NCBI GenBank assembly: GCA_038850515.1
Contig: JAWCLV010000002.1
Span: 1,966 to 65,965, forward strand
DNA: 64,000 nt
Direction of reading: 5' to 3'
Origin: Candidatus Bathyarchaeia archaeon
GTDB taxonomy: Archaea; Thermoproteota; CALKCG01; B24; JAGTQN01
Part shown: positions 1-64,000 of the stretch, one piece after another
Position numbering within the stretch: the first letter of the stretch is position 1
Layout: the number at the start of each line of letters is the position of its first letter
Translations under genes and position numbers: made by a program
Notes under the pieces: generated by a model
Databases searched by the model: none
What the model was told of the DNA's origin: nothing
The model's input: the letters and a program-made list of their open reading frames with translations, nothing else

Positions 1-108
1 CGTATAGAAAATGCTCCCAATCATGACTGGGGGGTTCTGTCCGGGCTGTCCTCCAATTTTTACGCCGGCTATCTCGAAGATTCTTTGTTCCTTCTCGAAT
101 CTGAACAT
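1..108 (-). CDS. MtrH-family methyltransferase, N-terminal 36 codons only (gene runs off the window edge)
   Basis: Reverse-strand ATG at 108-106. The translation MFRFEKEQRIFEIAGVKIGGQPGQNPPVMIGSIFY resembles the conserved N-terminus of MtrH-like proteins (recalled from memory). Absent from the ORF track because it is truncated. Confidence 0.5.
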   Translation of the reverse strand, partial: MFRFEKEQRIFEIAGVKIGGQPGQNPPVMIGSIFYT

Positions 109-251
109 GGCTTAATCCTGTTATCTGAAGCGATTTAAGTCTTTAAAATTCTTAAGGCTAGCCTTAGGTTTTTTAGATTACAAAAATTCAAATAGCCACA
201 CTCCTAACTTTCTCTAGCCTTCGTCTTCGGCTTCGGAAAGAGGCGAATAAA

Positions 252-1337
252 TTGATATTCAGGAGAAGTTCTCTGCGAAAGTACTGGCCTACCCTGTATG
301 AGGTTACAAAGGCTTGCGCCTCCGCTATGAATATTCCCGCCATCCTAAACCTTGTCGTTAGGGAAGTTACGGAAGCCATGAACATAAAGGCTTCATCCAT
401 ACACCTTCTAGATCCTAAGGAAAAAAGCTTGGAGCTTGCAGCCGCCTACGGGCTCAGCGACGATTTTCTTAAAAAGGTCTCAATTTTTCTAGAGAAAAGC
501 CCATTTGATCAGGAAGCCTTACAAGGTAAGCCCATAACCCTTCGAGAAGCCTTCAAAGAACCTAGGATTCCTTACCGAGATGCCTTAGAGAAGGAGGGAA
601 TAGCATCGATGGTCATAGTCCCTCTAATGGTTAGGGATAAAGCCATAGGAATTTTGAAGGCCTATACTTCCGTTCCTAGGAACTTCAGCCCTGCCGAATT
701 GGAGTTTCTCATAGCCCTCGCCGACATCTCTGCAGCTACCATAGAGAACGCAAGGCTAAACCAGAGCCTTCAGAAGCGTTGCAACGATCTTAACACCCTT
801 CTCAACGTCGTAAAAGCCATAGCATCGAGCTTTGGAACACCCGATGTCCTGAATGTGATCGCTAAAAGTGCCGTCGAGGTTTTGGGGGTGAAGGCATGCT
901 CCATAAGGCTTTACGACGAAAAAACGGGGCTCCTTAACCTAGCAGCCGCCTACGGGCTCAGCGACGAATACTTGAAGAAAGGTCCAGTAACGATCGAGAA
1001 GAGTCTCATCGATAAAGAAGCCTTACAAGGTAAGCCCATAGCCATACCTGACTTTGCCAGCGATCCGAGAGTTCAGTATAGAGAAGAGGCGAGAAAGGAA
1101 GGAATAGCCTCCGTCCTCTGCGTTCCACTTCCCTTCAAGGATAAAATGATCGGCACGATAAGGGTATACACGAGCCTTCCCCATGAGTTCACTGAGGAAG
1201 AGCTTTCCCTCCTCACCATGTTCGCAGCCCATGCCGCCATAGTCATACAGAACACAAAGCTTTATCAGATGGTTCTAAGGAACTGGCAGAAGCTTGTGGA
1301 TGAGGTTTTAGAGAAATGGCCCATTCTAACGGGCTGA
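252..1337 (+). CDS. tandem GAF-domain protein with no recognisable output domain
   Basis: 361-aa ORF with two homologous halves (LELAAAYGLSDDFLKK...EALQGKPI / LNLAAAYGLSDEYLKK...EALQGKPI, each followed by GIASxxxVPL...IGxxxxYT), which is the GAF pattern. Confidence 0.7.
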   Translation: MIFRRSSLRKYWPTLYEVTKACASAMNIPAILNLVVREVTEAMNIKASSIHLLDPKEKSLELAAAYGLSDDFLKKVSIFLEKSPFDQEALQGKPITLREAFKEPRIPYRDALEKEGIASMVIVPLMVRDKAIGILKAYTSVPRNFSPAELEFLIALADISAATIENARLNQSLQKRCNDLNTLLNVVKAIASSFGTPDVLNVIAKSAVEVLGVKACSIRLYDEKTGLLNLAAAYGLSDEYLKKGPVTIEKSLIDKEALQGKPIAIPDFASDPRVQYREEARKEGIASVLCVPLPFKDKMIGTIRVYTSLPHEFTEEELSLLTMFAAHAAIVIQNTKLYQMVLRNWQKLVDEVLEKWPILTG

Positions 1338-1382
1338 AGGAAAACTCGAATCCTAAACGCACCTAGAGCCCGGTGAAAAAGC

Positions 1383-1925
1383 TTGGCAAAATCCCTCCTC
1401 AAGACGGATGAAAAAGAGGATTATGTCCTTAAGGTTGTAGAGGATGCGCTAAAGAGATATGGATCCAGAAGGGAAAACCTCATTGCCATCCTACAGGAAC
1501 TTCAGGGAAGTCTTGGATACCTTCCTATGAAAGGCATGAAAGCCGTAGCCGAGATGCTTCGAATCCCCCTATCCCAAGTCTACGGCGTCGCCACCTTCTT
1601 CCACCAGTTCAGATTGAACCAAAGGGGGAGGCACATGATTTTAATATGTATGGGAACGGCTTGCCACTTGAGGGGAGCGAACCAGAACTATGAGGCCCTA
1701 AGGAATTTCCTAAGGCTTAGGGATGATGAGGACACGACGGATGATGGAGAATTTACCCTCCTTAAGGTGCGTTGCATGGGAGCCTGTAGCCTAGCCCCCA
1801 TTATGAGGATAGATGATGCCATCTATGGAAGGGTAACCGTATCGGATATCATCAGAATCCTAAACGCCCTAAGAAGGGAAGGAAAGAAATCGGAGGATGT
1901 GGAAGGGAAAGAAGGTAAGGGATGA
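1383..1925 (+). CDS. NuoE/HoxE-like thioredoxin-fold [2Fe-2S] subunit of an NAD(P)H diaphorase
   Basis: 180-aa ORF with a TTG start. Cys pattern ICMGTAC...CMGAC is typical of the NuoE 24-kDa family. Lies directly upstream of the NuoF-like gene. Confidence 0.8.
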   Translation: MAKSLLKTDEKEDYVLKVVEDALKRYGSRRENLIAILQELQGSLGYLPMKGMKAVAEMLRIPLSQVYGVATFFHQFRLNQRGRHMILICMGTACHLRGANQNYEALRNFLRLRDDEDTTDDGEFTLLKVRCMGACSLAPIMRIDDAIYGRVTVSDIIRILNALRREGKKSEDVEGKEGKG

Positions 1926-1959
1926 AGAACAGGTGGGAGGGGAGTAAGCCTTCAACCTT

Positions 1960-3918
1960 ATGGATAAATGCTGCGATAAGTGTACTCACAGTATCGATAC
2001 GCCTTGTGCTGATTTCATCCTATGCCGAACTAGGGGCCCTATGCCTTGGTGCCATCAATCCGATCGATGCGCAGAGGAAAGGAGAAAGGCGATCGATCTT
2101 CTCCTTTATGGAGAAGGTAACAGGAAGATCTCACTGGGAATGGGAACATGCGGGCAAGCTTCGGGGGCACGAGAGGTCTATAAAGCGATAGTTGAGGAGG
2201 TTGCCAAACTTGGCTTAAGGTCAAGCATTATCCAAACGGGCTGTATGGGTATGTGCTATGCGGAACCCCTCCTTGAGCTTTCTGAAAAAGGCTATCCAAA
2301 CGCTTTGTACGCCAACATGAAGCCAGAATCCGTTCCAAAGATCCTAAGGGATTATTTTTTCGAAAGGGATGTATCAGGAGCCTTCGCCCTAAGGTTCAAA
2401 ACGGGTGTAACCAAGGGAGAGGAGGCTATCCCTCTTTTCGAAGAGCTTCCCTTCAACAAAGGAAGCATAAGGATCGTTACGAAGAAATGCGGTCTCGTCG
2501 ATCCAAGTTCTATAGAGAGCTACATCGCCTACGGAGGCTATCTGGGCTTAACGAAGGCGCTTCGTAAGATGTCGCCAGAGCAGGTTATCGAGGAAATGAA
2601 GGCTTCTGGGCTTAGGGGGAGAGGTGGAGCTGGCTTTCCGACGCATCTAAAGTGGATGATATGCAGACAAGCGATAGGGGATAAGAAATATATGGTCTGT
2701 AACGCGGATGAGGGGGATCCCGGAGCCTTCATGAATCGCATGCTTGCTGAGGGGGATCCCCATAGCATCCTAGAGGGTATGATCATAGCAGCCTATGCCA
2801 TAGGGGCTAGTGAGGGCTACATCTTCGTTAGAGCGGAGAAGCCCCTCATGGCTGAAAGGTTTAGAAAAGCCGTCGAGCAAGCCAAGAAATTCGGATTGCT
2901 TGGCAAGAACATTCTAAAGTCAGGCTTCAGCTTCGATGTTACGGTTATCCTAAGTGCAGGAGCCTTCGTTTGTGGTGAAGAGACAGCCATGATATCGACC
3001 ATCGAGGGTGGAAGGGCCATGCCTAGGGTTCGTCCTCCCTTTCCTGCTACCAAGGGACTTTTCGGGAAGCCAACAACGATAAACAACGTCGAAACCCTAG
3101 CCCACGTCGTCCGAATCATCCAAGATGGAGCCTCCGAATTCGCAAAGGTTGGATCTGAAAGGAGTAAAGGAACAAAAGTCTTCTGCCTTACTGGAAAAGT
3201 TGTGAGGACTGGAGCCGTAGAAGTTCCCTTGGGGACTCCGATTAGAAAGCTCATCTTTGAGATCGGGGGAGGGATTCAAGGAGGAAAAAGGTTTAAAGCC
3301 ATCCAGACAGGGGGACCCTCTGGCGGTTGCCTTTCTGAGAAGTTCCTCGATCTACCTTTGGATTATGAGACCCTCCAAAGTGCAGGTTCCATCATGGGAA
3401 GCGGAGGGCTCGTAGCTATGGATGAGGAAGCCTGTGCCGTCGATGTAGCAAGGTACTTTCTAACCTTCACAACGGCGGAATCTTGTGGCAAGTGCTCCCC
3501 ATGTCGAATCGGCCTTAGGCTTATGCTGGACATTTTGACCAGGATAACTTCAGGCGAAGGGAGGGAAGAGGATCTCGATAGGCTCGTAGAGTTAAGCAAT
3601 ACCATTCGGGATACGTCCCTATGCGCCCTTGGGCAGGGTGCCCCAAATCCCGTCCTCACAACCCTGAACTACTTCAGAGACGAGTATGAGGCCCATGTAA
3701 AGGAGAAGCGATGTCCAGCTGGCGTCTGTACAAAGCTATTAAACTTTTCCATAGATCAGGAAGCCTGTAAAGGTTGCGGGCTTTGCTACAGGTCCTGTCC
3801 TTCCTCAGCCATTCAACAAATTGGGGGGACTAGAAAGTACGCTATCGATGCTTCAAAATGCCTTCGATGCGGGCTATGCTTCACCCTATGCTCCTTCGGA
3901 GCCATCAGAAAGGGCTAG
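1960..3918 (+). CDS. NuoF/HoxF-like FMN- and NAD(P)H-binding subunit with C-terminal 2x[4Fe-4S] ferredoxin domain
   Basis: 652 aa. Contains the GLRGRGGAGFPT motif, ESCGKCSPCR (N3 cluster), and C-terminal CKGCGLCYRSCP and CLRCGLCFTLC. Also has an N-terminal Cys-rich extension and a thioredoxin-like segment. Confidence 0.9.
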   Translation: MDKCCDKCTHSIDTPCADFILCRTRGPMPWCHQSDRCAEERRKAIDLLLYGEGNRKISLGMGTCGQASGAREVYKAIVEEVAKLGLRSSIIQTGCMGMCYAEPLLELSEKGYPNALYANMKPESVPKILRDYFFERDVSGAFALRFKTGVTKGEEAIPLFEELPFNKGSIRIVTKKCGLVDPSSIESYIAYGGYLGLTKALRKMSPEQVIEEMKASGLRGRGGAGFPTHLKWMICRQAIGDKKYMVCNADEGDPGAFMNRMLAEGDPHSILEGMIIAAYAIGASEGYIFVRAEKPLMAERFRKAVEQAKKFGLLGKNILKSGFSFDVTVILSAGAFVCGEETAMISTIEGGRAMPRVRPPFPATKGLFGKPTTINNVETLAHVVRIIQDGASEFAKVGSERSKGTKVFCLTGKVVRTGAVEVPLGTPIRKLIFEIGGGIQGGKRFKAIQTGGPSGGCLSEKFLDLPLDYETLQSAGSIMGSGGLVAMDEEACAVDVARYFLTFTTAESCGKCSPCRIGLRLMLDILTRITSGEGREEDLDRLVELSNTIRDTSLCALGQGAPNPVLTTLNYFRDEYEAHVKEKRCPAGVCTKLLNFSIDQEACKGCGLCYRSCPSSAIQQIGGTRKYAIDASKCLRCGLCFTLCSFGAIRKG

Positions 3919-3938
3919 TCCTTATGGGAGGTTAAATA

Positions 3939-4619
3939 ATGGTAAAGGTTGTAATAGACGGCTCCCAGGTCGAAGTGGTAGAGGGCTCCACTATCCTTGA
4001 GGCTGCAGAAAAGGCTGGAGCCAAGGTTCCAACCCTTTGCTACTTGAAGGGAATATACTCTGGCGCCGTTTGCCGCATATGCTCCGTCGAGGTGAAAGGT
4101 CTTCCTAGGCTTGTTCCAGCCTGTGCCTATCCCGTAGCGGAGAACATGGTCGTTAGTACGGACTCCAGAAGGGTTAGGGAAGCCAGAAGGATGATCCTAG
4201 AGATGATTTTGGCAACCCATAAACAAGACTGCCAGAGCTGCTCCTTAAAGGGTGGGGATTGTAAGCTTCTGGAACTGGCTGCCGAATATTGGCTTCAAGG
4301 CTTTTCCGTCTGCAATGAATGTCGATTCGTAGGTAAGGACTGTCTTCTGGAGAAGGGAGAACTCTGCCTTGGGCCCATAACCCTCGGGGGCTGCAGAGCC
4401 ATCTGTACTGCATCCGGTTATACGTGCGAGGGTTGTAGGGGCCCCCTCCTCGACATAGAGTTTGGGCTTTCAACCCTTCGTAAGTATGGTATCGATTGGC
4501 GGGAGGTCCTTAGGAGGCTCGGGAAGTATTCTTTGACTTCCGAGAGATTCCGAAAGGCTAAGGAACGAATCGAGGCTGAAGCTAATCTTCCCAGGGAAAG
4601 GGTAACGATCGAAAGATAG
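3939..4619 (+). CDS. fusion: HoxU/[FeFe]-hydrogenase F-domain N-terminus (2Fe-2S plus His-ligated 4Fe-4S) joined to the C-terminal FeS-binding half of a group-3 [NiFe] small subunit
   Basis: 226 aa. The N-terminus (VVIDGSQVEV...LCYL...CRICSVEV...AC, then HKQDCQSCSLKGGDC) matches the NuoG/HoxU/CpI N-terminus. The C-terminus (CLLEKGELCLGPITLGGCRAICTASGYTCEGCRGP) matches the C-terminal motif of MvhG/HydD-type small subunits. Confidence 0.75.
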   Translation: MVKVVIDGSQVEVVEGSTILEAAEKAGAKVPTLCYLKGIYSGAVCRICSVEVKGLPRLVPACAYPVAENMVVSTDSRRVREARRMILEMILATHKQDCQSCSLKGGDCKLLELAAEYWLQGFSVCNECRFVGKDCLLEKGELCLGPITLGGCRAICTASGYTCEGCRGPLLDIEFGLSTLRKYGIDWREVLRRLGKYSLTSERFRKAKERIEAEANLPRERVTIER

Positions 4620-4685
4620 GCGAAGAGGGGAGGCGATAAGAACGAAAACAGAAGGGGAGAACAGGAGAAGTGGAGAAGGAAGAGG

Positions 4686-6074
4686 ATGGAAGAGAAAGGA
4701 AGAAGGGTATGGGATGGGCTGGAAAAGGGAAGGGAGGAGAATGCCTTGAAGGTTCTTGAAATTTCTCCTATGGAAAGGATTGTGGGTCATACGAGACTTT
4801 TTGTTGAACTTGACGACGGGATTGTCAAGGAAGCGCGCTTCGAGATTCCAGAGGATGCTAGGTTTTTCGAAGCCTTCCTCGTCGGAAGGCGTTATGAAGA
4901 GGTCCCTGAGATCACTTCGAGGATCTGCGGGACTTGCAATGTAAACCATAGGATTGCAGCCCTAAGGGCGATAGAAAAAGCCCTCGGCATCGAGAATTCG
5001 AGGCAGACGGAGATGCTTAGGGAATTGGCGATATGTGGATCGAACCTTCAGAGTACAGCCCTCCATTTCTTCTTCCTAGCCCTTCCTGATTACCTTGGCT
5101 TTCGGAATACCTTGGAAATGGCTTCGAAGTGTCCTGAAGAAATCGCTAGGGGATTCAGACTAAAAAGCCTTGGGAATCTTATCGTTGAAGCCATAGCCGG
5201 AAGGGCCATCCATACTATAGCCATGGTTGTGGGAGGATTCACCTCCTATCCGTCGAGGGGGAGGCTTATAGGACTCACGAAAGCCCTTAAAGAGGCTGAG
5301 GGGGACTTCTTAAAAGCCCTTGAATTGGCTACTAGCCTAGAGTTTCCAAGGGCAAAGGGCTTCAACCAGACGCATATGTGTATAAAGGGTGATGGCGATT
5401 ACGCCTATAATGGAGACTTCGTCCAAGTAAGCGATGGAAGGGTCTTTCGATCTGAAGAATACAGGAATTTCTTGGAAGAGTCTGTCGTTCCATACGCTTC
5501 GACTAAGAGGTATAAGGTAGGAGGCTCTTGTTTCTACGTAGGCTCTAGGGCAAGGTTTAACATAAACGGAAGCTTCCTAGGGGAAAGGGTAAAAAAAGCG
5601 ATAGGCTCCCTAAACCTGAACCTTAGGCCACGGTTAGACAGCCCCTTCGAAAACCTTCTTGCAAAGGCCATAGAACTTCTCCATTACTATGACAGGAGCC
5701 TTTCCATATTAGAAGAGCTTCTTGATAGGCGATATATCGATAATATGATCATCACGCCTACTAGAACTAAAGGCGAGGGTGTCGGATCGACGGAGGCTAC
5801 TAGGGGCCTCCTAATTCACGAGTATGAGATCGGCGAGGGCGGAAGGATCGATTATGCAAACATCATAACCCCCACCGCTATGAATTCGGGACATATAGAG
5901 GATAGCGTAAAGGTTCTAGTATCGCAGCTTTCGGGGGAAGGGAAGGCTCATGAGGACCTTAAGTTGGAGTTGGAGAAGCTCATCAGGACTTACGATCCCT
6001 GTATAAGCTGTGCAACCCATGCCATACAGGTAATTCTTTCAGAAGAAGGTAAAGAGGCGAATTCCCTTGGATGA
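4686..6074 (+). CDS. [NiFe]-hydrogenase large (catalytic) subunit, group-3-like
   Basis: N-terminal RICGTCNVNH (RxCGxCxxxH) and C-terminal DPCISCATHA (DPCxxCxxH) Ni-Fe ligand motifs. An alternative TTG start at 4746 sits behind GGGAGGAG and would give MKVLEISPMERIVGH. Confidence 0.9.
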   Translation: MEEKGRRVWDGLEKGREENALKVLEISPMERIVGHTRLFVELDDGIVKEARFEIPEDARFFEAFLVGRRYEEVPEITSRICGTCNVNHRIAALRAIEKALGIENSRQTEMLRELAICGSNLQSTALHFFFLALPDYLGFRNTLEMASKCPEEIARGFRLKSLGNLIVEAIAGRAIHTIAMVVGGFTSYPSRGRLIGLTKALKEAEGDFLKALELATSLEFPRAKGFNQTHMCIKGDGDYAYNGDFVQVSDGRVFRSEEYRNFLEESVVPYASTKRYKVGGSCFYVGSRARFNINGSFLGERVKKAIGSLNLNLRPRLDSPFENLLAKAIELLHYYDRSLSILEELLDRRYIDNMIITPTRTKGEGVGSTEATRGLLIHEYEIGEGGRIDYANIITPTAMNSGHIEDSVKVLVSQLSGEGKAHEDLKLELEKLIRTYDPCISCATHAIQVILSEEGKEANSLG

Positions 6075-7587
6075 GTCTCAAGAAATGGAAATGGAAAAGA
6101 AAAAAATTGCCTTTTTCCAGCTTGGGGATTGCGGAGGGGATGAGCTAGAGTTCCTAAACCTCGATGGAAGGGCGCTTGATCTCTTAAAAAGGGCTAAGCT
6201 CGTCCAATCAACCCTCCTTGGGTTAAAGGATGATGGTCCCTACGATATCGCCCTAGTTGAGGGAATTGTAGCCTCTGAAGAAGATCTAAAGAAAATTAAA
6301 GAGATAAGGGAGAAATCGAAGGTCCTCGTAGCCTTAGGTTCATGCGCCACCCTCGGTGGTCTTCCCGGACTGAAGCGGAATGCTAGCGATGAAGATATCC
6401 GAAGCATTTACGGAAACGTAAGGCTCAAGAATCCTCCTATCGATAACTTGGGTCCCTTGGACCTCTTCGTAAAGATTGACTATTACCTCCATGGCTGTCC
6501 CGTAGATAAGGAGGAACTCTTCAGCCTTCTAAAGGGAATCCTTGATGGCTTAGAGATAAGGCAGGGGGAAAAGCGCTTTCCCTTCCTTAAGGCTTCCCAG
6601 ATGGAGCTTCCTGGAAGCGTCATATCGCTTCTACAGGACAAATGCATCCTTTGCGGGCGATGTGTTGAGATATGCTCAAGGGTGGTTTCAGCCATAGGAA
6701 TGGTGAATAGGGGTTTTAATACGATGGTTTCGACTCCCTTCAAGCTAAACTTCGATGAATCCAGCTGCATATCCTGTGGCCTTTGTACGGTCTACTGTCC
6801 TGCTGCAGCCATAATAGCTAGGGACGATTCTAGGCATGTCGAGGAACTTCTAAAGTCCAAGTTGGAGAAGAAGGGAAAGGGGAAAGGAGGGGGGAGAGGA
6901 AGCGAAGAAAATGAAGGAAAGCTTTTGAAGGCCTTCGTTGAGGTTGAAGCCGCGGCAGCAATAGGGGAGGCTTTTGGGCTCGATGGAGTCCAAATGGGAA
7001 GGCTTGCTTCAGCCCTAAGGCTCCTAGGCTTCGATGATATAATCCTCGTTAGTTGGAAAGAAATGGTCCTGAGGCACGGAGCTTCTATTCAAAAAGAAGG
7101 GAGTCCAGCCATGCTAATTCCCTGCAGCGAGGCGGCTAAGAAGTTCGTCGAGATATCGTACCCCGAACTCTTAGGAATGATGACAGAAGTTCCGAAAATT
7201 AGAGTTGATGATCAAGGCGCCATCTGGATAGCTCCATGTACTTCAAAGAAGCTAGATGCTAGGATACCTATCGTAACGACAAGGGAAATTATCCGATTAA
7301 TCAGAAGCCGCATGGAGTTCAAGGAACTCGAGGAAGGAGGCTACAAAGTCCTTTCGGAAGGATTAGGAATTTCTGGAAGGGTCAGGATAGTCCAAGGAAT
7401 CCCTTCGATAAGGGAAGAGCTTGAGAAAATCCAAGGGGGAAGATATTCCATGGAAAGCTTAGCCCTTTTTGTTTGCCCTGAAGGCTGTGTGGGAGGTGGA
7501 GGTCAACCCCCCATAGACATCGACCGTTTGCCAGGAAGAAGATCCATCGCCTCAGAGCTTGAAGCCCTTTCTGTAAAGGCTCTTTAA
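6067..7587 (+). CDS. fusion: [NiFe] small-subunit N-terminal (NuoB-like) domain + 2x[4Fe-4S] ferredoxin + truncated [FeFe]-hydrogenase H-domain-like module
   Basis: 506 aa. FFQLGDCGGDE, LGSCATLGG and HGCPV (small-subunit proximal-cluster motifs). CILCGRCVEIC and CISCGLCTVYCP (ferredoxin). ALRLLGFDDI, LIPCSEAAKKFVEISYPELL, APCTSKKLDA, TTREIIRLI and FVCPEGCVGGGGQP (H-domain P1/P2/P3 positions). ATG codons at 6085 and 6091 are alternative starts. Confidence 0.85.
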   Translation: MDESQEMEMEKKKIAFFQLGDCGGDELEFLNLDGRALDLLKRAKLVQSTLLGLKDDGPYDIALVEGIVASEEDLKKIKEIREKSKVLVALGSCATLGGLPGLKRNASDEDIRSIYGNVRLKNPPIDNLGPLDLFVKIDYYLHGCPVDKEELFSLLKGILDGLEIRQGEKRFPFLKASQMELPGSVISLLQDKCILCGRCVEICSRVVSAIGMVNRGFNTMVSTPFKLNFDESSCISCGLCTVYCPAAAIIARDDSRHVEELLKSKLEKKGKGKGGGRGSEENEGKLLKAFVEVEAAAAIGEAFGLDGVQMGRLASALRLLGFDDIILVSWKEMVLRHGASIQKEGSPAMLIPCSEAAKKFVEISYPELLGMMTEVPKIRVDDQGAIWIAPCTSKKLDARIPIVTTREIIRLIRSRMEFKELEEGGYKVLSEGLGISGRVRIVQGIPSIREELEKIQGGRYSMESLALFVCPEGCVGGGGQPPIDIDRLPGRRSIASELEALSVKAL

Positions 7588-8093
7588 TCAGGAAGGTTTC
7601 CTATCGATAGCTCATCAAAGACCATCTTTATGAGACCTGGGATGGTCCTTCTGACCTTTTCGCTCAAGGAAGCATGAAATCCCTCCAAATTCTCAACCTC
7701 GGCGCCAAGGATAATGACTTCCTTAGGAAATTCCTCACCCATTATCTTCTTGCAAAGAAGGAGGAGATCGATGGAATGAAGGCTATGGACCGATAAAGGC
7801 GTTGGAAGCTTCGAAAGGGTCTCTAGTTCGTTAAGCCTAAACTTCAACAAAGATGCCTTCTGATCACCAGTCTTCAAGGCATCTATTACGATGACCTTCT
7901 CCGCTCCCTTAAGAATCGATGGTAGATTCGTTCTTAAGGGATCCGCATCGTAAACCTTAACATTCTTTGGAAGTTTGATCCTTCGAATTTGCTTCAGAAC
8001 CTCTGGCCCCAATCCATCGTCAGATGCCAAAGGATTTCCAAATCCCAGCACAACTATACGCTTCGCCTTCATTTCCTCTCCCTGCGGCCTCAT
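7584..8093 (-). CDS. hydrogenase maturation endopeptidase (HycI/HoxW/FrhD family)
   Basis: 169 aa. RIVVLGFGNPLASDDGLGPEV is the family signature. Convergent with the hydrogenase operon, overlapping it by 4 nt. Confidence 0.8.
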   Translation of the reverse strand: MRPQGEEMKAKRIVVLGFGNPLASDDGLGPEVLKQIRRIKLPKNVKVYDADPLRTNLPSILKGAEKVIVIDALKTGDQKASLLKFRLNELETLSKLPTPLSVHSLHSIDLLLLCKKIMGEEFPKEVIILGAEVENLEGFHASLSEKVRRTIPGLIKMVFDELSIGNLPD

Positions 8094-8224
8094 AAGCCGG
8101 CTTTCTTATAGAGCTTCCCGTTATCATATCGCTATAAGTCTTCAATTTTAAAGGAAAATCGAGAAAGTCTTAAGATGCAACGTAATAGCATCTTTCAATA
8201 AAAAAGAAATTGGAGGAAAGATTC

Positions 8225-8692
8225 ATGGGGGAAGGTGCATCCAATGATCTAAGGAGGCTATATCCCAAGCATCCTTTCGTCGGCGTAGGCGCCGTTGTCC
8301 AGTATGGCGATAGGGTCCTCCTCATCCGAAGGGCGAATGAGCCTGGAAAGGGACTCTGGTCCATACCTGGGGGGCTAGTTGAGCTGGGCGAAACAGTTAG
8401 GGAGGCGGCAAAGAGAGAGGTTGAGGAGGAAACGGGTGTTTTAGTGGAAATAGGAGAGCTTATCGATGTTATCGACAATATCATTCGGGACGAATCAGGA
8501 GCCGTGAAGTTCCACTATGTCCTTGTCGACTTTCTGGCAAAACCCCTTTCCAAGGAGTCCATGCCCATCATTCGTCCATCTTCCGAAGTCCTAGAGGCGG
8601 GCTGGTTCTTGCCTGAGGAGCTTTCGAAGCTTTCCATGACTAGGACTGCACGGAGGCTCTTAGAAAAACTTGATCTTTTTCGAAGGGTCTGA
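8225..8692 (+). CDS. NUDIX hydrolase
   Basis: Nudix box GGLVELGETVREAAKREVEEETG. ATG at 8225 lies 8 nt after GGAGG (8212-8216). The ORF track extends the frame back to 8210. Confidence 0.8.
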   Translation: MGEGASNDLRRLYPKHPFVGVGAVVQYGDRVLLIRRANEPGKGLWSIPGGLVELGETVREAAKREVEEETGVLVEIGELIDVIDNIIRDESGAVKFHYVLVDFLAKPLSKESMPIIRPSSEVLEAGWFLPEELSKLSMTRTARRLLEKLDLFRRV

Positions 8693-8742
8693 AAGTATGG
8701 ACCTTGAAAGATTAATAAATTTGGAAGTTTTTCTTTGCCTCT

Positions 8743-9561
8743 ATGCACGAGATCCTTTCGACTAGAAGCCTTTGCCCGGGCATCAAGCTTTTTGAAGTCT
8801 CAGCACCCCTTGTGGCTAGGAAGGCTGAGGCCGGAGAGTTCGTCATTATAAGGGTTGACGATAAAGGCGAGCGTATTCCCCTTACGATCGTAGACTGGTC
8901 TAGGCATCGGGGAAGCATTGCAATCGTTTTCCAAGAAATTGGAAGGTCTACTAAGAAGCTTGGAAGGCTGAAGGCTGGTGAAAAGATCCTAAACCTTGTA
9001 GGACCCCTAGGAAAACCCATCGAGAAGAGACTTTATGGCACAACGATCTGCGTAGCTGGTGGTGTTGGAATCGGAGCCATTTACCCTATCGCTAGGGCTC
9101 TAAAGGCTTCGAGAAACAGGGTCGTAACGATCATAGGGGCGAGGAGCAAGGAACTCCTTTTCTTTGAGGAAGAACTTCGATCTGTAAGCGATGAGCTTTA
9201 CGTAGCCACGGATGATGGATCCAAGGGAACGAAGGGCTTCGTAACGGATGTTTTGAAGAATTTGCTTCAAAGCCTTCGAACGGACATGGTTTATTCGGTT
9301 GGCCCTGTTTTGATGATGAAGGCAGTTGCGGAGGTAACGAGGCCCTACGGCATAAAAACGATCGCAAGCCTCAATCCCATTATGATCGATGGAACCGGTA
9401 TGTGTGGCTGTTGCCGGGTGATCGTAGGTGGAAGGATGATGTTTACCTGCGTTGATGGTCCAGACTTTGATGCCCATGAGGTCGATTTCGAGAATCTCTT
9501 GGCTAGAAATAGGCGATTCCTTGAGGAGGAAGCCCTGGCTCTGAAAAAAGATCTTGTTTGA
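8743..9561 (+). CDS. NfnA/SudB-like ferredoxin-NADP reductase-type subunit (FAD/NAD binding, C-terminal 2Fe-2S)
   Basis: 272 aa. Architecture like the PyrK/sulfide dehydrogenase beta subunit, with C-terminal DGTGMCGCCRV...FTCVDGP. Adjacent to a GltD-like gene. Confidence 0.75.
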   Translation: MHEILSTRSLCPGIKLFEVSAPLVARKAEAGEFVIIRVDDKGERIPLTIVDWSRHRGSIAIVFQEIGRSTKKLGRLKAGEKILNLVGPLGKPIEKRLYGTTICVAGGVGIGAIYPIARALKASRNRVVTIIGARSKELLFFEEELRSVSDELYVATDDGSKGTKGFVTDVLKNLLQSLRTDMVYSVGPVLMMKAVAEVTRPYGIKTIASLNPIMIDGTGMCGCCRVIVGGRMMFTCVDGPDFDAHEVDFENLLARNRRFLEEEALALKKDLV

Positions 9562-9579
9562 GGCAAGGGTCGATGAAGA

Positions 9580-11001
9580 ATGGCATCGAATAGAGGCCTT
9601 GAAAAAAGGATGCCCTTTCCCGAGCGCGATCCTAAGGAAAGGATTCGGGACTTTGGGGAGGTTGCCTTAGGCTTCAAAGCCGAGGATGCCATTAAAGAGG
9701 CCCAAAGATGCCTTGAATGTAAAAGATCGCCCACCTCGAAGATATGCATCGATGGCTGCCCTGTGGAGATAGATATCCCTAGTTTTATCAAGGCTATAAA
9801 GAAGGGGGATTTCGAAGAAGCAATACGCATCATAAAAGATCGAAACAGCCTACCGGCCGTATGTGGTAGGGTATGTCCTTGGGAAAAGCAGTGTGAAGCC
9901 TTCTGTACGCTAGGTAGGCGTTGGGAGCCCGTCTCCATTGGAAGGCTAGAACGCTTTGTGGCAGACTTGGAGCACCAAAGGGGCCTTCAGATTCCAGAAC
10001 TTCCACCAAGAAATGGGAAGAAGGTAGCGATCGTGGGATCAGGACCAGCCGGGCTTACGGCGGCTGCTGAGCTTGCAAAGATTGGCTATGAGGTTACAAT
10101 ATTTGAGGCCCTTCATGCGCCCGGAGGCGTCCTTCTTTATGGCATACCTGAGTTCAGGCTTCCCAAGGTCATCGTTGAGGCGGAAGTCGAATACATAAGG
10201 AGGCTTGGAGTCAACATCCTCACAGATATCGTCATTGGAAAAACCCTTACCCTCGATGAGCTATTAGCGGATTTTAATGCAGTCTTCATAGCCACAGGGG
10301 CTGGGCTCCCCCAATGGCTCGGCATATCAGGCGAGAGCCTTAACGGCGTTTACTCAGCCAATGAATTCCTAACAAGGGTCAACCTCATGAAAGCCTATCG
10401 ATTTCCCGATTACGATACTCCAATAAAGGTAGGAAGGGTTGTCGTTACGATAGGAGGGGGTAATGTCGCCATGGACTGCGCTAGGACGGCTTTAAGACTC
10501 GGGGTCGAAAAATCGATTGTAGTCTACAGAAGATCGGAGAAGGAAATGCCTGCGAGGGGTGAGGAGGTTGAAAGGGCGAAAGCTGAAGGGGTCGAATTCC
10601 TTTTTTTGACAAATCCCAAGAGGTTCCTAGGGGATGAGAAAGGATGGGTTAGGAAAGTCGAATGCCTTCGTATGGAGCTTGGGGAGCCTGATGCCTCAGG
10701 TAGGCGCAGACCAATAGCCAAGCCCGGCTCAGAATTCCTTATCGATGCGGACACGGTTATCATAGCCATAGGACAGGCTCCCAACCCCCTTATTCCAAGG
10801 ACCACAGAGGGCCTTAAGACGCGGGAAGATGGAACTATCCTTGTGGATACCCAAGGGAGGACATCGAAGCCAGGGGTCTTTGCAGGAGGGGATATAACCA
10901 CTGGCGATGCGACCGTTGTAGAAGCCATAGGAGCCGGGAGAAGGGTTGCAAAGGAAATCCATCGCTACTTAAGCCTCAAGGAGCCTTGGCCAAGGCTTTA
11001 A
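9580..11001 (+). CDS. NfnB/SudA/GltD-like NAD(P)H-dependent oxidoreductase (glutamate synthase small-subunit family)
   Basis: 473 aa. N-terminal Cys clusters (CLEC...CPVEIDIP, CGRVCP...C), GSGPAGL dinucleotide fold, and a second GGGNVAMDCA fold. Confidence 0.85.
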   Translation: MASNRGLEKRMPFPERDPKERIRDFGEVALGFKAEDAIKEAQRCLECKRSPTSKICIDGCPVEIDIPSFIKAIKKGDFEEAIRIIKDRNSLPAVCGRVCPWEKQCEAFCTLGRRWEPVSIGRLERFVADLEHQRGLQIPELPPRNGKKVAIVGSGPAGLTAAAELAKIGYEVTIFEALHAPGGVLLYGIPEFRLPKVIVEAEVEYIRRLGVNILTDIVIGKTLTLDELLADFNAVFIATGAGLPQWLGISGESLNGVYSANEFLTRVNLMKAYRFPDYDTPIKVGRVVVTIGGGNVAMDCARTALRLGVEKSIVVYRRSEKEMPARGEEVERAKAEGVEFLFLTNPKRFLGDEKGWVRKVECLRMELGEPDASGRRRPIAKPGSEFLIDADTVIIAIGQAPNPLIPRTTEGLKTREDGTILVDTQGRTSKPGVFAGGDITTGDATVVEAIGAGRRVAKEIHRYLSLKEPWPRL

Positions 11002-11293
11002 AAGCTACCGCATTACTCGATACCCAATATGCTTTGGAAATTTCCAAGATCTATTTAAAGAAAAAAAGTTTTTGCCCTTATCCTTTTAGCACATACCTGT
11101 AGCGCGCCGTAATACCTAGATAGGTTCTTTCCGCCTCTATTCCATGGAGAGCCCTTTCTGGGATGATAAATTCATAGCGATAAGGCATGGTGTTTTTAAC
11201 AATCTTGCTTTCATCAGCCTTAAATGGCTGATGGGTTCCTTGTGTCCAGTAAGGATTTGTTGGTGCAAATCCAAAAAGGGGTGAAATGATATT

Positions 11294-11917
11294 ATGCGTC
11301 CCAATACCGTGAAAGGCTGGGAAAGGGCTACAGGCTTGATAAGAAAGCAAGCACCTTTGAAGGAGCGCATTGCCCACTCTTTGTATCGCCTGAAGGTTCA
11401 GCAGAATAGGCTAGAGGGAGCCGCCATGCGTATGCAACAACACGACAGAAACCTCTTTGAAAAGTGCGTAGCAGCCCAGGCTTCAAGGGACTCTTCTAGA
11501 GCAGCCATGTATGCCAACGAATGTGCCGAGGTTAGGAAGATGCAGAAGATCATCCTCAGGGCAGCCCTCGCCCTAGAACAGGTAATCCTCAGGCTTGAAA
11601 GTGTCCAAGAGTTTGGAGATGTCGTGGTTGCCATGGCCCCTGTAGCTGGCGTCGTTCGATCCCTCCAGAGCCAGCTATCGGGCGTCATACCAGAGGTTTC
11701 CTACGAGCTTGGAAGGATAGGAGAAGACTTGGGCAAGATAGTCATCGAGTTCGGAGAGACGACTGGCACGGGATGGGAAATTGAGGCAACAGGCGAGGCC
11801 CAGAGGATCCTTGAGGAGGCTTCAGCCATAGCGGAGCAGAAGATGAGGGAGCGCTTCCCAGAGATACCAGCCGTCATGGAGCCTACCGAGAAAGTTGGAG
11901 AGGCTATGAAAAAGTAG
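11294..11917 (+). CDS. cdvB: ESCRT-III (Snf7-like) CdvB paralog without winged-helix tail
   Basis: 207 aa. Aligns along its length with the downstream CdvB (YANECAEVRKM, LRLESVQEFGDV, GVIPEV, ILEEASAIAEQKMRERFPEIP). Confidence 0.85.
   Translation: MRPNTVKGWERATGLIRKQAPLKERIAHSLYRLKVQQNRLEGAAMRMQQHDRNLFEKCVAAQASRDSSRAAMYANECAEVRKMQKIILRAALALEQVILRLESVQEFGDVVVAMAPVAGVVRSLQSQLSGVIPEVSYELGRIGEDLGKIVIEFGETTGTGWEIEATGEAQRILEEASAIAEQKMRERFPEIPAVMEPTEKVGEAMKK
11810..11868 (+). repeat. 59-nt patch, identical at 57/59 positions to 13266-13324 (between the two cdvB paralogs)
   Basis: CTTGAGGAGGCTTCAGCCATAGCGGAGCAGAAGAT(G/A)A(G/A)GGAGCGCTTCCCAGAGATACC occurs in both genes, while the rest of the two genes has diverged at the DNA level. 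Confidence 0.8.
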
Positions 11918-11928
11918 GGTAGGTTAAA

Positions 11929-12699
11929 ATGACCTTAAGCATGGAGTTAGGAAAGAAGTACCTTGGAAAGCCCGTCTTCGACATCTATGGCAGGAACCTA
12001 GGAAGGATTGTAGGGCTAAACGCTGATGTGAAAAATGAAGTAACGCAGATAGAGGTGGAGCTCGGAAGCGGAGAGTTCTTCAGTTGTCCGAGTTCCCTGA
12101 TCCTCATCAAGGGCGACTCCGTAAGCTATGTCTACCAGTGGAAAATTGATGCCCAAAACATAGAGAAGGCCATGACCCTAGCCCTTAAGAGGCTATATGC
12201 CCTCGATGAACTCCTCCGCATAGGAGAAATCCCAAGGGACATATATGAAGACTTCAAGAAATACCATGAATCCTCATTAAACCAATTAAAGGATCGAAGA
12301 AGGATCCTTGTCGATGGATTGAAGGAACGCGTCAACAGGCTCAACTCCCAGATCAAGGAGCTCCAAGTCTTCCTGGCTAGCCTTAAGATGCAACATTCTA
12401 CGGGTGAGCTCGATGAAGGTACCTACAAGGATATGTGCGCCGCAATACAGTCTGGACTGAACAGGACATCCTCGGAGAAGGAGGACATCGAAGCCACTAT
12501 AACGGAGCTTATGCAGCTAGATCTGAAAGCGACTCCGCCTCCTCCTGCACCAAAGCCCTTACAGGAGGCCAAGCCTCCTGCGCCCCAGAGCCCTGTAACG
12601 GTGCCAGATTCCCAACCCGGCAAGTCTCCATCGCCATCAGCATCGGAGTCTAGTGAGGTCAAGCCCCAGAAGCCCATAGTTGTCCAAATCGAAGGTTAA
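11929..12699 (+). CDS. cdvA: CdvA (PRC-barrel N-terminus, coiled coil, Pro-rich tail)
   Basis: 256 aa. N-terminal GKPVFDIYGRNLGRIVGL (PRC-barrel-like), a long heptad region, and a PPPPAPKPLQEAKPPAPQSP tail. Sits between the two cdvB genes. Confidence 0.75.
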   Translation: MTLSMELGKKYLGKPVFDIYGRNLGRIVGLNADVKNEVTQIEVELGSGEFFSCPSSLILIKGDSVSYVYQWKIDAQNIEKAMTLALKRLYALDELLRIGEIPRDIYEDFKKYHESSLNQLKDRRRILVDGLKERVNRLNSQIKELQVFLASLKMQHSTGELDEGTYKDMCAAIQSGLNRTSSEKEDIEATITELMQLDLKATPPPPAPKPLQEAKPPAPQSPVTVPDSQPGKSPSPSASESSEVKPQKPIVVQIEG

Positions 12700-12728
12700 A
12701 GGCTTCTGGGCTTCTAGGAGGGGGTTCC

Positions 12729-13562
12729 TTGACAAAAATAAAATGGGATGATGAGTCCAAGGGAAAGCTTTCAAAGCTCACGGAGAAGCTTCGGATCCCA
12801 AGGCGATCCTTGAAGGAAGCGATTGTAACTGCATGTTTTCGCCTTCAATCTCAAAGGGGAAGGCTTGAGCAAACCATCGCAAGGCTTCAGCAGAGGGATA
12901 GGGAGATCTTCGAACGCTGCATTGGGGCGAAGCTTTCTGGGGATAAGAACCACGCAGTCATGTATGCCAACGAGTGCGCTGAGCTTAGGAAGATGGCAAA
13001 ACTTGTGATGAGTGCCCAACTCGCCTTGGAGAGGGTCATCCTTAGGCTTGAGACAGTCCAAGAGTTCGGAGACGTCATAGCCCAAATCGCTCCCGTTATG
13101 AGCATCCTCAAGGAAACGAGGAGCCGCCTAGCTGGAGTCATACCTGAGGTTGCCATGGAACTGGATCAGGTTAACTCCCTCCTAGGCAATACACTCATAG
13201 AGACTGGTGAAGTCGGAGCAACCCAAAGCATCCTCGAAGCCACAAGTGCTGAGGCTAGGAAGGTTCTTGAGGAGGCTTCAGCCATAGCGGAGCAGAAGAT
13301 AAAGGAGCGCTTCCCAGAGATACCTTCGCTTCCCTTGCCAGAAGGGCCGCTACCCGAAGGGGTGTCCCTAGGATCCGTAAGCCTTAGGGCATCCTTAAGC
13401 TTGGATCCCTTATCCTTGGAGGATCAGGTTTACGATTACATAGTCAAACACGACGGAAGGATCAGCACAACGAAGTGCGCCTCAGAGTTGAAGGTATCCG
13501 AGGGCGATGTCAGGAAAGCCCTATCGATTTTGAAGGAGAAGGGGAGGATCGTGATTCCCTAG
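12729..13562 (+). CDS. cdvB: ESCRT-III CdvB with Pro-rich MIM2-like linker and C-terminal winged-helix domain
   Basis: 277 aa with a TTG start. Snf7-like core, then PSLPLPEGPLPEG, then YDYIVKHDGRISTTKCASELKVSEGDVRKALSILKEKGRI (wH). Confidence 0.85.
   Translation: MTKIKWDDESKGKLSKLTEKLRIPRRSLKEAIVTACFRLQSQRGRLEQTIARLQQRDREIFERCIGAKLSGDKNHAVMYANECAELRKMAKLVMSAQLALERVILRLETVQEFGDVIAQIAPVMSILKETRSRLAGVIPEVAMELDQVNSLLGNTLIETGEVGATQSILEATSAEARKVLEEASAIAEQKIKERFPEIPSLPLPEGPLPEGVSLGSVSLRASLSLDPLSLEDQVYDYIVKHDGRISTTKCASELKVSEGDVRKALSILKEKGRIVIP
13266..13324 (+). repeat. second copy of the cdvB 59-nt conserved patch
   Basis: See 11810-11868. Confidence 0.8.
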
Positions 13563-13631
13563 TAGAATAGATGTAAGCCCTAACGCCTCGAACAGCCCTA
13601 GAAGAAGATCAAAGCGGAGTGATGATGGAGG

Positions 13632-14786
13632 ATGGCCGCCGAGTACCTGGAACAGCTGGCGGCTAAAAACGCTAATGAAGCCATTCAGCTAGATCGCCAA
13701 GGCTCCGCCGGAATGGCCGTCGCCAAATATCAAAGGGCAGTTGAGATACTCCTAAAGCTCTGTTCCCTTTACCCCTCTTCCCCCCATAGCCAAATCTATA
13801 TGGACCGCCTTCACTGTTATCAAAGGAGGATCCAGGAACTCCAGAGATATATTACCTATAATGGAACCTATGAGAGGGCTAATAGGCTTGGAGAAGGCGG
13901 AAGCCCTGGTCTAGGAAAGTTTGATCAACTCATCCTGAACGAAAAGCCCAACGTTAGATGGGAGGACATCGCAGACCTAAAACAATGCAAGAAGGCTATA
14001 GAAGATGCCATCGTTTTCCCTGTAAAAAGGCCAGATCTCTTTCCGCTAGGATGGCCAAGGGGAATCCTCTTCTTCGGACCTCCAGGCTGTGGAAAGACTA
14101 TGCTAGCAGCGGCGGTAGCCACGGAAATCGATGCAGCCTTCTTCTGTGTAGATGCAGCATCCATCATGTCTAAGTGGCTTGGAGAATCTGAGCAGAACGT
14201 TGCCGCCCTTTTCGCTGAGGCAAGGCACATCTCCGATGGCGGTAAACCAGCCGTCATATTCTTGGATGAGGTTGATTCCCTTGCTGGCCTTAGGTCCTAT
14301 GAGGTAGGTGGTGAAGTAAGGGTTCGTAACCAGTTCTTGAAGGAGATGGATGGAGTCTTGGAAAAGAGCCGAAAATCCTATGTTTACATCATAGGAGCCA
14401 CCAACAAGCCTTGGGCTTTGGATGAACCCTTCATAAGGCGCTTTCAGAAGCGCATCTATGTACCGCTTCCAGATGAGGAAGGTAGGCTCGAACTCTTAAA
14501 CCTCCTGACGAAAAGCCTTAAGATTGCTCCGGATGTGGACCTTGCGTATCTTTCTAAGGTAACGGAAGGCTATACAGCCAGCGACATTACAGACATCGTC
14601 CAGGCAGCCCATCTAAACGTCGTAAGGGAATTCTTTGAAAGCCATGCTCCAAACGATAAATCCGGGGAAACTAGGGCCCTAAGCCTCGATGATTTCCTCA
14701 AGGTTCTGAAAGATCGGAAGCCTACTGTTTCGAAGGAAATGCTTAGGAACTACGAGCGCTGGTTCGAGGCGTACAAAGGGTTGTAG
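13632..14786 (+). CDS. cdvC: Vps4-like AAA+ ATPase CdvC (MIT domain plus AAA)
   Basis: 384 aa. N-terminal MIT-like helices, Walker A GPPGCGKT, Walker B IFLDEVD, and the second region of homology. Confidence 0.9.
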   Translation: MAAEYLEQLAAKNANEAIQLDRQGSAGMAVAKYQRAVEILLKLCSLYPSSPHSQIYMDRLHCYQRRIQELQRYITYNGTYERANRLGEGGSPGLGKFDQLILNEKPNVRWEDIADLKQCKKAIEDAIVFPVKRPDLFPLGWPRGILFFGPPGCGKTMLAAAVATEIDAAFFCVDAASIMSKWLGESEQNVAALFAEARHISDGGKPAVIFLDEVDSLAGLRSYEVGGEVRVRNQFLKEMDGVLEKSRKSYVYIIGATNKPWALDEPFIRRFQKRIYVPLPDEEGRLELLNLLTKSLKIAPDVDLAYLSKVTEGYTASDITDIVQAAHLNVVREFFESHAPNDKSGETRALSLDDFLKVLKDRKPTVSKEMLRNYERWFEAYKGL

Positions 14787-14801
14787 CATGGGGGGATTTT
14801 T

Positions 14802-15302
14802 TTGATCAATTTGGATGAGAAAGATATGAAGATCCTAGCAGAGCTTTCCGAGAATGCCAATGCAACCTTCGTAGAGATAGGGAAACGCCTTAACCTCCAT
14901 CCCAATGTAATAGCCTATAGAATAAGTAGAATGGAGAGGGCCGGGATCATAAAGCGCTATACGGCTCTCTTGGACCTTGAGAAAGTTGGTCTAGGAGAGA
15001 GCGTCCTCGTAGGGCTAAGCTTTCCAAACCATTCACTCCGCGATGAGATTGTTAAGCGCCTCACCGCCATACCTCAGGTTACACAGGTTTTGAGTTCTTT
15101 AGGAAATCCCGAAGGATTCGTCTATGTTGTCGCTCAGAATAAGGCTGAGGTTGATAGCGTTATCTCAAAGATGAGGGATCTTAACGTGAAGATAGAGTTT
15201 GCGACATCGATAATAAAGACACATCAAGATGGGCTCCTCGCGAGAATATTGAGACTTCAAGCCGAAAAAATGATCGAAGAATCGAATCCCTTGCCCAGGT
15301 GA
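14802..15302 (+). CDS. Lrp/AsnC family transcriptional regulator
   Basis: 166 aa. LDEKDMKILAELSENANATFVEIGKRLNLHPNVIAYRI is an HTH, followed by a RAM-like C-terminus. Confidence 0.8.
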   Translation: MINLDEKDMKILAELSENANATFVEIGKRLNLHPNVIAYRISRMERAGIIKRYTALLDLEKVGLGESVLVGLSFPNHSLRDEIVKRLTAIPQVTQVLSSLGNPEGFVYVVAQNKAEVDSVISKMRDLNVKIEFATSIIKTHQDGLLARILRLQAEKMIEESNPLPR

Positions 15303-15412
15303 AAAGTCCATGGTAGCTAAGGCTTCAAGGAGAATTCCAAAAATCTTTTTCCTACGATGGTTTTTGGATGCCGAAGGCTTCCATACCTTTGTCACAATAG
15401 GAGGGTTGTAGG

Positions 15413-15682
15413 TTGGTGGAGTCTATTACCATTACGGTTCGAAGGGACATGGAAGCCAAAGTGAGGCGCAATTCATATAACCTTGCTCCCCTATACGTCC
15501 GATGCCATGGTTGTGGCCATAGAAGGGCTTCCCATAACATCCGATATTGTCCCCATTGCGGGAGGATCCTCTGTTACAAATGCTTCGTCCCAACGATGCA
15601 TGGTAAGGATATATGCTCATCGAGACATGTAAAACATCTTGAGAGCGATAGCAAAAAATCCTTGATAACCGATGGACGATAA
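15413..15682 (+). CDS. hypothetical small Cys-rich (zinc-ribbon-like) protein
   Basis: 89-aa ORF with CHGC...CPHCG...CYKC. No other support. Confidence 0.3.
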   Translation: MVESITITVRRDMEAKVRRNSYNLAPLYVRCHGCGHRRASHNIRYCPHCGRILCYKCFVPTMHGKDICSSRHVKHLESDSKKSLITDGR

Positions 15683-16185
15683 ATATTATATAATATGCTT
15701 TTGAAACCATGGATCTGTTAAACCTTTGTTATACAATTAAAGCTTCCATGAAAAAGGATTAGAAACAATTATAGTTAATCTCAGAACCTTTGACCTATAG
15801 AATGATCAGCTTTAACCATAGAAATGTTGGTTAAGACCATATTGCTAAGCGGTCAAATGTTCCTAGATCTACCATAGTCGAGTTTCCCCCTCTATTCGAA
15901 AATCGAAGCTTCCATTCCTACCTTACTATTTCCGAATTCTACCAAAGATCTCGATTTATATAAAATTCTCTACCATCTTCTTCCATATTTTTGTCCAAGA
16001 TCTATGGAAATTTCTTTCCTTTCTACTAGCCCAATTGCCTTAAAAATGCAACGGAATTAGGGGAAGAGCAGGTTAAGATTTAAATAGAATTGGCATCTTG
16101 GTACTTCAAAAAAATGATTTTTTTGATCTTAACGCATATAGGAATAGATATCATACCCCTATGAACGTTTGTAGAGGGGACGTGA

Positions 16186-16338
16186 ATGAAGCTAATCACG
16201 ATACATGTTCCTGAGAGGTACCTTAGGGAATTAGATAGGCTCGTGGAAAGTAAATATTATCACAGCAGAGCAGACGCCATTAGGTCAGCAGTCAGAGATC
16301 TTCTTATGAGGGAGCGAGATATCCTTGAATATCGCTGA
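16186..16338 (+). CDS. ribbon-helix-helix (CopG/Arc/MetJ-type) DNA-binding protein, 50 aa
   Basis: Not in the ORF track (under 60 aa). Runs from ATG 16186 to TGA 16336-16338 and translates to MKLITIHVPERYLRELDRLVESKYYHSRADAIRSAVRDLLMRERDILEYR. It is a paralog of the ORF at 35529-35678. Confidence 0.6.
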   Translation: MKLITIHVPERYLRELDRLVESKYYHSRADAIRSAVRDLLMRERDILEYR

Positions 16339-16909
16339 GCAAACCAATAGCACTCCCAAGGCTCCAATGTTAGTAGCTTTAGGCGCCCAAGGAAAATCGA
16401 AGGGTTTTATCATGACCCTTGTTTCTACAAGGAAGGAAGATGAGACAGGGCTTGGGGTCTTTAATTCCCGTGAGAGAATGGAATTCCTCTATAGGCTTAT
16501 CGAAAAGCCTTCCATGAAAATATATATCGAGGATAACCCCTTTGAGGAGTTTGCTCTTAAGGATTTCTCTGAGTTCGGAACCCTGAGCGAGTTAGGGGAG
16601 GTTCTTAAATCGAAAAGAAAGGATTCTAGAGAAGGCATGAAATTCCTTCTCAACTTTGGAAATGGAACCTCCTCGGAAATAAAGGGGGCTATAGATATCT
16701 TGGAAAAGTTCGGTGGGAAGGGGATAAGAATCTTTAAGAGCCCAGAAAGTTCATCTAGCTTCCTTTTTGTCGAATTCGAGCCCGAAGGTCTTTCAAGGAA
16801 AGATAGTCTTAGCTTGGATCTCTTCGACCTTGAACCTGATGCGGGAAAGGAATCTCCCTTATATCTTGACCTGGTGCTACCCAGGATAGATGAGGAGCAT
16901 CAAACCTAA
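16325..16909 (+). CDS. hypothetical protein with possible N-terminal P-loop (ALGAQGKS)
   Basis: 194-aa ORF overlapping the RHH gene by 14 nt, which suggests translational coupling. I recognised no family. An internal ATG (MLVALGAQGKSKG) is a possible start. Confidence 0.45.
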   Translation: MNIAEQTNSTPKAPMLVALGAQGKSKGFIMTLVSTRKEDETGLGVFNSRERMEFLYRLIEKPSMKIYIEDNPFEEFALKDFSEFGTLSELGEVLKSKRKDSREGMKFLLNFGNGTSSEIKGAIDILEKFGGKGIRIFKSPESSSSFLFVEFEPEGLSRKDSLSLDLFDLEPDAGKESPLYLDLVLPRIDEEHQT

Positions 16910-17043
16910 AGAAAAGGATGAAAAACGAAATGTAGAAAACGATTTGATTTTTCTTAGAGCGAAGGGTTCTTTGGTCATCAACGTTCGGCGACGTTCTTGG
17001 GCTCTGTAGGTTTGACTAAACTAAGATCACGGAAAAGAAGAAC

Positions 17044-17058
17044 TTTAAATTTAAATTT
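17044..17058 (+). promoter_or_regulatory. TATA-box-like element upstream of the tRNA at 17081
   Basis: TTTAAATTTAAATTT ends 23 nt before the first tRNA nucleotide, which is the usual archaeal TATA spacing. Confidence 0.45.
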
Positions 17059-17080
17059 CAGAACTTTCTTCCTATTTTCA

Positions 17081-17251
17081 GGGGCCGTGGTCTAGCCTCA
17101 GCCAAGGATGGCTGCTAGACAGGTATGACGACAAGGACCCCTCGTCAAGGGCTCCAGAAGGCGCGATTTACCGACCCTAGGTTAGGGATGAAGAGGTTCT
17201 GGAGCGCGTGAGGACACCCGTATGTCGCCGGATCGAAGCCGGCCGGCCCCA
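17081..17251 (+). tRNA. intron-containing tRNA gene (171 nt), tentatively tRNA-Trp(CCA); exon structure only partly resolved
   Basis: Acceptor GGGGCCG (17081-87) pairs with CGGCCCC (17244-50), followed by A73. T-arm is GCCGG-ATCGAAG-CCGGC. D-stem is GTCT/AGAC. A CTCCAGA loop lies at 17152-58. About 95 nt is surplus over a mature tRNA. Confidence 0.65.
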
Positions 17252-17412
17252 CTTCTTATTCATTGATCTTTTCTTAGGCAACCTAACGTTCGCACAGTCT
17301 GATTATTTATTCCCAATTTATAATAAGACCTACGAAAAAATTTGCCTGAAGATTCTTATTTTTCATGAAACCTTAACTTGAAATAAAGTCCCCTTAATGA
17401 CTTGGAGGGAAT

Positions 17413-19077
17413 ATGGTATCCGATGGAATCCTTTTCCAAAATGCAAAGGTTATCGATGGATCTGGAAACCCTTGGTTCAGGGCGGATGTGGCTGTCGAGG
17501 GAAGCTTCATAGTAGACATAGGAAAAGGCCTGAAAAATCCTGGAAGGATCATCGATGTCGAAGGGCTTATTCTTTCCCCTGGATTCGTGAATATCCATGG
17601 GCATTCAGACAGCACAATCTTAATGAATCCTCGATCGGAAAGCCTCCTCATGCAGGGCGTTACAACAGAAGTTATAGGAAACTGTGGCTACAGTCTTGCT
17701 CCATTAAAGGAAGGGACGAAAAAACTAGTAATAGAAAATTTCCCCTTTCCTCTGGAAGGCCTGAAGATCTCGTGGCATAGCTTCGGGGAATATTTGAAGG
17801 CGATAGAGGATGCGCATCCCTCCTTAAACATTGTATCCCTTATCGGCCACGGAACGATAAGGTTGGCAGTTATAGGAATGGAGGCTCGAAGACCTACTAA
17901 GGACGAGCTTGATGAAATGAAGGCCCTTATAGCTAAGGCTATGGAAGATGGGGCCTTTGGTTTATCTTCAGGCCTCGCCTATCCTCCTGGCTTTTTCGCA
18001 GATACGGAGGAACTCGTCGAGCTATGCAAAGTTGTTGCTGATTACGGAGGCTTCTATGCCACCCACATACGAGGAGAAAAGGATATGGACTTCCTTAAGG
18101 CTTTAAAAGAAGCCCTCGAAATAGGCGAAAGGTCTGGAACGTCTGTCCAAATTTCTCATATTGAAACTCACTATCCATCCTTCGGGAGGCAGAAGGATGC
18201 ACTAAGGCTTCTTGAGGAAGCGAGAATAAGGGGCTTGGATGTTACATGCGACGTCCCGCCTTACCTTTACGCCTATACGGCCCTCTACTCCCTTCTTCCT
18301 GAATGGATGCATGAAGGAGGCCCTGAGGCTCTCCTGAGGCGCCTTTCCGATCCGAAGCTCCGGGAAAAGGCAATTCTAGAAATAGAGACATACCCAGCCA
18401 AAACGGCTGCTAGGGCGATGGCAAAGGATGGAAAATGGGATAAGATCTTTCTTTCATCATGTCCTAGAAGGGTGGACCTTGAGGGAAAAAGCCTTCTAGA
18501 AGTCTCCAGCCTCATGGGAAGGAAGCCCCTAGAAGCTGTTCTTGACCTTCTTGGCTTAGGGCCTCCCTTTCCTACGATAATGATGGAGGTCCATTCCGAG
18601 GAGGATATAAGGGAAGTCCTTAGGCATGAGACTTCCATGATTGAGACGGACTTCTACTCAGGTCCCGTAGGCATCGGTAAGGCGCATCCCAGGGGCTATG
18701 GAACTTTCCCAATGATTTTTAGGAAGTATGTGAGGGGTGAAACGAGGCTTGAGATGCCTAAAGAAAAAGGGGAGAAGCTTCTGAGCCTAGAGGAAGCCGT
18801 AAGGAAGATGACTTCCTTTCCAATGCAAAGGCTTGGGATCTGGGATAGAGGCATCGTAAGAAAGGGAATGAGAGCCGATATAACGATTTTTGACCCGAAA
18901 AAGATCATGGATAGGGCTACTTACGAGAATCCTGAAGCCTATCCACAAGGCATAGAGTATGTCCTCGTGAACGGCCAGATGGTTGTCGAGGAAGGGACCT
19001 TTAGGGGCATAAGGCCAGGTAGCGTAATTCGAAGGAATGAAGGGCGAAGGTCCTTTGATTTTGCCAGAAAGTTTTGA
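17413..19077 (+). CDS. N-acyl-D-amino-acid deacylase (D-aminoacylase) family amidohydrolase
   Basis: 554 aa. GFVNIHGHSD metal-binding motif and the family's typical length and C-terminal beta domain. Confidence 0.75.
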   Translation: MVSDGILFQNAKVIDGSGNPWFRADVAVEGSFIVDIGKGLKNPGRIIDVEGLILSPGFVNIHGHSDSTILMNPRSESLLMQGVTTEVIGNCGYSLAPLKEGTKKLVIENFPFPLEGLKISWHSFGEYLKAIEDAHPSLNIVSLIGHGTIRLAVIGMEARRPTKDELDEMKALIAKAMEDGAFGLSSGLAYPPGFFADTEELVELCKVVADYGGFYATHIRGEKDMDFLKALKEALEIGERSGTSVQISHIETHYPSFGRQKDALRLLEEARIRGLDVTCDVPPYLYAYTALYSLLPEWMHEGGPEALLRRLSDPKLREKAILEIETYPAKTAARAMAKDGKWDKIFLSSCPRRVDLEGKSLLEVSSLMGRKPLEAVLDLLGLGPPFPTIMMEVHSEEDIREVLRHETSMIETDFYSGPVGIGKAHPRGYGTFPMIFRKYVRGETRLEMPKEKGEKLLSLEEAVRKMTSFPMQRLGIWDRGIVRKGMRADITIFDPKKIMDRATYENPEAYPQGIEYVLVNGQMVVEEGTFRGIRPGSVIRRNEGRRSFDFARKF

Positions 19078-19142
19078 AGATGTCGGTGCCAATAAGGATT
19101 AAGAGAAACATTGGATGAAGAAGTAAAAAAGAAGGGATTATC

Positions 19143-20063
19143 ATGAAGCGTTTGGGAAAAGAGAGGCTCCATTTTACTATAGGACCCTATAACGAGCCAG
19201 GATTAAGGGTAAAGCCAGGGGAAACCTTTATCGTCGAAACGGAAGATGCCTTCATAGGAATGATTAGAAAACAAGGAGATTGGAAAGACAATTCGAGGAT
19301 TCCATGGGGCAATCCAGTAAGCGGTCCAATATATATTGAAGGGGCGGAGAAGGGGGATACCCTCCTCATAGACGTGAAGGAGATCAAGCCCCTTATTGGG
19401 CAAGGGGCTACCCGCGTTGCTTCTTTGGCAATCCTTAGTGGGGTCGTACCCTTAGAGCGGTTTCTGAAGACCGAAATTCCTCGAAAGGTTTGGATATGCC
19501 CCATAAGAAACGGATTCGTCTACTGGAGGGAAGATCTACCTTTACCCTATAAGCCCATGATAGGTACCATCGGAACGGCTCCTGAAAACCAAGCCATTTC
19601 CACAGGCCTGGCAGGACCCCATGGAGGAAACCTTGACCTGCCCGACATTTGTCCAGGAAACAGGCTTTTCCTTCCTGTCTTCGTTGAGGGAGCCTTACTC
19701 CATGTAGGGGATGTTCATGCCCTTCAGGGGGATGGGGAGCTTTGCGGTACGGCCATCGAGATGCCAGCCGAGATTACTCTAACCATCGACCTGATAAAAG
19801 GGAAGAGGATTGCATGGCCAAGGATAGAGTCCGAAAAATACATAATGGCTGTAGGCGTAGGAAAACCATTAGAAGATGCCATAAGGATTGCCTTCTCCCA
19901 GCTCATCTTCTGGCTTGAAGAAGAATACAGCTTCGATATCTTGGATGCCTATAATCTATGTACCCATGTAGCGGAAATTGGAATAGGATACTATCTCCAA
20001 TCGTCCGTGGCCGCGAGGTTTCCAAAGGATTACCTACCCGAGAAAAGAGGCAATTTAAGATAG
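19143..20063 (+). CDS. acetamidase/formamidase family protein
   Basis: 306 aa. The N-terminus (HFTIGPYNEP...PGETFIVETEDA), GNPVSGPIYIEGAEKGD and GDVHALQGDGE are typical of the FmdA/AmdA family. Confidence 0.75.
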   Translation: MKRLGKERLHFTIGPYNEPGLRVKPGETFIVETEDAFIGMIRKQGDWKDNSRIPWGNPVSGPIYIEGAEKGDTLLIDVKEIKPLIGQGATRVASLAILSGVVPLERFLKTEIPRKVWICPIRNGFVYWREDLPLPYKPMIGTIGTAPENQAISTGLAGPHGGNLDLPDICPGNRLFLPVFVEGALLHVGDVHALQGDGELCGTAIEMPAEITLTIDLIKGKRIAWPRIESEKYIMAVGVGKPLEDAIRIAFSQLIFWLEEEYSFDILDAYNLCTHVAEIGIGYYLQSSVAARFPKDYLPEKRGNLR

Positions 20064-20129
20064 TGGAATTAAATTAAAGGGAATTCCTTTGCTCGAGTTT
20101 TCTTGAATCGATAATACAGTAAACTTCCT

Positions 20130-21734
20130 CTATCTAAGACGACCCTTATGCTTGAACTGGGCTTCAAAGAGTCTTCGAACCGTTTCCAAAGTATCGACAT
20201 CTTTGGGAGACTTGTCATCCCTTATCCTCACTATTCTGGCGAACCTAAGGGCGTAACCAGACCTGTATCGGGGACTTCTTTGGACTTCGTTAAAGGCAAC
20301 TTCTACAACGACTTCAGGCTTTACTGTTACTGTATGCTCCGTTTCCGAAACCTTTAGGCTCAAAAGCCTCTTTGTCATCTCCTCGAATTCCTCATCCTTA
20401 AGCCCCTTGAAAGTCTTTCCTACGAGTTCATAGCGTCCTGAAACCTCATCGAAGGCCGCCAAATAATAGTCGCTAAGCCAGCCTTGACGCCTTCCATAGC
20501 CCCAATCGGCAGCCACGATAATGAGGTCCAAACGATGGAAAGGCTTGATCTTGAACCAATACTTGCTTCTTTTTCCAGGGGAATAGGGGCTTGTTAGTGC
20601 TTTGGCCATAAGCCCTTCATGGCCAGCCTCCATAGCTTCCTTAAGGAAGGCCATCGCCTCCTCAGGATCCGAAGTTATAATACGTTTTGCTAAGTACTTC
20701 TCCGGGCATATACTCCTAAGATGGTTCCAACGATCTTCATAGGCTTCATCGATTAGGCTCTTTTCCCCTAGACGTAGTATATCGAATAGGTAAAGCCTCA
20801 ATGGTATCTCCGATGCCTTTTCTTCCACTTCCTTTACCCTCCTGAACCTTCGCATGAGATCCTGAAAAGGTAGAGGCTTCGAAGATGAGTCCATAGCCAA
20901 AACTTCTCCTTCTACGATATACTCATCTGCCGAAAGTTCGTTAAGGGCTATTTCAAGGATTTCAGGAAGACTTTCCGTTACATCGCTCAGCCTCCGACTG
21001 AAGATACGCACTTTTGAACCCTTTCTATGGATCTGGATACGGGCTCCATCAAACTTGTATTCGAAGGCTGTTATGCCCCCATGCTCTGCTAGAACTTCAC
21101 TTACATCGTAGGACATTTCTGCCAGCATGGGCTTAATCGCCCGAAAAGGCTCCAAGCCTATCTTCGAAAGGCCTAAGGCTCCATCTGAGAGGGCAATGGA
21201 AGCGATCTTACCTAGGTCTCCGGTCAAGGTGTAAGCCCTTTGCACGAGTTCTTCCGAAACCCCAGAAGCCTTAGCTATGGCATCGAGCATTATTCCCTCA
21301 TTAACACCGTGCTGCATTTCACCGAAAATATTCTTGAGGATCCATTTCGCTTCGAGCTCCGTCGATTGGGCGAGAAGGCCCTCTAAGAGAGCCTTCTTTC
21401 TTCCCCGGGAACCCGGACCTTTTGTATTAGCGATCCTTTCGAAGCTCTCCCTTACGGCTTTTATGGTCAGGGGAGCCTCCAGAAGCCTCCCCTGCCTTCC
21501 CGCCTTTAAAGCCGATGAGACGATGGTGTAGCCAAGTTCAAGAGGCTTAGAATCCGCCTCAGGGAATATCCAACCAATGATGAGGGGGATGGCAGGGGCA
21601 ATCTCATCCGGGCTTAAGGATCGCAGAAACTTGCCTATCATAGCTACCTTCTCGTTCCTTTTTGTAGTCCCTTCGAGGGCTTCACAAAGTTTTGCAAGGC
21701 TTAAAAAGGGTTCCAAGCTTAGGCCAATCCCCAT
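20130..21734 (-). CDS. lig: ATP-dependent DNA ligase
   Basis: 534 aa. Motif I EYKFDGARIQIH, and downstream ligase motifs (EGEVLA, LYLFDIL, EGLMAK, WFKIKP). Confidence 0.9.
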   Translation of the reverse strand: MGIGLSLEPFLSLAKLCEALEGTTKRNEKVAMIGKFLRSLSPDEIAPAIPLIIGWIFPEADSKPLELGYTIVSSALKAGRQGRLLEAPLTIKAVRESFERIANTKGPGSRGRKKALLEGLLAQSTELEAKWILKNIFGEMQHGVNEGIMLDAIAKASGVSEELVQRAYTLTGDLGKIASIALSDGALGLSKIGLEPFRAIKPMLAEMSYDVSEVLAEHGGITAFEYKFDGARIQIHRKGSKVRIFSRRLSDVTESLPEILEIALNELSADEYIVEGEVLAMDSSSKPLPFQDLMRRFRRVKEVEEKASEIPLRLYLFDILRLGEKSLIDEAYEDRWNHLRSICPEKYLAKRIITSDPEEAMAFLKEAMEAGHEGLMAKALTSPYSPGKRSKYWFKIKPFHRLDLIIVAADWGYGRRQGWLSDYYLAAFDEVSGRYELVGKTFKGLKDEEFEEMTKRLLSLKVSETEHTVTVKPEVVVEVAFNEVQRSPRYRSGYALRFARIVRIRDDKSPKDVDTLETVRRLFEAQFKHKGRLR

Positions 21735-21804
21735 ATTGATAAAAGAATAATGGGGATAAAAGAATAAGGGGCAACGAAGACGGGGATAAGATGCTTAGAG
21801 ATGC

Positions 21805-22854
21805 TTAGGATCTTCGTTTAGAAAATCCTTTGAGAATGGCTTCTTCACAGACTTCTAAAGCATAGTCAATATCTTCCTTCGTTATACCCATATGCGTAAC
21901 CATCCGAATCCTTCTTCCGAAGGCTAAGGCCTTTACACCCCTTTGGCTTAGTGCCTCTAAGAATTCATGGGGCTTTAGATCAAAGTTCTCCAATTCAAAA
22001 AAGACGATATTCGTCTGAACCCTTTTCAAGTCTATTGCTATCCCTGGAATCTTCGAAAGACCTATGGCTAGGCGCTTGGCGTTTTCATGATCCTCCGCAA
22101 GTCTTCCGACCATCTTTTCGAGAGCAATGATCCCAGGAGCCGCAAGAACTCCGGCCTTCCTCATGCCCCCTCCAAGGATCTTCCTAACCCTCCTTGCCTT
22201 TTCTATGAAATCTTCATTCCCAACAACCAAGGATCCAGCCGGACAGCAAAGTCCCTTGGAAAGGCAGAACATGACAGAATCGACCGGCTTTGCAAGCTCC
22301 CTAGCTTCCGTTCTTAAAGCTACGGAGGCGTTGAAAATACGGGCTCCATCCATATGGACAGCCAAGCCATGGTCCTTGGCTAGGTCCCCGATGGCTTTTA
22401 TGCTTTCAGGAGGCCAGCATGTTCCTCCAGCTAGGTTATGGGTATTCTCGATGCAAATCAGGCTTGTCCTCGGTTGGTGAATGTCGGGAGGCCTTATGGC
22501 TTCTTCTACATCCCTTGGGTCGAGGATTCCTAGCCTTCCTGGTACAAGCCTCGGCATAAGACCTGCTATGGAAGAAAGACCTCCAACTTCGAAATGATAT
22601 ATATGGGCATCTGCCTCAAGGATCACTTCATCTCCTCTCTTCGCATGGACCATAAGGGATACAAGGTTGCCTTGGGTTCCACTCGTAACAAGAAGGGCAG
22701 CTTCCTTTCCAAGCTTTTTAGCTGCCAGTTCCTCAAGGGCGTTTACCGTAGGATCCTCACCGAAGTTGTCATCCCCAAGCTTCGCATGGTGTATAGCCTC
22801 TAGCATCTCTTCAGTAGGAAGTGTGACGGTATCGCTCCTAAGGTCAACAATCAA
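21805..22854 (-). CDS. ltaE: low-specificity L-threonine aldolase (PLP-dependent)
   Basis: 349 aa. DLRSDTVTLPTEEM...LGDDNFGEDPTVNALEE...SGTQGNL is the family N-terminus. Confidence 0.8.
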   Translation of the reverse strand: MIVDLRSDTVTLPTEEMLEAIHHAKLGDDNFGEDPTVNALEELAAKKLGKEAALLVTSGTQGNLVSLMVHAKRGDEVILEADAHIYHFEVGGLSSIAGLMPRLVPGRLGILDPRDVEEAIRPPDIHQPRTSLICIENTHNLAGGTCWPPESIKAIGDLAKDHGLAVHMDGARIFNASVALRTEARELAKPVDSVMFCLSKGLCCPAGSLVVGNEDFIEKARRVRKILGGGMRKAGVLAAPGIIALEKMVGRLAEDHENAKRLAIGLSKIPGIAIDLKRVQTNIVFFELENFDLKPHEFLEALSQRGVKALAFGRRIRMVTHMGITKEDIDYALEVCEEAILKGFSKRRS

Positions 22855-23008
22855 TTTTTCAACCCTTCCATTGAAGGGAGGAAATATGAGAAAATTCTCC
22901 CGATCGCTCTTCTAAAAAGCTTTCTAATCAAGGCGTAAATTAAGGCAATAAAATAGAAATCTTTGGAATCATAGAAGAGCACGTTTCGGATAAGATATAG
23001 TAAAAAAA

Positions 23009-23017
23009 TTTATAAAA
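23009..23017 (+). promoter_or_regulatory. TATA box upstream of tRNA-Tyr
   Basis: TTTATAAAA ends 24 nt before position 1 of the tRNA. Confidence 0.45.
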
Positions 23018-23041
23018 GCCTCTACTACTTCCTTTAATGGT

Positions 23042-23186
23042 CCCGCGGTAGCTCAGCCTGGAAGAGCTTCCGATCCGGCATAAACCGGAGAAGATGCTGT
23101 AGACTTCGCCAATTCTTGGCGGAGCCATTCAGCCTTCTAGGCTAACAGAAACCGGAGCGTCCCCGGTTCAAATCCGGGCCGCGGGA
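23042..23186 (+). tRNA. tRNA-Tyr(GTA) with two BHB introns (23073-23095 at position 30/31; 23103-23150 at canonical position 37/38)
   Basis: The C1:G72 acceptor (CCCGCGG/CCGCGGG, A73) is the archaeal Tyr identity pair. D-arm is GCTC-AGCCTGGAA-GAGC and T-arm is CCCGG-TTCAAAT-CCGGG. The spliced anticodon arm is TCCGG-CTGTAGA-CCGGA. Exons total 74 nt, and 74+23+48 = 145 nt, the genomic length. Confidence 0.85.
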
Positions 23187-23262
23187 TACCTTTTCTAATA
23201 TTCTGATGAAGAAAATAAAATTCTTCTTATAAGACAATTCGATTAGTTATCCTTGATAGATT

Positions 23263-24015
23263 ATGTCTTCCATAGATGCCTATATAAGGAGCTGGAGGCA
23301 AAGCCTTCCGACAAAAAGCCATGGAACTTTGATCGAAAGAAGGATTTTCTCGAGGATAAACCTAGGTAACCCATCGGAGCCAGGAGCCGTTATGCAGCAT
23401 GTCAAAAGCTTCTCAAGGGCTATTCTCGATGGAGGCGTTTCGACGACACCTACTATTCACGAAACGGAACAGGAGGTTCTTTATGTCGTTATGGGCGAGG
23501 GAAGGATAGAAGCCGAAGGGTTGGTGGAGAAAATCTGGGAAGGCTCATGCATTCTTATTCCGCCGAAGGTTTGCCACACGATCGTGAATGAAGGCAAGGA
23601 CCCCCTTGAGCTTCTTATCGTTACGGAGGATGTGCCCAAAGAAGCCTTCGATAAAGTTTCAAAGAAAGCCATCGTTCGAAACTATCATGAACTTCCAGTA
23701 AGCGTTGGTGGGCACTGGTGCCACATATCGAGGAAGCTCTTCGGAAGCGAAGACGGGCTCGTTACGCTCCATAGTGTTCTCGTGGTATCCATCGATGGTA
23801 TGAACATAGGGGAACCGCATCCCCATGGGCCAGGAACAGATGAAGTCTGGTACCAGCTGAAGGGGACTAGCCTCCTTTTTCTAGGAAGAGAGATAAGGAG
23901 ACAACATCCAGGGGAGGCCTTCATGATACCTCCTGACGGCAAGACACCCCATTCTTCCATCAACGACACCGATGAAACCATGTGGTGGTTCTACTTCGCC
24001 CATTATGGTAAATAG
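23263..24015 (+). CDS. bicupin-like protein
   Basis: 250 aa with two cupin-type segments (VLYVVMGEGRIEAEG...CHTIVNEG and GEPHPHGPGTDEVWYQLKG...HSSIN). Confidence 0.55.
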   Translation: MSSIDAYIRSWRQSLPTKSHGTLIERRIFSRINLGNPSEPGAVMQHVKSFSRAILDGGVSTTPTIHETEQEVLYVVMGEGRIEAEGLVEKIWEGSCILIPPKVCHTIVNEGKDPLELLIVTEDVPKEAFDKVSKKAIVRNYHELPVSVGGHWCHISRKLFGSEDGLVTLHSVLVVSIDGMNIGEPHPHGPGTDEVWYQLKGTSLLFLGREIRRQHPGEAFMIPPDGKTPHSSINDTDETMWWFYFAHYGK

Positions 24016-24367
24016 ATAATTTTTTGCCGAAGTATAGTTGGAGGGGCTCATTTAGGAAGACGATACCTACAGTTGAATGCTACGCTTCAAACCTTCTAAT
24101 ATTCCTATTTCTATCTCAGGAAGCTTAGGCATCTTAATTATCCATGACATAACATAATATGCTCATCGATAAGCTTAATCAAAAGATCATGCCATAGGAT
24201 CCCTCCTCCTTAGGCAAATCCATATGGGAGATAATTTCTAAAATCATCAATGAAGGCTTCTCTCAAATTGCTTAAGGCAATAAATAACCTGAAAGCGAGG
24301 TTGCTGAGGTTCAGCCACCATAGTTTTTAAGAATCTATGAAGGTTAACAATAATAGGGGTCCTTTTA

Positions 24368-24832
24368 TTGAGGGAATTAGATGATCTTGACCTGCGCATT
24401 TTATCAACTTTGCAGCGAAATGCCCGCTCTTCCTTCTCTTCCATTGCAAAGGCCTTGGGCGTTAGTGAAGGAACAGTCCATCTAAGGGTGAAGAAGCTCT
24501 TAAAGAAGGGAATCATAAAGGGATTCTTTTCAATCCTAAATCCCGAGAAGCTGGGAATAGGTATGAAAGCAATAATATGCCTGAAGGCAGATCCTCAACG
24601 TTATGAAGAAGTCCTAAAGTCCCTTTTAGACATCCCTGACATCCACGAGATCTATGATGTAACTGGGGAGTTCTACTCGGTGCTTAAAGTAAGGACTAAG
24701 AACAAGGAAAGCCTAGCTCAAGTAATCGATAGGATAGGAAGGATACCGGGCATTACATCGACAAGTACGATGGTAGTCCTCAGGTCCGTAAAGGAGGAGC
24801 TCCTCCTTAACCTCGAGGAACTCAGGACATGA
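24368..24832 (+). CDS. Lrp/AsnC family transcriptional regulator
   Basis: 154 aa. LDDLDLRILSTLQRNARSSFSSIAKALGVSEGTVHLRVKKL is an HTH, followed by a RAM domain. Confidence 0.8.
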   Translation: MRELDDLDLRILSTLQRNARSSFSSIAKALGVSEGTVHLRVKKLLKKGIIKGFFSILNPEKLGIGMKAIICLKADPQRYEEVLKSLLDIPDIHEIYDVTGEFYSVLKVRTKNKESLAQVIDRIGRIPGITSTSTMVVLRSVKEELLLNLEELRT

Positions 24833-24990
24833 AAGGGTCCAAGGCAAAGGAATAAGTCCTCGAGTTTCATAAAATCCTGAGGCTCCATAGAAAGACTGAC
24901 GAGAATCCCCATGAAAAATAGCGATTAAAAGCATGGAATAATGGAAAAATCTTTTTCTTAGAGAACAAAAATCTCCATGGTATCCAGCAT

Positions 24991-25401
24991 ATGGCAATAG
25001 ATGCAGATAGGCTAAGGCGTTGGAGGCGAAGGGGATTCTATTCGGAACAGGCATTAGTAAAGAGACTTCTTTCAAAAAAATATGGAGCAGTTCGAATCCC
25101 ATGCTCTAATCCTTCGCAAGAATATCTTCCTGATGTTTTCGCCTCGAAGGATGGGGAAGTTTATGCCTTTGAAGTGAAGAAGCAGAGGCATTACGTATAC
25201 ATTCGGAAGGATCAGATAAGGAAGCTCTTCGACTTTCTGGACCTCATTCCAATCCATGAATCCCACAAGCATGCCATAATAGCCTGCCACTTTGGGAAGA
25301 AGTGGAAGTTCCAAGAGATAAAGAAGGAAGATTTTGAGAGACTCGAAGAAGAAGAGCCTCTAAGGATCACGAAGTCGAGCCGTGGTAATTGGAAGCCTTA
25401 A
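24991..25401 (+). CDS. hjc: Holliday junction resolvase Hjc/Hje family (PD-(D/E)xK)
   Basis: 136 aa. RRGFYSEQALVKRLLSKKYGAVRIP...LPDVFASKDGEVYAFEVKK reproduces the Hjc E...PD...E-x-K pattern. Confidence 0.7.
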   Translation: MAIDADRLRRWRRRGFYSEQALVKRLLSKKYGAVRIPCSNPSQEYLPDVFASKDGEVYAFEVKKQRHYVYIRKDQIRKLFDFLDLIPIHESHKHAIIACHFGKKWKFQEIKKEDFERLEEEEPLRITKSSRGNWKP

Positions 25402-25421
25402 AATTGGCTTTAGCTTTCTCT

Positions 25422-25820
25422 TCAACTTTGAGGCCCCCTCGCATGACTACGCTTCTTTGAGCCCTCTGGAATCTTTCTTTGTTTTTCTTCGGCACTCCTA
25501 GCCTTTATGATAAAGGCTCCAGAATCGATCGCGAGCCACGATATCCTATCGCCAGGTTTTAGACCCATAGCCCTAGCGATTTCTTCCGGAACCGTAGTAG
25601 CAAAGGGGCTGTTTCCAATAGGCCGGGTAAGGGTGTAAAAGACTGGAAAAGTTCCCGAACTCCCCTTGGACTCTGTAACCTTCTCCATAACCTGGATGGC
25701 TAAACTTCTCTTCAAAAGATCAAGGTTGACAGAGAAAACATAACCCCTCTCCTCAAGAAGGGCCCTTGCTAGAAGGACAACTCGATTGAAGATGGAGCTT
25801 AATTCTCCAATTTCACTCAT
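25422..25820 (-). CDS. hypothetical protein with C-terminal AbrB/SpoVT-like segment
   Basis: 132 aa. TVPEEIARAMGLKPGDRISWLAIDSGAFIIKA resembles a swapped-hairpin DNA-binding fold. Confidence 0.4.
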   Translation of the reverse strand: MSEIGELSSIFNRVVLLARALLEERGYVFSVNLDLLKRSLAIQVMEKVTESKGSSGTFPVFYTLTRPIGNSPFATTVPEEIARAMGLKPGDRISWLAIDSGAFIIKARSAEEKQRKIPEGSKKRSHARGPQS

Positions 25821-25978
25821 ATTTTATCCCCTTATGTAATTACTTCGTATAATACTCTGTATTTAAAGGGATAGTCATCTAAGATGAGGGGGAGATGAAA
25901 GGAAAAAATTTCCGCCGGTTTACAATGATTAGAAAAAGGAATTCAAGGTTAAGGCTTCCCGTAATCTATTCGGAACGC

Positions 25979-27604
25979 TTACATCCAAGGATAAAGGCAT
26001 CCCTTATCGGCTTGCATACAATGGTTATACCAAAGGGCTAGGGGTCCGCGCTTATAGTTGTACTGGGGCTCAGGGGGCTTCCATTCTTTAAGGCGCTCCT
26101 CTATTTGCTTATCCGTAAGCTTAACATCTATTCTACGATGCTTTAGGTCAAGCTCAATGACATCCCCATCCTCGACGATAGCCAAGGGACCGCCTACATA
26201 AGCCTCAGGGGATACGTGAAGGACATTCGTACCATAGTGGGTGCCGCTCGTCCTTCCATCTGAAACCCTGACCATGTCCATGATACCCTTTCTTACAAGG
26301 ACTGTAGGAATCGGAAGCATTCCTGTTTCTGGCATGCAGGCAGCCTTTGGTCCCTGATACCTAAGTACGAGGATATGGTCCTCAGAGACCTCCAAGTCCT
26401 CCTTTAGGAGGGTCCTGTAGGCTTCAGTAGTTGAGTTGAAGACTAAGGCTGGACCTTTGTGCTGAAGAAGTTCCCTATTGAGGCTTCCAGAATGCTTCAG
26501 AACAGCTCCATCCGGGGCAAGGTTTCCCCGAAGGATGGCCAAACCTCCCTCCGGTAGTATAGGATGATCAAGGGGCTTTATGACTTCCCGGTTCTTAACG
26601 GAAACCTTAGCAAGATTCTCCCCTACGGTTTTTCCAGTTACGGTAAGGGCATCCAAGTGAAGAAGGGGTTCAAGCTCCTTCATAACCGCCGGGATTCCTC
26701 CAGCTTTATGGAGATCCGTAGCGGCATAGCGCCCGCTTGGCTTTACGTCAGCGATAAAGGGCGTCGTACGGCTTAGTTCATCGAAGCGCTCTAAGGGAAG
26801 CCTCAGATCCGCCTGCCTGGCTAGGGCTATAAGGTGAATGATGGCGTTCGTAGAGCCTCCTATAGCCATAAGGACCCTTATGGCATTCTCCATGGACTTT
26901 TCCGTGATAATATCCTTGGGCTTTATGCCCTCCTTTAGAAGTTCCAAAACCTTCTTTCCGCTTGCCTCTGAAAGGGCTGAGGCCTCCGCCATGACGGCTG
27001 GAACGGATGCTGAGCCGGGAAGGCTCATGCCTATGGCTTCCGTGAGGCTCTGCATCGTATTGGCAGTCCCCATAGGGCCGCAGGCACCTGAACAAGGAAG
27101 CACGCATCGATGGAATTCTTCGAGATCCTCCTTCGTTATCCTTCCAGCCCTGTATTCGGCTTCAACCCATTGATAATCAGTACAGCATACGACTTCCTTT
27201 CCTTTCCAAGATCCAGGAAGCATGGAGCCTCCGAGCACGAATATAGATGGGATGTTAATCCTTACGCTTGCCATAAGTAAGGCTGGTATGTCCTTATCGC
27301 ATGTGCATATGAAGACTGACGCATCAGCGGGTTCAGATAGAAAGACTGACTCCGTTTCCATGGCTAATAGATTCCTATTCGGTAGGGTCTGGCCTGGGCA
27401 AAGGCTTAAGGTATTATACTCGAGGGGAAAGCCACCCGCTTGCCAAACTCCCCTTTTTACGGCTTCCGATAGATGCCTAAGATGGTTATGCCCCGGATTC
27501 CATTCGCTCCAGGTATTTACGACTTCCACGAGGGGTTTTCTTAGGTCCTCATCCAAGAAGCCCCCTGTTCGTATTAGGGCATCGAGGATCCAGCTCCTTG
27601 CCAA
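25979..27604 (-). CDS. IlvD/Edd family dehydratase (dihydroxy-acid or sugar-acid dehydratase)
   Basis: 541 aa with family-wide similarity (VVNTWSEWNPGHNHL, CDKDIPALLMA, GACGPMGTANTM, SDGRTSG). The substrate cannot be assigned. Confidence 0.85.
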   Translation of the reverse strand: MARSWILDALIRTGGFLDEDLRKPLVEVVNTWSEWNPGHNHLRHLSEAVKRGVWQAGGFPLEYNTLSLCPGQTLPNRNLLAMETESVFLSEPADASVFICTCDKDIPALLMASVRINIPSIFVLGGSMLPGSWKGKEVVCCTDYQWVEAEYRAGRITKEDLEEFHRCVLPCSGACGPMGTANTMQSLTEAIGMSLPGSASVPAVMAEASALSEASGKKVLELLKEGIKPKDIITEKSMENAIRVLMAIGGSTNAIIHLIALARQADLRLPLERFDELSRTTPFIADVKPSGRYAATDLHKAGGIPAVMKELEPLLHLDALTVTGKTVGENLAKVSVKNREVIKPLDHPILPEGGLAILRGNLAPDGAVLKHSGSLNRELLQHKGPALVFNSTTEAYRTLLKEDLEVSEDHILVLRYQGPKAACMPETGMLPIPTVLVRKGIMDMVRVSDGRTSGTHYGTNVLHVSPEAYVGGPLAIVEDGDVIELDLKHRRIDVKLTDKQIEERLKEWKPPEPQYNYKRGPLALWYNHCMQADKGCLYPWM

Positions 27605-28011
27605 GGACGATCACTCCTTGAATAAACCCTAAAGCCTCACTAGAAGCCATTAAGACGCTAAGCCTTCAAAAGCCTTTCTAATCCCATATTTTGTTAAAGG
27701 ATTCGAGACTTTGGAAAGTCGTCTCCTAGCGTCGATAAGCTATTGATTTAATGATCATAAATCCTGAATTTTGCGTAATTATTCCTAGACAAGTTAGTAA
27801 TGATCATCTGCTCGCCTTTCTAAAGCATCCTATATTAATACACCTTTGTCCTCAATGGATAATGAAGCTTCCATAGAGCTTAATTTAAACCTATTGAACT
27901 GAACGAACAATAGATTTCGAATTTTCCATCAACCATATTCCGGTTAACTTTTGAACATAACCTTTTCGAAAAATATCTTTTAAAGCTTTCCAAAGTTATA
28001 GTGCCTTTTCT

Positions 28012-29142
28012 TTAATGAATCTCTATATACGATCTAAGTCTTCTAAGGGCATAGAGCCTATCACGTTCTCCAAGCTTCGCCTTGTGGATCGAGTCTTCAA
28101 GGATTGCTATGGCTTCATCGTACTCCTTTCGCTTCACTGGAAAGGGCACACCATCCTTACCACCAAAGGCGAAGGAATATTTAACGGGATCCCTCCAGCT
28201 TGCCTTTTCTCCGAAAATAAGCTCGGATATAAGGGCAAGGCCCCTAACTGTCGCTGGACCTATACCTTCAAAGGCAAGGACCTGCTCATAGTTCTTTGGC
28301 TGGAATTCATAAAGCTTTGCTAGAGCTTTCCAGTTCATAGCCCTAGGGTTGAGCCTGTATTCAACTATATACTCAGGCTCTTTAAAGCCAAGGCTTTTAT
28401 GGGATAGCCATCTATCCAAGGATTCCTGACTCTTGAGGCGAAGGCTTTGGTAGAGCCTTTCAATCTTCGATGGAGGCTCCTTCGCAAGGTCTGTAGAAGC
28501 CTTTCGGCATCCATCACTCTCCCTAGCCGTCATATCGAGAACGTTCTTATGGACCATGCTTCCGATAATGCCTTCATGGGGCTCCTCAACGAAGCTCCTC
28601 ACATTCTTAGATAGCCAATGGTATCTTCTGGCGGCCCGAAGATCGGGATTCATACCCTGCTGTACTACGCACCATTCTCCATCTCTGGAAACAAAGATTG
28701 TATGATGATAAATCTTATAGCCCGCTTGTATAGCCGCATTATCGACCTTAGCCGTCATCCTACTCGCATACTGAAGCCTCGATAGATCCTCCTCCGAAAT
28801 ATCGAATCGTTTGGCGATATCCAAAAGATCTTCAGGAGCCTTTCTAGAGTGTTTCCCCTTCCCTCCAGCCACCTTAAGCCCTAGGTCCTCCTTATCCAAG
28901 ACTGTCTTCAAGACTCCACAGACTACCGTTGTTGTTCCGCTACTGTCCCAATCATACGCTAAAGCGCAAGAAAGGGCTTGAAACCAAAGGGGGTCCGAGA
29001 GCCTCTTTAAGACTTCTCCTTCTCCATACTCATCGATTATGACCTTTAGGATCCCTTGTGCAAGACGCTCCATCCTCGAGACAAGCCATTCAGGCGCCCT
29101 TCCATCGTGAAGCACTAGATCCGCATAGCCAGTTCTTTGCAA
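28012..29142 (-). CDS. DUF763-family protein
   Basis: 376 aa. The N-terminus MQRTGYADLVLHDGRAPEWLVSRMERLAQGI resembles the DUF763 N-terminus as I recall it. Confidence 0.5.
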   Translation of the reverse strand: MQRTGYADLVLHDGRAPEWLVSRMERLAQGILKVIIDEYGEGEVLKRLSDPLWFQALSCALAYDWDSSGTTTVVCGVLKTVLDKEDLGLKVAGGKGKHSRKAPEDLLDIAKRFDISEEDLSRLQYASRMTAKVDNAAIQAGYKIYHHTIFVSRDGEWCVVQQGMNPDLRAARRYHWLSKNVRSFVEEPHEGIIGSMVHKNVLDMTARESDGCRKASTDLAKEPPSKIERLYQSLRLKSQESLDRWLSHKSLGFKEPEYIVEYRLNPRAMNWKALAKLYEFQPKNYEQVLAFEGIGPATVRGLALISELIFGEKASWRDPVKYSFAFGGKDGVPFPVKRKEYDEAIAILEDSIHKAKLGERDRLYALRRLRSYIEIH

Positions 29143-29499
29143 GGCTCTCTTGAAAAAATATTACGATGCCTTTATTTAGCTTTTCGTGGAATTATTCTTG
29201 AATTTCAAATCAATCTTGTTAGCTTGGTTAGAAGGGACTACGTTTGGTTGGGCTTTGAAAATTTATAATAGCATTCGTCATGAAAACTTAATCTTCCCCT
29301 TCTAAGAAATTATCTACATATAAACTGAATAACGTCTTTTTATCAAATCGTCAAAATTGAAAATACGAAGCATATGCCAAGAAAAATCTTTCCCATTTTG
29401 CCAAATTTACCAAAGGCTTTCGTTAAAATAATTTTGATGATTTCTATATTGTGTGTAATTCTTCAGTTCGTAATAGGCAGAGGATGCCTGCTTCCGAAG

Positions 29500-30162
29500 T
29501 TATAGAATTTGCTTTCTAGGTAACCTTCTCAAAACTTCTATTCGAAGATCTTTCGCTAAGTTCTCGGCAGCACTATCGATCCTTATGCCAGCTATAAGAG
29601 CTCTTGTAGGCCTTTTAAATGTCCTTTCTACAATTTCTTGCTTTCTTGCAAGGTTTCGTACATCTTCACCTCGGACAACACTCTTGACCTCAATAACAAT
29701 GGCTTCATTATCCCTGAAGACTGCATCGATCTCCCTTCCCTCGACCATCAGGCTTCTGATTTCCTCGAGGCCCAAGCCACGACGCCTAAGGTCATCCCCA
29801 AACTTTTCGATTAAATAGTCCTCCACAAGGACGCCAAGAGTCTCGCCCAGCCCACCAATCTCCTTCCTTAAACTTCTCAGTTCTAAGGCTATTTCATTGA
29901 ATTTTTTGTCATGTTCTTCAAACCTTGCGCTAAACTGTGCATACATTTGGCCAAAGTCCTCCCTAAGCTTTGCCTGTTCCTTGGCTAACCTACTTTGCTC
30001 TTCCACCAGCTTCCCAAAGTCCTCCCTAAGCTTTGCCTGTCCTTCTGTGAGGTCGCCCAGCTTTTTTAGAATCTCAGATAAACCTAAATATCCAGCCACT
30101 GTGTATCTGAACTCCTTGTCCTTATCAAGGAGCTCTAAGATTTCGCTTTTTAATACATCCAT
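29500..30162 (-). CDS. coiled-coil protein with C-terminal PD-(D/E)xK-like module (DUF3782-like)
   Basis: 220 aa. Repeated AKLREDFG heptad region, and a C-terminal EIDAVFRDNEAIVIEVKS. Flanked on both sides by AT-rich spacers of more than 300 nt. Confidence 0.45.
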   Translation of the reverse strand: MDVLKSEILELLDKDKEFRYTVAGYLGLSEILKKLGDLTEGQAKLREDFGKLVEEQSRLAKEQAKLREDFGQMYAQFSARFEEHDKKFNEIALELRSLRKEIGGLGETLGVLVEDYLIEKFGDDLRRRGLGLEEIRSLMVEGREIDAVFRDNEAIVIEVKSVVRGEDVRNLARKQEIVERTFKRPTRALIAGIRIDSAAENLAKDLRIEVLRRLPRKQIL

Positions 30163-30472
30163 TGCAAGAAAATAAATTAAAGGTAGTATTTAAACCTGCA
30201 TCTCCATTTGCGATTGGCGTGAGCATCAGATCTGTTCTTTTATCATTATTATTAGATATTTTTTCAAATAAGATTTTTATAAATCTTATTTCATCTTAAC
30301 GCCTAAGAGCAACTTTCATCAATTTTCTAAGTTTTATAACCTTATAGAAAATGGGGTTTAAGGTTGAGTGTAAAATTGGAAACTATCAAACTTAGAAATT
30401 TTTATCATAGTTATACATATTTTTCAAGTCCTTTACTCTTCTGCGACGGTAAAGGCTTAAATTCCCGCAACC

Positions 30473-31282
30473 TTGGATTATGAGACGAAAGGATTTTGGC
30501 GAAATTCCTCCTTTGGCTTAAAGCCATGGGCATCTCGTGGGACTTGGTGTAAAGCCTTGGAGGCTAGTTTCCTAGAGGCTATAAAGGAAGTTCTTGCAAA
30601 GAAGATAGCCGGAGAAATCGTCTTTTCTCCAAATCCAAGTTTCATGTTTAGAAAGTGGAGGGAAGCCTTTGGATGTTCCGAGGCAAATCTCGCTAAGAGA
30701 CTCGGAACCAGGCCATCTGTCATAAGCGACTACGAAACCGGGAGGCGCCAGTCGCCAGGAGCTGCCTTCATTCGCCGCTTCATCGAGGCGCTAATATCCT
30801 TTGATGAGGAAAGAGGGGGCATGCGCATTATGGAGTTTGCCCGTCTCATGAGCAATCTTCCAGACGCTATTTTGGACATGAAGGAATTCGCCACTCCTGT
30901 AAGCGCATCCAAGCTTTGTGAAGCTGTTATGGGAGTGGTAGTCGCTTATCCTAAAGGACTTAACCGTCTCGTGTATGGCTATACGGTTGCAGACTCAATA
31001 AAAGCGATATTGACCCTTTCAGGAAGTGACTTCTTGCGCCTCATAGGCTCTACGACTGAGAGGGCCCTCATCCTTACAAGGGTTACCCACGGAAGATCTC
31101 CTATGGTTGCCGTGAGGGTTCATCCTTTAAAACCTTGTATGGTTGTCCTCCATGGACTTAGAGAAGAAGAAGTCGATAGGGAACTAGCTGTCAAAATAGC
31201 GGAATTCGAGAGGATCCCCCTCATCGTTTCAAAAGCTCCAAGCATCGACAAGATAATCGAAGCCCTCCGAGGCCTGGGATAA
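30473..31282 (+). CDS. HTH (XRE-type) transcriptional regulator, COG1395-like
   Basis: WREAFGCSEANLAKRLGTRPSVISDYETGRRQSPG is an HTH. The likely true start is the in-frame TTG at 30557 (MEASFLEAIKEVLAKKIAGE). Confidence 0.65.
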   Translation: MDYETKGFWRNSSFGLKPWASRGTWCKALEASFLEAIKEVLAKKIAGEIVFSPNPSFMFRKWREAFGCSEANLAKRLGTRPSVISDYETGRRQSPGAAFIRRFIEALISFDEERGGMRIMEFARLMSNLPDAILDMKEFATPVSASKLCEAVMGVVVAYPKGLNRLVYGYTVADSIKAILTLSGSDFLRLIGSTTERALILTRVTHGRSPMVAVRVHPLKPCMVVLHGLREEEVDRELAVKIAEFERIPLIVSKAPSIDKIIEALRGLG

Positions 31283-31455
31283 AGGACTTTGCACAAATAG
31301 AATTAAAGAATACCAAAACGACATAAACAGGAAAATCTAAGCAAACCTGAAGAAAGATGAAGACATGCAATAAGTCATATAATACTAAAGGGACTCTAAT
31401 AAAGAAAAACTTTTCTAACTTTCTGATATTTTATTTTTCTTGGCGAATATTTTAA

Positions 31456-31551
31456 TTAAGGAATGCCAATAAAACCCGCTAGAAGATAACCTAAAGCGAT
31501 CGATATGAGGATAATAACCGCCATTAGGAAGGTCATCTCCGTAGAAGACAT
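31456..31551 (-). CDS. possible 31-aa single-pass membrane peptide
   Basis: Reverse-strand ORF MSSTEMTFLMAVIILISIALGYLLAGFIGIP. Supported only by its hydrophobicity. Confidence 0.2.
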   Translation of the reverse strand: MSSTEMTFLMAVIILISIALGYLLAGFIGIP

Positions 31552-31848
31552 CGACCTTTTCAACAATCTATCCCTCCTTAACTTTTTCTTGGAAACCTCT
31601 AAAAGGAGAAGCTAGCTTATAAAGTTTCGAGAAAGGAAAAGTCCTTTCAAAGGGTAGAGATCAACCTTGAGCATTTTTACGAGGCGGGCGAACAATCTTT
31701 TTTAGATGGGAAATGCTCTATGGGACAAACCTATGAAGAATGATTCAATGAAACCTCTGGAGATTAGTAAGAATGTACAATGATTCTAAGTTTAATTCCT
31801 TCTTAAGCCCATTTTTATTCAAAAATCACTTTTTGATAGGAGAAGACC

Positions 31849-32709
31849 TTGATAACCCTCGGAAAACTCCGTGGTTTCATACGTTTGATGCGCCCGGTAA
31901 ATTGCCTTATGATGGGCTTTGCCGTTATTGTGGGCGCCGTAATATCATATCCAAAGGCCTTGATCTTCCTTTGGGGGAAAATTTTCCTAGGAGCCCTCAC
32001 AGGATTTCTTCTAACAGCTTCTTCCATGGCGATAAATGACTACTACGATAGAGAAATCGATGCTATCAACGAACCTAGTCGTCCAATTCCGAGCGGCCTC
32101 ATAAAGCCAAAGGAGGCTTTCTCATACGCCTTCCTTCTTATGGTTCTAGGATTCATAGCCTCTTTCTTTACAAGTCTCCTTTGTCTTATCATAGCTGCCT
32201 TGGCATGGATTATTTGTGTAACTTATACGACCGTCGGTAAACGAACTGGATTTCTAGGAAATCTTCTCGTGAGTGCATGCGTTTCTGTACCTTTTATTTA
32301 TGGAAGCGTTGCAGCCGCCGATAAAATCCATGAAAATATCTTGATCTTCGTCTTGATGGTCTTCCTTTCTAATACGGGAAGGGAGGTTAATAAAGGAATT
32401 GTCGATGTCGAGGGAGATAGGGCAAGAAATGTAAAGACCATAGCCGTCTGCTATGGTGAAAAAAAGGCGGCCATGATAGCTTCAGCTCTTTACATTTTTT
32501 CGGTATTCCTAAGTCCCATGCCCTGGATCCTTGGTTTAGTTTCCTTTCCCTTCGTCCCTATTGTTGCCATAGCCGACTTTGGACTCATGGTATCCTCTAT
32601 TCTTCTCCTAAAGGACTTTTCAAAGGGTATGGCGAAGAAGGTGAAGAATCTAGCCCTCCTTTCCTTCATGGCTGGCCTTATAGCCTTTCTTTTCGGGACC
32701 CTTTTTTAG
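31849..32709 (+). CDS. UbiA-family prenyltransferase, likely digeranylgeranylglyceryl phosphate (DGGGP) synthase
   Basis: 286 aa, multi-pass membrane protein, with the NDYYDREIDAINEPSRPIPSG Asp-rich motif. Confidence 0.8.
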   Translation: MITLGKLRGFIRLMRPVNCLMMGFAVIVGAVISYPKALIFLWGKIFLGALTGFLLTASSMAINDYYDREIDAINEPSRPIPSGLIKPKEAFSYAFLLMVLGFIASFFTSLLCLIIAALAWIICVTYTTVGKRTGFLGNLLVSACVSVPFIYGSVAAADKIHENILIFVLMVFLSNTGREVNKGIVDVEGDRARNVKTIAVCYGEKKAAMIASALYIFSVFLSPMPWILGLVSFPFVPIVAIADFGLMVSSILLLKDFSKGMAKKVKNLALLSFMAGLIAFLFGTLF

Positions 32710-32812
32710 ATTAGTCGAGTGCCCTTGATAAATTAAGGAATCTTCGATTATATTCGAAAAGGGCTGAGGATAAAACTAATGGGGATCTCTCAAGAATCAT
32801 TTATGAAGGGCC

Positions 32813-33607
32813 TTGGCAGGAATTATGAAGGTAGGATGTTGCGGCTTTGCCATAAAGGGTGGAATGAGGGCCTATTTCGAGACCTTTAGGCTAGTAGAAC
32901 TCCAATCGACCTTCTACAAGCTTCCGAAACCTGATACGGCGAAGCGATGGAGGGAAAAAGCTCCGGAAGATTTTGAATTTACTATGAAGGCCTTCCAAGG
33001 CTTAACCCACCCTCCTACAAGCCCCACATGGCGAAGGGCAGGCTTCAAACCTGATCCTTCAATGGCTTCGAAGATAGGTTTTTTAAAGCCTACGGAAGAG
33101 AATCTTCGCTTCTGGGATAAAACGCGCCTGATCGCAGAGGTTTTAAAAGCAAAAATCGTAGTGATCCAATGCCCTCCTACCTTCGCCTATTCAGACGAAT
33201 CCGTCTCAAACCTTAGAGCCTTCTTTAACTCGATTCGAAGAGATGGTTTATTCTTGGCCCTTGAGCTTAGGAATCCTAGCTGGAGCATCGAAAAGGCAGA
33301 AAGGCTTCTAGAAGAGCTCTCCCTGATCCTTGCGGTTGATCCCTTCAAAAGGAGCCCTGTCGAATCTAAAGAAGGGATCCTATACTATAGGCTTCATGGC
33401 CTTGGGCCTCGACCGTACGCGTATAGATATACGGAGGAAGATATGAAGCGCCTTTACTTCGATTTTGTTAGACCCTTCCTAAAAGTCCATAGGGAGATTT
33501 ATGTCCTTTGGAACAATATTGCAATGGCTAAAGACGCCAAACGTTTTTTGGAGCTCTATGGAAAGATTAGTGATAATCAGGTTCGCGCTCGTTCCTCTAG
33601 TCAATGA
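32813..33607 (+). CDS. DUF72 (UPF0759) family protein
   Basis: 264 aa. VGCCGFA...FRLVELQSTFYKLP...WREKAPEDFEFTMKA is the typical DUF72 N-terminus. Confidence 0.7.
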   Translation: MAGIMKVGCCGFAIKGGMRAYFETFRLVELQSTFYKLPKPDTAKRWREKAPEDFEFTMKAFQGLTHPPTSPTWRRAGFKPDPSMASKIGFLKPTEENLRFWDKTRLIAEVLKAKIVVIQCPPTFAYSDESVSNLRAFFNSIRRDGLFLALELRNPSWSIEKAERLLEELSLILAVDPFKRSPVESKEGILYYRLHGLGPRPYAYRYTEEDMKRLYFDFVRPFLKVHREIYVLWNNIAMAKDAKRFLELYGKISDNQVRARSSSQ

Positions 33608-34455
33608 TACTTGGTATATCTCCTATCTTCTTATGTCCTTTATGACTTGAGAGATACGTCTGGCTTTGGCGATAGCCAAGAAGGGGGTTTTGAACTCATC
33701 CCTAGGCAAGGTGACTCGTGGAGTAGGATGCCCTTAATGAGGATCGGAAGCTGTTAAGAAGGGCAGACTTGCAAGAGATCTTATGATCAGCATAGCGATA
33801 TCTTTGTAGGATTTGCTAGAGACAGATCCGCGACCTTAACGGAACCTTGTTCGCTTGGACTGGGCTTAGACTTGGAGGCTCAAACCGTAACAAATCTACA
33901 CTACAAGCTTGGCATGGCTCCTTGGATTCGGCAATGGAAGGTTGATAGGGTAGAAAGGCCTTCGGGAAGATTGTGGAACCCTTTGGCGATGCATGAATTA
34001 AAACAATCTCAGCACCTCGGGGCTTAGCGAGAGGTTGAGAGTGGTGAAGCTTTTAGGCATAAGGAGATTAAGGGCAAGTCAAAGCAAAGCCTAAGCCTTA
34101 GACCAATGATCGGGGAAGGCTTAGGGAAAGCTCTACTAAGGATAGGCTTCCATTCTCTTCTTCACAGCCCTAGTGGATGCAGGCTCAGTCTCGCCTCCAG
34201 AGCATCTTAAGTAGAATCGGCTGTAGTAGAGGGACCGTACTGGGAAGGTCTCCTATTATGCCAAAGGTACCCCGCGAATACGAGGATGTAGATAGAGAGA
34301 CCTATATTCGCAAGGCAACCGAATGGCTAATAGCGGTAACCATGGGAGGGGGCCAAGGCGTTTAGGTTTACATATACTCAATATTTTTTCCGTATAAAAT
34401 ATTTATCTAGGAATATTATAATCAATTATTCGCTCGTTATAAGGGAGATAGAAAA

Positions 34456-35532
34456 ATGGCTAAAAAGATCCGAGTGGCTCTAGTAGGTATCGGTAATTGT
34501 GCCTCAGCCCTCGTTCAAGGAGTCCATCTATACAAAAGCTCAGAAATGGCTGATTCGGCCCTTGGGCTTCTACAACTCAACCTAGGAGGCTATAGACCTG
34601 GCGATATCGAATTCGTTGCAGCCTTCGATGTAGATTCCAACAAGGTTGGAAAGGATCTTTCGGAGGCGATTTTCCAAAGACCCAACAACACGAGGAGAAT
34701 GGTAGAGCCCCCAAGACTTGGGGTTCCCGTTCTTAGAGGACCTGTCTTGGATGGTTTGGGGAGATTTGTGAAGCCTCTAATCAAGACAGATCCAAGCCTT
34801 AGACCGGTCGATGTGGCTCAAGCCTTGAAGGAAGCTGAAGCCGAGATCCTTATTAACTATCTGCCCGTGGGGAGTGAGGCGGCCTCAAGGTTCTATGCCA
34901 AAGAGGCCTTGAAGGCCCGATGTGGCTTCATCAATGCGATTCCTGTCTTCATCGCCTCGTCAAAAGAATGGCAAAGGCGCTTTAAGAAAGCTGGTCTTCC
35001 CTTGGCTGGGGATGACGTTATGAGCCAGCTAGGGGCTACGGTCCTTCATAAGACCCTCGCGAAGCTTCTAGTAGAGCGAGGAGTTAAGGTGGAGGAGAGC
35101 TATCAGCTAAACATCGGTGGCGATACGGACTTTCTAAACATGCTTGAGGAAGGGAGGCTAAAATCCAAGAGGGAGAGCAAAACAAGCGCCGTAAAGGCCA
35201 TGATACCCTATGATATTCCTCTGCGTATCGGACCCAGCGACTATGTCGAATTCCTTGCCAATAAGAAGATATGCTACATTTGGATAAAGGGCTCATACTT
35301 CGGGGGAACACCCTTAAGCCTTGATGTGAAGCTTGAGGTCTGGGATGCTCCGAACTCCGCAGGAGTCATCATCGATGTCGTAAGGGTTATGAAGGTTGCT
35401 CTGGATAGAGGAATCGCAGGACCCTTGACGAGTATCTCCGCTTACGCCTTCAAGCATCCGCCCATCCAGCTCCCTTACGAGGTTGCCAAGAAAAGAGTTC
35501 AAGAATTCTTAGAAGGATTAAGGCAACGCTAG
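34456..35532 (+). CDS. ino1: myo-inositol-1-phosphate synthase (archaeal short form)
   Basis: 358 aa. The N-terminal Rossmann IRVALVGIGNCASALVQG and the overall length fit archaeal MIPS. Confidence 0.8.
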   Translation: MAKKIRVALVGIGNCASALVQGVHLYKSSEMADSALGLLQLNLGGYRPGDIEFVAAFDVDSNKVGKDLSEAIFQRPNNTRRMVEPPRLGVPVLRGPVLDGLGRFVKPLIKTDPSLRPVDVAQALKEAEAEILINYLPVGSEAASRFYAKEALKARCGFINAIPVFIASSKEWQRRFKKAGLPLAGDDVMSQLGATVLHKTLAKLLVERGVKVEESYQLNIGGDTDFLNMLEEGRLKSKRESKTSAVKAMIPYDIPLRIGPSDYVEFLANKKICYIWIKGSYFGGTPLSLDVKLEVWDAPNSAGVIIDVVRVMKVALDRGIAGPLTSISAYAFKHPPIQLPYEVAKKRVQEFLEGLRQR

Positions 35533-35678
35533 GACTTCTTATCCCAAAGCTCTCTTCTTAGGAGATCCCGAACCGCCGCCCTTATGGCTGCGCTTCGACT
35601 CGGATACATGCCGGATCTCACAAGCTCATCGATACCTTCGATGAGGGCCTCTGGAAGCTTGATGGTTACGAGCTTCAT
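35529..35678 (-). CDS. ribbon-helix-helix protein, 49 aa (paralog of 16186-16338)
   Basis: Not in the ORF track. Translates to MKLVTIKLPEALIEGIDELVRSGMYPSRSAAIRAAVRDLLRRELWDKKS. Its stop codon overlaps the ino1 stop within a shared CTAG. Confidence 0.55.
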   Translation of the reverse strand: MKLVTIKLPEALIEGIDELVRSGMYPSRSAAIRAAVRDLLRRELWDKKS

Positions 35679-35815
35679 GGCGAGCCATCCAGGGTATCCA
35701 TAGAGAACTAGTCATAACTGTTATAGTAAATCGGTAATAAGCTTAATTATCGAAAAGAATAAGGTTTCAAAAATTTTTTATCGATCCTTAGCTTTGAATT
35801 AGGAGGGATGAAAAA

Positions 35816-36148
35816 TTGGGTGGTGCTAGGAAGAAGTCGATTTCTCAGATGATGAAATCCCAAGTCATCGAAACGAAAAAAGAAGAAAAGGGTAAGAAGA
35901 AAGAAGTAAAGCCTTCCAAGACTTCTGAGAAAGGCGAGGGGGCCATCCAGAACCTCAATATCGAAAGCAAGGAGTTTCTAGAGGAAATCAAAAAAATGGG
36001 TGCCATCACTCCCTATGCCATCGCCTCCAAGTTCGGCGTAAGGATAAGCACCGCCAAAGAGGTTCTTCGAAGGCTTAATTCAAGGGGAATTCTCCAAAGC
36101 ATCGGGGGAAACAATAGAATTAGAATCTTTCGGATGGCATCCACTTAG
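35816..36148 (+). CDS. rps25e: ribosomal protein eS25
   Basis: 110 aa. MGGARKKSIS..., a Lys-rich linker, and ITPYAIASKFGVRISTAKEVLRRL (wH), as in archaeal S25e. Confidence 0.8.
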   Translation: MGGARKKSISQMMKSQVIETKKEEKGKKKEVKPSKTSEKGEGAIQNLNIESKEFLEEIKKMGAITPYAIASKFGVRISTAKEVLRRLNSRGILQSIGGNNRIRIFRMAST

Positions 36149-36518
36149 AGACAACGATTCTCGTCCCACTTATGACGGGTTTAAGAATTTCTGGGTCATC
36201 AAGAATTCTTCCAACAAGGCTTAGAGGAGTCCTCATTTTAATATTATCATAAAAGAGACAAAGGGCGTTGGCGAAGGGCCAGTAGCCAATCGACCCCCTT
36301 TTCGCGAAGCTTACACCTTTCTCCACTCCAAGCCCTAGTTTAAAAGGAATTGGAATATAAAGGACTCCTTCGAGAAGGGCAGCCCTTCCAGCGATTGGAA
36401 GAATTTTAATAATGGCGTCAACTGTCCTTGGTGCTAGAAAACGCTGTAAAAGACCATCAATGCTTCCGATACTTTCAATAAAAATCGAGATACGTTCTCC
36501 AGTTAAGGAAGAGCCCAT
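36120..36518 (-). CDS. hypothetical protein (possibly cyclophilin-like fold)
   Basis: 132-aa ORF. The assignment is weak and from memory only. Confidence 0.35.
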   Translation of the reverse strand: MGSSLTGERISIFIESIGSIDGLLQRFLAPRTVDAIIKILPIAGRAALLEGVLYIPIPFKLGLGVEKGVSFAKRGSIGYWPFANALCLFYDNIKMRTPLSLVGRILDDPEILKPVISGTRIVVSKWMPSERF

Positions 36519-36713
36519 TTAATGGACTGTACGGGTTTTAGAATTAAAATTATTCTATTCGTATTTCCTATTCAACCTGAGCCTTCAACTTATATGCTTT
36601 CAAGGATGCATTAATGGAGAAAGCGAAAAGAAAGACGGAAGAACCTGGAAGAATCGAGGGGAGAATTTCCGCAAAGAATAAGTAGTCGAAGCTCGAATAA
36701 TCGTTGAGCTGAG

Positions 36714-36929
36714 ATGAAAGATCCCAAGGCAATGAAGCAGAAGCTAAAGGAACTCGAGAAGCGCAGAGATGAGCTCCTCAAAGAACTCAAGGAGCTCAAA
36801 AGGCGATTCGAGAACAAGGAGCTTTCCCAAGAGGAATATGAAATCAAGCGCCATGGTGTGGAGAGGGAGATTGTTGAAGTTATGGATAGATTAGTTCAAA
36901 TCCAATTTCTTTTAGGTGGCGGGCCGTAA
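36714..36929 (+). CDS. small coiled-coil protein
   Basis: 71 aa, heptad-rich (KLKELEKRRDELLKELKELKRRFENKE). Confidence 0.35.
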   Translation: MKDPKAMKQKLKELEKRRDELLKELKELKRRFENKELSQEEYEIKRHGVEREIVEVMDRLVQIQFLLGGGP

Positions 36930-36974
36930 AAAATAAAGATCATCTTCAGTCGTGGAGTCGAAAGGGCAAAGGCC

Positions 36975-37241
36975 ATGGATTTTTTGCTTATTTGGTGGAT
37001 CTTAATACTAGTTTCATTTCCTGCAAGCTATGTAGCCATAAAGAAGGCGACTGCAGGGGATCTAAGGATTAGGACGAGGTTTATAAAATATTTAGCCATG
37101 TATCTTTTAACGACCTTTCTCCTCTATGTCTTCTGGCTCATCAACTATCGTACAGGAAATGATCCTATGGATCTATCTCCTTTGTTTGGTTATGCTATTG
37201 CCATCTTATCGCCGTGGCTTTTTGCCATTAAAAAGCTCTAG
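36975..37241 (+). CDS. small membrane protein
   Basis: 88 aa with three hydrophobic segments. Confidence 0.35.
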   Translation: MDFLLIWWILILVSFPASYVAIKKATAGDLRIRTRFIKYLAMYLLTTFLLYVFWLINYRTGNDPMDLSPLFGYAIAILSPWLFAIKKL

Positions 37242-37418
37242 GCGAAAACAAGGGAGGATGCTAAGTATCACCGTATTTAAGGCAAAAAGCTTACTAATGA
37301 AGATGCTGAATCATGAAGATGTTTTAAATGCATTAGCACTGACTTCCAGCAATTTGGAAGAAGTCGTATACAACTAGGTTCGAAATGGGAATTATGGAAA
37401 AATACGAATTAGTCAATT

Positions 37419-38414
37419 TTGTCGACTTATAAAGCCCGTATCATTTTGTTCTCAAAATCGCTTTTTTCGTTTTTCTCAAATTTTTCGGAGATTTTATCTT
37501 CTGGCATGACCACTCGTCTCATAGCCTTCTCAAAGATGGATAGAAGCAAAAAAAGGATTTTTATTGCATTTCAGAGATTTATTGAAAGGGAAATTGCGTT
37601 GAACTATCAAGCCCAAACCTTTGCCATCATAGGCTTTGGCAGATCATCTGGAAAAACCACCGTGATTGGAGCCCTTATCAAAGAGCTCAGGCAAAGGCGT
37701 TACCCGGTCGCTACGATAAAGCATATCCATAGGCGCTTTGATGTAGCCAATAAGGATACGGAACTTCATGCGAAGGCTGGAGCCATATCCGTTACGGCTG
37801 TTTCGCCAAGGGAGTTGGCGATAATGCACTATGATATTCCTCCAAACCTTGAAAACGCACTGAAGTCCGTATCCCCAAAGGCATCCTTCATCCTCATTGA
37901 GGGTTTTAGACGCTCTGAGTTGCCTAAGATCCTATGTTTGTCTAATAGTAATGATATCGAGGCTTTGAATAAGAGGGAAGGTATAGGAGGATCCATCATG
38001 GCAATCATCGACATCTTCGGGAATCCTAACCTTTCAGGAAGCCTTATGGGAATACCTGTATTCAGACTTGAAGAAATCCCGAAACTTGCAGATCTTTTGG
38101 AAATGCATGCCCTAGAAGCCCTAGGAAAGGCCCTGCCTGGTCTAAACTGTGGACGATGCGGCTACAAGGATTGTCTAGAGATGGCCAAGGCAATTCTGAG
38201 GAAAGAAGCGTCCATTAGCCAATGCGTTCCCCTTGGCTATCAGGAAACTATCCTTGAAATCTATGGAGAATCAATCCCCATGGTTCCCTTCGTCCAAAGG
38301 CTTTTGAAGAATACGATCCTTGGACTCATATCGACTTTAAAGGGTACTGAAAGACTCGAGGGTACGGATCCCTCGAAGCTTCGTGTAAGTGTAAAAATTG
38401 AGACTATCGAATAA
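37419..38414 (+). CDS. mobB: MobB-like P-loop protein with C-terminal Cys-motif (Fe-S-type) domain
   Basis: FAIIGFGRSSGKTTVIGALIKELRQRRYPVATIKHIHRRFD is the MobB signature. The C-terminus carries LNCGRCGYKDCLEMA. The start is probably an internal ATG (MTTRL or MDRSKK). Confidence 0.7.
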   Translation: MSTYKARIILFSKSLFSFFSNFSEILSSGMTTRLIAFSKMDRSKKRIFIAFQRFIEREIALNYQAQTFAIIGFGRSSGKTTVIGALIKELRQRRYPVATIKHIHRRFDVANKDTELHAKAGAISVTAVSPRELAIMHYDIPPNLENALKSVSPKASFILIEGFRRSELPKILCLSNSNDIEALNKREGIGGSIMAIIDIFGNPNLSGSLMGIPVFRLEEIPKLADLLEMHALEALGKALPGLNCGRCGYKDCLEMAKAILRKEASISQCVPLGYQETILEIYGESIPMVPFVQRLLKNTILGLISTLKGTERLEGTDPSKLRVSVKIETIE

Positions 38415-38438
38415 AATTGATGGTAAAATAAGAGTTGC

Positions 38439-39608
38439 TTAGGAGCCCCAGAAGGGCTTTAGCCATTCTTCCTTTATGCGTACTCCGAAGCCAGGCTCCT
38501 TGCTAGGTGCGACATAACCGTCTTTAGGTATCGGAGCCCCTGGCATCCATTGCGCCTCCTCCAAAGGAACCCCCGGAGGGGATCCTATGAAGTATTCGGC
38601 CCATGGCATGTTGGGCATGGCATAGGTTAAATGAAGTCCGTAGGGGCTATTGGCTCCTCCATGAAGGCAGACCATTAGACCCGCTAAATCAGCCATATGA
38701 CAGATCTTTAGGCAGGAAGTTATGCCACCAACCCAGAAGAGGTCGGGCTGAAGAATGTCTAAGGCTCTCATTTCTATAGCCTCCCTAAAGCGCCACGGTG
38801 AGAACCAGTGCTCTACACCAGCCAAGGAAACCCAGTTGACCGCCCTCCTCACCGCCAGATAGCCATCCAAGTCTTCCGGTATGAGGAATTCCTCGATCCA
38901 TTTAAGACCGTAAGGCCTAAGCCTCCTCGCCAGTCGTATCGTGTAATCGACATCGAAGGCCATGTAACAATCTAGCATAATATCCACGTCATTACCTACA
39001 AGTTCCCTCGTCCTTGCTACTAGATTCTCATTCTCCTTCAGCCCCCAAAGGCCATCCGCCGGACCATAGGGGCATGCCAGCTTCACGGCTTTGAAGCCCA
39101 GCTCAAGCTGCCAATCCGTATCGTTTCCTGTAGCATAGCAGAAGATCCGATCCCTAGCAGGGCCGCCGAGGAGTTCATAAACGGGAGCTCCGTTAAGCTT
39201 TCCTACAAGGTCCCATAAGGCCATGTCGATGCCGCTAATGGCACACATGGCAAGGCCCTCGGAACCATAGGGCTTGGTGAGGCGGAACATCATATCCCAT
39301 AGCTTTTCTATGGCAAAGCAATCCTCGCCCTCGAGCATGGGGGCAAGGTGATCGTCTATTATGGCTGCGACTGGTCGCCCGTAAGAGGCGGGGGCAGCCC
39401 CCCATGTGCCATCCTCAGCCGTTACCTTAACCCATAGGCCTCCCCATTTTGGAAGCCATAGCCTCCTATGCCTCTTGAACCTTGGATACTTAGACATAGG
39501 GTTGGCAACTTCTGCATCCTCTACCCAGGATGGCCTTCGAGGCTTGGTCCTAGGTCCCTCCTTTTGAGGCATCTCGAGCCTCATGGCTCTGATTTCCTTT
39601 ATCTTCAT
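38439..39608 (-). CDS. enolase-superfamily (mandelate racemase/muconate lactonizing) sugar-acid dehydratase, rhamnonate-dehydratase-like
   Basis: 389 aa with a capping domain plus barrel pattern (DVDIMLDCYMAFD, WIEEFL, GVEHW). Confidence 0.8.
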   Translation of the reverse strand: MKIKEIRAMRLEMPQKEGPRTKPRRPSWVEDAEVANPMSKYPRFKRHRRLWLPKWGGLWVKVTAEDGTWGAAPASYGRPVAAIIDDHLAPMLEGEDCFAIEKLWDMMFRLTKPYGSEGLAMCAISGIDMALWDLVGKLNGAPVYELLGGPARDRIFCYATGNDTDWQLELGFKAVKLACPYGPADGLWGLKENENLVARTRELVGNDVDIMLDCYMAFDVDYTIRLARRLRPYGLKWIEEFLIPEDLDGYLAVRRAVNWVSLAGVEHWFSPWRFREAIEMRALDILQPDLFWVGGITSCLKICHMADLAGLMVCLHGGANSPYGLHLTYAMPNMPWAEYFIGSPPGVPLEEAQWMPGAPIPKDGYVAPSKEPGFGVRIKEEWLKPFWGS

Positions 39609-39854
39609 TCTATCACCTTTGAAAAAAATGAGGCAAAGTGTTCGAATAAGCTTTTGCTTGCGAAGGCATCATAGCCTTTGCATAGCTTTCTTTCTTGAGC
39701 CTTGAAAAGCTTATTGTAGCTAAGAATCGATCTTCGAGAAGGAGGGACAAGTAAAGGGCTTTCTTGCCTTCGAAGAGGTCGTTATCTCTAAACTTCTCGA
39801 TGGTTTTTCCAACGGAACGGAAGGGTTTTAAACCGGGGAAGGATAGCATTTCTC

Positions 39855-40256
39855 ATGGCTTCAACTGTTCGGAGGGATGTATGGGATTGGCTTGAGGAGG
39901 CTTGGGAAGAGTATAGAACGGCGCTACAATTGTTTGGGGCTGGAAGGTATGCTCATGCATGCTTCCATTTCCAGCAGGGAGCTGAAAAGGCTTTAAAAGC
40001 CCTTATCCTTTTCCATAAAAGGCTAGTGCATAGGTCCCACGACCTTTTAGAGCTTTATAGCGAAGTGAAAGACATTCTTGAGCTTGAGGAGGAAGTGAAG
40101 GAAGCCCTTCCAGAGCTTTCCGCTTACTATACGCAAGCTCGATATCCAAACGCAGGTTTGAGGAGACCTTCTCTTGAGATCGGCAAAGTTCAGGCCGAGA
40201 GGGCTTTGAAAATCGCTGAAGGTGTTCTAAATGCCGTCTCTAGAAGGGTTACCTGA
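39855..40256 (+). CDS. HEPN domain protein
   Basis: 133 aa. FHFQQGAEKALKALI and the SHDLLEL (RxxxH-like) region. Overlaps the downstream nucleotidyltransferase gene. Confidence 0.75.
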   Translation: MASTVRRDVWDWLEEAWEEYRTALQLFGAGRYAHACFHFQQGAEKALKALILFHKRLVHRSHDLLELYSEVKDILELEEEVKEALPELSAYYTQARYPNAGLRRPSLEIGKVQAERALKIAEGVLNAVSRRVT

Positions 40257-40545
40257 AAAATTTAGGAACGCTATAAGCGCCTTTCTAAAGGCTCTGGAGG
40301 AAAACTTCAAAGGGGGATTCAGCGTCTATCTTTTCGGAAGCTTGGCTAGGGGCGACTATTTGTTAGATAGCGATATAGACATTATCGTAGTCATGGAGGA
40401 ATTAAGGAGCTTAAAACCTTGGGAAAGAACAGCAATGCTTAGAAGGATAGCACCGAAGGATGTGGGCTTCGATATCATAGGTTATTGCGAGGAGGAATTT
40501 AAACGGATGCGGGAATACTTTGAACCCTTATTGAGACTTAGATAA
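40231..40545 (+). CDS. minimal nucleotidyltransferase (MNT) domain protein
   Basis: 104 aa with the LFGSLARGDYLLDSDIDI motif. Overlaps the HEPN gene by 26 nt. Confidence 0.8.
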   Translation: MPSLEGLPEKFRNAISAFLKALEENFKGGFSVYLFGSLARGDYLLDSDIDIIVVMEELRSLKPWERTAMLRRIAPKDVGFDIIGYCEEEFKRMREYFEPLLRLR

Positions 40546-40776
40546 CCTTCTTGAGATTTATCCAATCAAATGTTAGGAGGACTTAACCTTAATTGCGTAT
40601 CTGCTTTATGGGACCAATATATTCTTAATTCTTTATCAGAAAAGCTTTGATGATCCTTCCGAGGGTAAGCATCAAAGCCAGGCAATGGGGCTTTATTCTC
40701 CGATGTAAATAAAAGCCTTCCTTTAGAGGGAAGTTTTTAATTTGAAAATCGCATCTTAAAGTGGGATGATTTATCG

Positions 40777-41499
40777 ATGAAGATATTACATGAGTTCGTT
40801 CCCAGCCGGAAATTCCTGAAACTTGCTGAAGAAGTTAAAGATTTAGTTGATGGTTGGAATGTAACCGATAGCGCTGCCGGGATACCAGCGCCAAGCGGTA
40901 CGGCGGTTGGCTGCGTTCTTAAATCCAAATATCCCGAGAAAATCGTCATACCTATCTTCGTAATTCGCTACAAAGGACCTGTTGAAGTGGGGGGTTTGGC
41001 TTTAGCCGCAGATGCCGTAGGCATAGATGGTCTTGTGTTGACGATGGGTGATATACCGAAGTTTGGCGACCCAATAAATATGATCAAATCCTCGGAGGAA
41101 GCCAGAGATTTTCTACGTGAAACCATACGCGTAAAAAATGTTAAGTTAGGATGCCTATTAAGTGCAAGGCGCTCCATCGATGAAGCCATTGTCCGGATCA
41201 GAGAGCCCTGGGACTTCGTTTTCTTTATGAGACTTGAGGACAAAGCCTTCGGGATCCTAGAACAATTGGCAAAAGAATGTAAAGCCTTGAAAAAGCCCAT
41301 ATATACATATTTCCTTGTCGGCACAAGGAAAAACGAAGAAATTGTGAAGAGGATCGGATGGCCAATTAGTGCTACTATCGATCGAGTTGAGGAAGCTGTC
41401 TCAAAAATTGAAGGACTAGTTGATGGCTTAATAGCTACGTGTGCAGGAGACTTTGAAGGCGATAAAGAACTATTAAAAAGGCTTCAAAAGTTTCGGTAG
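40777..41499 (+). CDS. TIM-barrel protein, methylenetetrahydrofolate reductase-like (tentative)
   Basis: 240 aa. HEFVPS, VTDSAAG and GIDGLVLTMGDIP parallel the MTHFR motifs EFFPP, VTYGAGG and GIxNxLALRGDxP. Confidence 0.4.
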   Translation: MKILHEFVPSRKFLKLAEEVKDLVDGWNVTDSAAGIPAPSGTAVGCVLKSKYPEKIVIPIFVIRYKGPVEVGGLALAADAVGIDGLVLTMGDIPKFGDPINMIKSSEEARDFLRETIRVKNVKLGCLLSARRSIDEAIVRIREPWDFVFFMRLEDKAFGILEQLAKECKALKKPIYTYFLVGTRKNEEIVKRIGWPISATIDRVEEAVSKIEGLVDGLIATCAGDFEGDKELLKRLQKFR

Positions 41500-41690
41500 A
41501 AATATGTATGAAGGTTTAACTCTCTTAATCAGGGAATTTTTTGGCGATCGAGAACTCGTCCATGGATTTGGTGGACACCAACAATCCTGTGATTAAGAGC
41601 GAGGTTTAATTAATGTATCATCCAATAAATACTTCTTTTTTCCTTTCTCTATAAGCATGAAGATTCTATTGAACGATTAAGAATTTAGCA

Positions 41691-42341
41691 ATGGAGAAGG
41701 GCATCGTGAACGCTTCTCTCATAATCCTTGCAGGAGGCCTTTCTAGACGTTTCGGGTGTAACAAATGTCTAAAATTCCTCTCAGGCAAACCCCTGATCTT
41801 CCATATTCTCGATAGGGTTTATGGATTATGTTCCGAGATGTTTGTTGTTATAAGCCATCTTGAGATGAAGCCAATTTTTGAAAATGTCGTTCATGAAAGG
41901 GCGAAGGTTCTGATCGATGATTATTATGGCATAGGTCCCTTGGCCGGAATCCGAAGGGGGGTCGAAGAAGCCCACGAAAAATTCGTCCTTGTCCTAGCTG
42001 GAGATCTTCCATTTGTCTCAAAAGATGCCCTAAGCTTCATGCTAAGGGAAACGAAGGAAGGAGGCTTTCATGCCCTTATCCCCAGATGGCCAAATGGATT
42101 TATCGAACCTCTTCATGCCATCTATCGTAGGGATGCCTTAAAGGAAGCCGTAAAGAGATCAGTTGCAAATGGAAAGCTGAAGGTCTCGGATGCTATCTCA
42201 GGTATTAGGAAGGTGCGCTTTCTCGAAGTCGAGGAGCTACGAAGGTTTGATCCGGAGCTTCTAACATTCTTTAACATCAATACGCTCGAGGATTACATCA
42301 GAGCAACAGAAATCTTAGGATGTCGATCGGTGAGTAGGTAG
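41691..42341 (+). CDS. mobA: molybdenum cofactor guanylyltransferase MobA
   Basis: 216 aa with the ILAGGLSRRFG motif, plus VLAGDLPF. Confidence 0.8.
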   Translation: MEKGIVNASLIILAGGLSRRFGCNKCLKFLSGKPLIFHILDRVYGLCSEMFVVISHLEMKPIFENVVHERAKVLIDDYYGIGPLAGIRRGVEEAHEKFVLVLAGDLPFVSKDALSFMLRETKEGGFHALIPRWPNGFIEPLHAIYRRDALKEAVKRSVANGKLKVSDAISGIRKVRFLEVEELRRFDPELLTFFNINTLEDYIRATEILGCRSVSR

Positions 42342-42415
42342 AACAATTTTGATTCCAAATGAGATGTTTTGGTCTTTTTGAATGAAGGGTAACGCCACGA
42401 AAAAGACTCGAAAAA

Positions 42416-43180
42416 TCATCTAAATAGATCCTGCTGTATTGGACGAATGAGTTCCTTTGCTGTCCCCTCGCCTCTTTCATACTCATAGCCCCTGATAATG
42501 ACGACTGGGATTCCCGAGGATTTGCCCATAACAAGCTCGGCAGCGGCTGCAATCTCATCCGCTACTGCCATGGTAGTAACTTTTAATTCATAGCCGAACA
42601 TGTCCTTTTGACCTCGATAGTCTCTTAGGGGCTTCATTCCAGCAACGCCTATAGCAAAGTCCACATGTCCTAAGCGCCATGGTCTTCCGAAGGTATCAGA
42701 TATTATAACGGCTACATCTACGCCTCTAAGCCTTCTTATGCCCTCTCGAATCCTCGATGCTGAGGCATCAGGATCCTCGGGAAGAAGGGAAGCCACATCG
42801 CCTCCAGAAACATTCGATAGGTCGACTCCCGCATTTGCGCAGACAAAGCCATGGCGGGTCTCCATGATCATATGCCCATCTCTCATGCGAACCGCTCGAT
42901 TACTTTCCCTTAGAACAAGCTCTACGAGGCGTGCATCCCGGTTCGTCAGTTCTGCTATGCGGAGGGCAAAGGATGATGGTGATACCCCTGAAAGCTCGAT
43001 AAGGCGTCCTTCAGCCTTCGAAACAATCTTTTGGGCGACGACGACTATATCACCATCCTTAATTCCTATGGCAGAGGCTTCCGCAGCTTCTACTATCATA
43101 GAAGCCAGATCGTCGCCCTTCTTTACGATGGGAATTCCCTGAAGGCCTAGGATTTGGATCTGATAAGTGTTCAACTGCAA
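42416..43180 (-). CDS. cofE: coenzyme F420:L-glutamate ligase CofE
   Basis: 254 aa. GIPIVKKGDDLASMI...VVVAQKIVSKAEGR...CANAGVD is the family pattern. Confidence 0.8.
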   Translation of the reverse strand: MQLNTYQIQILGLQGIPIVKKGDDLASMIVEAAEASAIGIKDGDIVVVAQKIVSKAEGRLIELSGVSPSSFALRIAELTNRDARLVELVLRESNRAVRMRDGHMIMETRHGFVCANAGVDLSNVSGGDVASLLPEDPDASASRIREGIRRLRGVDVAVIISDTFGRPWRLGHVDFAIGVAGMKPLRDYRGQKDMFGYELKVTTMAVADEIAAAAELVMGKSSGIPVVIIRGYEYERGEGTAKELIRPIQQDLFR

Positions 43181-43538
43181 CTTCTCTCCTTTCCTTGGAA
43201 TTAGATTTTTAGCGGAGGCGCTCCTATTAAATTGATGCTCTAATAGCCTCTCCGTCTAAAATTCGCATCGATGGATGGCATCGAAAGCTTCTGCTATCAT
43301 CGAAAAATTAAGAAAAAGAAATTCGAAGTCTGAGCATAGTAAAGGCACTCGAATCGTAGCCCTTGGTTTTCCATTTAACCGAAAGTCTTGGTTTTTTGGG
43401 CCTATATAGGAGGGGGGACGGATCCCTACATCCGGGAACGACATGTTTTTTATGAGCTATTGATGCTTTAGCATAGAGAGTTAAGTAACTTGTATTATTT
43501 ATAGAGGAAGGCTCTGGAGCTAGGAGAAAGAGGATCAT

Positions 43539-45140
43539 ATGAGTATACGACGAGCCGTGAAGTTTAAGCTTAAGGCTATTCTCGAGACGAGCGATTCACT
43601 CCCTAAGGAAGCCCTTGATTCCATGAAGGAATTCATCGAGGATGCCAACAAAGGGCTCCTTCTCAAGGGCTTGAGGCCCGAAGAAAAGGAGGAGGGGGCC
43701 TCAGTTACAGGTTGGAGCCTAGACGGTAACCATATCCGCTTAAACATTGAGTCTGGAAGGGGAGTGAGGGCCCATGATGCTCTCCTAAGGCTTCGAAGGT
43801 TCTTAGCGGATAAGTTAGGAAGGGCTTATCGCATAGGCATTCGGGAGGTTGGAATCGAAAGTTGCATTGTAGAAATGCCATCTCAGGCGGCCTTCCTAGA
43901 GGATGCCAAGAAGCTCCTCGATGGAATTGCAAAAGTTACGAAAATAGGAGATAGCTTAGTCATAGGTTTTGAGGGACTCAGTGAAAAGGACCTTCAGGAT
44001 AGGCTCATCGATAGAGCCATAGGAAAACTCGAAGCCCTTATGGCTCAAGAAAAGCCGAAAAGCATTGGGGAAAAACCTAGCCTAGTTCCTCTTGGTACCA
44101 CGATAAGGACGGGGAGCCGAAAGCCTGTAAAATTCATGGGCGATGTGACAGCCGAGGCTGAGGCCCTAGGTTGGATCAAGCGCTATCCTGGAAGGGGTCA
44201 ATGGATCCTTACGGCTCCTATGGCATGCCTTGTCATGACGATAAAGGATCTTATCATCGAGACGATCCTTAAGCCCATGGGCTTTTTAGAATGGATGCTC
44301 CCGAAGCTAACGCCCTTCGAAGTAATGGCTAAGATGCCTGGCTATTTCGACCAACTGGCCGAAGGGATGATCTACGCCTCTACGCCTCCGAGGAATCCTG
44401 AAGCCCTGAAAGACTTCAAGAGGGATTTTGAGCTAAGGAAGAGGCTTAACCTAGAAGCCCTGAAAGCTGAGTTGAGCGATCCTGCCTATGTTTTGGAGCC
44501 AGCCCAATGCACGCCTTTCTATGAGTTCTTCTCAGGTGAGACAGTTGCCTTAGAAAATCTTCCCATCAAGGTATACGATGCCAGCGGTTGGACATGGAGA
44601 TGGGAGGGGCAGGCAACCCATGGCTTAGATAGGACCGTAGAGTTTTATAGGGTTGAGTCCGTATGGATGGCGGATCCAAAGGAAGCCTTGGAGATCAGAG
44701 ATCAGGAGGCTGAAAAAAGCCTTGAATTCGCCGATAAGATCCTGGACCTTGAGGTCCGCCTCGTCATAGGGGCACCCTTCTACATGACGACAGAAGCGGC
44801 ATCGAAGACGATGATCGATATAAGCGATCCCGCGAATTACCCAACCATAGACCTCGAAGCTTGGCTACCCTACAGGGGTGAAAGGGAAAAATCTGAGTGG
44901 TTGGAGATAGGGGGCGCCTTTACCTGCGCCAAAGAAAAGTATGTGAAGAGCTTCAGGATCAGGGAAGCGAAGGGTCGGGAAGTCTGGACTGGATGTGGAG
45001 GCTTTGGCATCACGAGGTGGGCGGAAGCCTTCCTAGCCCAGCATGGTTTTGACTTTGATGGATGGCCAAAGGCTGTTAGGGAAAGAATTGGAAAGCTCCC
45101 AAGTCCAATAAATCTCGTGACGTGGCCAAAACGGGCCTAG
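43539..45140 (+). CDS. serS: seryl-tRNA synthetase, rare methanogen-type (type 2)
   Basis: 533 aa. The N-terminal domain (KFKLKA...GWSLDGNHIRLNIESGRGVRAHDALLRLRRFL) and the C-terminus (EAWLPYRG...WLEIGG...WTGCGGFGITRWAEAFLAQHGFD) parallel Methanosarcina barkeri SerRS as I recall it. It is unlike the bacterial-type coiled-coil SerRS. Confidence 0.75.
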   Translation: MSIRRAVKFKLKAILETSDSLPKEALDSMKEFIEDANKGLLLKGLRPEEKEEGASVTGWSLDGNHIRLNIESGRGVRAHDALLRLRRFLADKLGRAYRIGIREVGIESCIVEMPSQAAFLEDAKKLLDGIAKVTKIGDSLVIGFEGLSEKDLQDRLIDRAIGKLEALMAQEKPKSIGEKPSLVPLGTTIRTGSRKPVKFMGDVTAEAEALGWIKRYPGRGQWILTAPMACLVMTIKDLIIETILKPMGFLEWMLPKLTPFEVMAKMPGYFDQLAEGMIYASTPPRNPEALKDFKRDFELRKRLNLEALKAELSDPAYVLEPAQCTPFYEFFSGETVALENLPIKVYDASGWTWRWEGQATHGLDRTVEFYRVESVWMADPKEALEIRDQEAEKSLEFADKILDLEVRLVIGAPFYMTTEAASKTMIDISDPANYPTIDLEAWLPYRGEREKSEWLEIGGAFTCAKEKYVKSFRIREAKGREVWTGCGGFGITRWAEAFLAQHGFDFDGWPKAVRERIGKLPSPINLVTWPKRA

Positions 45141-45800
45141 AGGAACCTTATAGAAAAGGCATGCTTTCTTATGAAATCTTTTTAGCTTCTCGGCTCCTAA
45201 CCCGCTAGATCCTTCCTTATTTCTTGACTTAAAGATCCATTATCCCAAGGTAACGGTCCGATTGAGCCATTATCCATTTTTCAGTCCCGATCTTCATTGT
45301 AGGCATACCTTTTGCGGGTGCTATTTTAGGAACCTATGTTTTTACATAAACATGCAAAAGCCTTTTAGGGCTTTAAGTATGGAGATTTTCGTCACTACCT
45401 TTTCATGAGGCCCCCGTATTTTCCAAAAATATGGAGGTTTCCATGCCTTTAGGACAAGAAAGTCCCTTTCTATAAGGAGGCTATTTCGCTACGAGGAATG
45501 TTTACTAGATTTTGTGTAAAATGTCCTGAAGTGGGAGGAAATTCTTGGAGAAGCCATAGCGATTGTGTCCAATTCGATCTCTACATGGCTTCCATGTTCA
45601 AAGAAAAAGTGAAGATATCTCAAAGACGAGAATAACTATAGTCGATTATTTTAATGCCTTGACCATAATTTGCAGGATTAAAGCTTGGGAGCCTCATCCT
45701 AGATCGAAAAAGATGATGAAGAAGCATATGGAAATAATTATGAGGATCAAGAATCTTTTTTTATCCTTCCTAAGGAAGCCCATATGGAGTTGAGGTATCA

Positions 45801-46619
45801 TTGGATATAGTAGATACCCACGTCCATCTCTATTCTGAGGATGAAACTCGGTACCCTATGAAGAAAGATCCCCTTCGTCCTCCATCGGGAACCGGGACGG
45901 TAGCCCATTTGAGAAGGGTAACAAGCCATGCAGGTGTTAAAAAGATCGTTGCGATTCAAACTGGAACGGCTTATCTTTACGATAATCGATTCTTGGCAGA
46001 TACAGTAAAGGCAAATCGAGATTGGATGAGGGGCGTCTGTACTTTAGATCCTAGCGACCCCTCCAGTCCTACGGAGCTTACACGCCTTGTGAATGAGTAT
46101 GGGATGAGGGGGCTGCGCGTTCCTTTTTCTGAGGCTAAGGGGCATGAAGACCTAAAAAGGATGTGGAAGGCGGCTAGTAGCCTTGGAATAGTCATCTGTG
46201 CCCATTTTCGCGGCGACTACTATAATACCTTGGCTAATCTCTTGGAGCTTTTCCCGGAGGTTCCTGTGGTTCTCGACCATTGCGCTTATCCTTCGGTCTT
46301 GGAGGCGCCCGAATACACCACGATAAAAAGGCTTTTGGAGCTAAGCCTTTTCCGAAACTTATACGCGAAGCTGAGCTTTGTAGTCATGGCTTCAACCATG
46401 CCCTATCCATGCTCTGATGCGCACATTCTTGTGAAGAAGGTGATTGAAGGATTTGGGGCTGAACGATGTATGTGGGGAAGCTGCTTCCCTACAGAGCTAT
46501 GGATACCTAAGGTAACATATGAGCAACACCTACAAATTTTCACAAAGGAGATGGATCTCGATGAAGATGTCAAGAGAATAATCTTGGAAAGGACGCCGTT
46601 AGAACTGTGGTTCAAGTAA
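45801..46619 (+). CDS. amidohydrolase-2 family protein (lactonase/decarboxylase type)
   Basis: 272 aa. IVDTHVHLY, VLDHCAYP and other features typical of PF04909-like enzymes. Confidence 0.7.
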   Translation: MDIVDTHVHLYSEDETRYPMKKDPLRPPSGTGTVAHLRRVTSHAGVKKIVAIQTGTAYLYDNRFLADTVKANRDWMRGVCTLDPSDPSSPTELTRLVNEYGMRGLRVPFSEAKGHEDLKRMWKAASSLGIVICAHFRGDYYNTLANLLELFPEVPVVLDHCAYPSVLEAPEYTTIKRLLELSLFRNLYAKLSFVVMASTMPYPCSDAHILVKKVIEGFGAERCMWGSCFPTELWIPKVTYEQHLQIFTKEMDLDEDVKRIILERTPLELWFK

Positions 46620-47125
46620 GGATCCTCCTTCTGAACCAAATATCCCTATGAACTTTAAAGCTGGAACTGAAATCCTTTGGAATAATCCGCCTTTATTTCT
46701 TCGCGTTTTATTTCAGTCGTTCGAAGGTATTCTTATAGTATAGATTTGAAGGTATCGTCATATTATGCAAGAAAGATATTCTTTTATGGCTTCCAAGCTA
46801 TTCATATAATCTTTTTTACAGAAGTTCGGCTTCTATGAAATCCAATAAAGGAAATACGTCCTTATTTTCATAGGGCTAGAGCGGCTAGAATATCTCCTCG
46901 CTGTCTACCGAAGGTAGGAAAGCCGATGAATCTTTCAAAAATGCCTTAAGAACGCATATGTACGATAAAATCGGGAATTATCGCTTTACGAATGGAAGTA
47001 AAGAATTCGAATGGGAATCGAATTTGGTAGGGATAAGGAGCTGTTTTTCATCTATCAGAAGGTTTAACTTTTCGATAAACGATTTATGTAAATGCCAGTA
47101 GCATGCAAGGAGGATTAATATTACA

Positions 47126-47356
47126 ATGCCCCTATCAAAAATGGTCGATAAGGCCGATAAGCTTCTAAGGCAAAAGAGAGTAGCGCCTTTGGATGGAGGA
47201 AGGTATAATGTCATAGGGGATCATGGTACTTATCTCGTCCAGGTCTCGCCTAACGGAAGCCTCTCATGCAACTGCCCAGGATTTCAGTCGAAAAGACGTT
47301 GTAGTCATGTTGCAGCCGTCCTAATTCTTCGAGAAATAAAAAAGGGAAAAGGCTAG
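47126..47356 (+). CDS. SWIM zinc-finger protein
   Basis: 76 aa. CNCPGFQSKRRCSHV matches the CxCxnCxH pattern. Confidence 0.6.
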   Translation: MPLSKMVDKADKLLRQKRVAPLDGGRYNVIGDHGTYLVQVSPNGSLSCNCPGFQSKRRCSHVAAVLILREIKKGKG

Positions 47357-47397
47357 GCTGATCGAAGTCGAAGCGCTGCGAGCCTAGACGATATAAG

Positions 47398-48588
47398 CTA
47401 AATTTCTAAAAATTCCAATTGTCGTAGTACGTGGCTTCTAATCTCATCGACCGAAGGGAGGGAAGATACGATTTTTCCATCTATGAGAAGGGGCTTTAGC
47501 ATGGATTCCATGACGCCTCCGCATCTTGGACATTTAGGAGGCGCATTAGATGAAGGCTGGACAATGTCTATGAGGCATCTAAGGCATCGGAACACATCCT
47601 TCCTCCCACCAAGCTTCCCCCTCTTCGCAAGGGGCTTTCCTTCGACCTCGACGATGTCTAGGGCAAAATCGATGGTGGGTGCATTGCTCACAGAAGTCCC
47701 TACACCGAAACCATCGGCCCCTGCCTCTATCAAGCTTGGTATATTCCTTTCGTTAAGACCTCCAGAGGCTATGATCTTTACCTTTTGAAAGCCCCTTATA
47801 TCGAGCTCCCACCTAACCTCCTTGATAATCGTGGCAAAATCTCCCTTCCTAGATCCTGGAGTATCGAGCCTTACGCCATAGAGGGCTTCCCCCAAGGCTT
47901 CTGCTGCCATCAAAGCTTCTATTTTCTCATCATAGAAGGTATCAACAAGGGCTATGCGAGGCACATCCGGTGGCATCAAGGCATGGAAGGCCTTCCATGC
48001 CTTTATCTGATCCCCGAAGACTATGATGAGGGCGTGGGGCATGGTCCCCATGGGCTTTTTCCCGATATATTTGGCTCCGATAAGACTGGAGACTCCATCA
48101 AAGCCCCCTATATACGTAGCCCTATCGATCATCGGTGCCAGGGCTGGATGCATCCTTCGGATTCCAAAGCCTATGAGAAGCCTGTTTCCCGCGACCTTCC
48201 TTATGCGGGCTGCCATGGTGGCGATGCCAGAAGCTTGGCATAGAAGTCCTAGCAAGGGTGTTTCAAGAAGGCAGAATTCCCCATAGGGGCCTTCGATCGT
48301 AAGGACAGGGACCCTATAGCCCCTTGCATCAGTAGGTCGGAAGAAGGAGCCTTCGGGAAAGGCTTTTACGCTTACTGGATAGCCCTCCAAGAGCCTTATA
48401 GCCTCCTCAAGACCGCATAGGATTCCCCATGGCCATCGTTCCGGAAGATCTGAAGTAGTGCATTCCATAAGAACATGCTTACGACTTAGACCATAGGCTT
48501 CAAGGATCTGGCGGGTTCTAAGGAAGTAAACGTCTGTCGTTCCTCCTCTTTTGATCTCTTCGGCTGAGGAAATGAAGAAGGAATCCAT
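47398..48588 (-). CDS. nicotinate phosphoribosyltransferase (archaeal type) with C-terminal zinc ribbon
   Basis: 396 aa. N-terminus GGTTDVYFLRTRQILE, barrel motifs, and C-terminal CLRC...CPRCG. Confidence 0.8.
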   Translation of the reverse strand: MDSFFISSAEEIKRGGTTDVYFLRTRQILEAYGLSRKHVLMECTTSDLPERWPWGILCGLEEAIRLLEGYPVSVKAFPEGSFFRPTDARGYRVPVLTIEGPYGEFCLLETPLLGLLCQASGIATMAARIRKVAGNRLLIGFGIRRMHPALAPMIDRATYIGGFDGVSSLIGAKYIGKKPMGTMPHALIIVFGDQIKAWKAFHALMPPDVPRIALVDTFYDEKIEALMAAEALGEALYGVRLDTPGSRKGDFATIIKEVRWELDIRGFQKVKIIASGGLNERNIPSLIEAGADGFGVGTSVSNAPTIDFALDIVEVEGKPLAKRGKLGGRKDVFRCLRCLIDIVQPSSNAPPKCPRCGGVMESMLKPLLIDGKIVSSLPSVDEIRSHVLRQLEFLEI

Positions 48589-48741
48589 TACAAAGACCTC
48601 TTTTTTCTTTTCTTTTTATTCTCCCGTTTCCTTCCTATCGCAATTCTCTCCCAATTAGAGTTATAACTCTATGAATCTTAAGCCCTAGCCCAGCTATCCT
48701 TAAATCCCTTCCCTCGAGAAAAAGGAGGTGGCGACAAAACC

Positions 48742-49269
48742 TTGCCTTGCGGTGAAAGGAAGGCTTCCGATTATTTTCAAAAAACCTTTAAGGTTGTAGC
48801 CCTTGGAGGGACCTTTGACATTTTCCATAAGGGACATGAGGCGATGATCCTTAAGGCTCTAGCCATTGGAGAAAAGGTAATAATTGGTCTAACGAGTGAT
48901 GATTTTGCCAAAATACTAGGGAAGCCCCATCCAATTAAGGGATTTGAGGAAAGGAAAATCGTCCTAGAGGAATTTCTAAGAGGCCTAGGAGCCCTTTCTA
49001 GGGTCGAGATCGTACCTCTGAACGATCCATATGGAATCGCAGCCACGAGCCAGGACATCGAAGCCCTTATCGTATCGGAAGAGACGGAGCATCGAGGCCT
49101 TGAGCTGAACGATTTGAGGAAAAGAAGGGGTCTCAGGCCCCTAAGCATTATAGTGGTTCCAATGGTCCGGGGGATGGATGGCAATCCTATAAGCAGTACA
49201 GCCATAAGACTTGGCCGAATAAAAAGGGATGGAAGTCTACCAGAAGCTCCTTCGAAGAGTTCTTCATAG
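48742..49269 (+). CDS. phosphopantetheine adenylyltransferase, archaeal cytidylyltransferase-family type
   Basis: 175 aa. VALGGTFDIFHKGHEAMI contains the HxGH motif, and ISSTAIR is present. Confidence 0.7.
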   Translation: MPCGERKASDYFQKTFKVVALGGTFDIFHKGHEAMILKALAIGEKVIIGLTSDDFAKILGKPHPIKGFEERKIVLEEFLRGLGALSRVEIVPLNDPYGIAATSQDIEALIVSEETEHRGLELNDLRKRRGLRPLSIIVVPMVRGMDGNPISSTAIRLGRIKRDGSLPEAPSKSSS

Positions 49270-49371
49270 ATTTCACGAACTTCATCGGTTGAATTGATCT
49301 AAGAAATTCCTAAAAGAAAATAGCCTTATCTATGGTTTAGATAAAAAGGGATTAGGTGGAATGCGTAGCAT

Positions 49372-50709
49372 ATGTATGACCTCATCATTGCGGGGGCAGG
49401 AACTGCCGGATGCTTGGTGGCAAAGACAGGGGCATCCTTTGGGCTTAAGGTTTGTCTCTTGGATGCAAAGCCCCTTTCAAGAATAGGGGATAAGGTATGT
49501 GGCGATGCCATTGGGAAGCATCATTTCGACAAGCTTGGCTTGGCCTATCCAAAAAACGAAGAGCTCACTGGCGAGCTGAAGGGTTGTAAGGTCCTATCAC
49601 CAGATAGCCAGACCTCTTTTACCATAGAAGGCCTCGGAGCCAAGGCCTTCATGGTAAACCGCCATGCCTTCGGCCAACGCCTTCTTAAGGAAGCTATGGA
49701 TGCGGGTGCCCTTGTCCTTGAAAGAACCATAGCCTTGGAACCGATTTTTCAGGATGGATTCATTCGAGGTGTAAGGGTCCTAGGACCTAATGGAAAAAGG
49801 GAGATGCATGGGAGGATTATCGTAGATGCTACAGGGTTTCAAGGAGCCTTGAGGAAAAGGCTTCCACCCAAGCTAGGCATACAGGTGCAGGTTGCCCAAG
49901 AGGACCTTCAGGTTGCCTATAGGGAAATTAGGGTCCTTGAGGCACCCTTGGAAAATCAAGACTATGGGCTTATCTTCCTAGGATCGAAGATCGCCCCGGG
50001 AGGATATGCATGGCTATTCCCGAAAGGAAGGGAGATAGTGAATGTAGGCGTCGGAGTCCAGGCGAGGGAGGGGTATCCAAATCCAAAGCGTCAGCTTTCC
50101 CTTTTCTTGGAAGAACATAAGTTTTTGAAGGCTTCGAAAGTCTTGGATGCAGGGGGTGGAATCGTTCCAACAAGGCGACCGCTTCTATGCCTTGTGGCAG
50201 GAGGCTTCATGATCGTAGGGGATGCAGCATGTCAGGTGAACCCTATCCATGGAGGGGGTATAGGGCCTTCCATGACAGGTGGGAAGATGGCGGCGGAGGC
50301 TGCCGTAGAGGCTTTGGAGAAAGGGGAAGCAAGCCGGGAAAATCTTTGGAGCTACTGCCTCCGATACCTAAGGGGCTATGGGGCTAAGCAAGCCGTCCTT
50401 GATGTTTTTAGGCACTTCCTTCAAGAAGCTAAAGATGAGGAGCTTAACTATGGCATGAGCCATCATATCATTGAGGAGGAGGATGTCCTAAAGGTAAGCC
50501 TCTATGGAGAAGTGAGGCTAAATATAACTGAAAGGGCAAGGCGCTTTTTCAAGGCGAAGGGATGCCTCGGCTTCCTCCTACGCCTAAGAAGGACTACAAG
50601 GCTTATGAAGAGGGCCAAGGAACTTTATGAAGCCTTCCCCAATCCTGAAGATTATGAAAGGTGGCTCAAGGCAGAAAATAGGCTTTTCGAAGAGGTTCGG
50701 AAGCTTTAG
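49372..50709 (+). CDS. geranylgeranyl reductase family flavoprotein (digeranylgeranylglycerophospholipid reductase-like)
   Basis: 445 aa. YDLIIAGAGTAGC is an FAD fold. Also GDKVCGD and VGDAACQVNPIHGGGI. Confidence 0.85.
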   Translation: MYDLIIAGAGTAGCLVAKTGASFGLKVCLLDAKPLSRIGDKVCGDAIGKHHFDKLGLAYPKNEELTGELKGCKVLSPDSQTSFTIEGLGAKAFMVNRHAFGQRLLKEAMDAGALVLERTIALEPIFQDGFIRGVRVLGPNGKREMHGRIIVDATGFQGALRKRLPPKLGIQVQVAQEDLQVAYREIRVLEAPLENQDYGLIFLGSKIAPGGYAWLFPKGREIVNVGVGVQAREGYPNPKRQLSLFLEEHKFLKASKVLDAGGGIVPTRRPLLCLVAGGFMIVGDAACQVNPIHGGGIGPSMTGGKMAAEAAVEALEKGEASRENLWSYCLRYLRGYGAKQAVLDVFRHFLQEAKDEELNYGMSHHIIEEEDVLKVSLYGEVRLNITERARRFFKAKGCLGFLLRLRRTTRLMKRAKELYEAFPNPEDYERWLKAENRLFEEVRKL

Positions 50710-50785
50710 GAGGCTTTGTAAAGCCAAAGTGAAAAAGAAAAAGACTTTAACTCCTGCTTTCTATAAAAGGACGAGGAAGATCCAG

Positions 50786-51503
50786 TTGGGGCTTGAGGAA
50801 CAGAAGGAAAGGCTCATACAAGCCTACATACGCCAGGGCATCCTTCAAACTCCATCCGTCATCGAGGCCTTTCGAAGGACGCCTCGGGAAGAATTCCTTC
50901 CGAGGGACTTAAGACCCTATGCCTATAACGACACCCCCCTTCCAGTTGGATGGGGACAGACCATATCGGCGCCTCTTAGCTCGGCCCTTGGGACCGGCTA
51001 GGCGATACATGGTTTGTATAATGAATGAAAGCCTGGAGCTTAAGCCTGGGCATAGGGTCCTCGAGGTTGGAGCAGGGACAGGATATCATGCCTGTACGAT
51101 AGCTGAAATAGTTGCTCCTTTAAGTCTTCCACGGGAAAGGAGAGGGCATGTCTGGACGGTAGAAATCGTTCCCCAACTGGCCGATTTTGCGAGGAAGAAC
51201 GTGGAAAGACTTGGATATGGAGATAGGGTTGATGTTATTCTTGGGGATGGCTCCCTAGGCTTGCCGAAGTATGCACCCTACGATAGAATTCTCGTGACTG
51301 CTTCAGCACCTGACATTCCAGAGCCCCTCTTCGAACAGCTTGTTCCAAAGGGAATTCTCGTCATTCCTGTAGGGCACATATCCTTTTATCAAGAGCTCCT
51401 TCGTGTTCGGAAAAGGAGCGATGGCTCAAAGGATGTGGAAAGACTTGGAGGCGTAGCCTTTGTTCCTTTGAGGGGGGAAAAGGGCTGGAAGTTCTCATGG
51501 TAG
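50786..51503 (+). CDS. pcm: protein-L-isoaspartate O-methyltransferase, interrupted by a 31-nt BHB intron; exons 50786-50975 and 51007-51503
   Basis: Two overlapping-frame ORFs (50627-51001 and 50919-51503) carry the N- and C-terminal halves of PCMT (GQTISAP / MVCIMNESLELKPGHRVLEVGAGTGY). Joined at the BHB sites they give 687 nt, or 228 aa. The start is uncertain: TTG 50786 or GTG 50729. Confidence 0.75.
50976..51006 (+). other. predicted bulge-helix-bulge intron inside the pcm coding sequence
   Basis: Central helix CGCC (50970-73) pairs with GGCG (51001-04). The 3-nt bulges are TCT (50974-76) and ATA (51005-07). Inner helix TAGC (50977-80) pairs with GCTA (50997-51000) and extends through CGG/CCG. 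Cutting after the second bulge nucleotide on each side removes 31 nt. Confidence 0.7.
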
Positions 51504-51574
51504 TTTCTAATCTCAACTAAATAATAAAGGGAATTCTCAGACATCTTTCGAAATAGAAGAAGGAGGCGCCGTGT

Positions 51575-52024
51575 ATTTCTTCCCAAATCCGAAAATCGCA
51601 GCCTAAAAGGCTAGAATTCATAGAAGCTCATGGCCACCCTAACATTACAGCCCTCCATAGGACGACCTTAGAAATTACTAAGGAAAAGAAGCTTACGCCA
51701 AAGGGCACATGCATAGTTGCCGTAGGAGCTACTAAAGGGGCAGCAGACCTAAGCCCCTCCTTCAGAGAGCTCGTACGCATGGGGGGATTCGTAACCCTAA
51801 GGCTGAAGGTTGACGATATGATCTTTGAAGTCCATGGAAAGGGTGCAAAGGAACTGGAGCTGAGTCATCCAACGGATATCGTTTGTAGGAAGAGTTCTTA
51901 CATTTGTCAAAGAACACTCATGATAGATGCTGACAAAGCGGCCTGCGATGTTCCTAGGCGAATGGTTGAGATGTTGAAGGATCCAGCTAAGACAATAAGG
52001 ATCGAGTTGGAAGCTTCAATCTGA
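51575..52024 (+). CDS. DUF371 family protein (start codon unresolved)
   Basis: The frame is open from 51557. EAHGHPNITALHRTTLEITKEKKLTPKGTCIVAV matches the DUF371 N-terminus and lies upstream of the first ATG (51779). No ATG, GTG or TTG precedes it in frame. ATT at 51575 lies 8 nt after GGAGG. Confidence 0.55.
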   Translation: MSSQIRKSQPKRLEFIEAHGHPNITALHRTTLEITKEKKLTPKGTCIVAVGATKGAADLSPSFRELVRMGGFVTLRLKVDDMIFEVHGKGAKELELSHPTDIVCRKSSYICQRTLMIDADKAACDVPRRMVEMLKDPAKTIRIELEASI

Positions 52025-52037
52025 TTTAGATTCCTCT

Positions 52038-53120
52038 TTACGCTCCAAACTTCTTCCTAAGCTCCCGTCGTCTCACGAAAGCGTCTATGACGATTTGGTA
52101 CTTGTGGGGGGCTATTTCCCTAACAATTCTCTTGGCAAGAACTCTAGCCTCCACTCCCTGGCATTCTATCGAATTCTTCAGAGTTTCTTCGGCATCCTTC
52201 AAAGGATCTGGATCCCTTGCAAAACTGTAGAAATGGATTATGCCGCCTTCCGGCTTAAGGGCCTTCAAAGCAGTATCTAAAAATTCAAATGCCTTTGATG
52301 GAAGGTTCATGATGATTCGATCACCGATGCCCTTTAGCCTTTCCTCCACAACCTCCCTTGCATCGCCCTCAAGGACGGTCACAAGACCCTGGACCCTGTT
52401 CTCTATGACATTTTCCATCAAGTATTTGACGGCATAAGGATTTACATCGATGGCAAAGACCCTCCCGTTCTTTAAGCGCTTGGCAATTTGAATGGCGAAG
52501 GGACCAACACCAGAGAAAAGGTCTATGACCGTTTCTCCGGGACCCACAAAGGACGCAACTCGTTGACGCTCGAAGGAAAGCCTAGGGCTAAAGTAGACCC
52601 TCGAAACATCCAAGCGAAAAATGCATCCATTCTCACGATGCATCGTTTCCGTAGAACCCGTTCCGGCTATGACCTCTAGGTCCCTAACCCTTTCCATTCC
52701 ATAAACTGCTCCTTTCTCTGCCATTACGAGACGTATGTGCCTATAGAGACTGAGGACCCCTTCCCCTATGGAATTCCTGAAGTCCCAGAGGCTCTTAGGA
52801 AGTCTCAAGATGGCTATATCTCCAATAATGTCTAGGCTCTTAGGAAGCTTTGATAGCACTTCCTTAGGAAGGTATAAGGCTAGGGCATCCTTAAGACATC
52901 TTGGCCTTTTGAAAGCCTTTCGACAGGAGGTTTCCAAGATTTTCCAATCCTTTCCAAGGTTGGTATCAAGCTCTACGGACGAAGGATTCCTAAGAATTGG
53001 AATGTAGAGGAATTCGCCCTTCCGAAGAATCTGGTACGATTTATCGATGATTTTCATTGCCCTGAGTAATGTTATGGCATCTTGACCCTTTTTCTTATGA
53101 ACTTGTAGGCAGAGGGTCAA
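52038..53120 (-). CDS. trm5: tRNA (guanine37-N1)-methyltransferase Trm5/Taw22 family (Met-10+ like)
   Basis: 360 aa. SAM motif VIDLFSGVGPFAI, plus NLP and the family architecture. Confidence 0.8.
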   Translation of the reverse strand: MTLCLQVHKKKGQDAITLLRAMKIIDKSYQILRKGEFLYIPILRNPSSVELDTNLGKDWKILETSCRKAFKRPRCLKDALALYLPKEVLSKLPKSLDIIGDIAILRLPKSLWDFRNSIGEGVLSLYRHIRLVMAEKGAVYGMERVRDLEVIAGTGSTETMHRENGCIFRLDVSRVYFSPRLSFERQRVASFVGPGETVIDLFSGVGPFAIQIAKRLKNGRVFAIDVNPYAVKYLMENVIENRVQGLVTVLEGDAREVVEERLKGIGDRIIMNLPSKAFEFLDTALKALKPEGGIIHFYSFARDPDPLKDAEETLKNSIECQGVEARVLAKRIVREIAPHKYQIVIDAFVRRRELRKKFGA

Positions 53121-53169
53121 AGATGAAGGCCTCTATCTGGCTTTCTATACTATCCAATGGCAGACAATG

Positions 53170-53177
53170 TTTATAAG
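53170..53177 (+). promoter_or_regulatory. TATA box upstream of tRNA-Lys
   Basis: TTTATAAG ends 22 nt before the duplicated GGGCCCGT leader and 30 nt before tRNA position 1. Confidence 0.4.
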
Positions 53178-53207
53178 CAAACCATATATTCATTGCTTTG
53201 GGCCCGT

Positions 53208-53326
53208 GGGCCCGTATGGCTAATGCCAGGGAAGCTCAGCAAGGTAGAGCGGCAGGCTCTTAACCTGTTGGACGTCTCCTTGGAACGTCCGGGGAATGGT
53301 CAGGGGTTCGATTCCCCTCGGGCCCG
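53208..53326 (+). tRNA. tRNA-Lys(CTT) with two non-canonical BHB introns (53217-53233 at position 9/10; 53269-53296 at the anticodon-stem/variable-loop junction)
   Basis: Acceptor GGGCCCG/CGGGCCC plus G73. D-arm GCTC-AGCAAGGTA-GAGC. Anticodon arm GCAGG-CTCTTAA-CCTGT. T-arm AGGGG-TTCGATT-CCCCT. Exons sum to 74 nt, and 74+17+28 = 119 nt, the genomic length. Confidence 0.85.
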
Positions 53327-53469
53327 CTACATCTTTGATCCGATCGATAAAAATAGTATTTTTTTGAGTCATTTTCTTTTTATGAAAAGTAATTTTCACC
53401 TTCGTAAATAAAATTTAAAGGAAAGAAGTTTGATAAGAAAAGCAAAAAGTATTTAAGTTTATATGAGTC

Positions 53470-53826
53470 TTATGGCCAAATTGTTATCCCTTTTCTTTCT
53501 ATTTCCTTATGTATCGAACTTCCAGAAATTCTAAGTCTTTCATATTCATCCTCGGTGTAAATATGTAGTTCAATTTGAGGAATATTAATGGAATCCCAAC
53601 AAAGGTCATAATCATCTTTCTGCTTCTCGCCTCGGTAAATAACTAGCAAGTCCACATCGCTAGCAACCGTATGCCTGCCTTCAGCATAGGATCCGAAGAG
53701 TACAACCTTCTTTATGGGGAGTTTTTTCGATAGAACCTCAGATCCCTTCCTCAGCTTTTCAATAAGTCCTTCTCTATTGAATTCTGGAAAGTAAATCCTC
53801 ACAATGCCTGATGATCTCTCGTGCAT
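53470..53826 (-). CDS. minimal nucleotidyltransferase (MNT) domain protein
   Basis: 118 aa with the VVLFGSYAEGRHTVASDVDLLV motif. Confidence 0.8.
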   Translation of the reverse strand: MHERSSGIVRIYFPEFNREGLIEKLRKGSEVLSKKLPIKKVVLFGSYAEGRHTVASDVDLLVIYRGEKQKDDYDLCWDSINIPQIELHIYTEDEYERLRISGSSIHKEIERKGITIWP

Positions 53827-54148
53827 AACCTATCAATCTCCTGGCCTCATCTTCCGTATATAGTTCGAATGGGGCACCCTCGGGATGTACATTCGGATAT
53901 CTAGTCGGAATATATGCTTTATCCAGCTCTTTTGCGATTTCCAAAAGCTCCTTCCTCAGCTTAAATTGTTCCGGTAGTCTCTGGAGAAGTCCAGCAACTG
54001 AGTGCCCGAAGGCTTCCGCCCCAATCCTTTGGAAGAGAGCTTTAATCGCTTTCTCGGCAGCTTGTTGCGAAAGAAAGCATGCCCATTCGTAAAAACCGCC
54101 CCTAAGCTCATATTCGGCATTTTCTAAATCTCTTTTCGCCTGCCTCAT
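53774..54148 (-). CDS. HEPN domain protein
   Basis: 124 aa. ACFLSQQAAEKAIKALF, GHSVAGLL and the RYP motif. Overlaps the downstream MNT gene by 53 nt. Confidence 0.75.
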   Translation of the reverse strand: MRQAKRDLENAEYELRGGFYEWACFLSQQAAEKAIKALFQRIGAEAFGHSVAGLLQRLPEQFKLRKELLEIAKELDKAYIPTRYPNVHPEGAPFELYTEDEARRLIGYAREIIRHCEDLLSRIQ

Positions 54149-54403
54149 CCAGTCCCTGCTTCTTTCTACAATAATTGAACCCTCATTTTTATTAAATAAG
54201 TTCGCTCTTAAATAAATTCGATCAAAAGCCTTGTGGGGTTCATTCCATTCTGGGAATAGACAAAAAAATGGAATCCTGCTTCATCAAATATGGGAGTCAA
54301 GCCTAAATCGATTCACCACTATAGCCCTGGGCCTAAAGTTCTCAAGCACCCATTGCTTTAAAGATTAAACGTGTAAAGGAAAAAGATTCATTGTCTTGAA
54401 GCC

Positions 54404-55441
54404 TTACGAAGAAGAGTCCTTCAAAGAACCGAATCCCTGCTTCTCGATGGCCTGGGCGAGGCCAACCATATATCCTATGGCAAAAACCTTTCCTAGCAAA
54501 TAGTAGCCCGAATGTCCTCCAAGGATCCCATCGTATTGCATTTTTGGCGCATGATCTGGCCTCATCGGACCTTCAAAACCTACCTCGTAATAAGCCTTCA
54601 TGGCTTCATACATGTCGACCTGTCCAGATGGATCGTCATGAAAGATCTCCTGAAAACCCCCTGGTGAATGGACCGTTCCTTTGACATTCCTGAAGTGGGC
54701 GAAGAAAATCTTACGTTTCGATCCAAAGTGGCGTATGGCAGCCGGTACATCGGCTCCCATCTCGGCAAAACATCCCTGACAGAAGCATATGCCTACATAA
54801 TCGCTACGCACGAGGCTTAAGAGGCGATCGAAGGCTTCAACACTTCTTAGGATTCTAGGAAATCCTTGGAGGGGCGATATGGGTGGATCATCTGGATGGA
54901 AGGTTATGACGACTCCAGCATCCTCAGCCGTAGGAACAACGTTCTCTAAGAAGTAAGCCATATTCTTCCATACATCTTCCTCCCGATAGGTCCCAAACTT
55001 GCTTGTGGGGGCAACATCCTTTACTAATTCGTAGTCGAAGGCCGTTGAAGTAGCCCCTCCCCTAGTCGGCTTATCCGTCTCCGTCCTCCAAATGGCATTA
55101 GGAACGGGGGGCATGTGCTGGGGCTTTATCACCTTTATGCCAGCCTTCCCAAGGTTCTCGAGGGACTTACAGAAGCTTTCGAGCTGCTCTTCACGGCCTG
55201 GGAGATTGTAGATAATCTTTTCGATCCTAGGTCCGTCTTCGAGAACCTCAAGCCTGAGCCCATGGCTTTCCACATGCCTTTTAAGCTGGAGAAGATCTCC
55301 GTGCTCCCAGACCTCAGAACCCTGTATGAGCGATGGCCCATGCCCTATGACATCCGTACAGCCTAATTGCTTGCTAAGAATTAGGTTTTCTGTCTTGTAG
55401 GCTCCGCCTGGAAGGATTACGGCGAATCTCATCCTAACCAT
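54404..55441 (-). CDS. uxuA: mannonate dehydratase (UxuA)-like xylose-isomerase-fold protein
   Basis: 345 aa. Contains FAHFRNVKG and the overall TIM-barrel pattern of UxuA, recalled from memory. Confidence 0.6.
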   Translation of the reverse strand: MVRMRFAVILPGGAYKTENLILSKQLGCTDVIGHGPSLIQGSEVWEHGDLLQLKRHVESHGLRLEVLEDGPRIEKIIYNLPGREEQLESFCKSLENLGKAGIKVIKPQHMPPVPNAIWRTETDKPTRGGATSTAFDYELVKDVAPTSKFGTYREEDVWKNMAYFLENVVPTAEDAGVVITFHPDDPPISPLQGFPRILRSVEAFDRLLSLVRSDYVGICFCQGCFAEMGADVPAAIRHFGSKRKIFFAHFRNVKGTVHSPGGFQEIFHDDPSGQVDMYEAMKAYYEVGFEGPMRPDHAPKMQYDGILGGHSGYYLLGKVFAIGYMVGLAQAIEKQGFGSLKDSSS

Positions 55442-55565
55442 AGCCCATCGAAGCTAAAATAGGCTTCTAGGAATTAAAAGCTTCACTAGAAATGATTACG
55501 GGGCTCAAAGTTTCATATCCGAAGAATCCTTAAAACTCAGGAAATCGAAGGATGCATGAATTGGC

Positions 55566-56615
55566 TTGAGGACAATAGTCCTTAAAGTGGATCCAAAGAA
55601 TCCAGAGGAAGAAAAAATTAGGGAAGCTGCGAAGGTCATCGAAGCCGGAGGCCTCGTAGCTTTCCCAACCGAAACCGTCTATGGATTGGGAGCCAATGCC
55701 TTAGACCTCAAAGCCGTCCTAAGGATATATGAGGCGAAAAATAGACCCCCCGATAATCCTGTCATAACCCATATAGCCAGTAGGGAGGATGCTTATAGAC
55801 TTGCAAGGGATGTCCCATCGGATGCAGAGAAGCTTATGGATGCCTTCTGGCCCGGTCCCTTAACGCTTCTTTTGAAGAAGGCAAAGGACATTCCAAGGCT
55901 TGGAGGCCTCGACGAAATTACAATAAGAATGCCAGCGAATAAAATAGCCCTTGCCCTGATAGCGGCCTCAAAGCCCCTCGCAGCCCCAAGTGCAAACCTA
56001 TCCGGACGTCCAAGCCCAACGACGGCGGAGCATGTTCTTGAAGACTTGGATGGACGCATAGAGATGATCCTTGACGGAGGTCCTACAGCGGTTGGGGTCG
56101 AATCAACAGTTCTCGACATGACAAAAAAGCCTTATCGAATCCTTAGACCTGGAGGCGTCACCTTGGAGGCTTTGAAGAAGGTTGTAAAGGACGTGGAAGT
56201 TCACCCTGCAGCCTTTGCTAAGGCCCCTACGGATCTAGCGAAGGCTCCGGGGATGAAGTATAGGCATTATGCACCCAGAGCTCCCATGATCCTTGTGGAG
56301 GGAAGGGTTAAGGATATAGTAAGAACGGTCCGGGAACTTGCCTTAAAGTATGGAGGTCAAGGAATAGGTATTATGGCAACCCAAGAAACCGCAAAAAGCT
56401 ATGATACAGGAATCGTAAAAATAGTAGGGAGCAGGTCAGAGCCGACAAGCATAGCCAAAAATCTTTTCAAAACCCTTAGGGAATTTGATCAGGTAGGCGT
56501 CAAGCTCATCATCGCCGAGGGAATAGAGGAAAAGGGCATAGGTCTTGCCATATCGAATAGGCTCAGAAAGGCGGCAGGCTATAACATCGTTAAGGCTAGT
56601 GAGGGAGAAGCCTAA
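55566..56615 (+). CDS. sua5: L-threonylcarbamoyladenylate synthase Sua5 (YrdC domain plus Sua5 C-terminal domain)
   Basis: 349 aa. GGLVAFPTETVYGLGANA, KNRPPDNPVI, SANLSGRPSPT. Confidence 0.9.
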   Translation: MRTIVLKVDPKNPEEEKIREAAKVIEAGGLVAFPTETVYGLGANALDLKAVLRIYEAKNRPPDNPVITHIASREDAYRLARDVPSDAEKLMDAFWPGPLTLLLKKAKDIPRLGGLDEITIRMPANKIALALIAASKPLAAPSANLSGRPSPTTAEHVLEDLDGRIEMILDGGPTAVGVESTVLDMTKKPYRILRPGGVTLEALKKVVKDVEVHPAAFAKAPTDLAKAPGMKYRHYAPRAPMILVEGRVKDIVRTVRELALKYGGQGIGIMATQETAKSYDTGIVKIVGSRSEPTSIAKNLFKTLREFDQVGVKLIIAEGIEEKGIGLAISNRLRKAAGYNIVKASEGEA

Positions 56616-56765
56616 TACGATATCGTCTTCTCGAATAGCCTTATCATGATGGTATGAACTTAAGTCTTCAAGGCCCATGACTTATTATGGAAAAGTAATA
56701 CCTAAATTCAACCACCTTTTCATTGACCGCTAAACTTATATCCGAAACGAATGTCGCCTTCCTAA

Positions 56766-57842
56766 ATGGTGAGGGCTCCTTTGAGGATTAATAAAGTCGA
56801 ATTTTCGCCTGTAAGAGTTCCCTTCGTGTCTTCGATGGATGTCCTTAACAAGGGGGAGAACTCCTTAGCATCAATCCCTAAGATCATAATAAAAGTGCAT
56901 ACGGACGAAGGGATAGTAGGCATAGGGGAAAGCTATAGGGGCGTCTCTGAGGGACATGTCCAGAAAGCTTCCCAGATCCTGATAGGACGGGATCCCTTGG
57001 AAACGAATTTCCAAGAGCTCAGTATGCCCTATGGCTTAGATCATCTCTTCGAACAGGCTATCCTCGACATCGTAGGAAAGGCCCTAAAGATGCCCGTCTA
57101 TAAGCTTCTAGGAGGTGCCTACAGAAAAGAAGTTCCCGTATCTGCTTGGTCCCCCTATCATGGGGAGGATAATCCTGGGAAGGTAGCATCCATAGCAAAG
57201 ATGGCTTTCGATAAGGGCTACAATGTCATAAAACTGAAAGCTTACGGCAAGGTTGTCGAGACCGTCGAGGCCATTCACAAGGCTGTAGGTCCTGAGATGG
57301 CTATCGTCCTCGATCCGAATACAGGCTTTCGTTATCCTTCCACTACGATAAAATTGGCAAGGAAGCTGGAAGGCTATAACATCGTATGCCTCGAAGATCC
57401 CGTTCCCAAGGCAAACCTAGACTGGTACGTCCTTTTAAGGCAGAAGATAGACATTCCTATAGCTCTCCATATATTCGGGACTGATATCGTAAATGCCCTA
57501 AGGAAAGGAGCTTGCGACATTATCAATACTGGCGGGACTATGTACGAGTTTAAAAAGAATGCCGCAATAGCTGAACTTGCGGGCATACCCGTCTGGCATG
57601 GCTCAGGGAACGACCTTGGTATTTTAGAGGCTAGCTATCTCCACGCATGCGCTGCCACCAAGAACGCAACCCTTACGAGCGATATCTTCGGCGAGTTCTG
57701 TCGTGTTGATGATCTGATCGAGGAGCCCATACACATCGAAAAAGGATTGGCAAGGGTCCCCCAAGAGCCGGGCCTTGGGGTTAAGTTGGATGAAAGGGCA
57801 CTCCTACGGCATAAAGCCGGTGATACAAAAATTGTATCCTAG
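56766..57842 (+). CDS. enolase-superfamily enzyme (mandelate racemase/muconate lactonizing family)
   Basis: 358 aa. VHTDEGIVGIGES, KLKAYG, LDPNTG and LEDP give the metal-ligand spacing. Confidence 0.8.
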   Translation: MVRAPLRINKVEFSPVRVPFVSSMDVLNKGENSLASIPKIIIKVHTDEGIVGIGESYRGVSEGHVQKASQILIGRDPLETNFQELSMPYGLDHLFEQAILDIVGKALKMPVYKLLGGAYRKEVPVSAWSPYHGEDNPGKVASIAKMAFDKGYNVIKLKAYGKVVETVEAIHKAVGPEMAIVLDPNTGFRYPSTTIKLARKLEGYNIVCLEDPVPKANLDWYVLLRQKIDIPIALHIFGTDIVNALRKGACDIINTGGTMYEFKKNAAIAELAGIPVWHGSGNDLGILEASYLHACAATKNATLTSDIFGEFCRVDDLIEEPIHIEKGLARVPQEPGLGVKLDERALLRHKAGDTKIVS

Positions 57843-58141
57843 AATTTATTCTTAGTTTTAATTCTCTCCCAGATCAATTGGAACTCATGAAAATTTTCTT
57901 CCATAAAATCTGACAAAATGTAAACTGCTCCATATCTACCTTCTTTTTCAACTGTAATAAGCCTATTTTCCATGAGAATGTTGAGATGATGTTTCACGGT
58001 TTTATAATCAAGATTAAGAACCTTTGTTAGCTGATTCGCGTTATAAGGCCTCTCCTTAAGGGCTTTTATTATCTCAGCCCTAGTTTCCCCTCCTTTTGTA
58101 CCTGCGAGAAGGTACCAGAGGAGGCGTCTTGGATAGGACAC
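57839..58141 (-). CDS. ArsR-type winged-helix transcriptional regulator
   Basis: 100 aa. RAEIIKALKERPYNANQLTKVLNLDYKTVKHHLNILMENRLI. Confidence 0.7.
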   Translation of the reverse strand: MSYPRRLLWYLLAGTKGGETRAEIIKALKERPYNANQLTKVLNLDYKTVKHHLNILMENRLITVEKEGRYGAVYILSDFMEENFHEFQLIWERIKTKNKF

Positions 58142-58386
58142 TTTTTATCGCCATTAAATTTTTAAAAGTTCTAATAAAGATAATCATGAGCCCTTAAGGC
58201 TAATTTTCAGCTCTATCTGAAATTCTTCTTTAGCTTAGAATCTTCATGAAAAATCTTAGTTTGAGAATTCATGCTATCTTTGAATGACGCATCGTATATT
58301 AGAATGAATTTTAGCATTCTAAAGCCTTCGTACAAAAACAAATGTCAATAAGTAAGGAGAACGGTTTAAGCCTCACGTATAAACAA

Positions 58387-59595
58387 CTATTCGTAACGTA
58401 AAGCCTCTACGGGTGAAAGCCTTGAAGCCCTAAAGGCTGGAAGGAATCCTCCCGCTATTCCCACAGCTATAGACATCAAGACAGCCGTGGCTACAAGTTC
58501 TGGAGTAATAATTGGATTCGCAACGATCGATACTCCTTCAATTATCATCAGAGCCCTCCTTGTAAGAATGTATGATCCAAGGATGCCAGTTGCCACACCG
58601 GCCGTTCCTCCGATAAAGCCCATGATCAAACTCTCAGAAAGGATGAGGATGAGGATCTGAAAATTCGTAAAACCAACAGCCTTCATAACCCCTATCTCCC
58701 TAGTCCTTTCCATAACGGATGTGAACATCGTAGCCATAATTCCTGTAATTGCCACAGCAAAGCTTATTGACGACGTTGAGAACAAAAGAACGTCGAGGAT
58801 TTTCATGATATTATCTACAGTCTTAGCGATCTGTTTGATGGATATTACTTCAAAGTAATCTCCATAGAGTTCCCGTATCCTGCTTACGATGTACTCGACC
58901 CTATCAGGACTTCCAGCCACAAGAAATATTCCCGTATACTTCTTCTGACCAAGAACTGAGGGACCCGAATCAAGAGGCAGAAAGATCGATCGATCTGGAT
59001 TTACGATCATCATAGTACCATAGGGCTTTAGTATGCCCGATATCCTCAAACTAGCGATCTTAATCTTCACAGATTCACCTTCGATAATTGGTACTCGAAG
59101 GGTTATGGGAGATCCAACCTTGTAAAGCTTTGTACCGCTTCGCCTAGATATGGAAAGCTCAGATCCGAGGAGACACGATGTATAGGCTCTAGATGCCGGT
59201 ACTATACCTTCCTCAACTTCCAAACCGCCGATGGCTTTCATAAGAACCGTAAGATCTATAGCGTAGGTTTGAACCCTGACCTCTTCGCCATCAGGCTTTC
59301 GAATCTCTCCCATGCTCTGATAGAAAGGCGTAATGTACGCTACGCCTAATATTCTTCTTAGTCTATCGATGTCCGTTTGGGAAATTTCAAAACCCTTAGA
59401 AGGGAATAGGACTATCGTATTCTGACCTAGGGATGTGAGCTGGTTGGAAATAAAGTTCGTGTAACCTCGAGTTGCTCCTACGATTGAAACAAGGGCTGCA
59501 GGACCTATCATGATTCCCAAAATCGTTAGAATTGCCCTAATCCTACGCTCCTTTAGAATACTTAGGGATAAGCTAACGACATCAGGGATTCTCAA
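58387..59595 (-). CDS. ABC transporter permease, FtsX/MacB-like
   Basis: 402 aa. N-terminal TM segment, a large extracytoplasmic loop, and three C-terminal TM segments with the FtsX-like signature. Confidence 0.85.
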   Translation of the reverse strand: MRIPDVVSLSLSILKERRIRAILTILGIMIGPAALVSIVGATRGYTNFISNQLTSLGQNTIVLFPSKGFEISQTDIDRLRRILGVAYITPFYQSMGEIRKPDGEEVRVQTYAIDLTVLMKAIGGLEVEEGIVPASRAYTSCLLGSELSISRRSGTKLYKVGSPITLRVPIIEGESVKIKIASLRISGILKPYGTMMIVNPDRSIFLPLDSGPSVLGQKKYTGIFLVAGSPDRVEYIVSRIRELYGDYFEVISIKQIAKTVDNIMKILDVLLFSTSSISFAVAITGIMATMFTSVMERTREIGVMKAVGFTNFQILILILSESLIMGFIGGTAGVATGILGSYILTRRALMIIEGVSIVANPIITPELVATAVLMSIAVGIAGGFLPAFRASRLSPVEALRYE

Positions 59596-59888
59596 GGCCT
59601 AACTACCTTCATTCTCCTTTTTTTAATTCTCTTCCTCTGGATTAAAATTTCCCATGAGGACAGAGGACCTGAATTCATTCGCCAAAAATCGATCGTCTTC
59701 ATAAGATTTGAAAAGGGCTTTTCGATAAAGAAGATACGACTTGTTGATTTAGGGATAGGGTGGAGTGAGAAGGACTAGAGCCTTTTGGTCTCTTCTTAAA
59801 GTTCGGATTAAAATCTTGTAATTTCTAACATTCTTTCCATGCAATGCCGATCGCTCAAAAGAATCTTCCTTTAACCTAAACTCGTCCA

Positions 59889-62800
59889 TTAACTTCTTAA
59901 TTTCATGCGCCTCACATACCTAAGAATCAAGTAGCCCATAACCACCAAGAAAGCGGAGGCTATGGCTATAGGCGCTATTCTATAGAGTAGTTCCTCCAGG
60001 GATGGCTGGGGAGGTTTTGGAAGTTCGCCAACTTCAATCTTAGCCGCGTAAGTCTGATGATAGCTTCCGCCATACTCATCCATATAGTCGGCTCCAATGA
60101 ATAAGGTATAGGAGCCTATGTCCGTCATAACTTCAGCTTCGAGTATGAAGGGCATTTGGGCATCTGGATCCACGTTGCCCAGATACTGGCTTGATTCCTG
60201 CTTAAGTCTAAGCTCCTCGCATTCTTTTAGGTAAACGCTTACATGCTTTGCTGTTTCCCTTCCTATATTGAGCAAAAGCCCCGAAATAGTAATCCTCGCA
60301 CCCTTATAAGCGGGCGATGGTACAACGGTCAAGTCGAGGAGCTTAAACTCAATCCTCCCCTTTACGTTTACCAAAAACGTAGCGTTGTATCTCCTGCTAT
60401 AGCCATAGCAGTCCTTAAAGGATATCATGGCCACAGCCGTCAAGGCTCCTTTATAGGGAGCATTAGGGTTTCCATAGGCTTGGGTTTCAGCTATTATAGA
60501 ATTCCCTGCCTCTATCCTTGGAATGTAGAATACCTGTTTCTCCAAAGAGACTCCAGGAGGCATATTAAGGAATATGAAGTATACATCGTAGGCAGGAGAA
60601 GAGCCTCGATTCACGATTCGAACTGAGAAGTTTCCACATCCCCCCACTGGCACATCTGTAGCTATAGGCTCTACATCGATCAGCTTTATTGAGCCAAGAA
60701 GATAAAGGCTACAGTTAACAACCACACTTTGCGGAGTATTCCATTGATCAAGGAAACTTACTCTTAAATTGAAGGCATGAATGCCTGGTATGGCTGAAGG
60801 ATCTATCGTAACCGGGACGACGAAGTATAGGTAATCGCCTAGATTAAAAGCAGCCCTTGGTTGTACTTCGAAGGGAATAGTAGGCGGTATTATTCCTGAA
60901 GTAAAGAACTGGGATGGAAGGGCTCCCGCTAGGCTTACGGAGGCAAAGCGTCCCTTCGCTTCTCCAGTCGTCGAGACTATGAATCCCTCGGGCAATTCAA
61001 CATCGCCTACTACGCCCATCATGGATGGGATCTCAAGGTTCCTTAGAAGGATAACGAGCTGTATGCCCGTATCGCCCGGACCAGCGCTCGTACCATACCA
61101 AAGGCTTTGGACGAACTCAAGGCCTCCCTCCAGAGTATTGAGAGTTACATTGAACGCATAGCTCTCGTTAAGTCTTATCCCATATCCTCCGCTTTCGAGT
61201 AGGTAATCGCATGAAGCCTCTAGGGTATAGGTTCCGGGATGAGCACTTTTATCTATAGAAATCGTCATGTCTACGTTCCTCGAAGCGGACCTTGCTATGG
61301 CTCCGGGCGCATAAATCTTCGATGCATCGCCTTTCGCTGCGAAGCCTTCTGGGAACTTCATTCTAAGGAGAAGACCAGATATGGTATATGGAGCCCTATT
61401 CACGAAGGTCAAGGTCAGGGTTACATTCTCATCCCCTGGATAGACTGGCTGACCTTGTCCCCAATCTACGGATGCCAATTCCAAATACCCGTAGCCTATG
61501 GGTGGCTGATCAAGCTTGACATTCGAAGAGAAGACCTTAAGCCTCCGTAAAGATGCGCCAGCATAAATAACTGAATACTCCAATTTGAAGGATATGTTAT
61601 AGAATCCAGGCTTAGCCTTTGGATCTATGTCAACCTCTATTGTGGCGGTAGCTATGGAACCGGGATTCATAGTCATAGAAACGGATGTTCTCGGGCTTTG
61701 GGAAGGCATCATCCCTGAAGGCAAGTCATACTCGACGGTCAATCCGTAGGCCGTACGCCTTCCTCTATTGACCAATTCCAATGTCAGGGGCGCATCCTGT
61801 ACGCCTGGTATGGCATCCATAGGGTTATTGGGAGAGCCCCAGTAAACGGATATGAGCTCTATGGAGGTATCGATGCTAGAGGCATCGTAAATCTCGATAG
61901 GGATACTGAGGCTTTCCGTAGAAATGGAGCCGCTTCCGCCGGTTTCTAGGATGTATTCTAGCCTTAATGTTAGCCTATACGAACCTGGCTGAAGCCCATC
62001 GGATAGGTCAAAGGTAGCCGTTATAGAGGCAGATCCTCCCGGAGCGATAGGTTGCAAATTCCCTGGTCTAAGGGCTTTCACCTTAAAGCCTGATGGCGCC
62101 TCAATACGTATCGATGAAGCTGAGATCGCGTATTCTCCAAGGTTCACGAGGCTGATCGCCAAATCTATATTCTCAGCTCCGGCAATCGGGGCTATGGGAT
62201 CGCCTCCATAGCTCCAAGATAAGCCAGAAAGAGCCAAAGATCCCGTTCTATGCGTATAGATGGGCATTCGAACTGCAACCTCGCCGTACTTACTTCTCAC
62301 AAGCTTTCCCTCCAAGTTGAAAGTATATTCGATACTAATCATGCCGGAAGGCGTAAGGATTGAATCTTGGGCTCTATACCTTTCCGCTATATCGGAGGAT
62401 ACATAGATGCCCCTGAATATAGCCGTCCCATATCCTCCAATAGGAATCGTTCCTAGGATGTCGTTTAGGGCATTCTCAGAATACCTTCCGAAAAGACCTG
62501 TGGGAAGTCTCAAGGTTGCCACAACCCCCGTCAGGTCGTAGTTATCCAAGTTTAAGACCTGTATCGTGAAGCTTAGGTCCCTAGATCCAGGCAAGGCAAG
62601 CTCGGATTCTCCAGGCTCCCCCCAAAAACTGTTCACGATAGCCAGTTTGATCGAAGGGACTGGATCAATATATAAGGCGACCTTTAAACCATTTTGTAAG
62701 CCCCTTGAGCCATCATAAAGGACATATTGGACCGTTAGATTAGCCTCGTATTTTCCAGGAGTTATATCCTCCGCGACATCTATCTGATACGCAAGCGTAA

Positions 62801-63125
62801 ACGTATCCCCTGGTCTCGCCGTCCCACTCCAAGAAGATGTCGCCCTAGGCTCTCCATATACGCTACTAAATCCTTCAGGCAACCCCAGAGTCCCTGTCGC
62901 GCCCGTAATGTTTGAGCTTAGCTCGTTTCTTAAAACGACAGTTAGGATATTGGACTGGGTCCCCGGATATGCCTTCACTGGATTCCTTGGACTCCCCCAG
63001 TAGGAATCTATGACCGTAATAGCCTCATTTCCCAAAGTCCTTTGCCCAATAGGAAGCCAAGCTGCGAATACGAAGGAAACCATAAGCACAAGGCTGAAAA
63101 TCTTCAGCATTTCGTACTTCCTCAT
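59889..63125 (-). CDS. large secreted/surface-anchored protein with tandem CARDB/COG1361-like beta-sandwich repeats
   Basis: 1078 aa. N-terminal signal-like hydrophobic segment and a C-terminal TM anchor followed by RYVRRMKLRS. At least six repeats of the pattern (S/V)xWG...P(G)...L(x)LxNxG...LPxGF. Confidence 0.7.
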   Translation of the reverse strand: MRKYEMLKIFSLVLMVSFVFAAWLPIGQRTLGNEAITVIDSYWGSPRNPVKAYPGTQSNILTVVLRNELSSNITGATGTLGLPEGFSSVYGEPRATSSWSGTARPGDTFTLAYQIDVAEDITPGKYEANLTVQYVLYDGSRGLQNGLKVALYIDPVPSIKLAIVNSFWGEPGESELALPGSRDLSFTIQVLNLDNYDLTGVVATLRLPTGLFGRYSENALNDILGTIPIGGYGTAIFRGIYVSSDIAERYRAQDSILTPSGMISIEYTFNLEGKLVRSKYGEVAVRMPIYTHRTGSLALSGLSWSYGGDPIAPIAGAENIDLAISLVNLGEYAISASSIRIEAPSGFKVKALRPGNLQPIAPGGSASITATFDLSDGLQPGSYRLTLRLEYILETGGSGSISTESLSIPIEIYDASSIDTSIELISVYWGSPNNPMDAIPGVQDAPLTLELVNRGRRTAYGLTVEYDLPSGMMPSQSPRTSVSMTMNPGSIATATIEVDIDPKAKPGFYNISFKLEYSVIYAGASLRRLKVFSSNVKLDQPPIGYGYLELASVDWGQGQPVYPGDENVTLTLTFVNRAPYTISGLLLRMKFPEGFAAKGDASKIYAPGAIARSASRNVDMTISIDKSAHPGTYTLEASCDYLLESGGYGIRLNESYAFNVTLNTLEGGLEFVQSLWYGTSAGPGDTGIQLVILLRNLEIPSMMGVVGDVELPEGFIVSTTGEAKGRFASVSLAGALPSQFFTSGIIPPTIPFEVQPRAAFNLGDYLYFVVPVTIDPSAIPGIHAFNLRVSFLDQWNTPQSVVVNCSLYLLGSIKLIDVEPIATDVPVGGCGNFSVRIVNRGSSPAYDVYFIFLNMPPGVSLEKQVFYIPRIEAGNSIIAETQAYGNPNAPYKGALTAVAMISFKDCYGYSRRYNATFLVNVKGRIEFKLLDLTVVPSPAYKGARITISGLLLNIGRETAKHVSVYLKECEELRLKQESSQYLGNVDPDAQMPFILEAEVMTDIGSYTLFIGADYMDEYGGSYHQTYAAKIEVGELPKPPQPSLEELLYRIAPIAIASAFLVVMGYLILRYVRRMKLRS

Positions 63126-63847
63126 ATCCTTCTCTCCTCATCGACGATTTTTCCATCTTTGATATATACGATCCTTTCAGCCTCGTAGGCTACGCTTTTG
63201 TTATGGGTAACAACAACGATCGTCTTTCCCTCCTTGTTAAGTTTTCTGAATAATCCGAGGATTTCGGCTTCAGTCTTAGAATCCAAGGAGCCAGTAGGTT
63301 CATCAGCCATGATAATCTTTGGATCGTGAACAATGGCCCTTGCAAGAGCAACCCTCTGTTGCTGCCCCCCTGAAAGCTGGTTTGGCCTTTTCTCAAACCA
63401 ATCTTCACCCTCGACCTTGAAGAGGGCTTCCATGGCAAGTCGCCTGCGTTCGTTTCTAGGCATCCCCCTCGGAATCAAGGGAAGCTCTATGTTCTCTAAA
63501 ACTGTCATCCTATTTATTAGATTGAAATACTGAAAGACAAAGCCTATCTTGATGCCCCTTAAGTCGGCTAGCTCTTTGTCAGAAAGCTTGCTCGTATCGG
63601 CTCCATCGATGAGAACCTTTCCTGATGATGGACGTTCTAAGAGGCCCATGATGTGGAGTAGTGTGGACTTCCCATGACCCGAAGGGCCCATGACTGCGAG
63701 ATATTCTCCTTCTCTGACCGATAGGCTTACACCTCTTAAGGCCCATGTTTCCACCGATTCGGAAAGCTTGTAGACTTTCGTTACATCGATAACATCCACT
63801 ACCGATTTTGCGGATTGGGACAAATCTCCATTCCCTTTCGTTTTCAA
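63122..63847 (-). CDS. ABC transporter ATP-binding protein (MacB/LolD-like)
   Basis: 241 aa. Walker A GPSGHGKST, signature LSGGQQQR, Walker B IIMADEPT. Shares a 4-nt overlap with the downstream 1078-aa gene. Confidence 0.9.
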   Translation of the reverse strand: MKTKGNGDLSQSAKSVVDVIDVTKVYKLSESVETWALRGVSLSVREGEYLAVMGPSGHGKSTLLHIMGLLERPSSGKVLIDGADTSKLSDKELADLRGIKIGFVFQYFNLINRMTVLENIELPLIPRGMPRNERRRLAMEALFKVEGEDWFEKRPNQLSGGQQQRVALARAIVHDPKIIMADEPTGSLDSKTEAEILGLFRKLNKEGKTIVVVTHNKSVAYEAERIVYIKDGKIVDEERRI

Positions 63848-64000
63848 AAAAGCTTTCTCTGCGATTATATGAAGGTTTGGGATCTCCGCAATTTCTCTTC
63901 GGCTAGAGGCATGTAGAGGATTTAAAGTTAATCCGTTCGTTAATGAATCTTCTTACGATTTGTCTGATGCTATTTTCTTATATTTTTCGCAATGCATGCT

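What the first reader, a model, noticed from the sequence alone, without database searches (positions are those of the whole stretch)
1383..11001. Complete candidate electron-confurcating module: NuoE/NuoF diaphorase, hybrid hydrogenase, maturation protease and NfnAB-like pair in one block
The block contains these elements in order:
- NuoE-like gene (1383)
- NuoF-like gene (1960)
- the three hydrogenase ORFs
- a convergent endopeptidase (7584-8093)
- a NUDIX gene
- an NfnA/SudB-like plus NfnB/GltD-like pair (8743-11001)

A tandem-GAF protein gene (252-1337) lies immediately upstream.

The NuoF-like protein has an unusual N-terminal extension with 7 Cys and 2 His in its first ~37 residues (MDKCCDKCTHSIDTPCADFILCRTRGPMPWCHQSDRC). 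This precedes the thioredoxin-like and FMN domains.

The combination resembles HydABC-type bifurcating [FeFe] hydrogenases and HoxEFU diaphorases, but here it is wired to a [NiFe] catalytic subunit. NAD(P)H/ferredoxin coupling is an inference from the domain content only.
Basis: inference. Interest (0 to 1): 0.65.

Follow-up and report, generated by a model that had tools for sequence, protein, structure and literature searches.

The report
Archaeal hybrid bifurcating hydrogenase operon
This stretch of a Bathyarchaeia genome encodes a five-subunit hydrogenase, of a type first described in 2024, that joins a nickel-iron enzyme to a shrunken iron-iron enzyme on an NADH/ferredoxin-splitting core; an ordinary, separate NfnAB transhydrogenase lies next to it, so this is a clear example of a known system rather than a new one.

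Summary

- **Hydrogenase operon (1383-7587).** It has five genes: hydC (NuoE-like), hydB (NuoF-like), hydD, hyhL and a hyhS::hydA fusion. This is the "group F [FeFe] / group 3f [NiFe] hybrid hydrogenase" of Greening et al. 2024 (Cell). HydB and HydC are closest to solved electron-bifurcating (Bfu) enzymes, best of all Acetomicrobium mobile NiFe-HydABCSL, not to complex I or Hox.
- **Conservation.** The five-gene core recurs in eight other archaeal lineages.
- **Protease.** The convergent HycI-type protease recurs in three lineages.
- **GAF, NUDIX and NfnAB genes.** These accompany the core only in one close relative. NfnAB is a canonical NfnSL transhydrogenase, separated from the operon by an opposite-strand gene. 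It is a neighbour, not a subunit.
- **HydB extension.** The Cys/His-rich N-terminal extension is real and invariant, but it is already catalogued (NCBIfam NF040902), and one carrier sits beside a formate-dehydrogenase-like subunit.
- **Other observations.**
  - The [NiFe] small subunit and HydA are each split and reciprocally fused.
  - This lineage keeps a Cys-Ser L1 motif that most short-type relatives have lost.
  - The H-like domain lacks large parts of a canonical H-domain, so whether it holds an H-cluster is open.

Verdict: new member of a known kind.

The parts
252..1337 (+). Tandem-GAF protein with no output domain. It is a possible lineage-specific sensor or regulator, 45 nt upstream of hydC.
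   Evidence: GAF_2 E 2.8e-38, two stretches. A GAF gene sits at the same position only in the close relative L081 and is absent from the other hybrid loci.
1383..1925 (+). hydC: NuoE-like thioredoxin-fold [2Fe-2S] subunit of the Bfu core.
   Evidence: PF01257 E 1.4e-44. The best PDB hit is A. mobile NiFe-HydC 7t2r_C at 5.6e-39, followed by NfnC and the HydC subunits of T. maritima, T. kivui and A. woodii, all above complex I NuoE. NuoE and HoxE equivalogs score below their cut-offs.
1960..3918 (+). hydB: NuoF-like FMN/NAD(H) subunit carrying the Bfu-type extras.
   Evidence: The best PDB hit is 7t2r_B at E 2.6e-218 over residues 61-651, and all top hits are bifurcating B subunits. C492, H579, C585 and C590 (B2 site) and two CxxCxxCxxxC motifs are invariant. 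TIGR01959 nuoF scores 487, below its cut-off of 559.
1960..2097 (+). CCxxC prefix domain of HydB (residues 1-46; 7 Cys and 2 His). It probably binds metal or an Fe-S cluster, but its function is untested.
   Evidence: NCBIfam NF040902 at 55 bits against a cut-off of 45. All nine Cys/His are invariant in 7 orthologues. The strict motif is found in 102 of the 120 nearest HydB clusters. No PDB chain covers it. One carrier is followed by a 914-aa NuoG-like molybdopterin (formate-dehydrogenase-like) subunit (L090).
3939..4619 (+). hydD: a four-cluster conduit. Residues 1-120 are the N-terminal [2Fe-2S] plus His-ligated [4Fe-4S] module of HydA/NuoG. Residues about 123-210 are the C-terminal half (medial and distal clusters) of a group 3b [NiFe] small subunit.
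   Evidence: FeFe_hydrog_A6 matches residues 2-123 and sulfhydrogenase delta matches residues 120-208. A. woodii HydA1 7q4v_A residues 7-119 align with HydD 5-118. The 3b delta subunit in L088, residues 163-253, aligns with HydD 123-210 at E 2e-12. Fifteen Cys and one His are invariant, enough for four clusters.
4686..6074 (+). hyhL: [NiFe] large (catalytic) subunit, close to group 3b. A 17-residue tail after His445 is the likely protease substrate.
   Evidence: Best PDB hits are the T. kodakarensis and P. furiosus 3b alpha subunits (5yxy 8.2e-74; 9nez), with A. mobile HydL at 6.1e-46. RIC81GxC84xxxH88 and DPC439xxC442xxH445 are invariant in 8 orthologues.
6067..7587 (+). hyhS::hydA fusion. 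Residues 9-161 are the N-terminal half (proximal cluster) of the [NiFe] small subunit. Residues about 186-250 are a 2x[4Fe-4S] F-domain. A Lys/Gly-rich linker follows. Residues about 265-506 are a reduced H-cluster-like domain.
   Evidence: Oxidored_q6, Fer4 and Fe_hyd_lg_C hits. The L088 3b delta subunit residues 1-154 align with residues 9-161 at E 7e-29. T. kivui HydA1 8a6t_A residues 143-512 align with residues 190-486. hhalign against group A HydA gives E 7e-56. The AF2 H-like domain has pLDDT 70-92, and the top Foldseek hits are [FeFe] hydrogenases at E 3e-12.
7123..7128 (+). L1-motif dipeptide Cys353-Ser354 of the H-like domain.
   Evidence: It aligns with the C-S of 'TSCSP' in A. woodii HydA1 and with the C-C of 'TSCCP'. 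Among short-type fusions, Cys occurs at L1 only in the window, P0002 (both C-S) and P0125 (C-C). Ser354 is conserved in the others.
7237..7251 (+). L2 motif Cys391...Lys395 (equivalent to MPCxxK).
   Evidence: C391 is present in every full-length fusion. Lys is present in most.
7474..7506 (+). L3 motif C470-PEG-C474-VGGGGQP.
   Evidence: C470 and C474 are present in every full-length fusion. GGGQ is kept in most.
7584..8093 (-). HycI/HyaD-type [NiFe] maturation endopeptidase, convergent with the operon and overlapping its end by 4 nt.
   Evidence: TIGR00072 at 103 bits against a cut-off of 47. The same convergent arrangement occurs in L081 and in the Aigarchaeota locus L091.
8210..8692 (+). 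NUDIX hydrolase, 50 nt upstream of nfnA. Substrate unknown.
   Evidence: PF00293 E 1.4e-24, with sub-threshold hits to NAD+ diphosphatase and NadM-Nudix models. It is syntenic only in L081.
8743..9561 (+). nfnA / NfnS: small subunit (FAD plus [2Fe-2S]) of the NADH-dependent ferredoxin:NADP+ oxidoreductase.
   Evidence: NF004862 at 383 bits against a cut-off of 220. P. furiosus NfnI small subunit 5jca_S scores 1.6e-97 and T. maritima NfnA 4ylf_A 1.4e-74.
9580..11001 (+). nfnB / NfnL: GltD-like large subunit (two [4Fe-4S] plus FAD, the bifurcating flavin in solved homologues).
   Evidence: TIGR01316 at 616 bits against a cut-off of 472. T. maritima NfnB 4ylf_B scores 1.4e-172 and P. furiosus NfnI-L 5jca_L 1.7e-169.

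Best explanation
**What it is.** Window 1383-7587 is a five-gene operon of a Bathyarchaeia archaeon. It encodes a Bfu-family (HydABC-type) flavin-based electron-bifurcating/confurcating hydrogenase of the published hybrid group F [FeFe] / group 3f [NiFe] kind.

**Proposed mechanism (inferred from solved homologues).**
1. H2 is split, or made, at the [NiFe] site of HyhL.
2. Electrons pass to the proximal cluster in the N-terminal half of the fusion protein.
3. They then cross the medial and distal clusters, which here sit on the C-terminal half of HydD.
4. They continue through HydD's His-ligated [4Fe-4S] and [2Fe-2S] clusters to the FMN of HydB.
5. At that FMN, together with the HydB/HydC cluster constellation, one electron pair is shared between NAD+ and ferredoxin. 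The reverse reaction gives confurcation.

**The H-like domain.** The F-clusters and the reduced H-like domain of the fusion protein form a second arm that feeds the same junction. I take the [NiFe] site to be the main catalytic site. I take the H-like domain to be more likely an accessory Fe-S, low-activity or regulatory site than a full second hydrogenase.

**Neighbouring genes.**
- The convergent HycI-type protease matures HyhL.
- NUDIX-nfnA-nfnB is a separate transcription unit encoding an ordinary NfnSL transhydrogenase. It shares the NADH and ferredoxin pools with the hydrogenase but is not part of the complex.
- The GAF protein is a lineage-specific candidate regulator.

**Shown:** gene content, domain homology, conserved ligands and synteny. 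**Inferred:** complex formation, bifurcation, the direction of electron flow and operon boundaries.
For: **Domains and motifs**
- Domain and family assignments.
- All four [NiFe] Cys are invariant, and HyhL has a cleavable tail.

**Match to published and solved systems**
- Identical five-gene architecture and naming in Greening et al. 2024 (PMC11216029 section 10).
- HydB and HydC are closest to solved bifurcating enzymes.
- The Bfu-specific features described for A. mobile are conserved.

**Fusion architecture**
- Split and fusion topology shown by pairwise alignments.
- Four-cluster HydD.

**Synteny and neighbours**
- The hydC-hydB-hydD-fusion core is conserved in L081, L082/83, L084/85, L086, L087, L088, L089 and L091; hyhL sits between hydD and the fusion in all of these except L089.
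- The convergent protease recurs in three lineages.
- NfnAB is a canonical NfnSL. It is adjacent only in the window and L081, and lies downstream of an opposite-strand gene.

**Organism**
- The protein identical to HydB is named Candidatus Bathyarchaeia by NCBI.
Against: - There are no transcript, protein or activity data. Bifurcation rests on homology to solved enzymes only.
- The H-like domain keeps the L2 and L3 cysteines, Lys395, GGGQP and an A. woodii-like Cys-Ser L1. A relative of the other subtype made H2 after artificial maturation. The domain may therefore be a true second active site, contrary to my lean.
- No ferredoxin gene and no Hyp or HydEFG genes lie in the 64-kb window.
- The function of the invariant CCxxC prefix is unknown and is not included in the electron path above.
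- The AF2 model of the N-terminal half is of low confidence, so cluster distances were not checked.
Confidence: 0.8

Rival explanations
1. Both metal sites are working hydrogenases, giving a true two-site 'redox valve'. The reduced H-like domain binds a full H-cluster and evolves H2 when NADH and reduced ferredoxin accumulate. The [NiFe] site oxidises H2 otherwise, as Greening et al. favour.
For: - The L2 and L3 cysteines, Lys395 and GGGQP are conserved.
- The window's L1 Cys353-Ser354 matches the C-S of active A. woodii HydA1.
- The domain models confidently, and the best structural matches of the model are [FeFe] hydrogenases.
- The Th1 fusion from Thermoplasmata made H2 after [2Fe]adt addition.
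- The window lineage, together with P0125, branches basally within the short type and retains the L1 Cys.
Against: - The position next to Pro, which is the [4Fe-4S]H ligand in TSCCP enzymes (PMC12138974), is Ser here.
- The domain lacks the 'GAxxIFGxTGGVMEAALR' and 'CKSPQQ' segments that are conserved in the aligned group A HydA sequences.
- Sixteen of the 19 short-type clusters have no Cys at L1 at all, and some have degraded GGGQ. Selection in this clade is therefore not on H-cluster chemistry.
- The tested Th1 and Th2 proteins come from Thermoplasmata. They probably represent the other (W-C) subtype, though their sequences could not be checked here.
- No HydEFG genes lie in the window.
Confidence: 0.3
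2. One reading: all ten genes form a single integrated confurcating module, with NfnAB as the NADP(H)/ferredoxin-coupling arm of the hydrogenase.
For: - The genes are adjacent in the window and in L081.
- GltD-like modules are recurrent partners of Bfu cores. NfnABC 9n5u_A and the formate-dehydrogenase-type chains 9bov_A and 8oh5_C match the window's NfnB.
- By established reaction stoichiometries, a bifurcating hydrogenase plus Nfn sums to 2 H2 + 2 NADP+ -> 2 NADPH + 2 H+ with no net NAD or ferredoxin change (inference).
Against: - The protease gene on the opposite strand separates the two units.
- An A/T-rich box, TTAATAAAT, lies about 25-30 nt upstream of nfnA.
- NfnA and NfnB are closest to stand-alone NfnSL enzymes, not to Bfu-fused GltD domains (1.4e-172 against 3.7e-106).
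- Eight other lineages with the same hydrogenase core have no Nfn nearby.
- The one locus that shares Nfn also shares the unrelated Cdv genes, so the adjacency is simply inherited gene order.
- Against: independent transcripts and separate native complexes.
Confidence: 0.08
3. A non-bifurcating NAD(P)-linked soluble hydrogenase, similar to Hox/SH or to sulfhydrogenase, that uses the NuoEF-like pair merely as a diaphorase.
For: - The best NCBIfam hit for the NuoE-like protein is HoxE, and HoxU also matches HydD.
- HyhL is closest to group 3b sulfhydrogenases.
Against: - HoxE and HoxU score far below their cut-offs (152 against 224; 108 against 333).
- HydB has the N-terminal Trx-like domain, the B2 Cys3His site and the C-terminal 2x[4Fe-4S] domain. 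The A. mobile structure paper reports these as unique to bifurcating enzymes and absent from Hox, formate dehydrogenase and complex I.
- All top PDB hits are bifurcating enzymes.
Confidence: 0.07

Closest known systems
Hybrid group F [FeFe] / group 3f [NiFe] hydrogenase of uncultivated archaea (Greening et al. 2024, Cell 187:3357; PMC11216029)
   Same: - It has the same five contiguous genes: hydC, hydB, hydD (a four-cluster conduit), hyhL and a fusion of HyhS (N-terminal) with the HydA H-domain (C-terminal).
- It occurs in the same host range; Bathyarchaeia are listed.
- It is predicted to have the same bifurcating/confurcating role.
- hyaD and hyp genes are listed among the annotated neighbours of archaeal [FeFe] hydrogenase loci (Figure S2 legend).
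   Different: - The window belongs to a short (427-506 aa) 'x-S' subtype. There the canonical L1 ligand Cys is Ser and the H-like domain spans only about 240 residues.
- The long (563-580 aa) members of the other, 'W-C', subtype keep the ligand Cys but have Trp (Phe in one cluster) at the proton-relay position. I presume the Thermoplasmata proteins tested in that paper belong to this subtype.
- The paper's supplementary tables are not held, so I could not check whether this exact locus is among its 21 genomes.
- Nfn is not mentioned anywhere in that paper's text.
Acetomicrobium mobile NiFe-HydABCSL electron-bifurcating hydrogenase (PDB 7t2r/7t30; Feng et al. 2022, PMC8880783)
   Same: - It gives the best solved match for HydB (E 2.6e-218) and HydC (5.6e-39).
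- It is a HydABC-type core wired to a [NiFe] module.
- Its HydA C-terminal domain has the H-domain fold but carries only an Fe-S cluster. This is a precedent for a non-catalytic H-like domain.
   Different: - There, HydA is one 692-aa chain without H-cluster motifs, and HydS is a separate 179-aa single-cluster subunit.
- Here, HydA and the small subunit are each split and cross-fused, the L2 and L3 motifs are retained, and the medial and distal clusters are present.
- HyhL here is closer to group 3b (8e-74) than to A. mobile HydL (6e-46).
- It is bacterial, and its HydB has no CCxxC prefix.
[FeFe] HydABC bifurcating hydrogenases (T. maritima 7p5h, A. woodii 7q4v, T. kivui 8a6t)
   Same: - The HydB and HydC architecture is the same.
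- The N-terminal module, F-clusters and H-domain of HydA all align with HydD plus the fusion protein.
- The A. woodii-type 'C-S' L1 dipeptide is shared.
   Different: - They have no [NiFe] module.
- Their HydA is a single chain with a complete H-domain of roughly 350 residues or more.
Group 3b [NiFe] sulfhydrogenase (P. furiosus SHI 9nez; T. kodakarensis 5yxy)
   Same: It is the closest solved relative of HyhL and of both halves of the small subunit.
   Different: The beta and gamma (HydB/HydG-type) diaphorase subunits are replaced by a Bfu core, and the small subunit is split between two polypeptides.
NfnAB / NfnSL transhydrogenase (T. maritima 4ylf; P. furiosus NfnI 5jca)
   Same: Both subunits match over their full length, score above the curated cut-offs, and are encoded by adjacent genes.
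   Different: Nothing notable was found. The only particular point is the position next to the hydrogenase, downstream of a NUDIX gene.

Membership tests
Hybrid group F [FeFe]/3f [NiFe] hydrogenase (Greening 2024) | One polypeptide with an N-terminal group 3 [NiFe] small-subunit domain and a C-terminal [FeFe] H-domain | tested here: met
   Oxidored_q6 covers residues 22-155 and Fe_hyd_lg_C covers 296-478. hhalign to group A HydA gives E 7e-56. The top Foldseek hits are [FeFe] hydrogenases plus SHI delta.
Hybrid group F [FeFe]/3f [NiFe] hydrogenase (Greening 2024) | Contiguous hyhL, hydB, hydC and a four-cluster hydD | tested here: met
   The same core recurs in eight further lineages, with hyhL displaced in L089.
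Hybrid group F [FeFe]/3f [NiFe] hydrogenase (Greening 2024) | Conserved cysteines able to ligate the H-cluster | tested here: inconclusive
   C391 (L2), C470 and C474 (L3) are present. L1 reads C353-S354: Cys sits at the proton-relay position and Ser at the canonical ligand position. This is the pattern of A. woodii HydA1. Most clade members have no L1 Cys.
Hybrid group F [FeFe]/3f [NiFe] hydrogenase (Greening 2024) | Phylogenetic placement within the published group F clade | not tested
   The published sequences (Table S2) are not held. My own NJ tree shows that all fusions are monophyletic (99/100) and fall into two subtypes.
Hybrid group F [FeFe]/3f [NiFe] hydrogenase (Greening 2024) | H2 evolution attributable to an H-cluster after [2Fe]adt maturation | not testable with these tools
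   This needs heterologous expression.
Bfu (HydABC-type) electron-bifurcating flavoenzymes | NuoF-like subunit with an FMN/NAD(H) site and the N3-type [4Fe-4S] cluster | tested here: met
   Complex1_51K E 1.1e-44 and NADH_4Fe-4S E 8e-34.
Bfu (HydABC-type) electron-bifurcating flavoenzymes | B2 site (Cys3His; read as [2Fe-2S] or Zn) between the core and the C-terminal domain | tested here: met
   C492, H579, C585 and C590 are invariant. The segments that contain them align with the corresponding segments of A. mobile HydB. The site is described in PMC8880783.
Bfu (HydABC-type) electron-bifurcating flavoenzymes | C-terminal 2x[4Fe-4S] ferredoxin domain on HydB (B3 and B4) | tested here: met
   Fer4 hits cover residues 597-649, and eight Cys are invariant.
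Bfu (HydABC-type) electron-bifurcating flavoenzymes | N-terminal thioredoxin-like cluster domain on HydB | tested here: inconclusive
   The Pfam hit is weak (17 bits, below the cut-off). However, residues 61 onward align with 7t2r_B, and C64, C95 and C99 are invariant. A fourth ligand was not identified.
Bfu (HydABC-type) electron-bifurcating flavoenzymes | Coupled reduction of NAD+ and ferredoxin | not testable with these tools
   This needs a biochemical assay.
A. mobile-type NiFe-HydABCSL | Single-chain HydA lacking H-cluster motifs, plus a free single-cluster HydS | tested here: not met
   The L2 and L3 motifs are present. HydA and HyhS are split and cross-fused, and the medial and distal clusters are retained.
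Respiratory complex I NuoE/NuoF | Score above the NCBIfam equivalog cut-offs, and complex I genes as neighbours | tested here: not met
   TIGR01959 scores 487 against 559 and TIGR01958 scores 125 against 142. No nuo membrane genes are nearby. Bfu chains outrank complex I in the PDB search.
HoxEFUYH (group 3d) bidirectional hydrogenase | HoxE and HoxU equivalog scores, and a 3d-type HoxH/HoxY pair | tested here: not met
   HoxE scores 152 against 224 and HoxU 108 against 333. The large subunit is closest to group 3b.
NfnAB/NfnSL transhydrogenase | PyrK-like FAD/[2Fe-2S] small subunit next to a GltD-like 2x[4Fe-4S]/FAD large subunit | tested here: met
   NF004862 scores 383 against 220 and TIGR01316 scores 616 against 472. 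The top PDB hits are 4ylf and 5jca.
NfnAB/NfnSL transhydrogenase | NADH- and ferredoxin-dependent NADP+ reduction | not testable with these tools
   This needs a biochemical assay.
NuoF_pre_CCxxC domain (NCBIfam NF040902) | Score above the curated cut-off | tested here: met
   55 bits against 45, covering residues 1-46.
[NiFe] hydrogenase maturation endopeptidase (HycI/HyaD) | TIGR00072 score above its cut-off, and a large subunit with a C-terminal extension nearby | tested here: met
   103 bits against 47. HyhL has a tail after H445.

The most novel reading that the evidence does not exclude
**Evolutionary series.** The fused hydrogenases form two subtypes, and the short 'x-S' subtype records stepwise decay of the [FeFe] site.
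- P0125 still has Cys-Cys at L1.
- The window lineage has Cys-Ser.
- The crown of the clade (Sulfolobales, Desulfurococcales, Asgard, Aigarchaeota and other Bathyarchaeia) has no L1 cysteine.

**Implication.** If this reading is right, most archaeal 'hybrids' of this subtype are functionally NiFe-only Bfu hydrogenases carrying a fossil H-domain, like the A. mobile A5 site. This Bathyarchaeial enzyme would be one of the few short forms that might still run two H2 sites.

**In this lineage.** The enzyme is paired in the genome with NfnSL. Together the two give a net, uncoupled H2:NADP+ route.
Probability: 0.3. Interest if true: 0.55.

Novelty: new member of a known kind. Interest (0 to 1): 0.3.

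Why it matters
The physiological role of archaeal hybrid hydrogenases is openly unresolved: why put two hydrogenases in one complex? This window does not add a new kind of system. It does offer a complete, well-contextualised Bathyarchaeial example and three testable points.

1. **Cross-fused architecture.** The [NiFe] small subunit and HydA are each cut once and cross-fused around hyhL. This fixes the cluster order of both electron arms.
2. **Motif variation.** L1-motif variation separates fusions that could bind an H-cluster from those that probably cannot. This lineage sits at the transition.
3. **Adjacent NfnSL.** Its position suggests how H2, NADH, ferredoxin and NADPH pools may be linked in this organism.

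None of these changes the classification. They would help in choosing which hybrid to express and test.

Tried and rejected
**Searches that gave little**
- A search with the 77-residue HydB N-terminus alone found nothing, because the word index needs three shared 5-mers. I used the full-length HydB search plus a regular expression instead.
- The genome-contig scan was swamped by generic Fe-S patterns. Only L001 and L002 were true fusions, and the window's own genome was not recovered.
- The sigma-70 promoter and intrinsic-terminator scan gave counts at or below shuffle expectation and does not apply to archaea. Operon boundaries therefore rest on strand, spacing and synteny.
- The supplementary tables of Greening et al. 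are not held. I could neither check whether this locus is among their 21 genomes nor use their group F sequences.

**Technical limits**
- The first bootstrap script timed out. I re-ran it with a numpy distance routine. The tree is a simple NJ tree, with support of only 52/100 for the x-S clade and 71/100 for the window+P0002+P0125 group.
- The AF2 model has pLDDT below 50 over most of residues 1-250. I used it only for the fold of the H-like domain, not for cluster geometry.

**Interpretations considered and rejected**
- Respiratory complex I NuoEF: scores below the equivalog cut-offs, no nuo neighbours.
- Hox/3d hydrogenase: scores below the equivalog cut-offs, and the large subunit is closest to group 3b.
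- Strict membership of the A. mobile NiFe-HydABCSL type: H-cluster motifs are present and the subunits are split and fused.
- I also considered that Ser354 alone proves loss of the H-cluster. I rejected this because the same C-S dipeptide is the majority state in bacterial group A HydA, including active A. woodii HydA1.

**Rest of the window**
- No hyp, hydEFG or ferredoxin genes were found among the twenty larger ORFs scanned outside the block, between 17.4 and 63.8 kb.

Full report
**Observation.**
- 252-1337: tandem GAF protein.
- 1383-1925: NuoE-like thioredoxin-fold [2Fe-2S] protein.
- 1960-3918: 652-aa NuoF-like protein.
- 3939-4619, 4686-6074 and 6067-7587: the three hydrogenase ORFs.
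- 7584-8093, minus strand: a convergent HycI-type endopeptidase.
- 8210-8692: a NUDIX gene.
- 8743-9561 and 9580-11001: an NfnA-like/NfnB-like pair.

The first 37 residues of the NuoF-like protein hold 7 Cys and 2 His, as stated. A protein 100% identical to it is named 'Candidatus Bathyarchaeia archaeon' by NCBI. The downstream genes are syntenic with the CdvA and Vps4 genes of a relative. This fits a Thermoproteota/Bathyarchaeia host.

**The hydrogenase genes are chimeras.**
- *HydD (226 aa).* Residues 2-123 match the N-terminus of group A6 [FeFe] HydA and of NuoG. Residues 120-208 match the C-terminal part of group 3b sulfhydrogenase delta, which is the [NiFe] small subunit.
- *The 506-aa protein.* It begins with the N-terminal part of that same small subunit. 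It continues with a 2x[4Fe-4S] domain and ends in an 'iron-only hydrogenase large subunit C-terminal' domain.
- *Direct alignments make the topology explicit.*
  - An ordinary 3b small subunit (L088) aligns by residues 1-154 with residues 9-161 of the 506-aa protein (E 7e-29). It aligns by residues 163-253 with residues 123-210 of HydD (E 2e-12).
  - T. kivui HydA1 (8a6t_A) aligns by residues 3-128 with HydD and by residues 143-512 with the 506-aa protein.
- *Gene order.* The order is therefore [HydA-N | HyhS-C] - HyhL - [HyhS-N | HydA-C]. Each ancestral protein is cut once and the pieces are cross-fused around hyhL.
- *Clusters and [NiFe] ligands.* HydD carries fifteen invariant Cys and one invariant His, enough for four clusters. 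HyhL has all four [NiFe] cysteines invariant (RICGxCxxxH and DPCxxCxxH) and a tail after His445. It is closest to the group 3b enzymes of T. kodakarensis and P. furiosus (8.2e-74), ahead of A. mobile HydL (6.1e-46).

**This is a published system.** Greening et al. 2024 (PMC11216029, section 10) describe exactly this five-gene cluster: HydC, HydB, a four-cluster 'HydD' conduit, HyhL and a HyhS::HydA fusion.
- They report it in 21 archaeal genomes, Bathyarchaeia included.
- They name it group F [FeFe] / group 3f [NiFe].
- They predict a bifurcating/confurcating complex.
- They show that one Thermoplasmata fusion makes H2 after artificial maturation.
- They also cite the solved Acetomicrobium mobile NiFe-HydABCSL (PMC8880783).

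A HydABC-like diaphorase 'wired to a [NiFe] subunit' is therefore not new.

**The diaphorase is of the bifurcating type.**
- HydB's best solved match is A. mobile NiFe-HydB (E 2.6e-218, residues 61-651). It is followed only by other bifurcating B subunits before any complex I NuoF appears.
- HydC behaves the same way (7t2r_C, 5.6e-39).
- The NuoE, NuoF, HoxE and HoxU equivalog models all score below their curated cut-offs.
- HydB keeps the features that the A. mobile paper reports as unique to bifurcating enzymes. These are the Cys3His B2 site (C492, H579, C585, C590), the C-terminal 2x[4Fe-4S] domain and an N-terminal Trx-like domain.

**The N-terminal extension.**
- It matches NCBIfam NF040902 'CCxxC motif-containing NuoF prefix domain' above the cut-off.
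- All nine Cys/His are invariant in seven orthologues.
- The strict motif occurs in 102 of the 120 nearest HydB clusters.
- One carrier (L090) is followed by a 914-aa NuoG-like molybdopterin (formate-dehydrogenase-like) subunit rather than a hydrogenase.
- No solved structure covers it.
- It is real, conserved and functionally uncharacterised, but it is neither novel nor specific to this hydrogenase.

**Synteny.**
- The hydC-hydB-hydD-fusion core recurs in a close relative (L081), in two JGI contigs (L082/83), in Asgard (L084/85), in Sulfolobales and related archaea (L086, L087), in L088, in another Bathyarchaeia MAG (L089) and in Aigarchaeota (L091). hyhL lies between hydD and the fusion gene in all of them except L089, where the [NiFe] subunits lie further downstream.
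- The convergent protease is seen in the window, L081 and L091.
- The GAF, NUDIX and NfnAB genes accompany the core only in L081. That locus shares the whole neighbourhood, including the unrelated Cdv genes, so this adjacency is inherited gene order and not independent recurrence.
- Other lineages carry other neighbours. These include a 2-oxoacid dehydrogenase complex with NAD kinase (L086, L087), a 3b sulfhydrogenase (L088, L091) and Hyp genes (L084, L091).

**NfnAB.**
- The large subunit matches T. maritima NfnB (1.4e-172) and P. furiosus NfnI-L (1.7e-169).
- The small subunit matches P. furiosus NfnI-S (1.6e-97).
- Both pass the curated NCBIfam cut-offs.
- This is a canonical stand-alone NfnSL. 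It is separated from the hydrogenase operon by an opposite-strand gene. An A/T-rich box lies about 25-30 nt upstream of nfnA.
- From the established stoichiometries, the two enzymes would sum to 2 H2 + 2 NADP+ -> 2 NADPH + 2 H+. That is a plausible metabolic reason for the proximity, but it is inference.

**The H-like domain.**
- *How rare the fusions are.* An exhaustive profile search of 1.84 billion representatives found about 31 fusion clusters.
- *Two subtypes.*
  - In the 'W-C' type, which includes six long clusters of 563-580 aa, L1 reads (S/T)-W-C-P (Phe replaces Trp in one cluster). The canonical [4Fe-4S]H ligand Cys is kept and the proton-relay Cys is lost.
  - In the short type (427-506 aa), to which the window belongs, L1 reads (I/V)-P-x-S.
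  - Which residue is the ligand and which the relay follows PMC12138974.
- *Cys at L1 in the short type.* It occurs only in the window and P0002 (Cys-Ser) and in P0125 (Cys-Cys). In a simple NJ tree these three form the basal branch of the short type (71/100), and all fusions are monophyletic (99/100).
One carrier is the active, structurally solved A. woodii HydA1.
- *Missing segments.* All fusions lack the 'GAxxIFGxTGGVMEAALR' and 'CKSPQQ' segments that are conserved in the aligned group A sequences.
- *Fold.* The domain still models with pLDDT 70-92, and the structural neighbours of the model are [FeFe] hydrogenases (E about 3e-12).
- *Precedent.* A. mobile HydA provides a precedent for an H-domain fold that holds only an Fe-S cluster.
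- *My lean.* I consider the domain somewhat more likely to be an accessory or vestigial site than a full second hydrogenase. This is unresolved.

**Verdict.**
- It is wrong to fold NfnAB into one module.
- It is wrong about novelty.
- The locus is a new member, possibly of a distinguishable short subtype, of a kind described in 2024.

Noticed in passing
window 6130-6141 (fusion protein residues 22-25): The proximal-cluster motif reads C22-G-G-D25 in the window and in P0002. Every other fusion, and the ordinary 3b small subunit, has C-x-G-C. An Asp therefore replaces the second Cys ligand. From memory, Asp-ligated proximal clusters are known from F420-reducing hydrogenase.
   Followed up: partly
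window about 6853-6927 (fusion protein residues about 263-287): A Lys/Gly-rich low-complexity insert (KSKLEKKGKGKGGGRGSEENEGK) lies between the F-domain and the H-like domain. It is unique to the window protein and was modelled with low confidence. It is probably a flexible linker.
   Followed up: no
L089:6312-15929 (Bathyarchaeia GCA_038856355.1): This is a variant cluster. hydC, hydB, hydD and the fusion gene are contiguous, with no hyhL between hydD and the fusion. An 825-aa HdrA/FlpD-like protein and a separate [NiFe] small and large subunit follow. The fusion's L1 motif is IIPSSEAE, with no Cys.
   Followed up: partly
L090:5911-11770: A GcvH-like gene, hydC and a CCxxC-prefix hydB are followed by a 914-aa NuoG-like molybdopterin (formate-dehydrogenase-like) subunit. 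The prefix therefore also occurs next to what looks like a Bfu-type formate dehydrogenase. A GcvH-like gene also precedes hydC in L089.
   Followed up: no
L086:11552-17829 and L087:7147-13359: In Sulfolobales/Desulfurococcales-type loci, the hybrid operon is followed directly by a 2-oxoacid dehydrogenase complex (E1 alpha/beta, E2, E3), an NAD kinase and a lipoate ligase. This is an NADH-producing neighbour in place of Nfn.
   Followed up: no
L082:2297-3346, L083:2746-3795, L091:5440-6375: A MazE/AbrB-PhoU-domain gene lies divergently, immediately upstream of hydC, in two unrelated lineages. It is a recurrent candidate regulator. The window has the GAF-GAF protein at the corresponding position instead.
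   Followed up: no
P0136 (859 aa): This W-C-type fusion carries about 357 extra residues N-terminal to the small-subunit domain. Its composition was not examined.
   Followed up: no
window 11294-14786: A CdvB-like, CdvA-like, CdvB-like and Vps4/CdvC-like gene set (ESCRT-type cell division) lies immediately downstream of nfnB. It is syntenic with L081, where Pfam marks CdvA and Vps4_C.
   Followed up: partly
window 4686-4750: The hyhL ORF is about 20-27 codons longer at its 5' end than all seven orthologues. The true start is probably near 'LKVLEISPMERIVGH'. That would leave a gap of about 130 nt after hydD, where relatives have overlapping genes.
   Followed up: partly
bacterial group A HydA hits P0009-P0120 and PDB 7q4v_A: The L1 motif is TSCS[SP] (Ser at the position that ligates [4Fe-4S]H in TSCCP enzymes) in 93 of 136 motif-matched sequences, including active A. 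woodii HydA1. I found no discussion of how the cluster is ligated in these enzymes in the papers I read.
   Followed up: partly

Follow-up and report, generated by a model that had tools for sequence, protein, structure and literature searches.

We have identified an archaeal operon whose last gene, at 6067-7587 on the forward strand, very probably codes for HyhS-HydA, the fusion subunit of a cytosolic hybrid hydrogenase with five subunits (HydC, HydB, HydD, HyhL and HyhS~HydA). The operon lies in a 64-kb stretch of DNA from Candidatus Bathyarchaeia, the whole of which was analysed and is called the window here. To our knowledge, hybrid [NiFe]-[FeFe] hydrogenases are the only case in which two unrelated H2-converting catalysts share both a polypeptide and a complex, and they bear on the evolution of archaeal H2 metabolism. 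The features of the locus are as follows.

252-1337, forward strand: tandem-GAF protein (Pfam GAF_2/GAF/GAF_3, two copies), 45 nt upstream of the operon
1383-1925, forward strand: HydC, NuoE/HoxE-like thioredoxin-like [2Fe-2S] subunit (PF01257, E 1.4e-44)
1960-3918, forward strand: HydB, NuoF-like FMN/NAD(H) flavoprotein of the bifurcating (Bfu) type (Complex1_51K, E 1e-44; NADH_4Fe-4S, E 8e-34)
3939-4619, forward strand: HydD chimera (Fer2_4 and NADH-G_4Fe-4S_3 in Pfam; PDB sequence matches)
4686-6074, forward strand: HyhL, group 3 [NiFe] large subunit (PF00374, E 1.7e-28)
6067-7587, forward strand: HyhS-HydA fusion subunit, 506 aa (ORF translation, Pfam, PDB sequence matches, Foldseek)
6094-6561, forward strand: N-terminal (proximal-cluster) half of a group 3 [NiFe] small subunit, residues 10-165 of the fusion (PF01058, E 4.5e-23)
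6619-6831, forward strand: 2x[4Fe-4S] ferredoxin domain, residues 185-255 (Fer4 families; aligns with HydA1 residues 143-210)
6853-6927, forward strand: Gly/Lys/Glu-rich linker, residues 263-287 (purine-rich, low-complexity DNA)
6928-7512, forward strand: shortened [FeFe] H-domain, residues 288-482 (PF02906, E 6.7e-13; motif alignments; Foldseek)
7584-8093, reverse strand: HycI/HyaD-type [NiFe] maturation endopeptidase (PF01750, E 1.5e-12; TIGR00072, 103 bits against a cut-off of 47)

The preliminary description of this DNA had proposed that three modules are united in the one ORF, and HMM, sequence-to-structure and fold comparisons all bear this out. The HMM searches that it suggested matched PF01058, Fer4 and PF02906: with Pfam, Oxidored_q6 (PF01058) was found at residues 22-155 (81.8 bits against a cut-off of 27), several Fer4 families at residues 190-250, and Fe_hyd_lg_C (PF02906) at residues 296-478 (49.3 bits against a cut-off of 22.1), the last match spanning profile positions 12-245 of 245. 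A sequence search of solved structures aligned residues 10-155 with positions 2-147 of the delta subunit of P. furiosus sulfhydrogenase (SHI; E 3e-21) and residues 190-486 with T. kivui HydA1 (E 3e-24). An AlphaFold2 model of the fusion had a mean pLDDT of 81.9, with the HydA-like part mostly above 90, and its best Foldseek matches were T. kivui HydA1 (E 4e-22), CpI, A. woodii HydA1 and T. maritima HydA. A second AlphaFold model leans towards the group A HydA fold because its input alignment was dominated by group A HydA. The peptides that had been quoted for the small subunit (FFQLGDCGGDE, LGSCATLGG and HGCPV), the ferredoxin (CILCGRCVEIC and CISCGLCTVYCP) and the H-domain (ALRLLGFDDI, PAMLIPCSEAAKKFVEISYPELL, WIAPCTSKKLDA, TTREIIRLI and FVCPEGCVGGGGQP) all occur in the 506-aa product.

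The small-subunit domain of the fusion ends after the proximal-cluster half. The segment that carries the medial and distal clusters (SHI delta 161-255) sits instead on HydD residues 122-211, and its place in the fusion is occupied by the HydA-type ferredoxin. Predicted ligands of the proximal cluster are C22, D25, C93 and C144. The three Cys are invariant; most relatives have Cys at position 25, and the window protein has Asp. The earlier C-G-G-D reading, with one Cys replaced by Asp, holds as Asp25. The CxGD variant was also seen in other fusions and in free-standing small subunits. Its precedent is FrhG, in which three Cys and Asp60 ligate the proximal [4Fe-4S] cluster (PMC3930138); an alignment offset (query residue 8 = chain residue 43) would set Asp25 near Asp60, although FrhG belongs to a group 3a hydrogenase with other partners. 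The ferredoxin domain that follows, with all eight Cys invariant in 120 sequences, is the equivalent of the F-clusters preceding the H-domain of HydA. The Gly/Lys-rich linker noted earlier was recovered at residues ~266-286; it is lineage-specific, being missing from a 66%-identical relative and from all others aligned, and its AlphaFold2 pLDDT is lower (67 for the block of residues 271-280).

The H-domain carries the motifs P1 (LIPC353S354EA), P2 (APC391TSKK) and P3 (VC470PEGC474VGGGGQP), and its only Cys residues are these four. C391, C470 and C474 align with CpI C355, C499 and C503; Ser354 falls at the position of the [4Fe-4S]H ligand C300, and the adjacent C353 aligns with the proton relay C299 (for C300, C355, C499 and C503 we use what we take to be the standard CpI numbering). 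It had been claimed that P1 keeps one of its two Cys, which is the case, and that four Cys remain for [4Fe-4S]H, which disagrees with the alignment because C353 is at the relay position and the ligand position is Ser354. In the alignment, every one of the 30 fusion-family sequences and of the 5 group A (non-fusion) HydA references has either Ser or Cys at this ligand position. A Cys-Ser dipeptide (TSCSP/TSCSS) is also present in 88 of the 112 group A matches, including A. woodii HydA1 (PDB 7q4v). Compared with the canonical TSCCPxW, the P1 segment LIPCSEA has only the C in common, whereas P2 (APCTSKKLD) is a near match to MPCxxKxxE, and PCTSKK is presumably the same hexapeptide as in CpI. Relative to ExMxCxxGCxxGGGQP, the P3 segment ALFVCPEGCVGGGGQP keeps the Cys and GGGQP but loses E and M. 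C391, C470, C474 and GGGQ are kept in the alignment of the fusion family with the group A references, and CxxxC (C470-PEG-C474, then VGGGGQP) is invariant in 120 aligned sequences. As had been noted, the domain is much shorter than in CpI: roughly one third of the length is missing, and the E279/E282 proton-pathway region is deleted. Pfam gave no match to the C-terminal PF02256 region in the fusion, which stops 24 residues past GGGQP; the region is present in group A HydA matches.

The fusion is preceded by the other four genes in the order HydC, HydB, HydD, HyhL. HydC matched the HoxE/NuoE models of NCBIfam (E 1e-44 to 7e-39). At its N-terminus HydB carries a CCxxC prefix, for which NuoF_pre_CCxxC scored 55 bits (cut-off 45), and at its C-terminus a 2x[4Fe-4S] domain, with Fer4 families matching residues 597-650. 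Among solved structures its best match, over the full length, is subunit B of the Acetomicrobium mobile NiFe-HydABCSL complex (7t2r_B, E 2.6e-218); the HydB proteins of A. woodii, T. maritima and T. kivui come next. The gene at 3939 had been taken for a NuoG/HoxU-like protein, which is correct for only a part of it. Residues 1-120 of HydD form a HydA/NuoG-type N-terminus with [2Fe-2S] and His-ligated [4Fe-4S] (residues 5-118 align with A. woodii HydA1 7-119, E 5e-27), and residues 122-211 supply the C-terminal half of the small subunit, of group 3b [NiFe] type, with 8 Cys for two [4Fe-4S] clusters (aligned with P. furiosus SHI delta 161-255, E 5e-14). All 16 predicted ligands of HydD, enough for four clusters, are invariant in 5 orthologues. 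The best solved relative of HyhL is the alpha subunit of group 3b SHI (E 8e-74); HyhL has both CxxC pairs, within RICGTC (C81, C84) and DPCISCATH (C439, C442, H445), two motifs that do not vary among 5 orthologues, and its C-terminus is extended for proteolytic maturation. The gene for the maturation endopeptidase is convergent with the fusion gene, overlaps its stop codon by 4 nt, and holds the same position in the related loci L081 and L082. The tandem-GAF protein, possibly a regulator or sensor, also has a two-GAF counterpart at the same position in L082.

[quoted passage not shown] 2024, Cell; PMC11216029). In the window, a small-subunit and an H-cluster domain are joined in one polypeptide, contiguous genes for HyhL, HydB, HydC and a four-cluster HydD occupy 1383-6074, the host is a bathyarchaeian, and C470/C474 supply the CxxxC. 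Judged by these sequence characters, the operon matches the group F [FeFe]/group 3f [NiFe] hybrid hydrogenases. The earlier view that such a hybrid lies outside the hydrogenase classification is therefore superseded, while the remark that hybrids had only recently been reported in archaea was correct (Greening et al. 2024; PMC11216029). Within the family, the window protein falls in a short-form branch (430-506 aa, P1 of P-x-S, gene order C-B-D-L-fusion), and this gene order is kept in L082, L083, L084 (Asgard) and L085 (Sulfolobales). The long-form fusions found in our search (563-580 aa) differ in having S-W-C-P with a Cys ligand in P1 and the order C-B-fusion-D-L. Particular to the window protein are Asp25, the relay Cys353 (shared only with the relatives P0002 and P0125) and the Gly/Lys linker.

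Three other known systems illuminate the arrangement. The A. mobile complex (PDB 7t2r) has homologues of HydA-N, HydS and HydL, all of which are present in the window operon, and the predicted logic of a [NiFe] site wired to a Bfu-type flavoprotein is the same. It differs in that HydS and HydA are separate and HydA lacks an H-cluster, whereas the window protein unites both and keeps P2 and P3; Greening et al. (2024) likewise contrasted the archaeal complex, with its true H-cluster domain, to the A. mobile enzyme (PMC11216029). HydABC enzymes (T. kivui 8a6t, A. woodii 7q4v, T. maritima 7p5h) match residues 185-490 best in both sequence and fold, have homologous HydB and HydC and, in A. woodii HydA1, Cys-Ser in P1. 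In contrast to these, the window has the N-terminus of HydA moved to the separate HydD, an H-domain about a third shorter and without PF02256, and an added [NiFe] module. Group 3b SHI (P. furiosus/T. kodakarensis; 9nez, 5yxy) is the closest solved relative of HyhL and of both small-subunit halves, but its delta subunit is a single polypeptide of ~260 aa; in the window, each half is joined to one half of a HydA-like protein.

The complex may work as follows. The small-subunit domain would dock on HyhL and relay electrons from the [NiFe] site, and the ferredoxin clusters would join this path and the H-domain to a wire through HydD, HydB and HydC. The complex could couple H2/H+ to NAD(H) at the HydB flavin together with ferredoxin, in a bifurcating or confurcating mode like the one modelled for the Thermoplasmatota enzyme. 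The H-domain, a putative second H2 site, most likely holds [4Fe-4S]H through Ser354, Cys391, Cys470 and Cys474, with Cys474 predicted to bridge to the [2Fe] subsite and Cys353 to act as a proton relay. Several features count against the overall assignment: P1 has Ser for the canonical ligand Cys and cannot otherwise be recognised, the E279/E282 region and PF02256 are lacking, and the window's ORFs of 150 aa or more include neither hydE/F/G nor hyp genes.

The main alternative is that the H-domain is a non-catalytic remnant, with a [4Fe-4S] cluster at most or with a structural, electron-relay or sensory role, in a [NiFe]-only bifurcating complex like A. mobile NiFe-HydABCSL. We regard this as somewhat doubtful, yet several observations favor it. 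The ligand Cys is replaced by Ser in 18 of the 19 short-form relatives, most of which lack any Cys in P1, and the region of the canonical proton pathway is absent. HydB has its closest solved relative in the A. mobile complex. No hydE, hydF or hydG gene was found among the window's ORFs of 150 aa or more, and all three maturases are encoded in only 5 of the 130 archaeal genomes with [FeFe] hydrogenases. In the branch of the distant member P0136, the fusion of that protein to a histidine kinase and receiver points to sensing. Against a remnant, P2 and P3 (CxxxC, GGGQP) are kept across members as divergent as 34-69% identity, which argues for cofactor binding, and the window protein, unlike most relatives, retains the relay Cys together with PCTSKK, the core of the canonical P2. 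Using phmmer, A. mobile HydA (7t2r_A) matched the fusion only over the ferredoxin region (residues 165-253) and left the H-domain unmatched. A. woodii HydA1, which we take to be an active enzyme, has the same Cys-Ser.

Biochemical data are available for relatives. Greening et al. (2024) modelled the complex from Thermoplasmatota UBA147 and examined two proteins from Thermoplasmata SG8-5. Once artificially matured with [2Fe]adt, the group F fusion Th1 produced H2, and Th2 did so weakly (PMC11216029). These in vitro tests of H2 production apply to Thermoplasmata proteins; the long-form fusions in our set, which may include the Thermoplasmata enzymes, differ from the window protein in P1 and gene order.

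A more ambitious extension of the hybrid reading, which we hold to be unlikely, concerns P0001, P0002 and P0125 (Bathyarchaeia/Brockarchaeia), the only short-form sub-branch with the relay Cys. P0001 and P0002 would add a Ser-ligated [4Fe-4S]H and an Asp-ligated proximal [NiFe] cluster, and both sites may be active. If so, a single complex would contain H2 catalysts of two distinct chemistries, with cluster potentials re-tuned by nature, and a pair of reciprocal chimeras (HydA-N~HyhS-C and HyhS-N~HydA-C) would wire them together. Judging by the cyclic order of the chimeras' genes, hybrid hydrogenases may have originated in one insertion or permutation event.

Conversely, the [NiFe] half could be vestigial and the complex effectively a [FeFe] enzyme of the HydABC type with a decorative HyhL, as might be read from the small subunit being split over two polypeptides and from the Cys-to-Asp change at the proximal cluster. 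This is very improbable: in HyhL the four Ni-Fe cysteines are kept along with H445 and the C-terminal extension, the gene for a dedicated maturation endopeptidase lies alongside in conserved synteny, all 8 medial- and distal-cluster Cys are invariant on HydD, and Asp ligation is functional in FrhG.

The chance that the fusion is an artefact, with a frameshift, misassembly or missed stop codon uniting two genes, is negligible, since independent contigs carry identical and related fusions; no positive evidence speaks for it. The 506 codons are stop-free and the frame is open over every module boundary; the TTG start overlaps the stop codon of the upstream gene (6072-6074), and alternative in-frame ATG starts are found at 6085 and 6091. 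A 100%-identical 506-aa protein is encoded on an independent NCBI contig (GCA_038870285.1), labelled Candidatus Bathyarchaeia by NCBI, and the 66%-identical fusion is present on three JGI contigs. Full-length fusions occur in ~30 clusters (50% identity) that span many samples and phyla, and their linker regions can be aligned among relatives; the nearest are from Brockarchaeota, Thermoprotei, Sulfolobales and Asgard.

The window contributes a well-assembled Bathyarchaeia example with full operon context, including the maturation protease, an NfnAB-like pair and the upstream GAF protein, although its value is incremental because the class has already been published (2024). The clade-specific substitutions at two metal sites, Ser for an H-cluster Cys and Asp for a proximal Cys, amount to natural cluster-tuning experiments, and a bifurcating hydrogenase would bear on the question whether Bathyarchaeia are able to supply low-potential ferredoxin for H2-dependent acetogenesis. 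Genes for CdvA and Vps4 lie downstream in the window and confirm the archaeal context. The NfnAB-like gene pair adjoins the hybrid hydrogenase locus.

The HyhS-HydA fusion is real and was correctly read in the preliminary description, at the level of domain identities, ligand conservation, operon structure and synteny, and it belongs to an already published class of enzymes. Every peptide quoted for 6067-7587 is present in the translated ORF, and the three modules recognized in its 506-aa product are borne out by Pfam, by sequence matches to solved structures and by Foldseek. In Pfam, Oxidored_q6 spans residues 22-155 (E 4.5e-23), several 4Fe-4S ferredoxin families cover residues 190-250, and Fe_hyd_lg_C extends over residues 296-478 (E 6.7e-13), aligning with positions 12-245 of the 245-position profile and scoring 49.3 bits where the curated cut-off is 22.1. 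Among solved structures, residues 10-155 resemble the delta subunit of P. furiosus sulfhydrogenase I (SHI; E 3e-21), and residues 190-486 resemble HydA1 of bifurcating [FeFe] hydrogenases (T. kivui, E 3e-24; A. woodii, E 8e-22). An AlphaFold2 model built from an 8-sequence alignment was poor (pLDDT 60.8), whereas one built from 120 sequences reached 81.9, most of its ferredoxin and H-domain scoring above 90; this alignment consists mostly of group A enzymes, so that the model leans to the group A fold. All Foldseek matches to the latter model were [FeFe] hydrogenases (T. kivui HydA1, CpI, A. woodii and T. maritima), with T. kivui HydA1 at E 4e-22 and a TM score of 0.52 when normalized to the whole 506-residue query.

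The fusion is the last gene of a tight, co-directional operon, HydC-HydB-HydD-HyhL-fusion.

Genes of the hydrogenase operon and the adjoining endopeptidase gene
1383-1925, + strand: HydC, NuoE-like
1960-3918, + strand: HydB, NuoF-like, with a CCxxC prefix and a C-terminal two-cluster ferredoxin
3939-4619, + strand: HydD, chimera of a HydA N-terminal and a HyhS C-terminal part
4686-6074, + strand: HyhL, [NiFe] large subunit
6067-7587, + strand: HyhS-HydA fusion, open frame of 506 codons
7584-8093, convergent with the fusion gene: HycI-type endopeptidase

The annotated TTG start of the fusion overlaps the stop of the preceding gene (TGA 6072-6074); in-frame ATG codons at 6085 and 6091 could serve as starts instead, and the domains are unaffected either way. 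No stop or frameshift separates the modules. The identical 506-aa protein is found in NCBI under the name of a Candidatus Bathyarchaeia MAG, and an independent 12-kb contig (GCA_038870285.1) bears the identical fusion with the same neighbours. A 66%-identical fusion occurs on three JGI contigs, and a profile search of 1.84 billion representatives returned about 30 clusters with full-length coverage. A contig scan with generic ferredoxin and small-subunit patterns listed mostly ordinary bacterial HydA loci; among the loci listed, only L001 and L002 (Desulfurococcales) are members of the fusion family. The operon order is common to the contigs of four relatives: Bathyarchaeia-type P0002, P0003, P0005 (Asgard) and P0006 (Sulfolobales). 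Across the operon and the first 15 kb of the window GC content stays even (0.46-0.51), giving no sign of recent transfer; the operon is thus not compositionally foreign.

Hybrid hydrogenases have indeed only recently been reported in archaea, as the preliminary description said. In group F [FeFe] hydrogenases, as described by Greening et al. (2024, PMC11216029), the genes for a four-cluster HydD, HyhL, HydB and HydC are contiguous, and the window fits that description on every point. The fusion can therefore no longer be said to lie outside the classification, as first proposed, but its interpretation as a [NiFe]/[FeFe] hybrid holds. In the same study, the Thermoplasmata SG8-5 fusion Th1, once artificially matured, produced H2 at 5% of the level seen with the C. 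reinhardtii enzyme, Th2 showed hardly any activity, and a model was made in which the five subunits form a bifurcating or confurcating complex (PMC11216029). Remarkable as it is, the class has been in print since 2024; of specialist interest, and directly testable, are the Ser and Asp that this clade has at predicted ligand positions and its retention of the relay Cys. Assignment to HoxEFUYH (group 3d) was rejected, because HyhL lies nearest to group 3b and because the HoxY-like and the HoxU-like gene are both chimeric, each containing a part of HydA.

HydD had been described as NuoG-like, which holds for its HydA1-type N-terminus (residues 5-118, E 5e-27) but leaves out residues 122-211, whose counterpart in SHI delta is the C-terminal half (residues 161-255, E 5e-14). 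The fusion and HydD are thus reciprocal chimeras, HydA-N with HyhS-C in HydD and HyhS-N with HydA-C in the fusion. All 16 predicted ligands of HydD are invariant. Greening et al. templated HydD cofactors on MvhG (PMC11216029), so that the chimera was already implied there. In the long-form locus L086 (8001-11731) the genes run C-B-fusion-D-L, which is the D-L-fusion order of the window cyclically rotated, and these cyclic orders hint at an origin by single insertion or permutation.

In the H-domain, the HMMER pairwise, 35-sequence MAFFT and 120-sequence alignments agree in pairing Cys353 with the first Cys of TSCCP and Ser354 with the second; the codons are TGC AGC. In CpI numbering we take the first Cys to be C299, a proton relay, and the second to be C300, a [4Fe-4S]H ligand. 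P1 does retain a single Cys, as originally noted, but at the relay position, the ligand position being Ser354. Position 354 is always Ser or Cys in the family alignment: Ser in 18 of 19 short-form relatives (430-506 aa), Cys in Brockarchaeota P0125 (PCC) and in every long-form fusion (563-580 aa, SWCP). From the alignment, this restriction would fit a metal-ligand role that tolerates Ser. Among short-form fusions, position 353 is Cys only in the window protein, P0002 and P0125. Of the 112 group A hits, 88 share the Cys-Ser pair (TSCSP/TSCSS), A. woodii HydA1 of PDB 7q4v among them, and the pair is thus compatible with a working enzyme; in the literature on the TSCSP variant we found no statement on whether Ser is a cluster ligand there. 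P2 (APCTSKKLD) and P3 (VCPEGCVGGGGQP) stay close to the canonical motifs. The H-domain lacks the E279/E282 region and the PF02256 tail. Among solved structures, HydB is most similar to subunit B of the bifurcating NiFe-HydABCSL of A. mobile (E 2.6e-218), and next to HydB of [FeFe] HydABC. The main rival, which we consider rather unlikely, takes the short-form H-domain to be a remnant, cluster-only or sensory, in an enzyme that operates as A. mobile NiFe-HydABCSL does.

In the reading we favour, the H-domain would probably bind an H-cluster via Ser354, Cys391, Cys470 and Cys474, with Cys353 as the relay. HyhL is nearest to group 3b large subunits (E 8e-74 against solved structures) and retains RICGTC and DPCISCATH, invariant across five orthologues; the N-terminal domain of the fusion and the C-terminus of HydD would together rebuild a small subunit on it. 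The ferredoxin clusters may join the [NiFe] and H-domain arms to a wire through HydD, HydB and HydC, and the HydB flavin would couple NAD(H) and ferredoxin with H2/H+. Of the ORFs of 150 aa or more in the 64-kb window, none is a hyp or hydEFG gene, and tblastn of the window with HypC, HypD and HypF from locus L084 gave no match.

In the small-subunit domain, Asp25 replaces the second Cys; among close relatives it is found only in the window protein and P0002. CxGD or CxGE also occurs in four other fusions (P0132, P0133, P0135 and P0140) and in the free small subunits P0173 and P0235. By alignment offset, Asp25 lies at about the residue of FrhG Asp60, a documented proximal-cluster ligand (PMC3930138). 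A purine-rich, low-complexity stretch at 6862-6927 (+) encodes the Gly/Lys linker KKGKGKGGGRGSEENEGK, an insert unique to the window protein. It is probably a recent slippage-type insertion between domains, since the 66%-identical relative lacks it.

Outside the window, P0136 (859 aa, JGI metagenome), a distant member of the family, carries receiver and histidine-kinase domains ahead of a HyhS-HydA fusion, its P1 reading SWCK and its P3 ending in GGGN; it could be an H2-sensing kinase. A two-GAF-domain protein (252-1337, +), encoded 45 nt upstream of hydC and with a two-GAF counterpart at the equivalent position of the related JGI locus L082, may be a small-molecule-sensing regulator of the operon. 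Just downstream of the hydrogenase, an NfnA/NfnB-like (SudB/SudA-like) pair at 8743-9561 and 9580-11001 (+) comprises a DHODB-type Fe-S/NAD-binding protein and a GltD-like Fer4_20/Pyr_redox_2 protein. It is syntenic in L082 and in L081, the NCBI contig with the identical fusion, and suggests linked balancing of NADH, NADPH and ferredoxin.

A Cdv cell-division cluster follows at 11294-14786 (+). Its CdvA (11929-12699) and Vps4/CdvC (13632-14786) fit a TACK archaeon, and its flanking ORFs (11294-11917 and 12729-13562), which have no Pfam match, may be ESCRT-III-like. ARAGORN found no tRNA genes in the 64-kb window. Further along, MobB/MobA-like molybdopterin-guanine dinucleotide genes (37419-42341) and a gene for F420-0:gamma-glutamyl ligase (CofE; 42416-43180, -) indicate F420 and Mo/W-cofactor metabolism in this archaeon.

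What the first reader, a model, noticed from the sequence alone, without database searches (positions are those of the whole stretch)
17081..17251. 171-nt tRNA gene with ~95 nt of intervening sequence, including a 9-nt element complementary to a Trp-type anticodon loop
The ends are an unambiguous tRNA: a 7-bp acceptor stem, a D-stem, and a T-arm with ATCGAAG.

Inside the D-loop there is a strong BHB:
- helices GTCT/AGAC and AGCC/GGCT
- bulges TCA and GCT
- predicted intron 17100-17115

Excising it would leave a 7-nt D-loop (AGCCTCT) with no G18/G19, which is abnormal.

The only canonical-looking anticodon loop is CTCCAGA at 17152-58 (Trp CCA, the same loop as Haloferax tRNA-Trp). The best stem I can form around it is AAGGG/CCCGT, and that has an A-G mismatch. 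I could not derive a clean exon model.

GCTCCAGAA (17151-59) is perfectly complementary to TTCTGGAGC (17197-17205). That element is flanked by GGGATGA (17185-91; 6/7 match to box C, RUGAUGA) and GTGA (17208-11; near box D, CUGA).

This recalls the box C/D guide in euryarchaeal pre-tRNA-Trp introns, which directs 2'-O-methylation of C34. Here, though, the spacing is 16 nt rather than 12. The N+5 rule points to U33, not C34.
Basis: partly seen in the sequence, partly recalled or inferred. Interest (0 to 1): 0.6.

Follow-up and report, generated by a model that had tools for sequence, protein, structure and literature searches.

The report
Three-intron tryptophan tRNA gene, self-guide intron
This is the single tryptophan tRNA gene of a hot-spring Bathyarchaeia archaeon, split by three introns, the largest carrying the known type of guide RNA aimed at the tRNA's own anticodon; it is a typical, if intricate, member of a known kind.

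Summary
The locus 17081-17251 (+) is a real tRNA-Trp(CCA) gene with three bulge-helix-bulge (BHB) introns.
- Intron 1: 17098-17120, in the D-loop after C17.
- Intron 2: 17133-17148, at 28/29.
- Intron 3: 17158-17215, at the canonical 37/38 site.

Removing them gives a clean 74-nt cloverleaf that ARAGORN calls Trp(CCA). Orthologs in 17 related genomes support it by covariation.

Its D-loop intron (17100-17115) is a decoy BHB. It also missed the 28/29 intron, which explains its A-G mismatch.

Intron 3 holds:
- an internal k-turn: D' CCGA, a stem, and C' AUGAAGA;
- exactly 12 nt of spacer containing UUCUGGAGC, which pairs with G31-G37 plus the first two intron bases.

The same layout occurs in 190 of 401 sampled genomes of the phylum, with covariation. 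This matches the known pre-tRNA-Trp intron guide (Haloferax, Pyrococcus, Sulfolobus).

Lineage-specific points:
- the second guide (to C39) has decayed;
- no clear D box follows the C34 guide;
- the T-loop reads AUCGAAG (A54, G60), unlike all 24 other tRNAs found here.

No RNA data could be obtained.

The parts
17043..17058 (+). Promoter-like element (A-rich stretch, then CTTTAAATTTAAATTT), 23-38 nt upstream of the tRNA 5' end
   Evidence: Many other tRNA genes of this genome show the same AAA..CTT(T)AA motif roughly 25-35 nt upstream. This is an inference; there are no transcription data.
17081..17097 (+). Exon 1: acceptor 5' strand, U8 G9, D-stem 5' strand GUCU, D-loop AGCC (positions 1-17)
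   Evidence: Spliced alignment to orthologs. ARAGORN cloverleaf of the spliced product.
17098..17120 (+). Intron 1, 23 nt, in the D-loop between C17 and A17a. BHB: central helix CUAG 17092-95 with CUAG 17115-18, bulges CCU and ACA, and an inner helix that I place at CAGCC 17099-103 with GGCUG 17110-14
   Evidence: Central helix 4/4 and inner helix 6 bp by the script's count, G-U allowed. Absent from family f3 orthologs, which read GUCUAGCCAGGUAGGAC uninterrupted. Present at the same site, with a compensatory CCAG/CUGG helix, in family f4.
17121..17132 (+). Exon 2: A17a G18 G19 U20 A21, D-stem 3' strand UGAC, G26, A27 C28
17133..17148 (+). Intron 2, 16 nt, between positions 28 and 29 in the anticodon stem. 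BHB: central helix GACG 17127-30 with CGUC 17143-46, bulges ACA and AAG, inner helix AGG/CCU
   Evidence: Central helix 4/4 and inner helix 3 bp. An intron at this site was found in every ortholog of the order and in several other families. Their inner hairpins have unrelated sequences of 3-11 bp.
17149..17157 (+). Exon 3: G29 G30 G31 and anticodon-loop bases C32 U33 C34 C35 A36 G37 (anticodon CCA)
   Evidence: Invariant in all orthologs.
17158..17215 (+). Intron 3, 58 nt, at the canonical 37/38 site. BHB: central helix CUCC 17152-55 with GAGG 17210-13 (3 of 4 pairs), bulges AGA and ACA, outer helix = anticodon stem
   Evidence: central helix 3/4. The outer helix is 3 bp in the unspliced RNA. 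By my reading it becomes 5 bp once intron 2 is removed. The same site is used in all orthologs.
17163..17170 (+). Remnant of the first guide (GCGAUUUA). In relatives it reads (A)CGGGUUUG and pairs with AAACCCG, so that C39 lies five bases from the D' box
   Evidence: By my reading only 4 of the 7 positions that pair in relatives can pair here, so the guide is probably inactive in this genus.
17171..17174 (+). D' box CCGA (family consensus CNGA; CUGA in 21 of 45 lineages)
17175..17187 (+). Short stem-loop (CCCUA GGU UAGGG) closing the internal k-turn between the D' and C' boxes
   Evidence: The sister genome has CCAGA/UUUGG at the same place. Across 45 lineages the mean stem is 3.4 bp, against 1.5 bp in shuffles.
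17188..17194 (+). C' box AUGAAGA (6 of 7 matches to RUGAUGA). AUGA is invariant in the relatives
17195..17206 (+). 12-nt spacer GGUUCUGGAGCG. It holds the guide UUCUGGAGC (17197-205), which pairs with G31-G37 plus intron bases 1-2. G17202 pairs with C34
   Evidence: Of 133 distinct related sequences, 116 form at least 8 contiguous pairs, with covariation at the first intron bases (AA/UU, AG/CU, CC/GG). The spacing is fixed in 37 of 45 lineages.
17207..17211 (+). Place where a D box is expected. CGUG (17207-10) is in the register that selects C34 but lacks GA. GUGA (17208-11) is one base off and would select U33
   Evidence: By my count, 14 of 45 related lineages have NNGA exactly in the C34 register; this genus and family f2 do not.
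17216..17251 (+). Exon 4: A38, anticodon stem 3' strand CCCGU, variable loop AUGUC, T-arm GCCGG-AUCGAAG-CCGGC (A54, G60), acceptor 3' strand, discriminator A73. CCA is not encoded
   Evidence: The T-loop is unique among the tRNAs of the genome and is shared only with family f2 orthologs.

Best explanation
**What it is**
This is the only tRNA-Trp(CCA) gene in the assembly. It is transcribed as a precursor of about 171 nt that carries three introns. All three are of the kind cut by the archaeal splicing endonuclease.

**Proposed order of events** (inferred from sequence; each kind of step is established in other archaea)
1. The precursor first adopts its most stable fold. In that fold the intron segment UUCUGGAGC pairs with the anticodon loop and the first two intron bases.
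2. L7Ae binds the internal k-turn (D' CCGA, stem, C' AUGAAGA), and Nop5 and fibrillarin assemble on it.
3. The complex 2'-O-methylates the base selected by the 12-nt spacer, most likely C34. This could act on the same molecule or, as shown for Haloferax, on another one.
4. The RNA refolds so that three BHB motifs form: in the D-loop after C17, at 28/29 and at 37/38.
5. The endonuclease cuts each bulge after its second base. Two endonuclease paralogs are encoded, as expected for the heteromeric type that accepts relaxed motifs.
6. RtcB joins the four exons, and probably circularises the introns.
7. CCA is added after transcription, giving a 74-nt tRNA plus CCA.

**Lineage-specific state**
In this genus the second guide, which targets C39 in relatives, has decayed. 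The intron therefore probably serves position 34 only.
For: **Gene and exon model**
- The spliced product is called tRNA-Trp(CCA) with a full cloverleaf. Leaving in intron 1 gives no tRNA call, leaving in intron 2 gives a false Gly(ACC) call, and leaving in intron 3 gives Trp(CCA) only with a distorted arm and a wrong 39-nt intron.
- On 10 orthologs, 96% of cells are paired and 5 pairs change on both sides.
- BHB motifs are conserved at the same three sites, while the inner hairpins vary in sequence.
- The sister genome is 96% identical. All 6 differences fall in introns.
- No other Trp gene is present in the assembly.
- The promoter motif matches that of other tRNA genes of the genome.

**Guide**
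- There is a 9-bp perfect duplex.
- The architecture occurs in 190 of 401 genomes and 93 of 161 genera of the phylum, against rare hits with the reversed control pattern.
- The duplex covaries where it extends into the intron.
- D' and C' boxes are conserved, a stem lies between them, and the spacer length is fixed.

**Machinery in the genome**
- Two tRNA_int_endo paralogs, fibrillarin next to Nop5, RtcB, and L7Ae-family genes.

**Literature**
- Archaeal tRNA-Trp introns nest a box C/D RNA that guides Cm34 and Um39 (PMC4090602, PMC7994747).
- The S. solfataricus Trp intron is a stable circle complementary to positions 34 and 39, without consensus boxes (PMC3326292).
- Cm34 is present in S. acidocaldarius tRNA-Trp (PMC7668247).
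Against: - There is no RNA evidence.
- No recognisable terminal box C was found.
- The four bases in the D-box register for C34 are CGUG, without GA. The nearest GUGA would select U33.
- The central helix of intron 3 has one C-A mismatch.
- The all-BHB conformer is about 18 kcal/mol less stable in silico than the guide-duplex fold, so a refolding step has to be assumed.
- A54 and G60 in the T-loop are unusual for an elongator tRNA.
- Rfam's tRNA model and default ARAGORN do not detect the unspliced gene.
Confidence: 0.8

Rival explanations
1. The gene and its three introns are real, but the antisense element does not guide methylation here. It would act only structurally: masking the anticodon loop, ordering the splicing steps, or stabilising the excised circular intron. 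The box-like motifs would be decaying relics.
For: - No terminal C box and no GA-containing D box in the C34 register.
- The C39 guide has already decayed in this genus.
- The guide duplex and the BHB of intron 3 exclude each other.
- In Haloferax the intron and its methylations are dispensable (cited in PMC4090602).
Against: - The D' and C' boxes, the stem between them and the exact 12-nt spacing are all conserved in this genus and across the phylum. A purely structural helix would not require this.
- Fibrillarin, Nop5 and L7Ae-family genes are present.
- Cm34 is found in tRNA-Trp of a crenarchaeon whose intron also lacks consensus boxes (PMC7668247, PMC3326292).
Confidence: 0.15
2. The guide is active, but it selects U33 through the GUGA box at 17208-11, rather than C34.
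For: GUGA is the only NUGA-like box after the guide. It lies 13 nt from the C' box, and the fifth base upstream of it pairs with U33.
Against: - In the 14 related lineages (my count) with a clear NNGA box, it sits in the C34 register.
- The 12-nt ruler from the C' box is the conserved quantity.
- Known targets in tRNA-Trp are C34 and position 39 (PMC7994747).
- GAGG 17210-13, which overlaps GUGA, is also needed for the BHB central helix.
Confidence: 0.08
3. The locus is a disrupted or pseudogenised tRNA remnant, and the working tRNA-Trp lies in an unassembled part of the genome.
For: - The genome is about 81% complete.
- The T-loop has A54 and G60.
- Standard tRNA finders miss the gene.
Against: - Exons are identical in the sister genome while introns differ.
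- A single orthologous copy was found in 14 of the 17 genomes of the order (E <= 1e-5), and the four from families f1 and f2 carry the same A54/G60.
- All helices are intact and covary.
- BHBs are intact.
- A tRNA-type promoter motif is present.
Confidence: 0.03

Closest known systems
Box C/D guide RNA nested in the pre-tRNA-Trp intron of Euryarchaeota (Haloferax volcanii; Pyrococcus sR50; Clouet d'Orval 2001, Singh 2004, as summarised in PMC7994747 and PMC4090602)
   Same: - Intron at 37/38 of tRNA-Trp(CCA).
- Two antisense elements in the same 5'-to-3' order, first to position 39 and then to the anticodon loop. The order in Haloferax is from my memory of the Singh 2004 abstract.
- Internal D'/C' pair.
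- 12-nt spacer.
- The guide duplex and the BHB exclude each other.
   Different: - The intron is shorter here: 58 nt, against 105 nt in Haloferax.
- No recognisable terminal C box.
- The D box is degenerate.
- The position-39 guide has decayed in this genus.
- The host gene carries two further introns.
Sulfolobus solfataricus tRNA-Trp 65-nt intron, a stable circular RNA (Danan 2012, PMC3326292)
   Same: - Same phylum in the GTDB sense.
- Similar intron length.
- Complementarity to positions 34 and 39.
- Consensus C and D boxes reported as not found.
   Different: - Here, and in most of the 45 lineages compared, the internal D' (CNGA) and C' (AUGANGA) boxes are clearly recognisable.
- Only the position-34 complementarity is intact here.
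- Circularity has not been tested here.
Multi-intron tRNA genes with non-canonical BHB introns in Thermoproteales, Thaumarchaeota and relatives (Marck and Grosjean 2003; Sugahara 2008; reviewed in PMC4090602)
   Same: - Up to three introns per gene.
- Relaxed BHB forms that rely on the inner helix.
- Genomes with two endonuclease paralogs.
- Intron presence is patchy between relatives.
   Different: None in kind. This is a further example, in Bathyarchaeia, at sites 17/17a, 28/29 and 37/38.
A54-A58 T-loop of eukaryotic initiator tRNA-Met (PMC7912444)
   Same: A at position 54, where U is otherwise described as universally conserved.
   Different: This is an archaeal elongator tRNA. Position 60 is G rather than A. 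Nothing is known about function.

Membership tests
tRNA-Trp(CCA), archaeal elongator tRNA | Cloverleaf with a 7-bp acceptor stem, D-arm, 5-bp anticodon stem, 7-nt anticodon loop with U33 and anticodon CCA, and a 5-bp T-stem | tested here: met
   ARAGORN on the spliced 74-mer. On 10 orthologs, 96% of cells are paired and 5 pairs covary.
tRNA-Trp(CCA), archaeal elongator tRNA | Conserved tertiary bases: G18 G19 in the D-loop, and U54 U55 C56 ... A58 with a pyrimidine at 60 in the T-loop | tested here: inconclusive
   G18, G19, U55, C56 and A58 are present. Position 54 is A and position 60 is G, unlike all 24 other tRNAs found by Rfam in the genome. U54 is described as universal except in eukaryotic initiators (PMC7912444).
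tRNA-Trp(CCA), archaeal elongator tRNA | Expressed and aminoacylated with tryptophan | not testable with these tools
Only indirect support exists: single copy, conserved exons and a promoter motif.
Archaeal BHB (splicing-endonuclease) introns | A 4-bp central helix flanked by two 3-nt bulges on opposite strands, with at least one flanking helix | tested here: met
   - Intron 1: central helix 4/4, inner helix 6 bp.
- Intron 2: central helix 4/4, inner helix 3 bp.
- Intron 3: central helix 3/4, outer helix 3 bp (5 bp after intron 2 is removed, by my reading).

Archaeal BHB (splicing-endonuclease) introns | Removal restores a functional RNA, and the site is conserved or cleanly absent in orthologs | tested here: met
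   Family f3 lacks intron 1 precisely. Several lineages of family f15 lack introns 1 and 2 precisely.
Archaeal BHB (splicing-endonuclease) introns | Cleavage by EndA and ligation by RtcB observed | not testable with these tools
   The genes are present: two tRNA_int_endo paralogs and RtcB.
Box C/D guide RNA (intron-encoded, pre-tRNA-Trp type) | Terminal box C (RUGAUGA) and box D (CUGA) forming a k-turn | tested here: not met
   No C box was found within the expected distance upstream of the D' box. After the second guide the sequence is CGUG/GUGA. The same lack was reported for S. solfataricus (PMC3326292).
Box C/D guide RNA (intron-encoded, pre-tRNA-Trp type) | Internal D' and C' boxes forming a k-turn or k-loop | tested here: met
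   CCGA, a 5-bp stem, and AUGAAGA. These are conserved across 45 lineages, and the stem varies in sequence.
Box C/D guide RNA (intron-encoded, pre-tRNA-Trp type) | Antisense element of about 9-12 nt in a 12-nt spacer, with the target base paired to the fifth base upstream of the D box | tested here: inconclusive
   The 9-bp duplex and the 12-nt spacer are met. The register points to C34 only if the D box starts at 17207, where no GA is present.
Box C/D guide RNA (intron-encoded, pre-tRNA-Trp type) | Second guide to position 39 | tested here: not met
   GCGAUUUA here, against the CGGGUUUG consensus. By my reading only 4 of 7 positions can pair. It is intact in families f2 and f4 and in most other lineages.
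Box C/D guide RNA (intron-encoded, pre-tRNA-Trp type) | L7Ae, Nop5 and fibrillarin encoded, and methylation observed | tested here: inconclusive
   The genes are present. Methylation cannot be tested with these tools.

The most novel reading that the evidence does not exclude
In this lineage, and perhaps in much of the phylum, the tRNA-Trp intron may work as a one-k-turn guide. A single internal D'/C' k-turn would serve the downstream antisense element. The methylation site would be set by the fixed 12-nt distance from the C' box, or by the adjoining BHB, rather than by a D box. This would be a stripped-down way of choosing the site that standard box C/D rules do not cover. The same gene also carries an A54/G60 T-loop, otherwise described only for eukaryotic initiator tRNA.
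Probability: 0.2. Interest if true: 0.5.

Novelty: new member of a known kind. Interest (0 to 1): 0.3.

Why it matters
**Annotation**
The gene is invisible to default tRNA finders. Without it the genome would appear to lack tRNA-Trp. The exon model given here can be transferred to the whole order.

**Biology**
- It adds Bathyarchaeia to the lineages in which the tRNA-Trp intron keeps an antisense element to its own anticodon.
- It supports the suggestion, made from Sulfolobus, that this device is conserved across archaeal phyla.

**Small lineage-specific points that could be followed up**
- Loss of the position-39 guide.
- Absence of a recognisable D box despite a strictly kept 12-nt spacer.
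- An A54/G60 T-loop in an elongator tRNA.

None of this changes current understanding.

Tried and rejected
- **Default tRNA finders.** ARAGORN and Rfam, at the gathering threshold and at E <= 10, find nothing at the locus. ARAGORN with one intron allowed also fails. It mis-calls other multi-intron tRNAs of the genome as well.
- **Unconstrained BHB scan.** A permissive scan of the locus gave 159 candidates. It cannot pick the introns on its own, so ortholog comparison was needed.
Taking intron 17100-17115 together with AAGGG/CCCGU gives a 3-bp D-stem, no G18/G19 and an A.G mismatch. I rejected it.
- **Terminal C box.** I read the sequences 5' of the first guide in 20 orthologs by eye. Only a loose GC-N(1-3)-GA motif recurs, and it has no k-turn register.
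- **Second pattern hit in the genome.** C31:11721-11777 lies antisense inside a 308-aa open frame and was not found in the sister genome. I treat it as chance.
- **Trans-acting replacement guides.** I looked for stand-alone guides to C39 or C34. The hits are at chance level. The best one (C11:~895, with an upstream GUGAUGA) lies inside a 367-aa open frame.
- **Primary papers.** Clouet d'Orval 2001 and Bortolin 2003 are not held in the library. The Singh 2004 statements rest on my memory of its abstract.

Full report
**1. Observation**

- A 7-bp acceptor stem, GGGGCCG with CGGCCCC, followed by A73.
- A T-arm, GCCGG-AUCGAAG-CCGGC.
- A loop CUCCAGA at 17152-58.
- A perfect 9-nt complementarity between GCUCCAGAA (17151-59) and UUCUGGAGC (17197-205). 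This helix dominates the minimum-free-energy fold (-76 kcal/mol, z = -2.85).

Default ARAGORN and Rfam do not call a tRNA here.

**2. Context**

- The window lies on contig C2 of a 1.54-Mb, 71-contig, roughly 81%-complete genome with 47% G+C.
- A neighbouring protein is 88% identical to one from a 'Candidatus Bathyarchaeota' hot-spring MAG. Earlier notes of this scan also call the genome a hot-spring Bathyarchaeia with many split tRNA genes.
- Rfam finds 24 tRNAs in the genome, none of them Trp. ARAGORN with introns allowed also finds no Trp.

**3. Exon model from orthologs**

A DNA search of 60 relatives found the locus in many of them.
- The sister genome is 95-96% identical over the full length.
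- Genomes of the same order are about 71-84% identical.
- Several other families of the phylum are about 65-68% identical.

The order holds 17 sampled genomes. Fourteen have one hit each at E <= 1e-5.

The orthologs settle the exons.
- Family f3 orthologs read GUCUAGCCAGGUAGGAC without interruption.
- Our gene reads GUCUAGCC[23 nt]AGGUAUGAC.
- So the D-loop intron is 17098-17120, and the true 3' strand of the D-stem is UGAC (17126-29), not AGAC.
- All orthologs of the order also share an insert between GAC and GGGCUCCAGA. This is a second intron, 17133-17148, between positions 28 and 29.
- The third intron, 17158-17215, sits at the canonical 37/38 site.

Removing the three leaves a 74-nt sequence:
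GGGGCCG UG GUCU AGCCAGGUA UGAC G ACGGG CUCCAGA CCCGU AUGUC GCCGG AUCGAAG CCGGC CGGCCCC A.

ARAGORN calls this tRNA-Trp(CCA) with a full cloverleaf.
- Leaving in intron 1 gives no tRNA call.
- Leaving in intron 2 gives a false Gly(ACC) call.
- Leaving in intron 3 gives Trp(CCA), but with a distorted anticodon arm and a wrong 39-nt intron.

On an alignment of 10 orthologous mature sequences:
- 96% of cells are paired;
- five pairs change on both sides (6:67, 13:22, 27:43 and two in the T-stem);
- no shuffle and no slid structure reaches this.

**4. BHB motifs**

I used the standard geometry: a 4-bp central helix, 3-nt bulges on opposite strands, and cleavage after the second bulge base.

| Intron | Central helix | Bulges | Other helix |
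|---|---|---|---|
| 1 | CUAG/CUAG, 4 of 4 | CCU, ACA | inner, 6 bp |
| 2 | GACG/CGUC, 4 of 4 | ACA, AAG | inner, 3 bp |
| 3 | CUCC/GAGG, 3 of 4 | AGA, ACA | outer = anticodon stem |

- For intron 3 the script counts a 3-bp outer helix in the unspliced RNA. By my reading it becomes 5 bp once intron 2 is out.
- The same motifs recur at the same sites in orthologs. One compensatory variant is CCAG/CUGG in family f4. The inner hairpins have unrelated sequences.
When I read the ortholog L004 by eye, its pairing breaks down. It is a decoy created by the AGCC repeat.
- All three BHBs can coexist in one fold at -57.5 kcal/mol. That is about 18 kcal/mol above the guide-duplex fold. The guide helix and the intron-3 BHB exclude each other, as I recall being described for euryarchaeal pre-tRNA-Trp.

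**5. The large intron**

Aligning 20 orthologs and then 45 distinct lineages shows one architecture:

anticodon loop - variable stretch - (A)CGGGUUUG - CNGA - short stem-loop - AUGA(A/C/U)GA - 11 or 12 nt ending in ..UCUGGAGC - one base - four variable bases - ..GNNG AA|A CCCG

How I read each part:
- **CNGA** (CUGA in 21 of 45) is a D' box.
- **AUGANGA** is a C' box.
- **The bases between them** pair: mean 3.4 bp, against 1.5 bp when shuffled.
- **CGGGUUU** pairs with AAACCCG, so that C39 lies opposite the fifth base upstream of D'.
- **Distance from C' to the end of GGAGC** is 11 nt in 37 of 45 lineages. This gives a 12-nt spacer in which the base opposite C34 is fifth from the expected D box.

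A strict pattern search used GGCUCCAG, 22-52 nt, RAUGA, 8-16 nt, GGAGC.
- It hit 190 of 401 sampled genomes of the phylum, and 93 of 161 genera.
- The reversed control pattern hit only about a dozen genomes.

Among the 133 distinct matched sequences I examined, 116 form at least 8 contiguous pairs starting at G31. The pairs that reach into the intron covary: AA with UU, AG with CU, CC with GG. The antisense element is therefore selected to pair with the unspliced precursor.

In our gene the parts are:
- remnant guide GCGAUUUA (17163-70);
- D' CCGA (17171-74);
- stem CCCUA/UAGGG (17175-87). The sister genome has CCAGA/UUUGG;
- C' AUGAAGA (17188-94);
- spacer GGUUCUGGAGCG (17195-206).

The invariant AUGA register gives 12 nt.

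Two things are not canonical.
- The first guide can pair with the C39 region at only 4 of 7 positions, by my reading. It has probably lost its function in this genus. It is intact in families f2 and f4.
- The four bases in the D-box register are CGUG. By my count, 14 of the 45 lineages have NNGA there. Ours and family f2 do not. GUGA one base further would select U33, and it overlaps the BHB strand GAGG.
- I also found no terminal C box.

**6. Machinery**

The genome encodes:
- two tRNA_int_endo paralogs, as expected for the heteromeric endonuclease that cuts relaxed BHBs at non-canonical sites;
- fibrillarin adjacent to Nop5;
- RtcB;
- L7Ae-family proteins.

Many other tRNA genes of the genome share an A-rich plus CTT(T)AA motif roughly 25-35 nt upstream. 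Our gene has it at 17043-58.

**7. Evidence that the gene is functional**

- It is the only locus in the assembly with the Trp exons.
- All six differences from the sister genome lie in introns. By chance this has a probability of (97/171)^6, about 0.03.
- The helices covary.

**8. The T-loop**

AUCGAAG puts A at position 54 and G at position 60.
- All 24 other tRNAs found by Rfam in the genome have U at both positions.
- Among the 45 lineages compared, only families f1 and f2 (four genomes) have this loop.
- U54 is described as universally conserved except in eukaryotic initiator tRNA, where A54 pairs with A58. Position 60 is normally a pyrimidine (PMC7912444).

I regard this as a real, lineage-specific oddity of unknown meaning.

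**9. Comparison with what is known**

- Reviews state that archaeal tRNA-Trp introns (median 65 nt) nest a box C/D RNA that directs Cm34 and Um39 (PMC4090602, PMC7994747, PMC3218864).
- In S. solfataricus the 65-nt Trp intron is an abundant circle. It is complementary to positions 34 and 39, but consensus boxes were not found (PMC3326292).
- S. acidocaldarius tRNA-Trp carries Cm34 (PMC7668247).
- The order of the two guides here matches what I remember of Haloferax from the Singh 2004 abstract. There C'/D' guides U39 and C/D guides C34. That paper is not held in the library.
In that reading the internal pair is the main C/D motif and the degenerate pair sits at the intron ends. My data show only that the internal pair is the conserved one. 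They do not decide between the two labels.
- Multi-intron tRNAs with relaxed BHBs are well known in this phylum.

**10. Verdict**

This is a correct and useful annotation of a hidden tRNA-Trp gene. It is a further member of two known kinds: multi-intron archaeal tRNAs and the self-targeting tRNA-Trp intron guide. The lineage-specific details are minor.

Confidence:
- exon model: about 0.95;
- the guide directs methylation of C34: about 0.6.

Noticed in passing
window 23041-23187 (+): A second long split tRNA gene. ARAGORN calls it Arg(CCG) with a 73-nt intron, which is probably wrong. Rfam misses it.
   Followed up: no
window 53200-53326 (+): tRNA-Lys(CUU). Rfam matches only positions 7-64 and shows a 29-nt insert after the anticodon stem, which suggests a non-canonical intron.
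   Followed up: no
L021 (G049:C5, about 25460-25700) and L056-L058: In another family of the phylum the tRNA-Trp gene has up to five inserts. In L021 the same 20-nt string GTAGACAAAACATTGGCGGA occurs twice, once after position 9/10 and once in the variable region. This looks like one intron copied to a second site of the same gene. Intron transposition of this kind has been proposed for Thermoproteales.
   Followed up: partly
L016, L018, L060-L083 (3' halves): Many relatives carry an extra intron of about 29-45 nt in the variable region of tRNA-Trp, after CCCGUAGG. Several also lack the D-loop and 28/29 introns. Intron content of this one gene is therefore very patchy across the phylum.
   Followed up: partly
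G000:C31:11721-11777 (-), locus L085 922-978: A second match in the same genome to the pattern 'anticodon loop ... RAUGA ... GGAGC'. It includes 15 nt identical to 17144-59. It lies antisense inside a 308-aa open frame and was not found in the sister genome, so it is probably chance.
   Followed up: yes
G000:C6:42127-42363 and G000:C31:16344-16601; G000:C20:10275-11689: Two splicing-endonuclease paralogs (open frames of 216 and 184 aa), and an adjacent fibrillarin-Nop5 gene pair.
   Followed up: partly
window 17252-17280: CCA is not encoded after A73 (the sequence reads CTTC...). Families f3 and f4 encode ...CCCCACCA.
   Followed up: no
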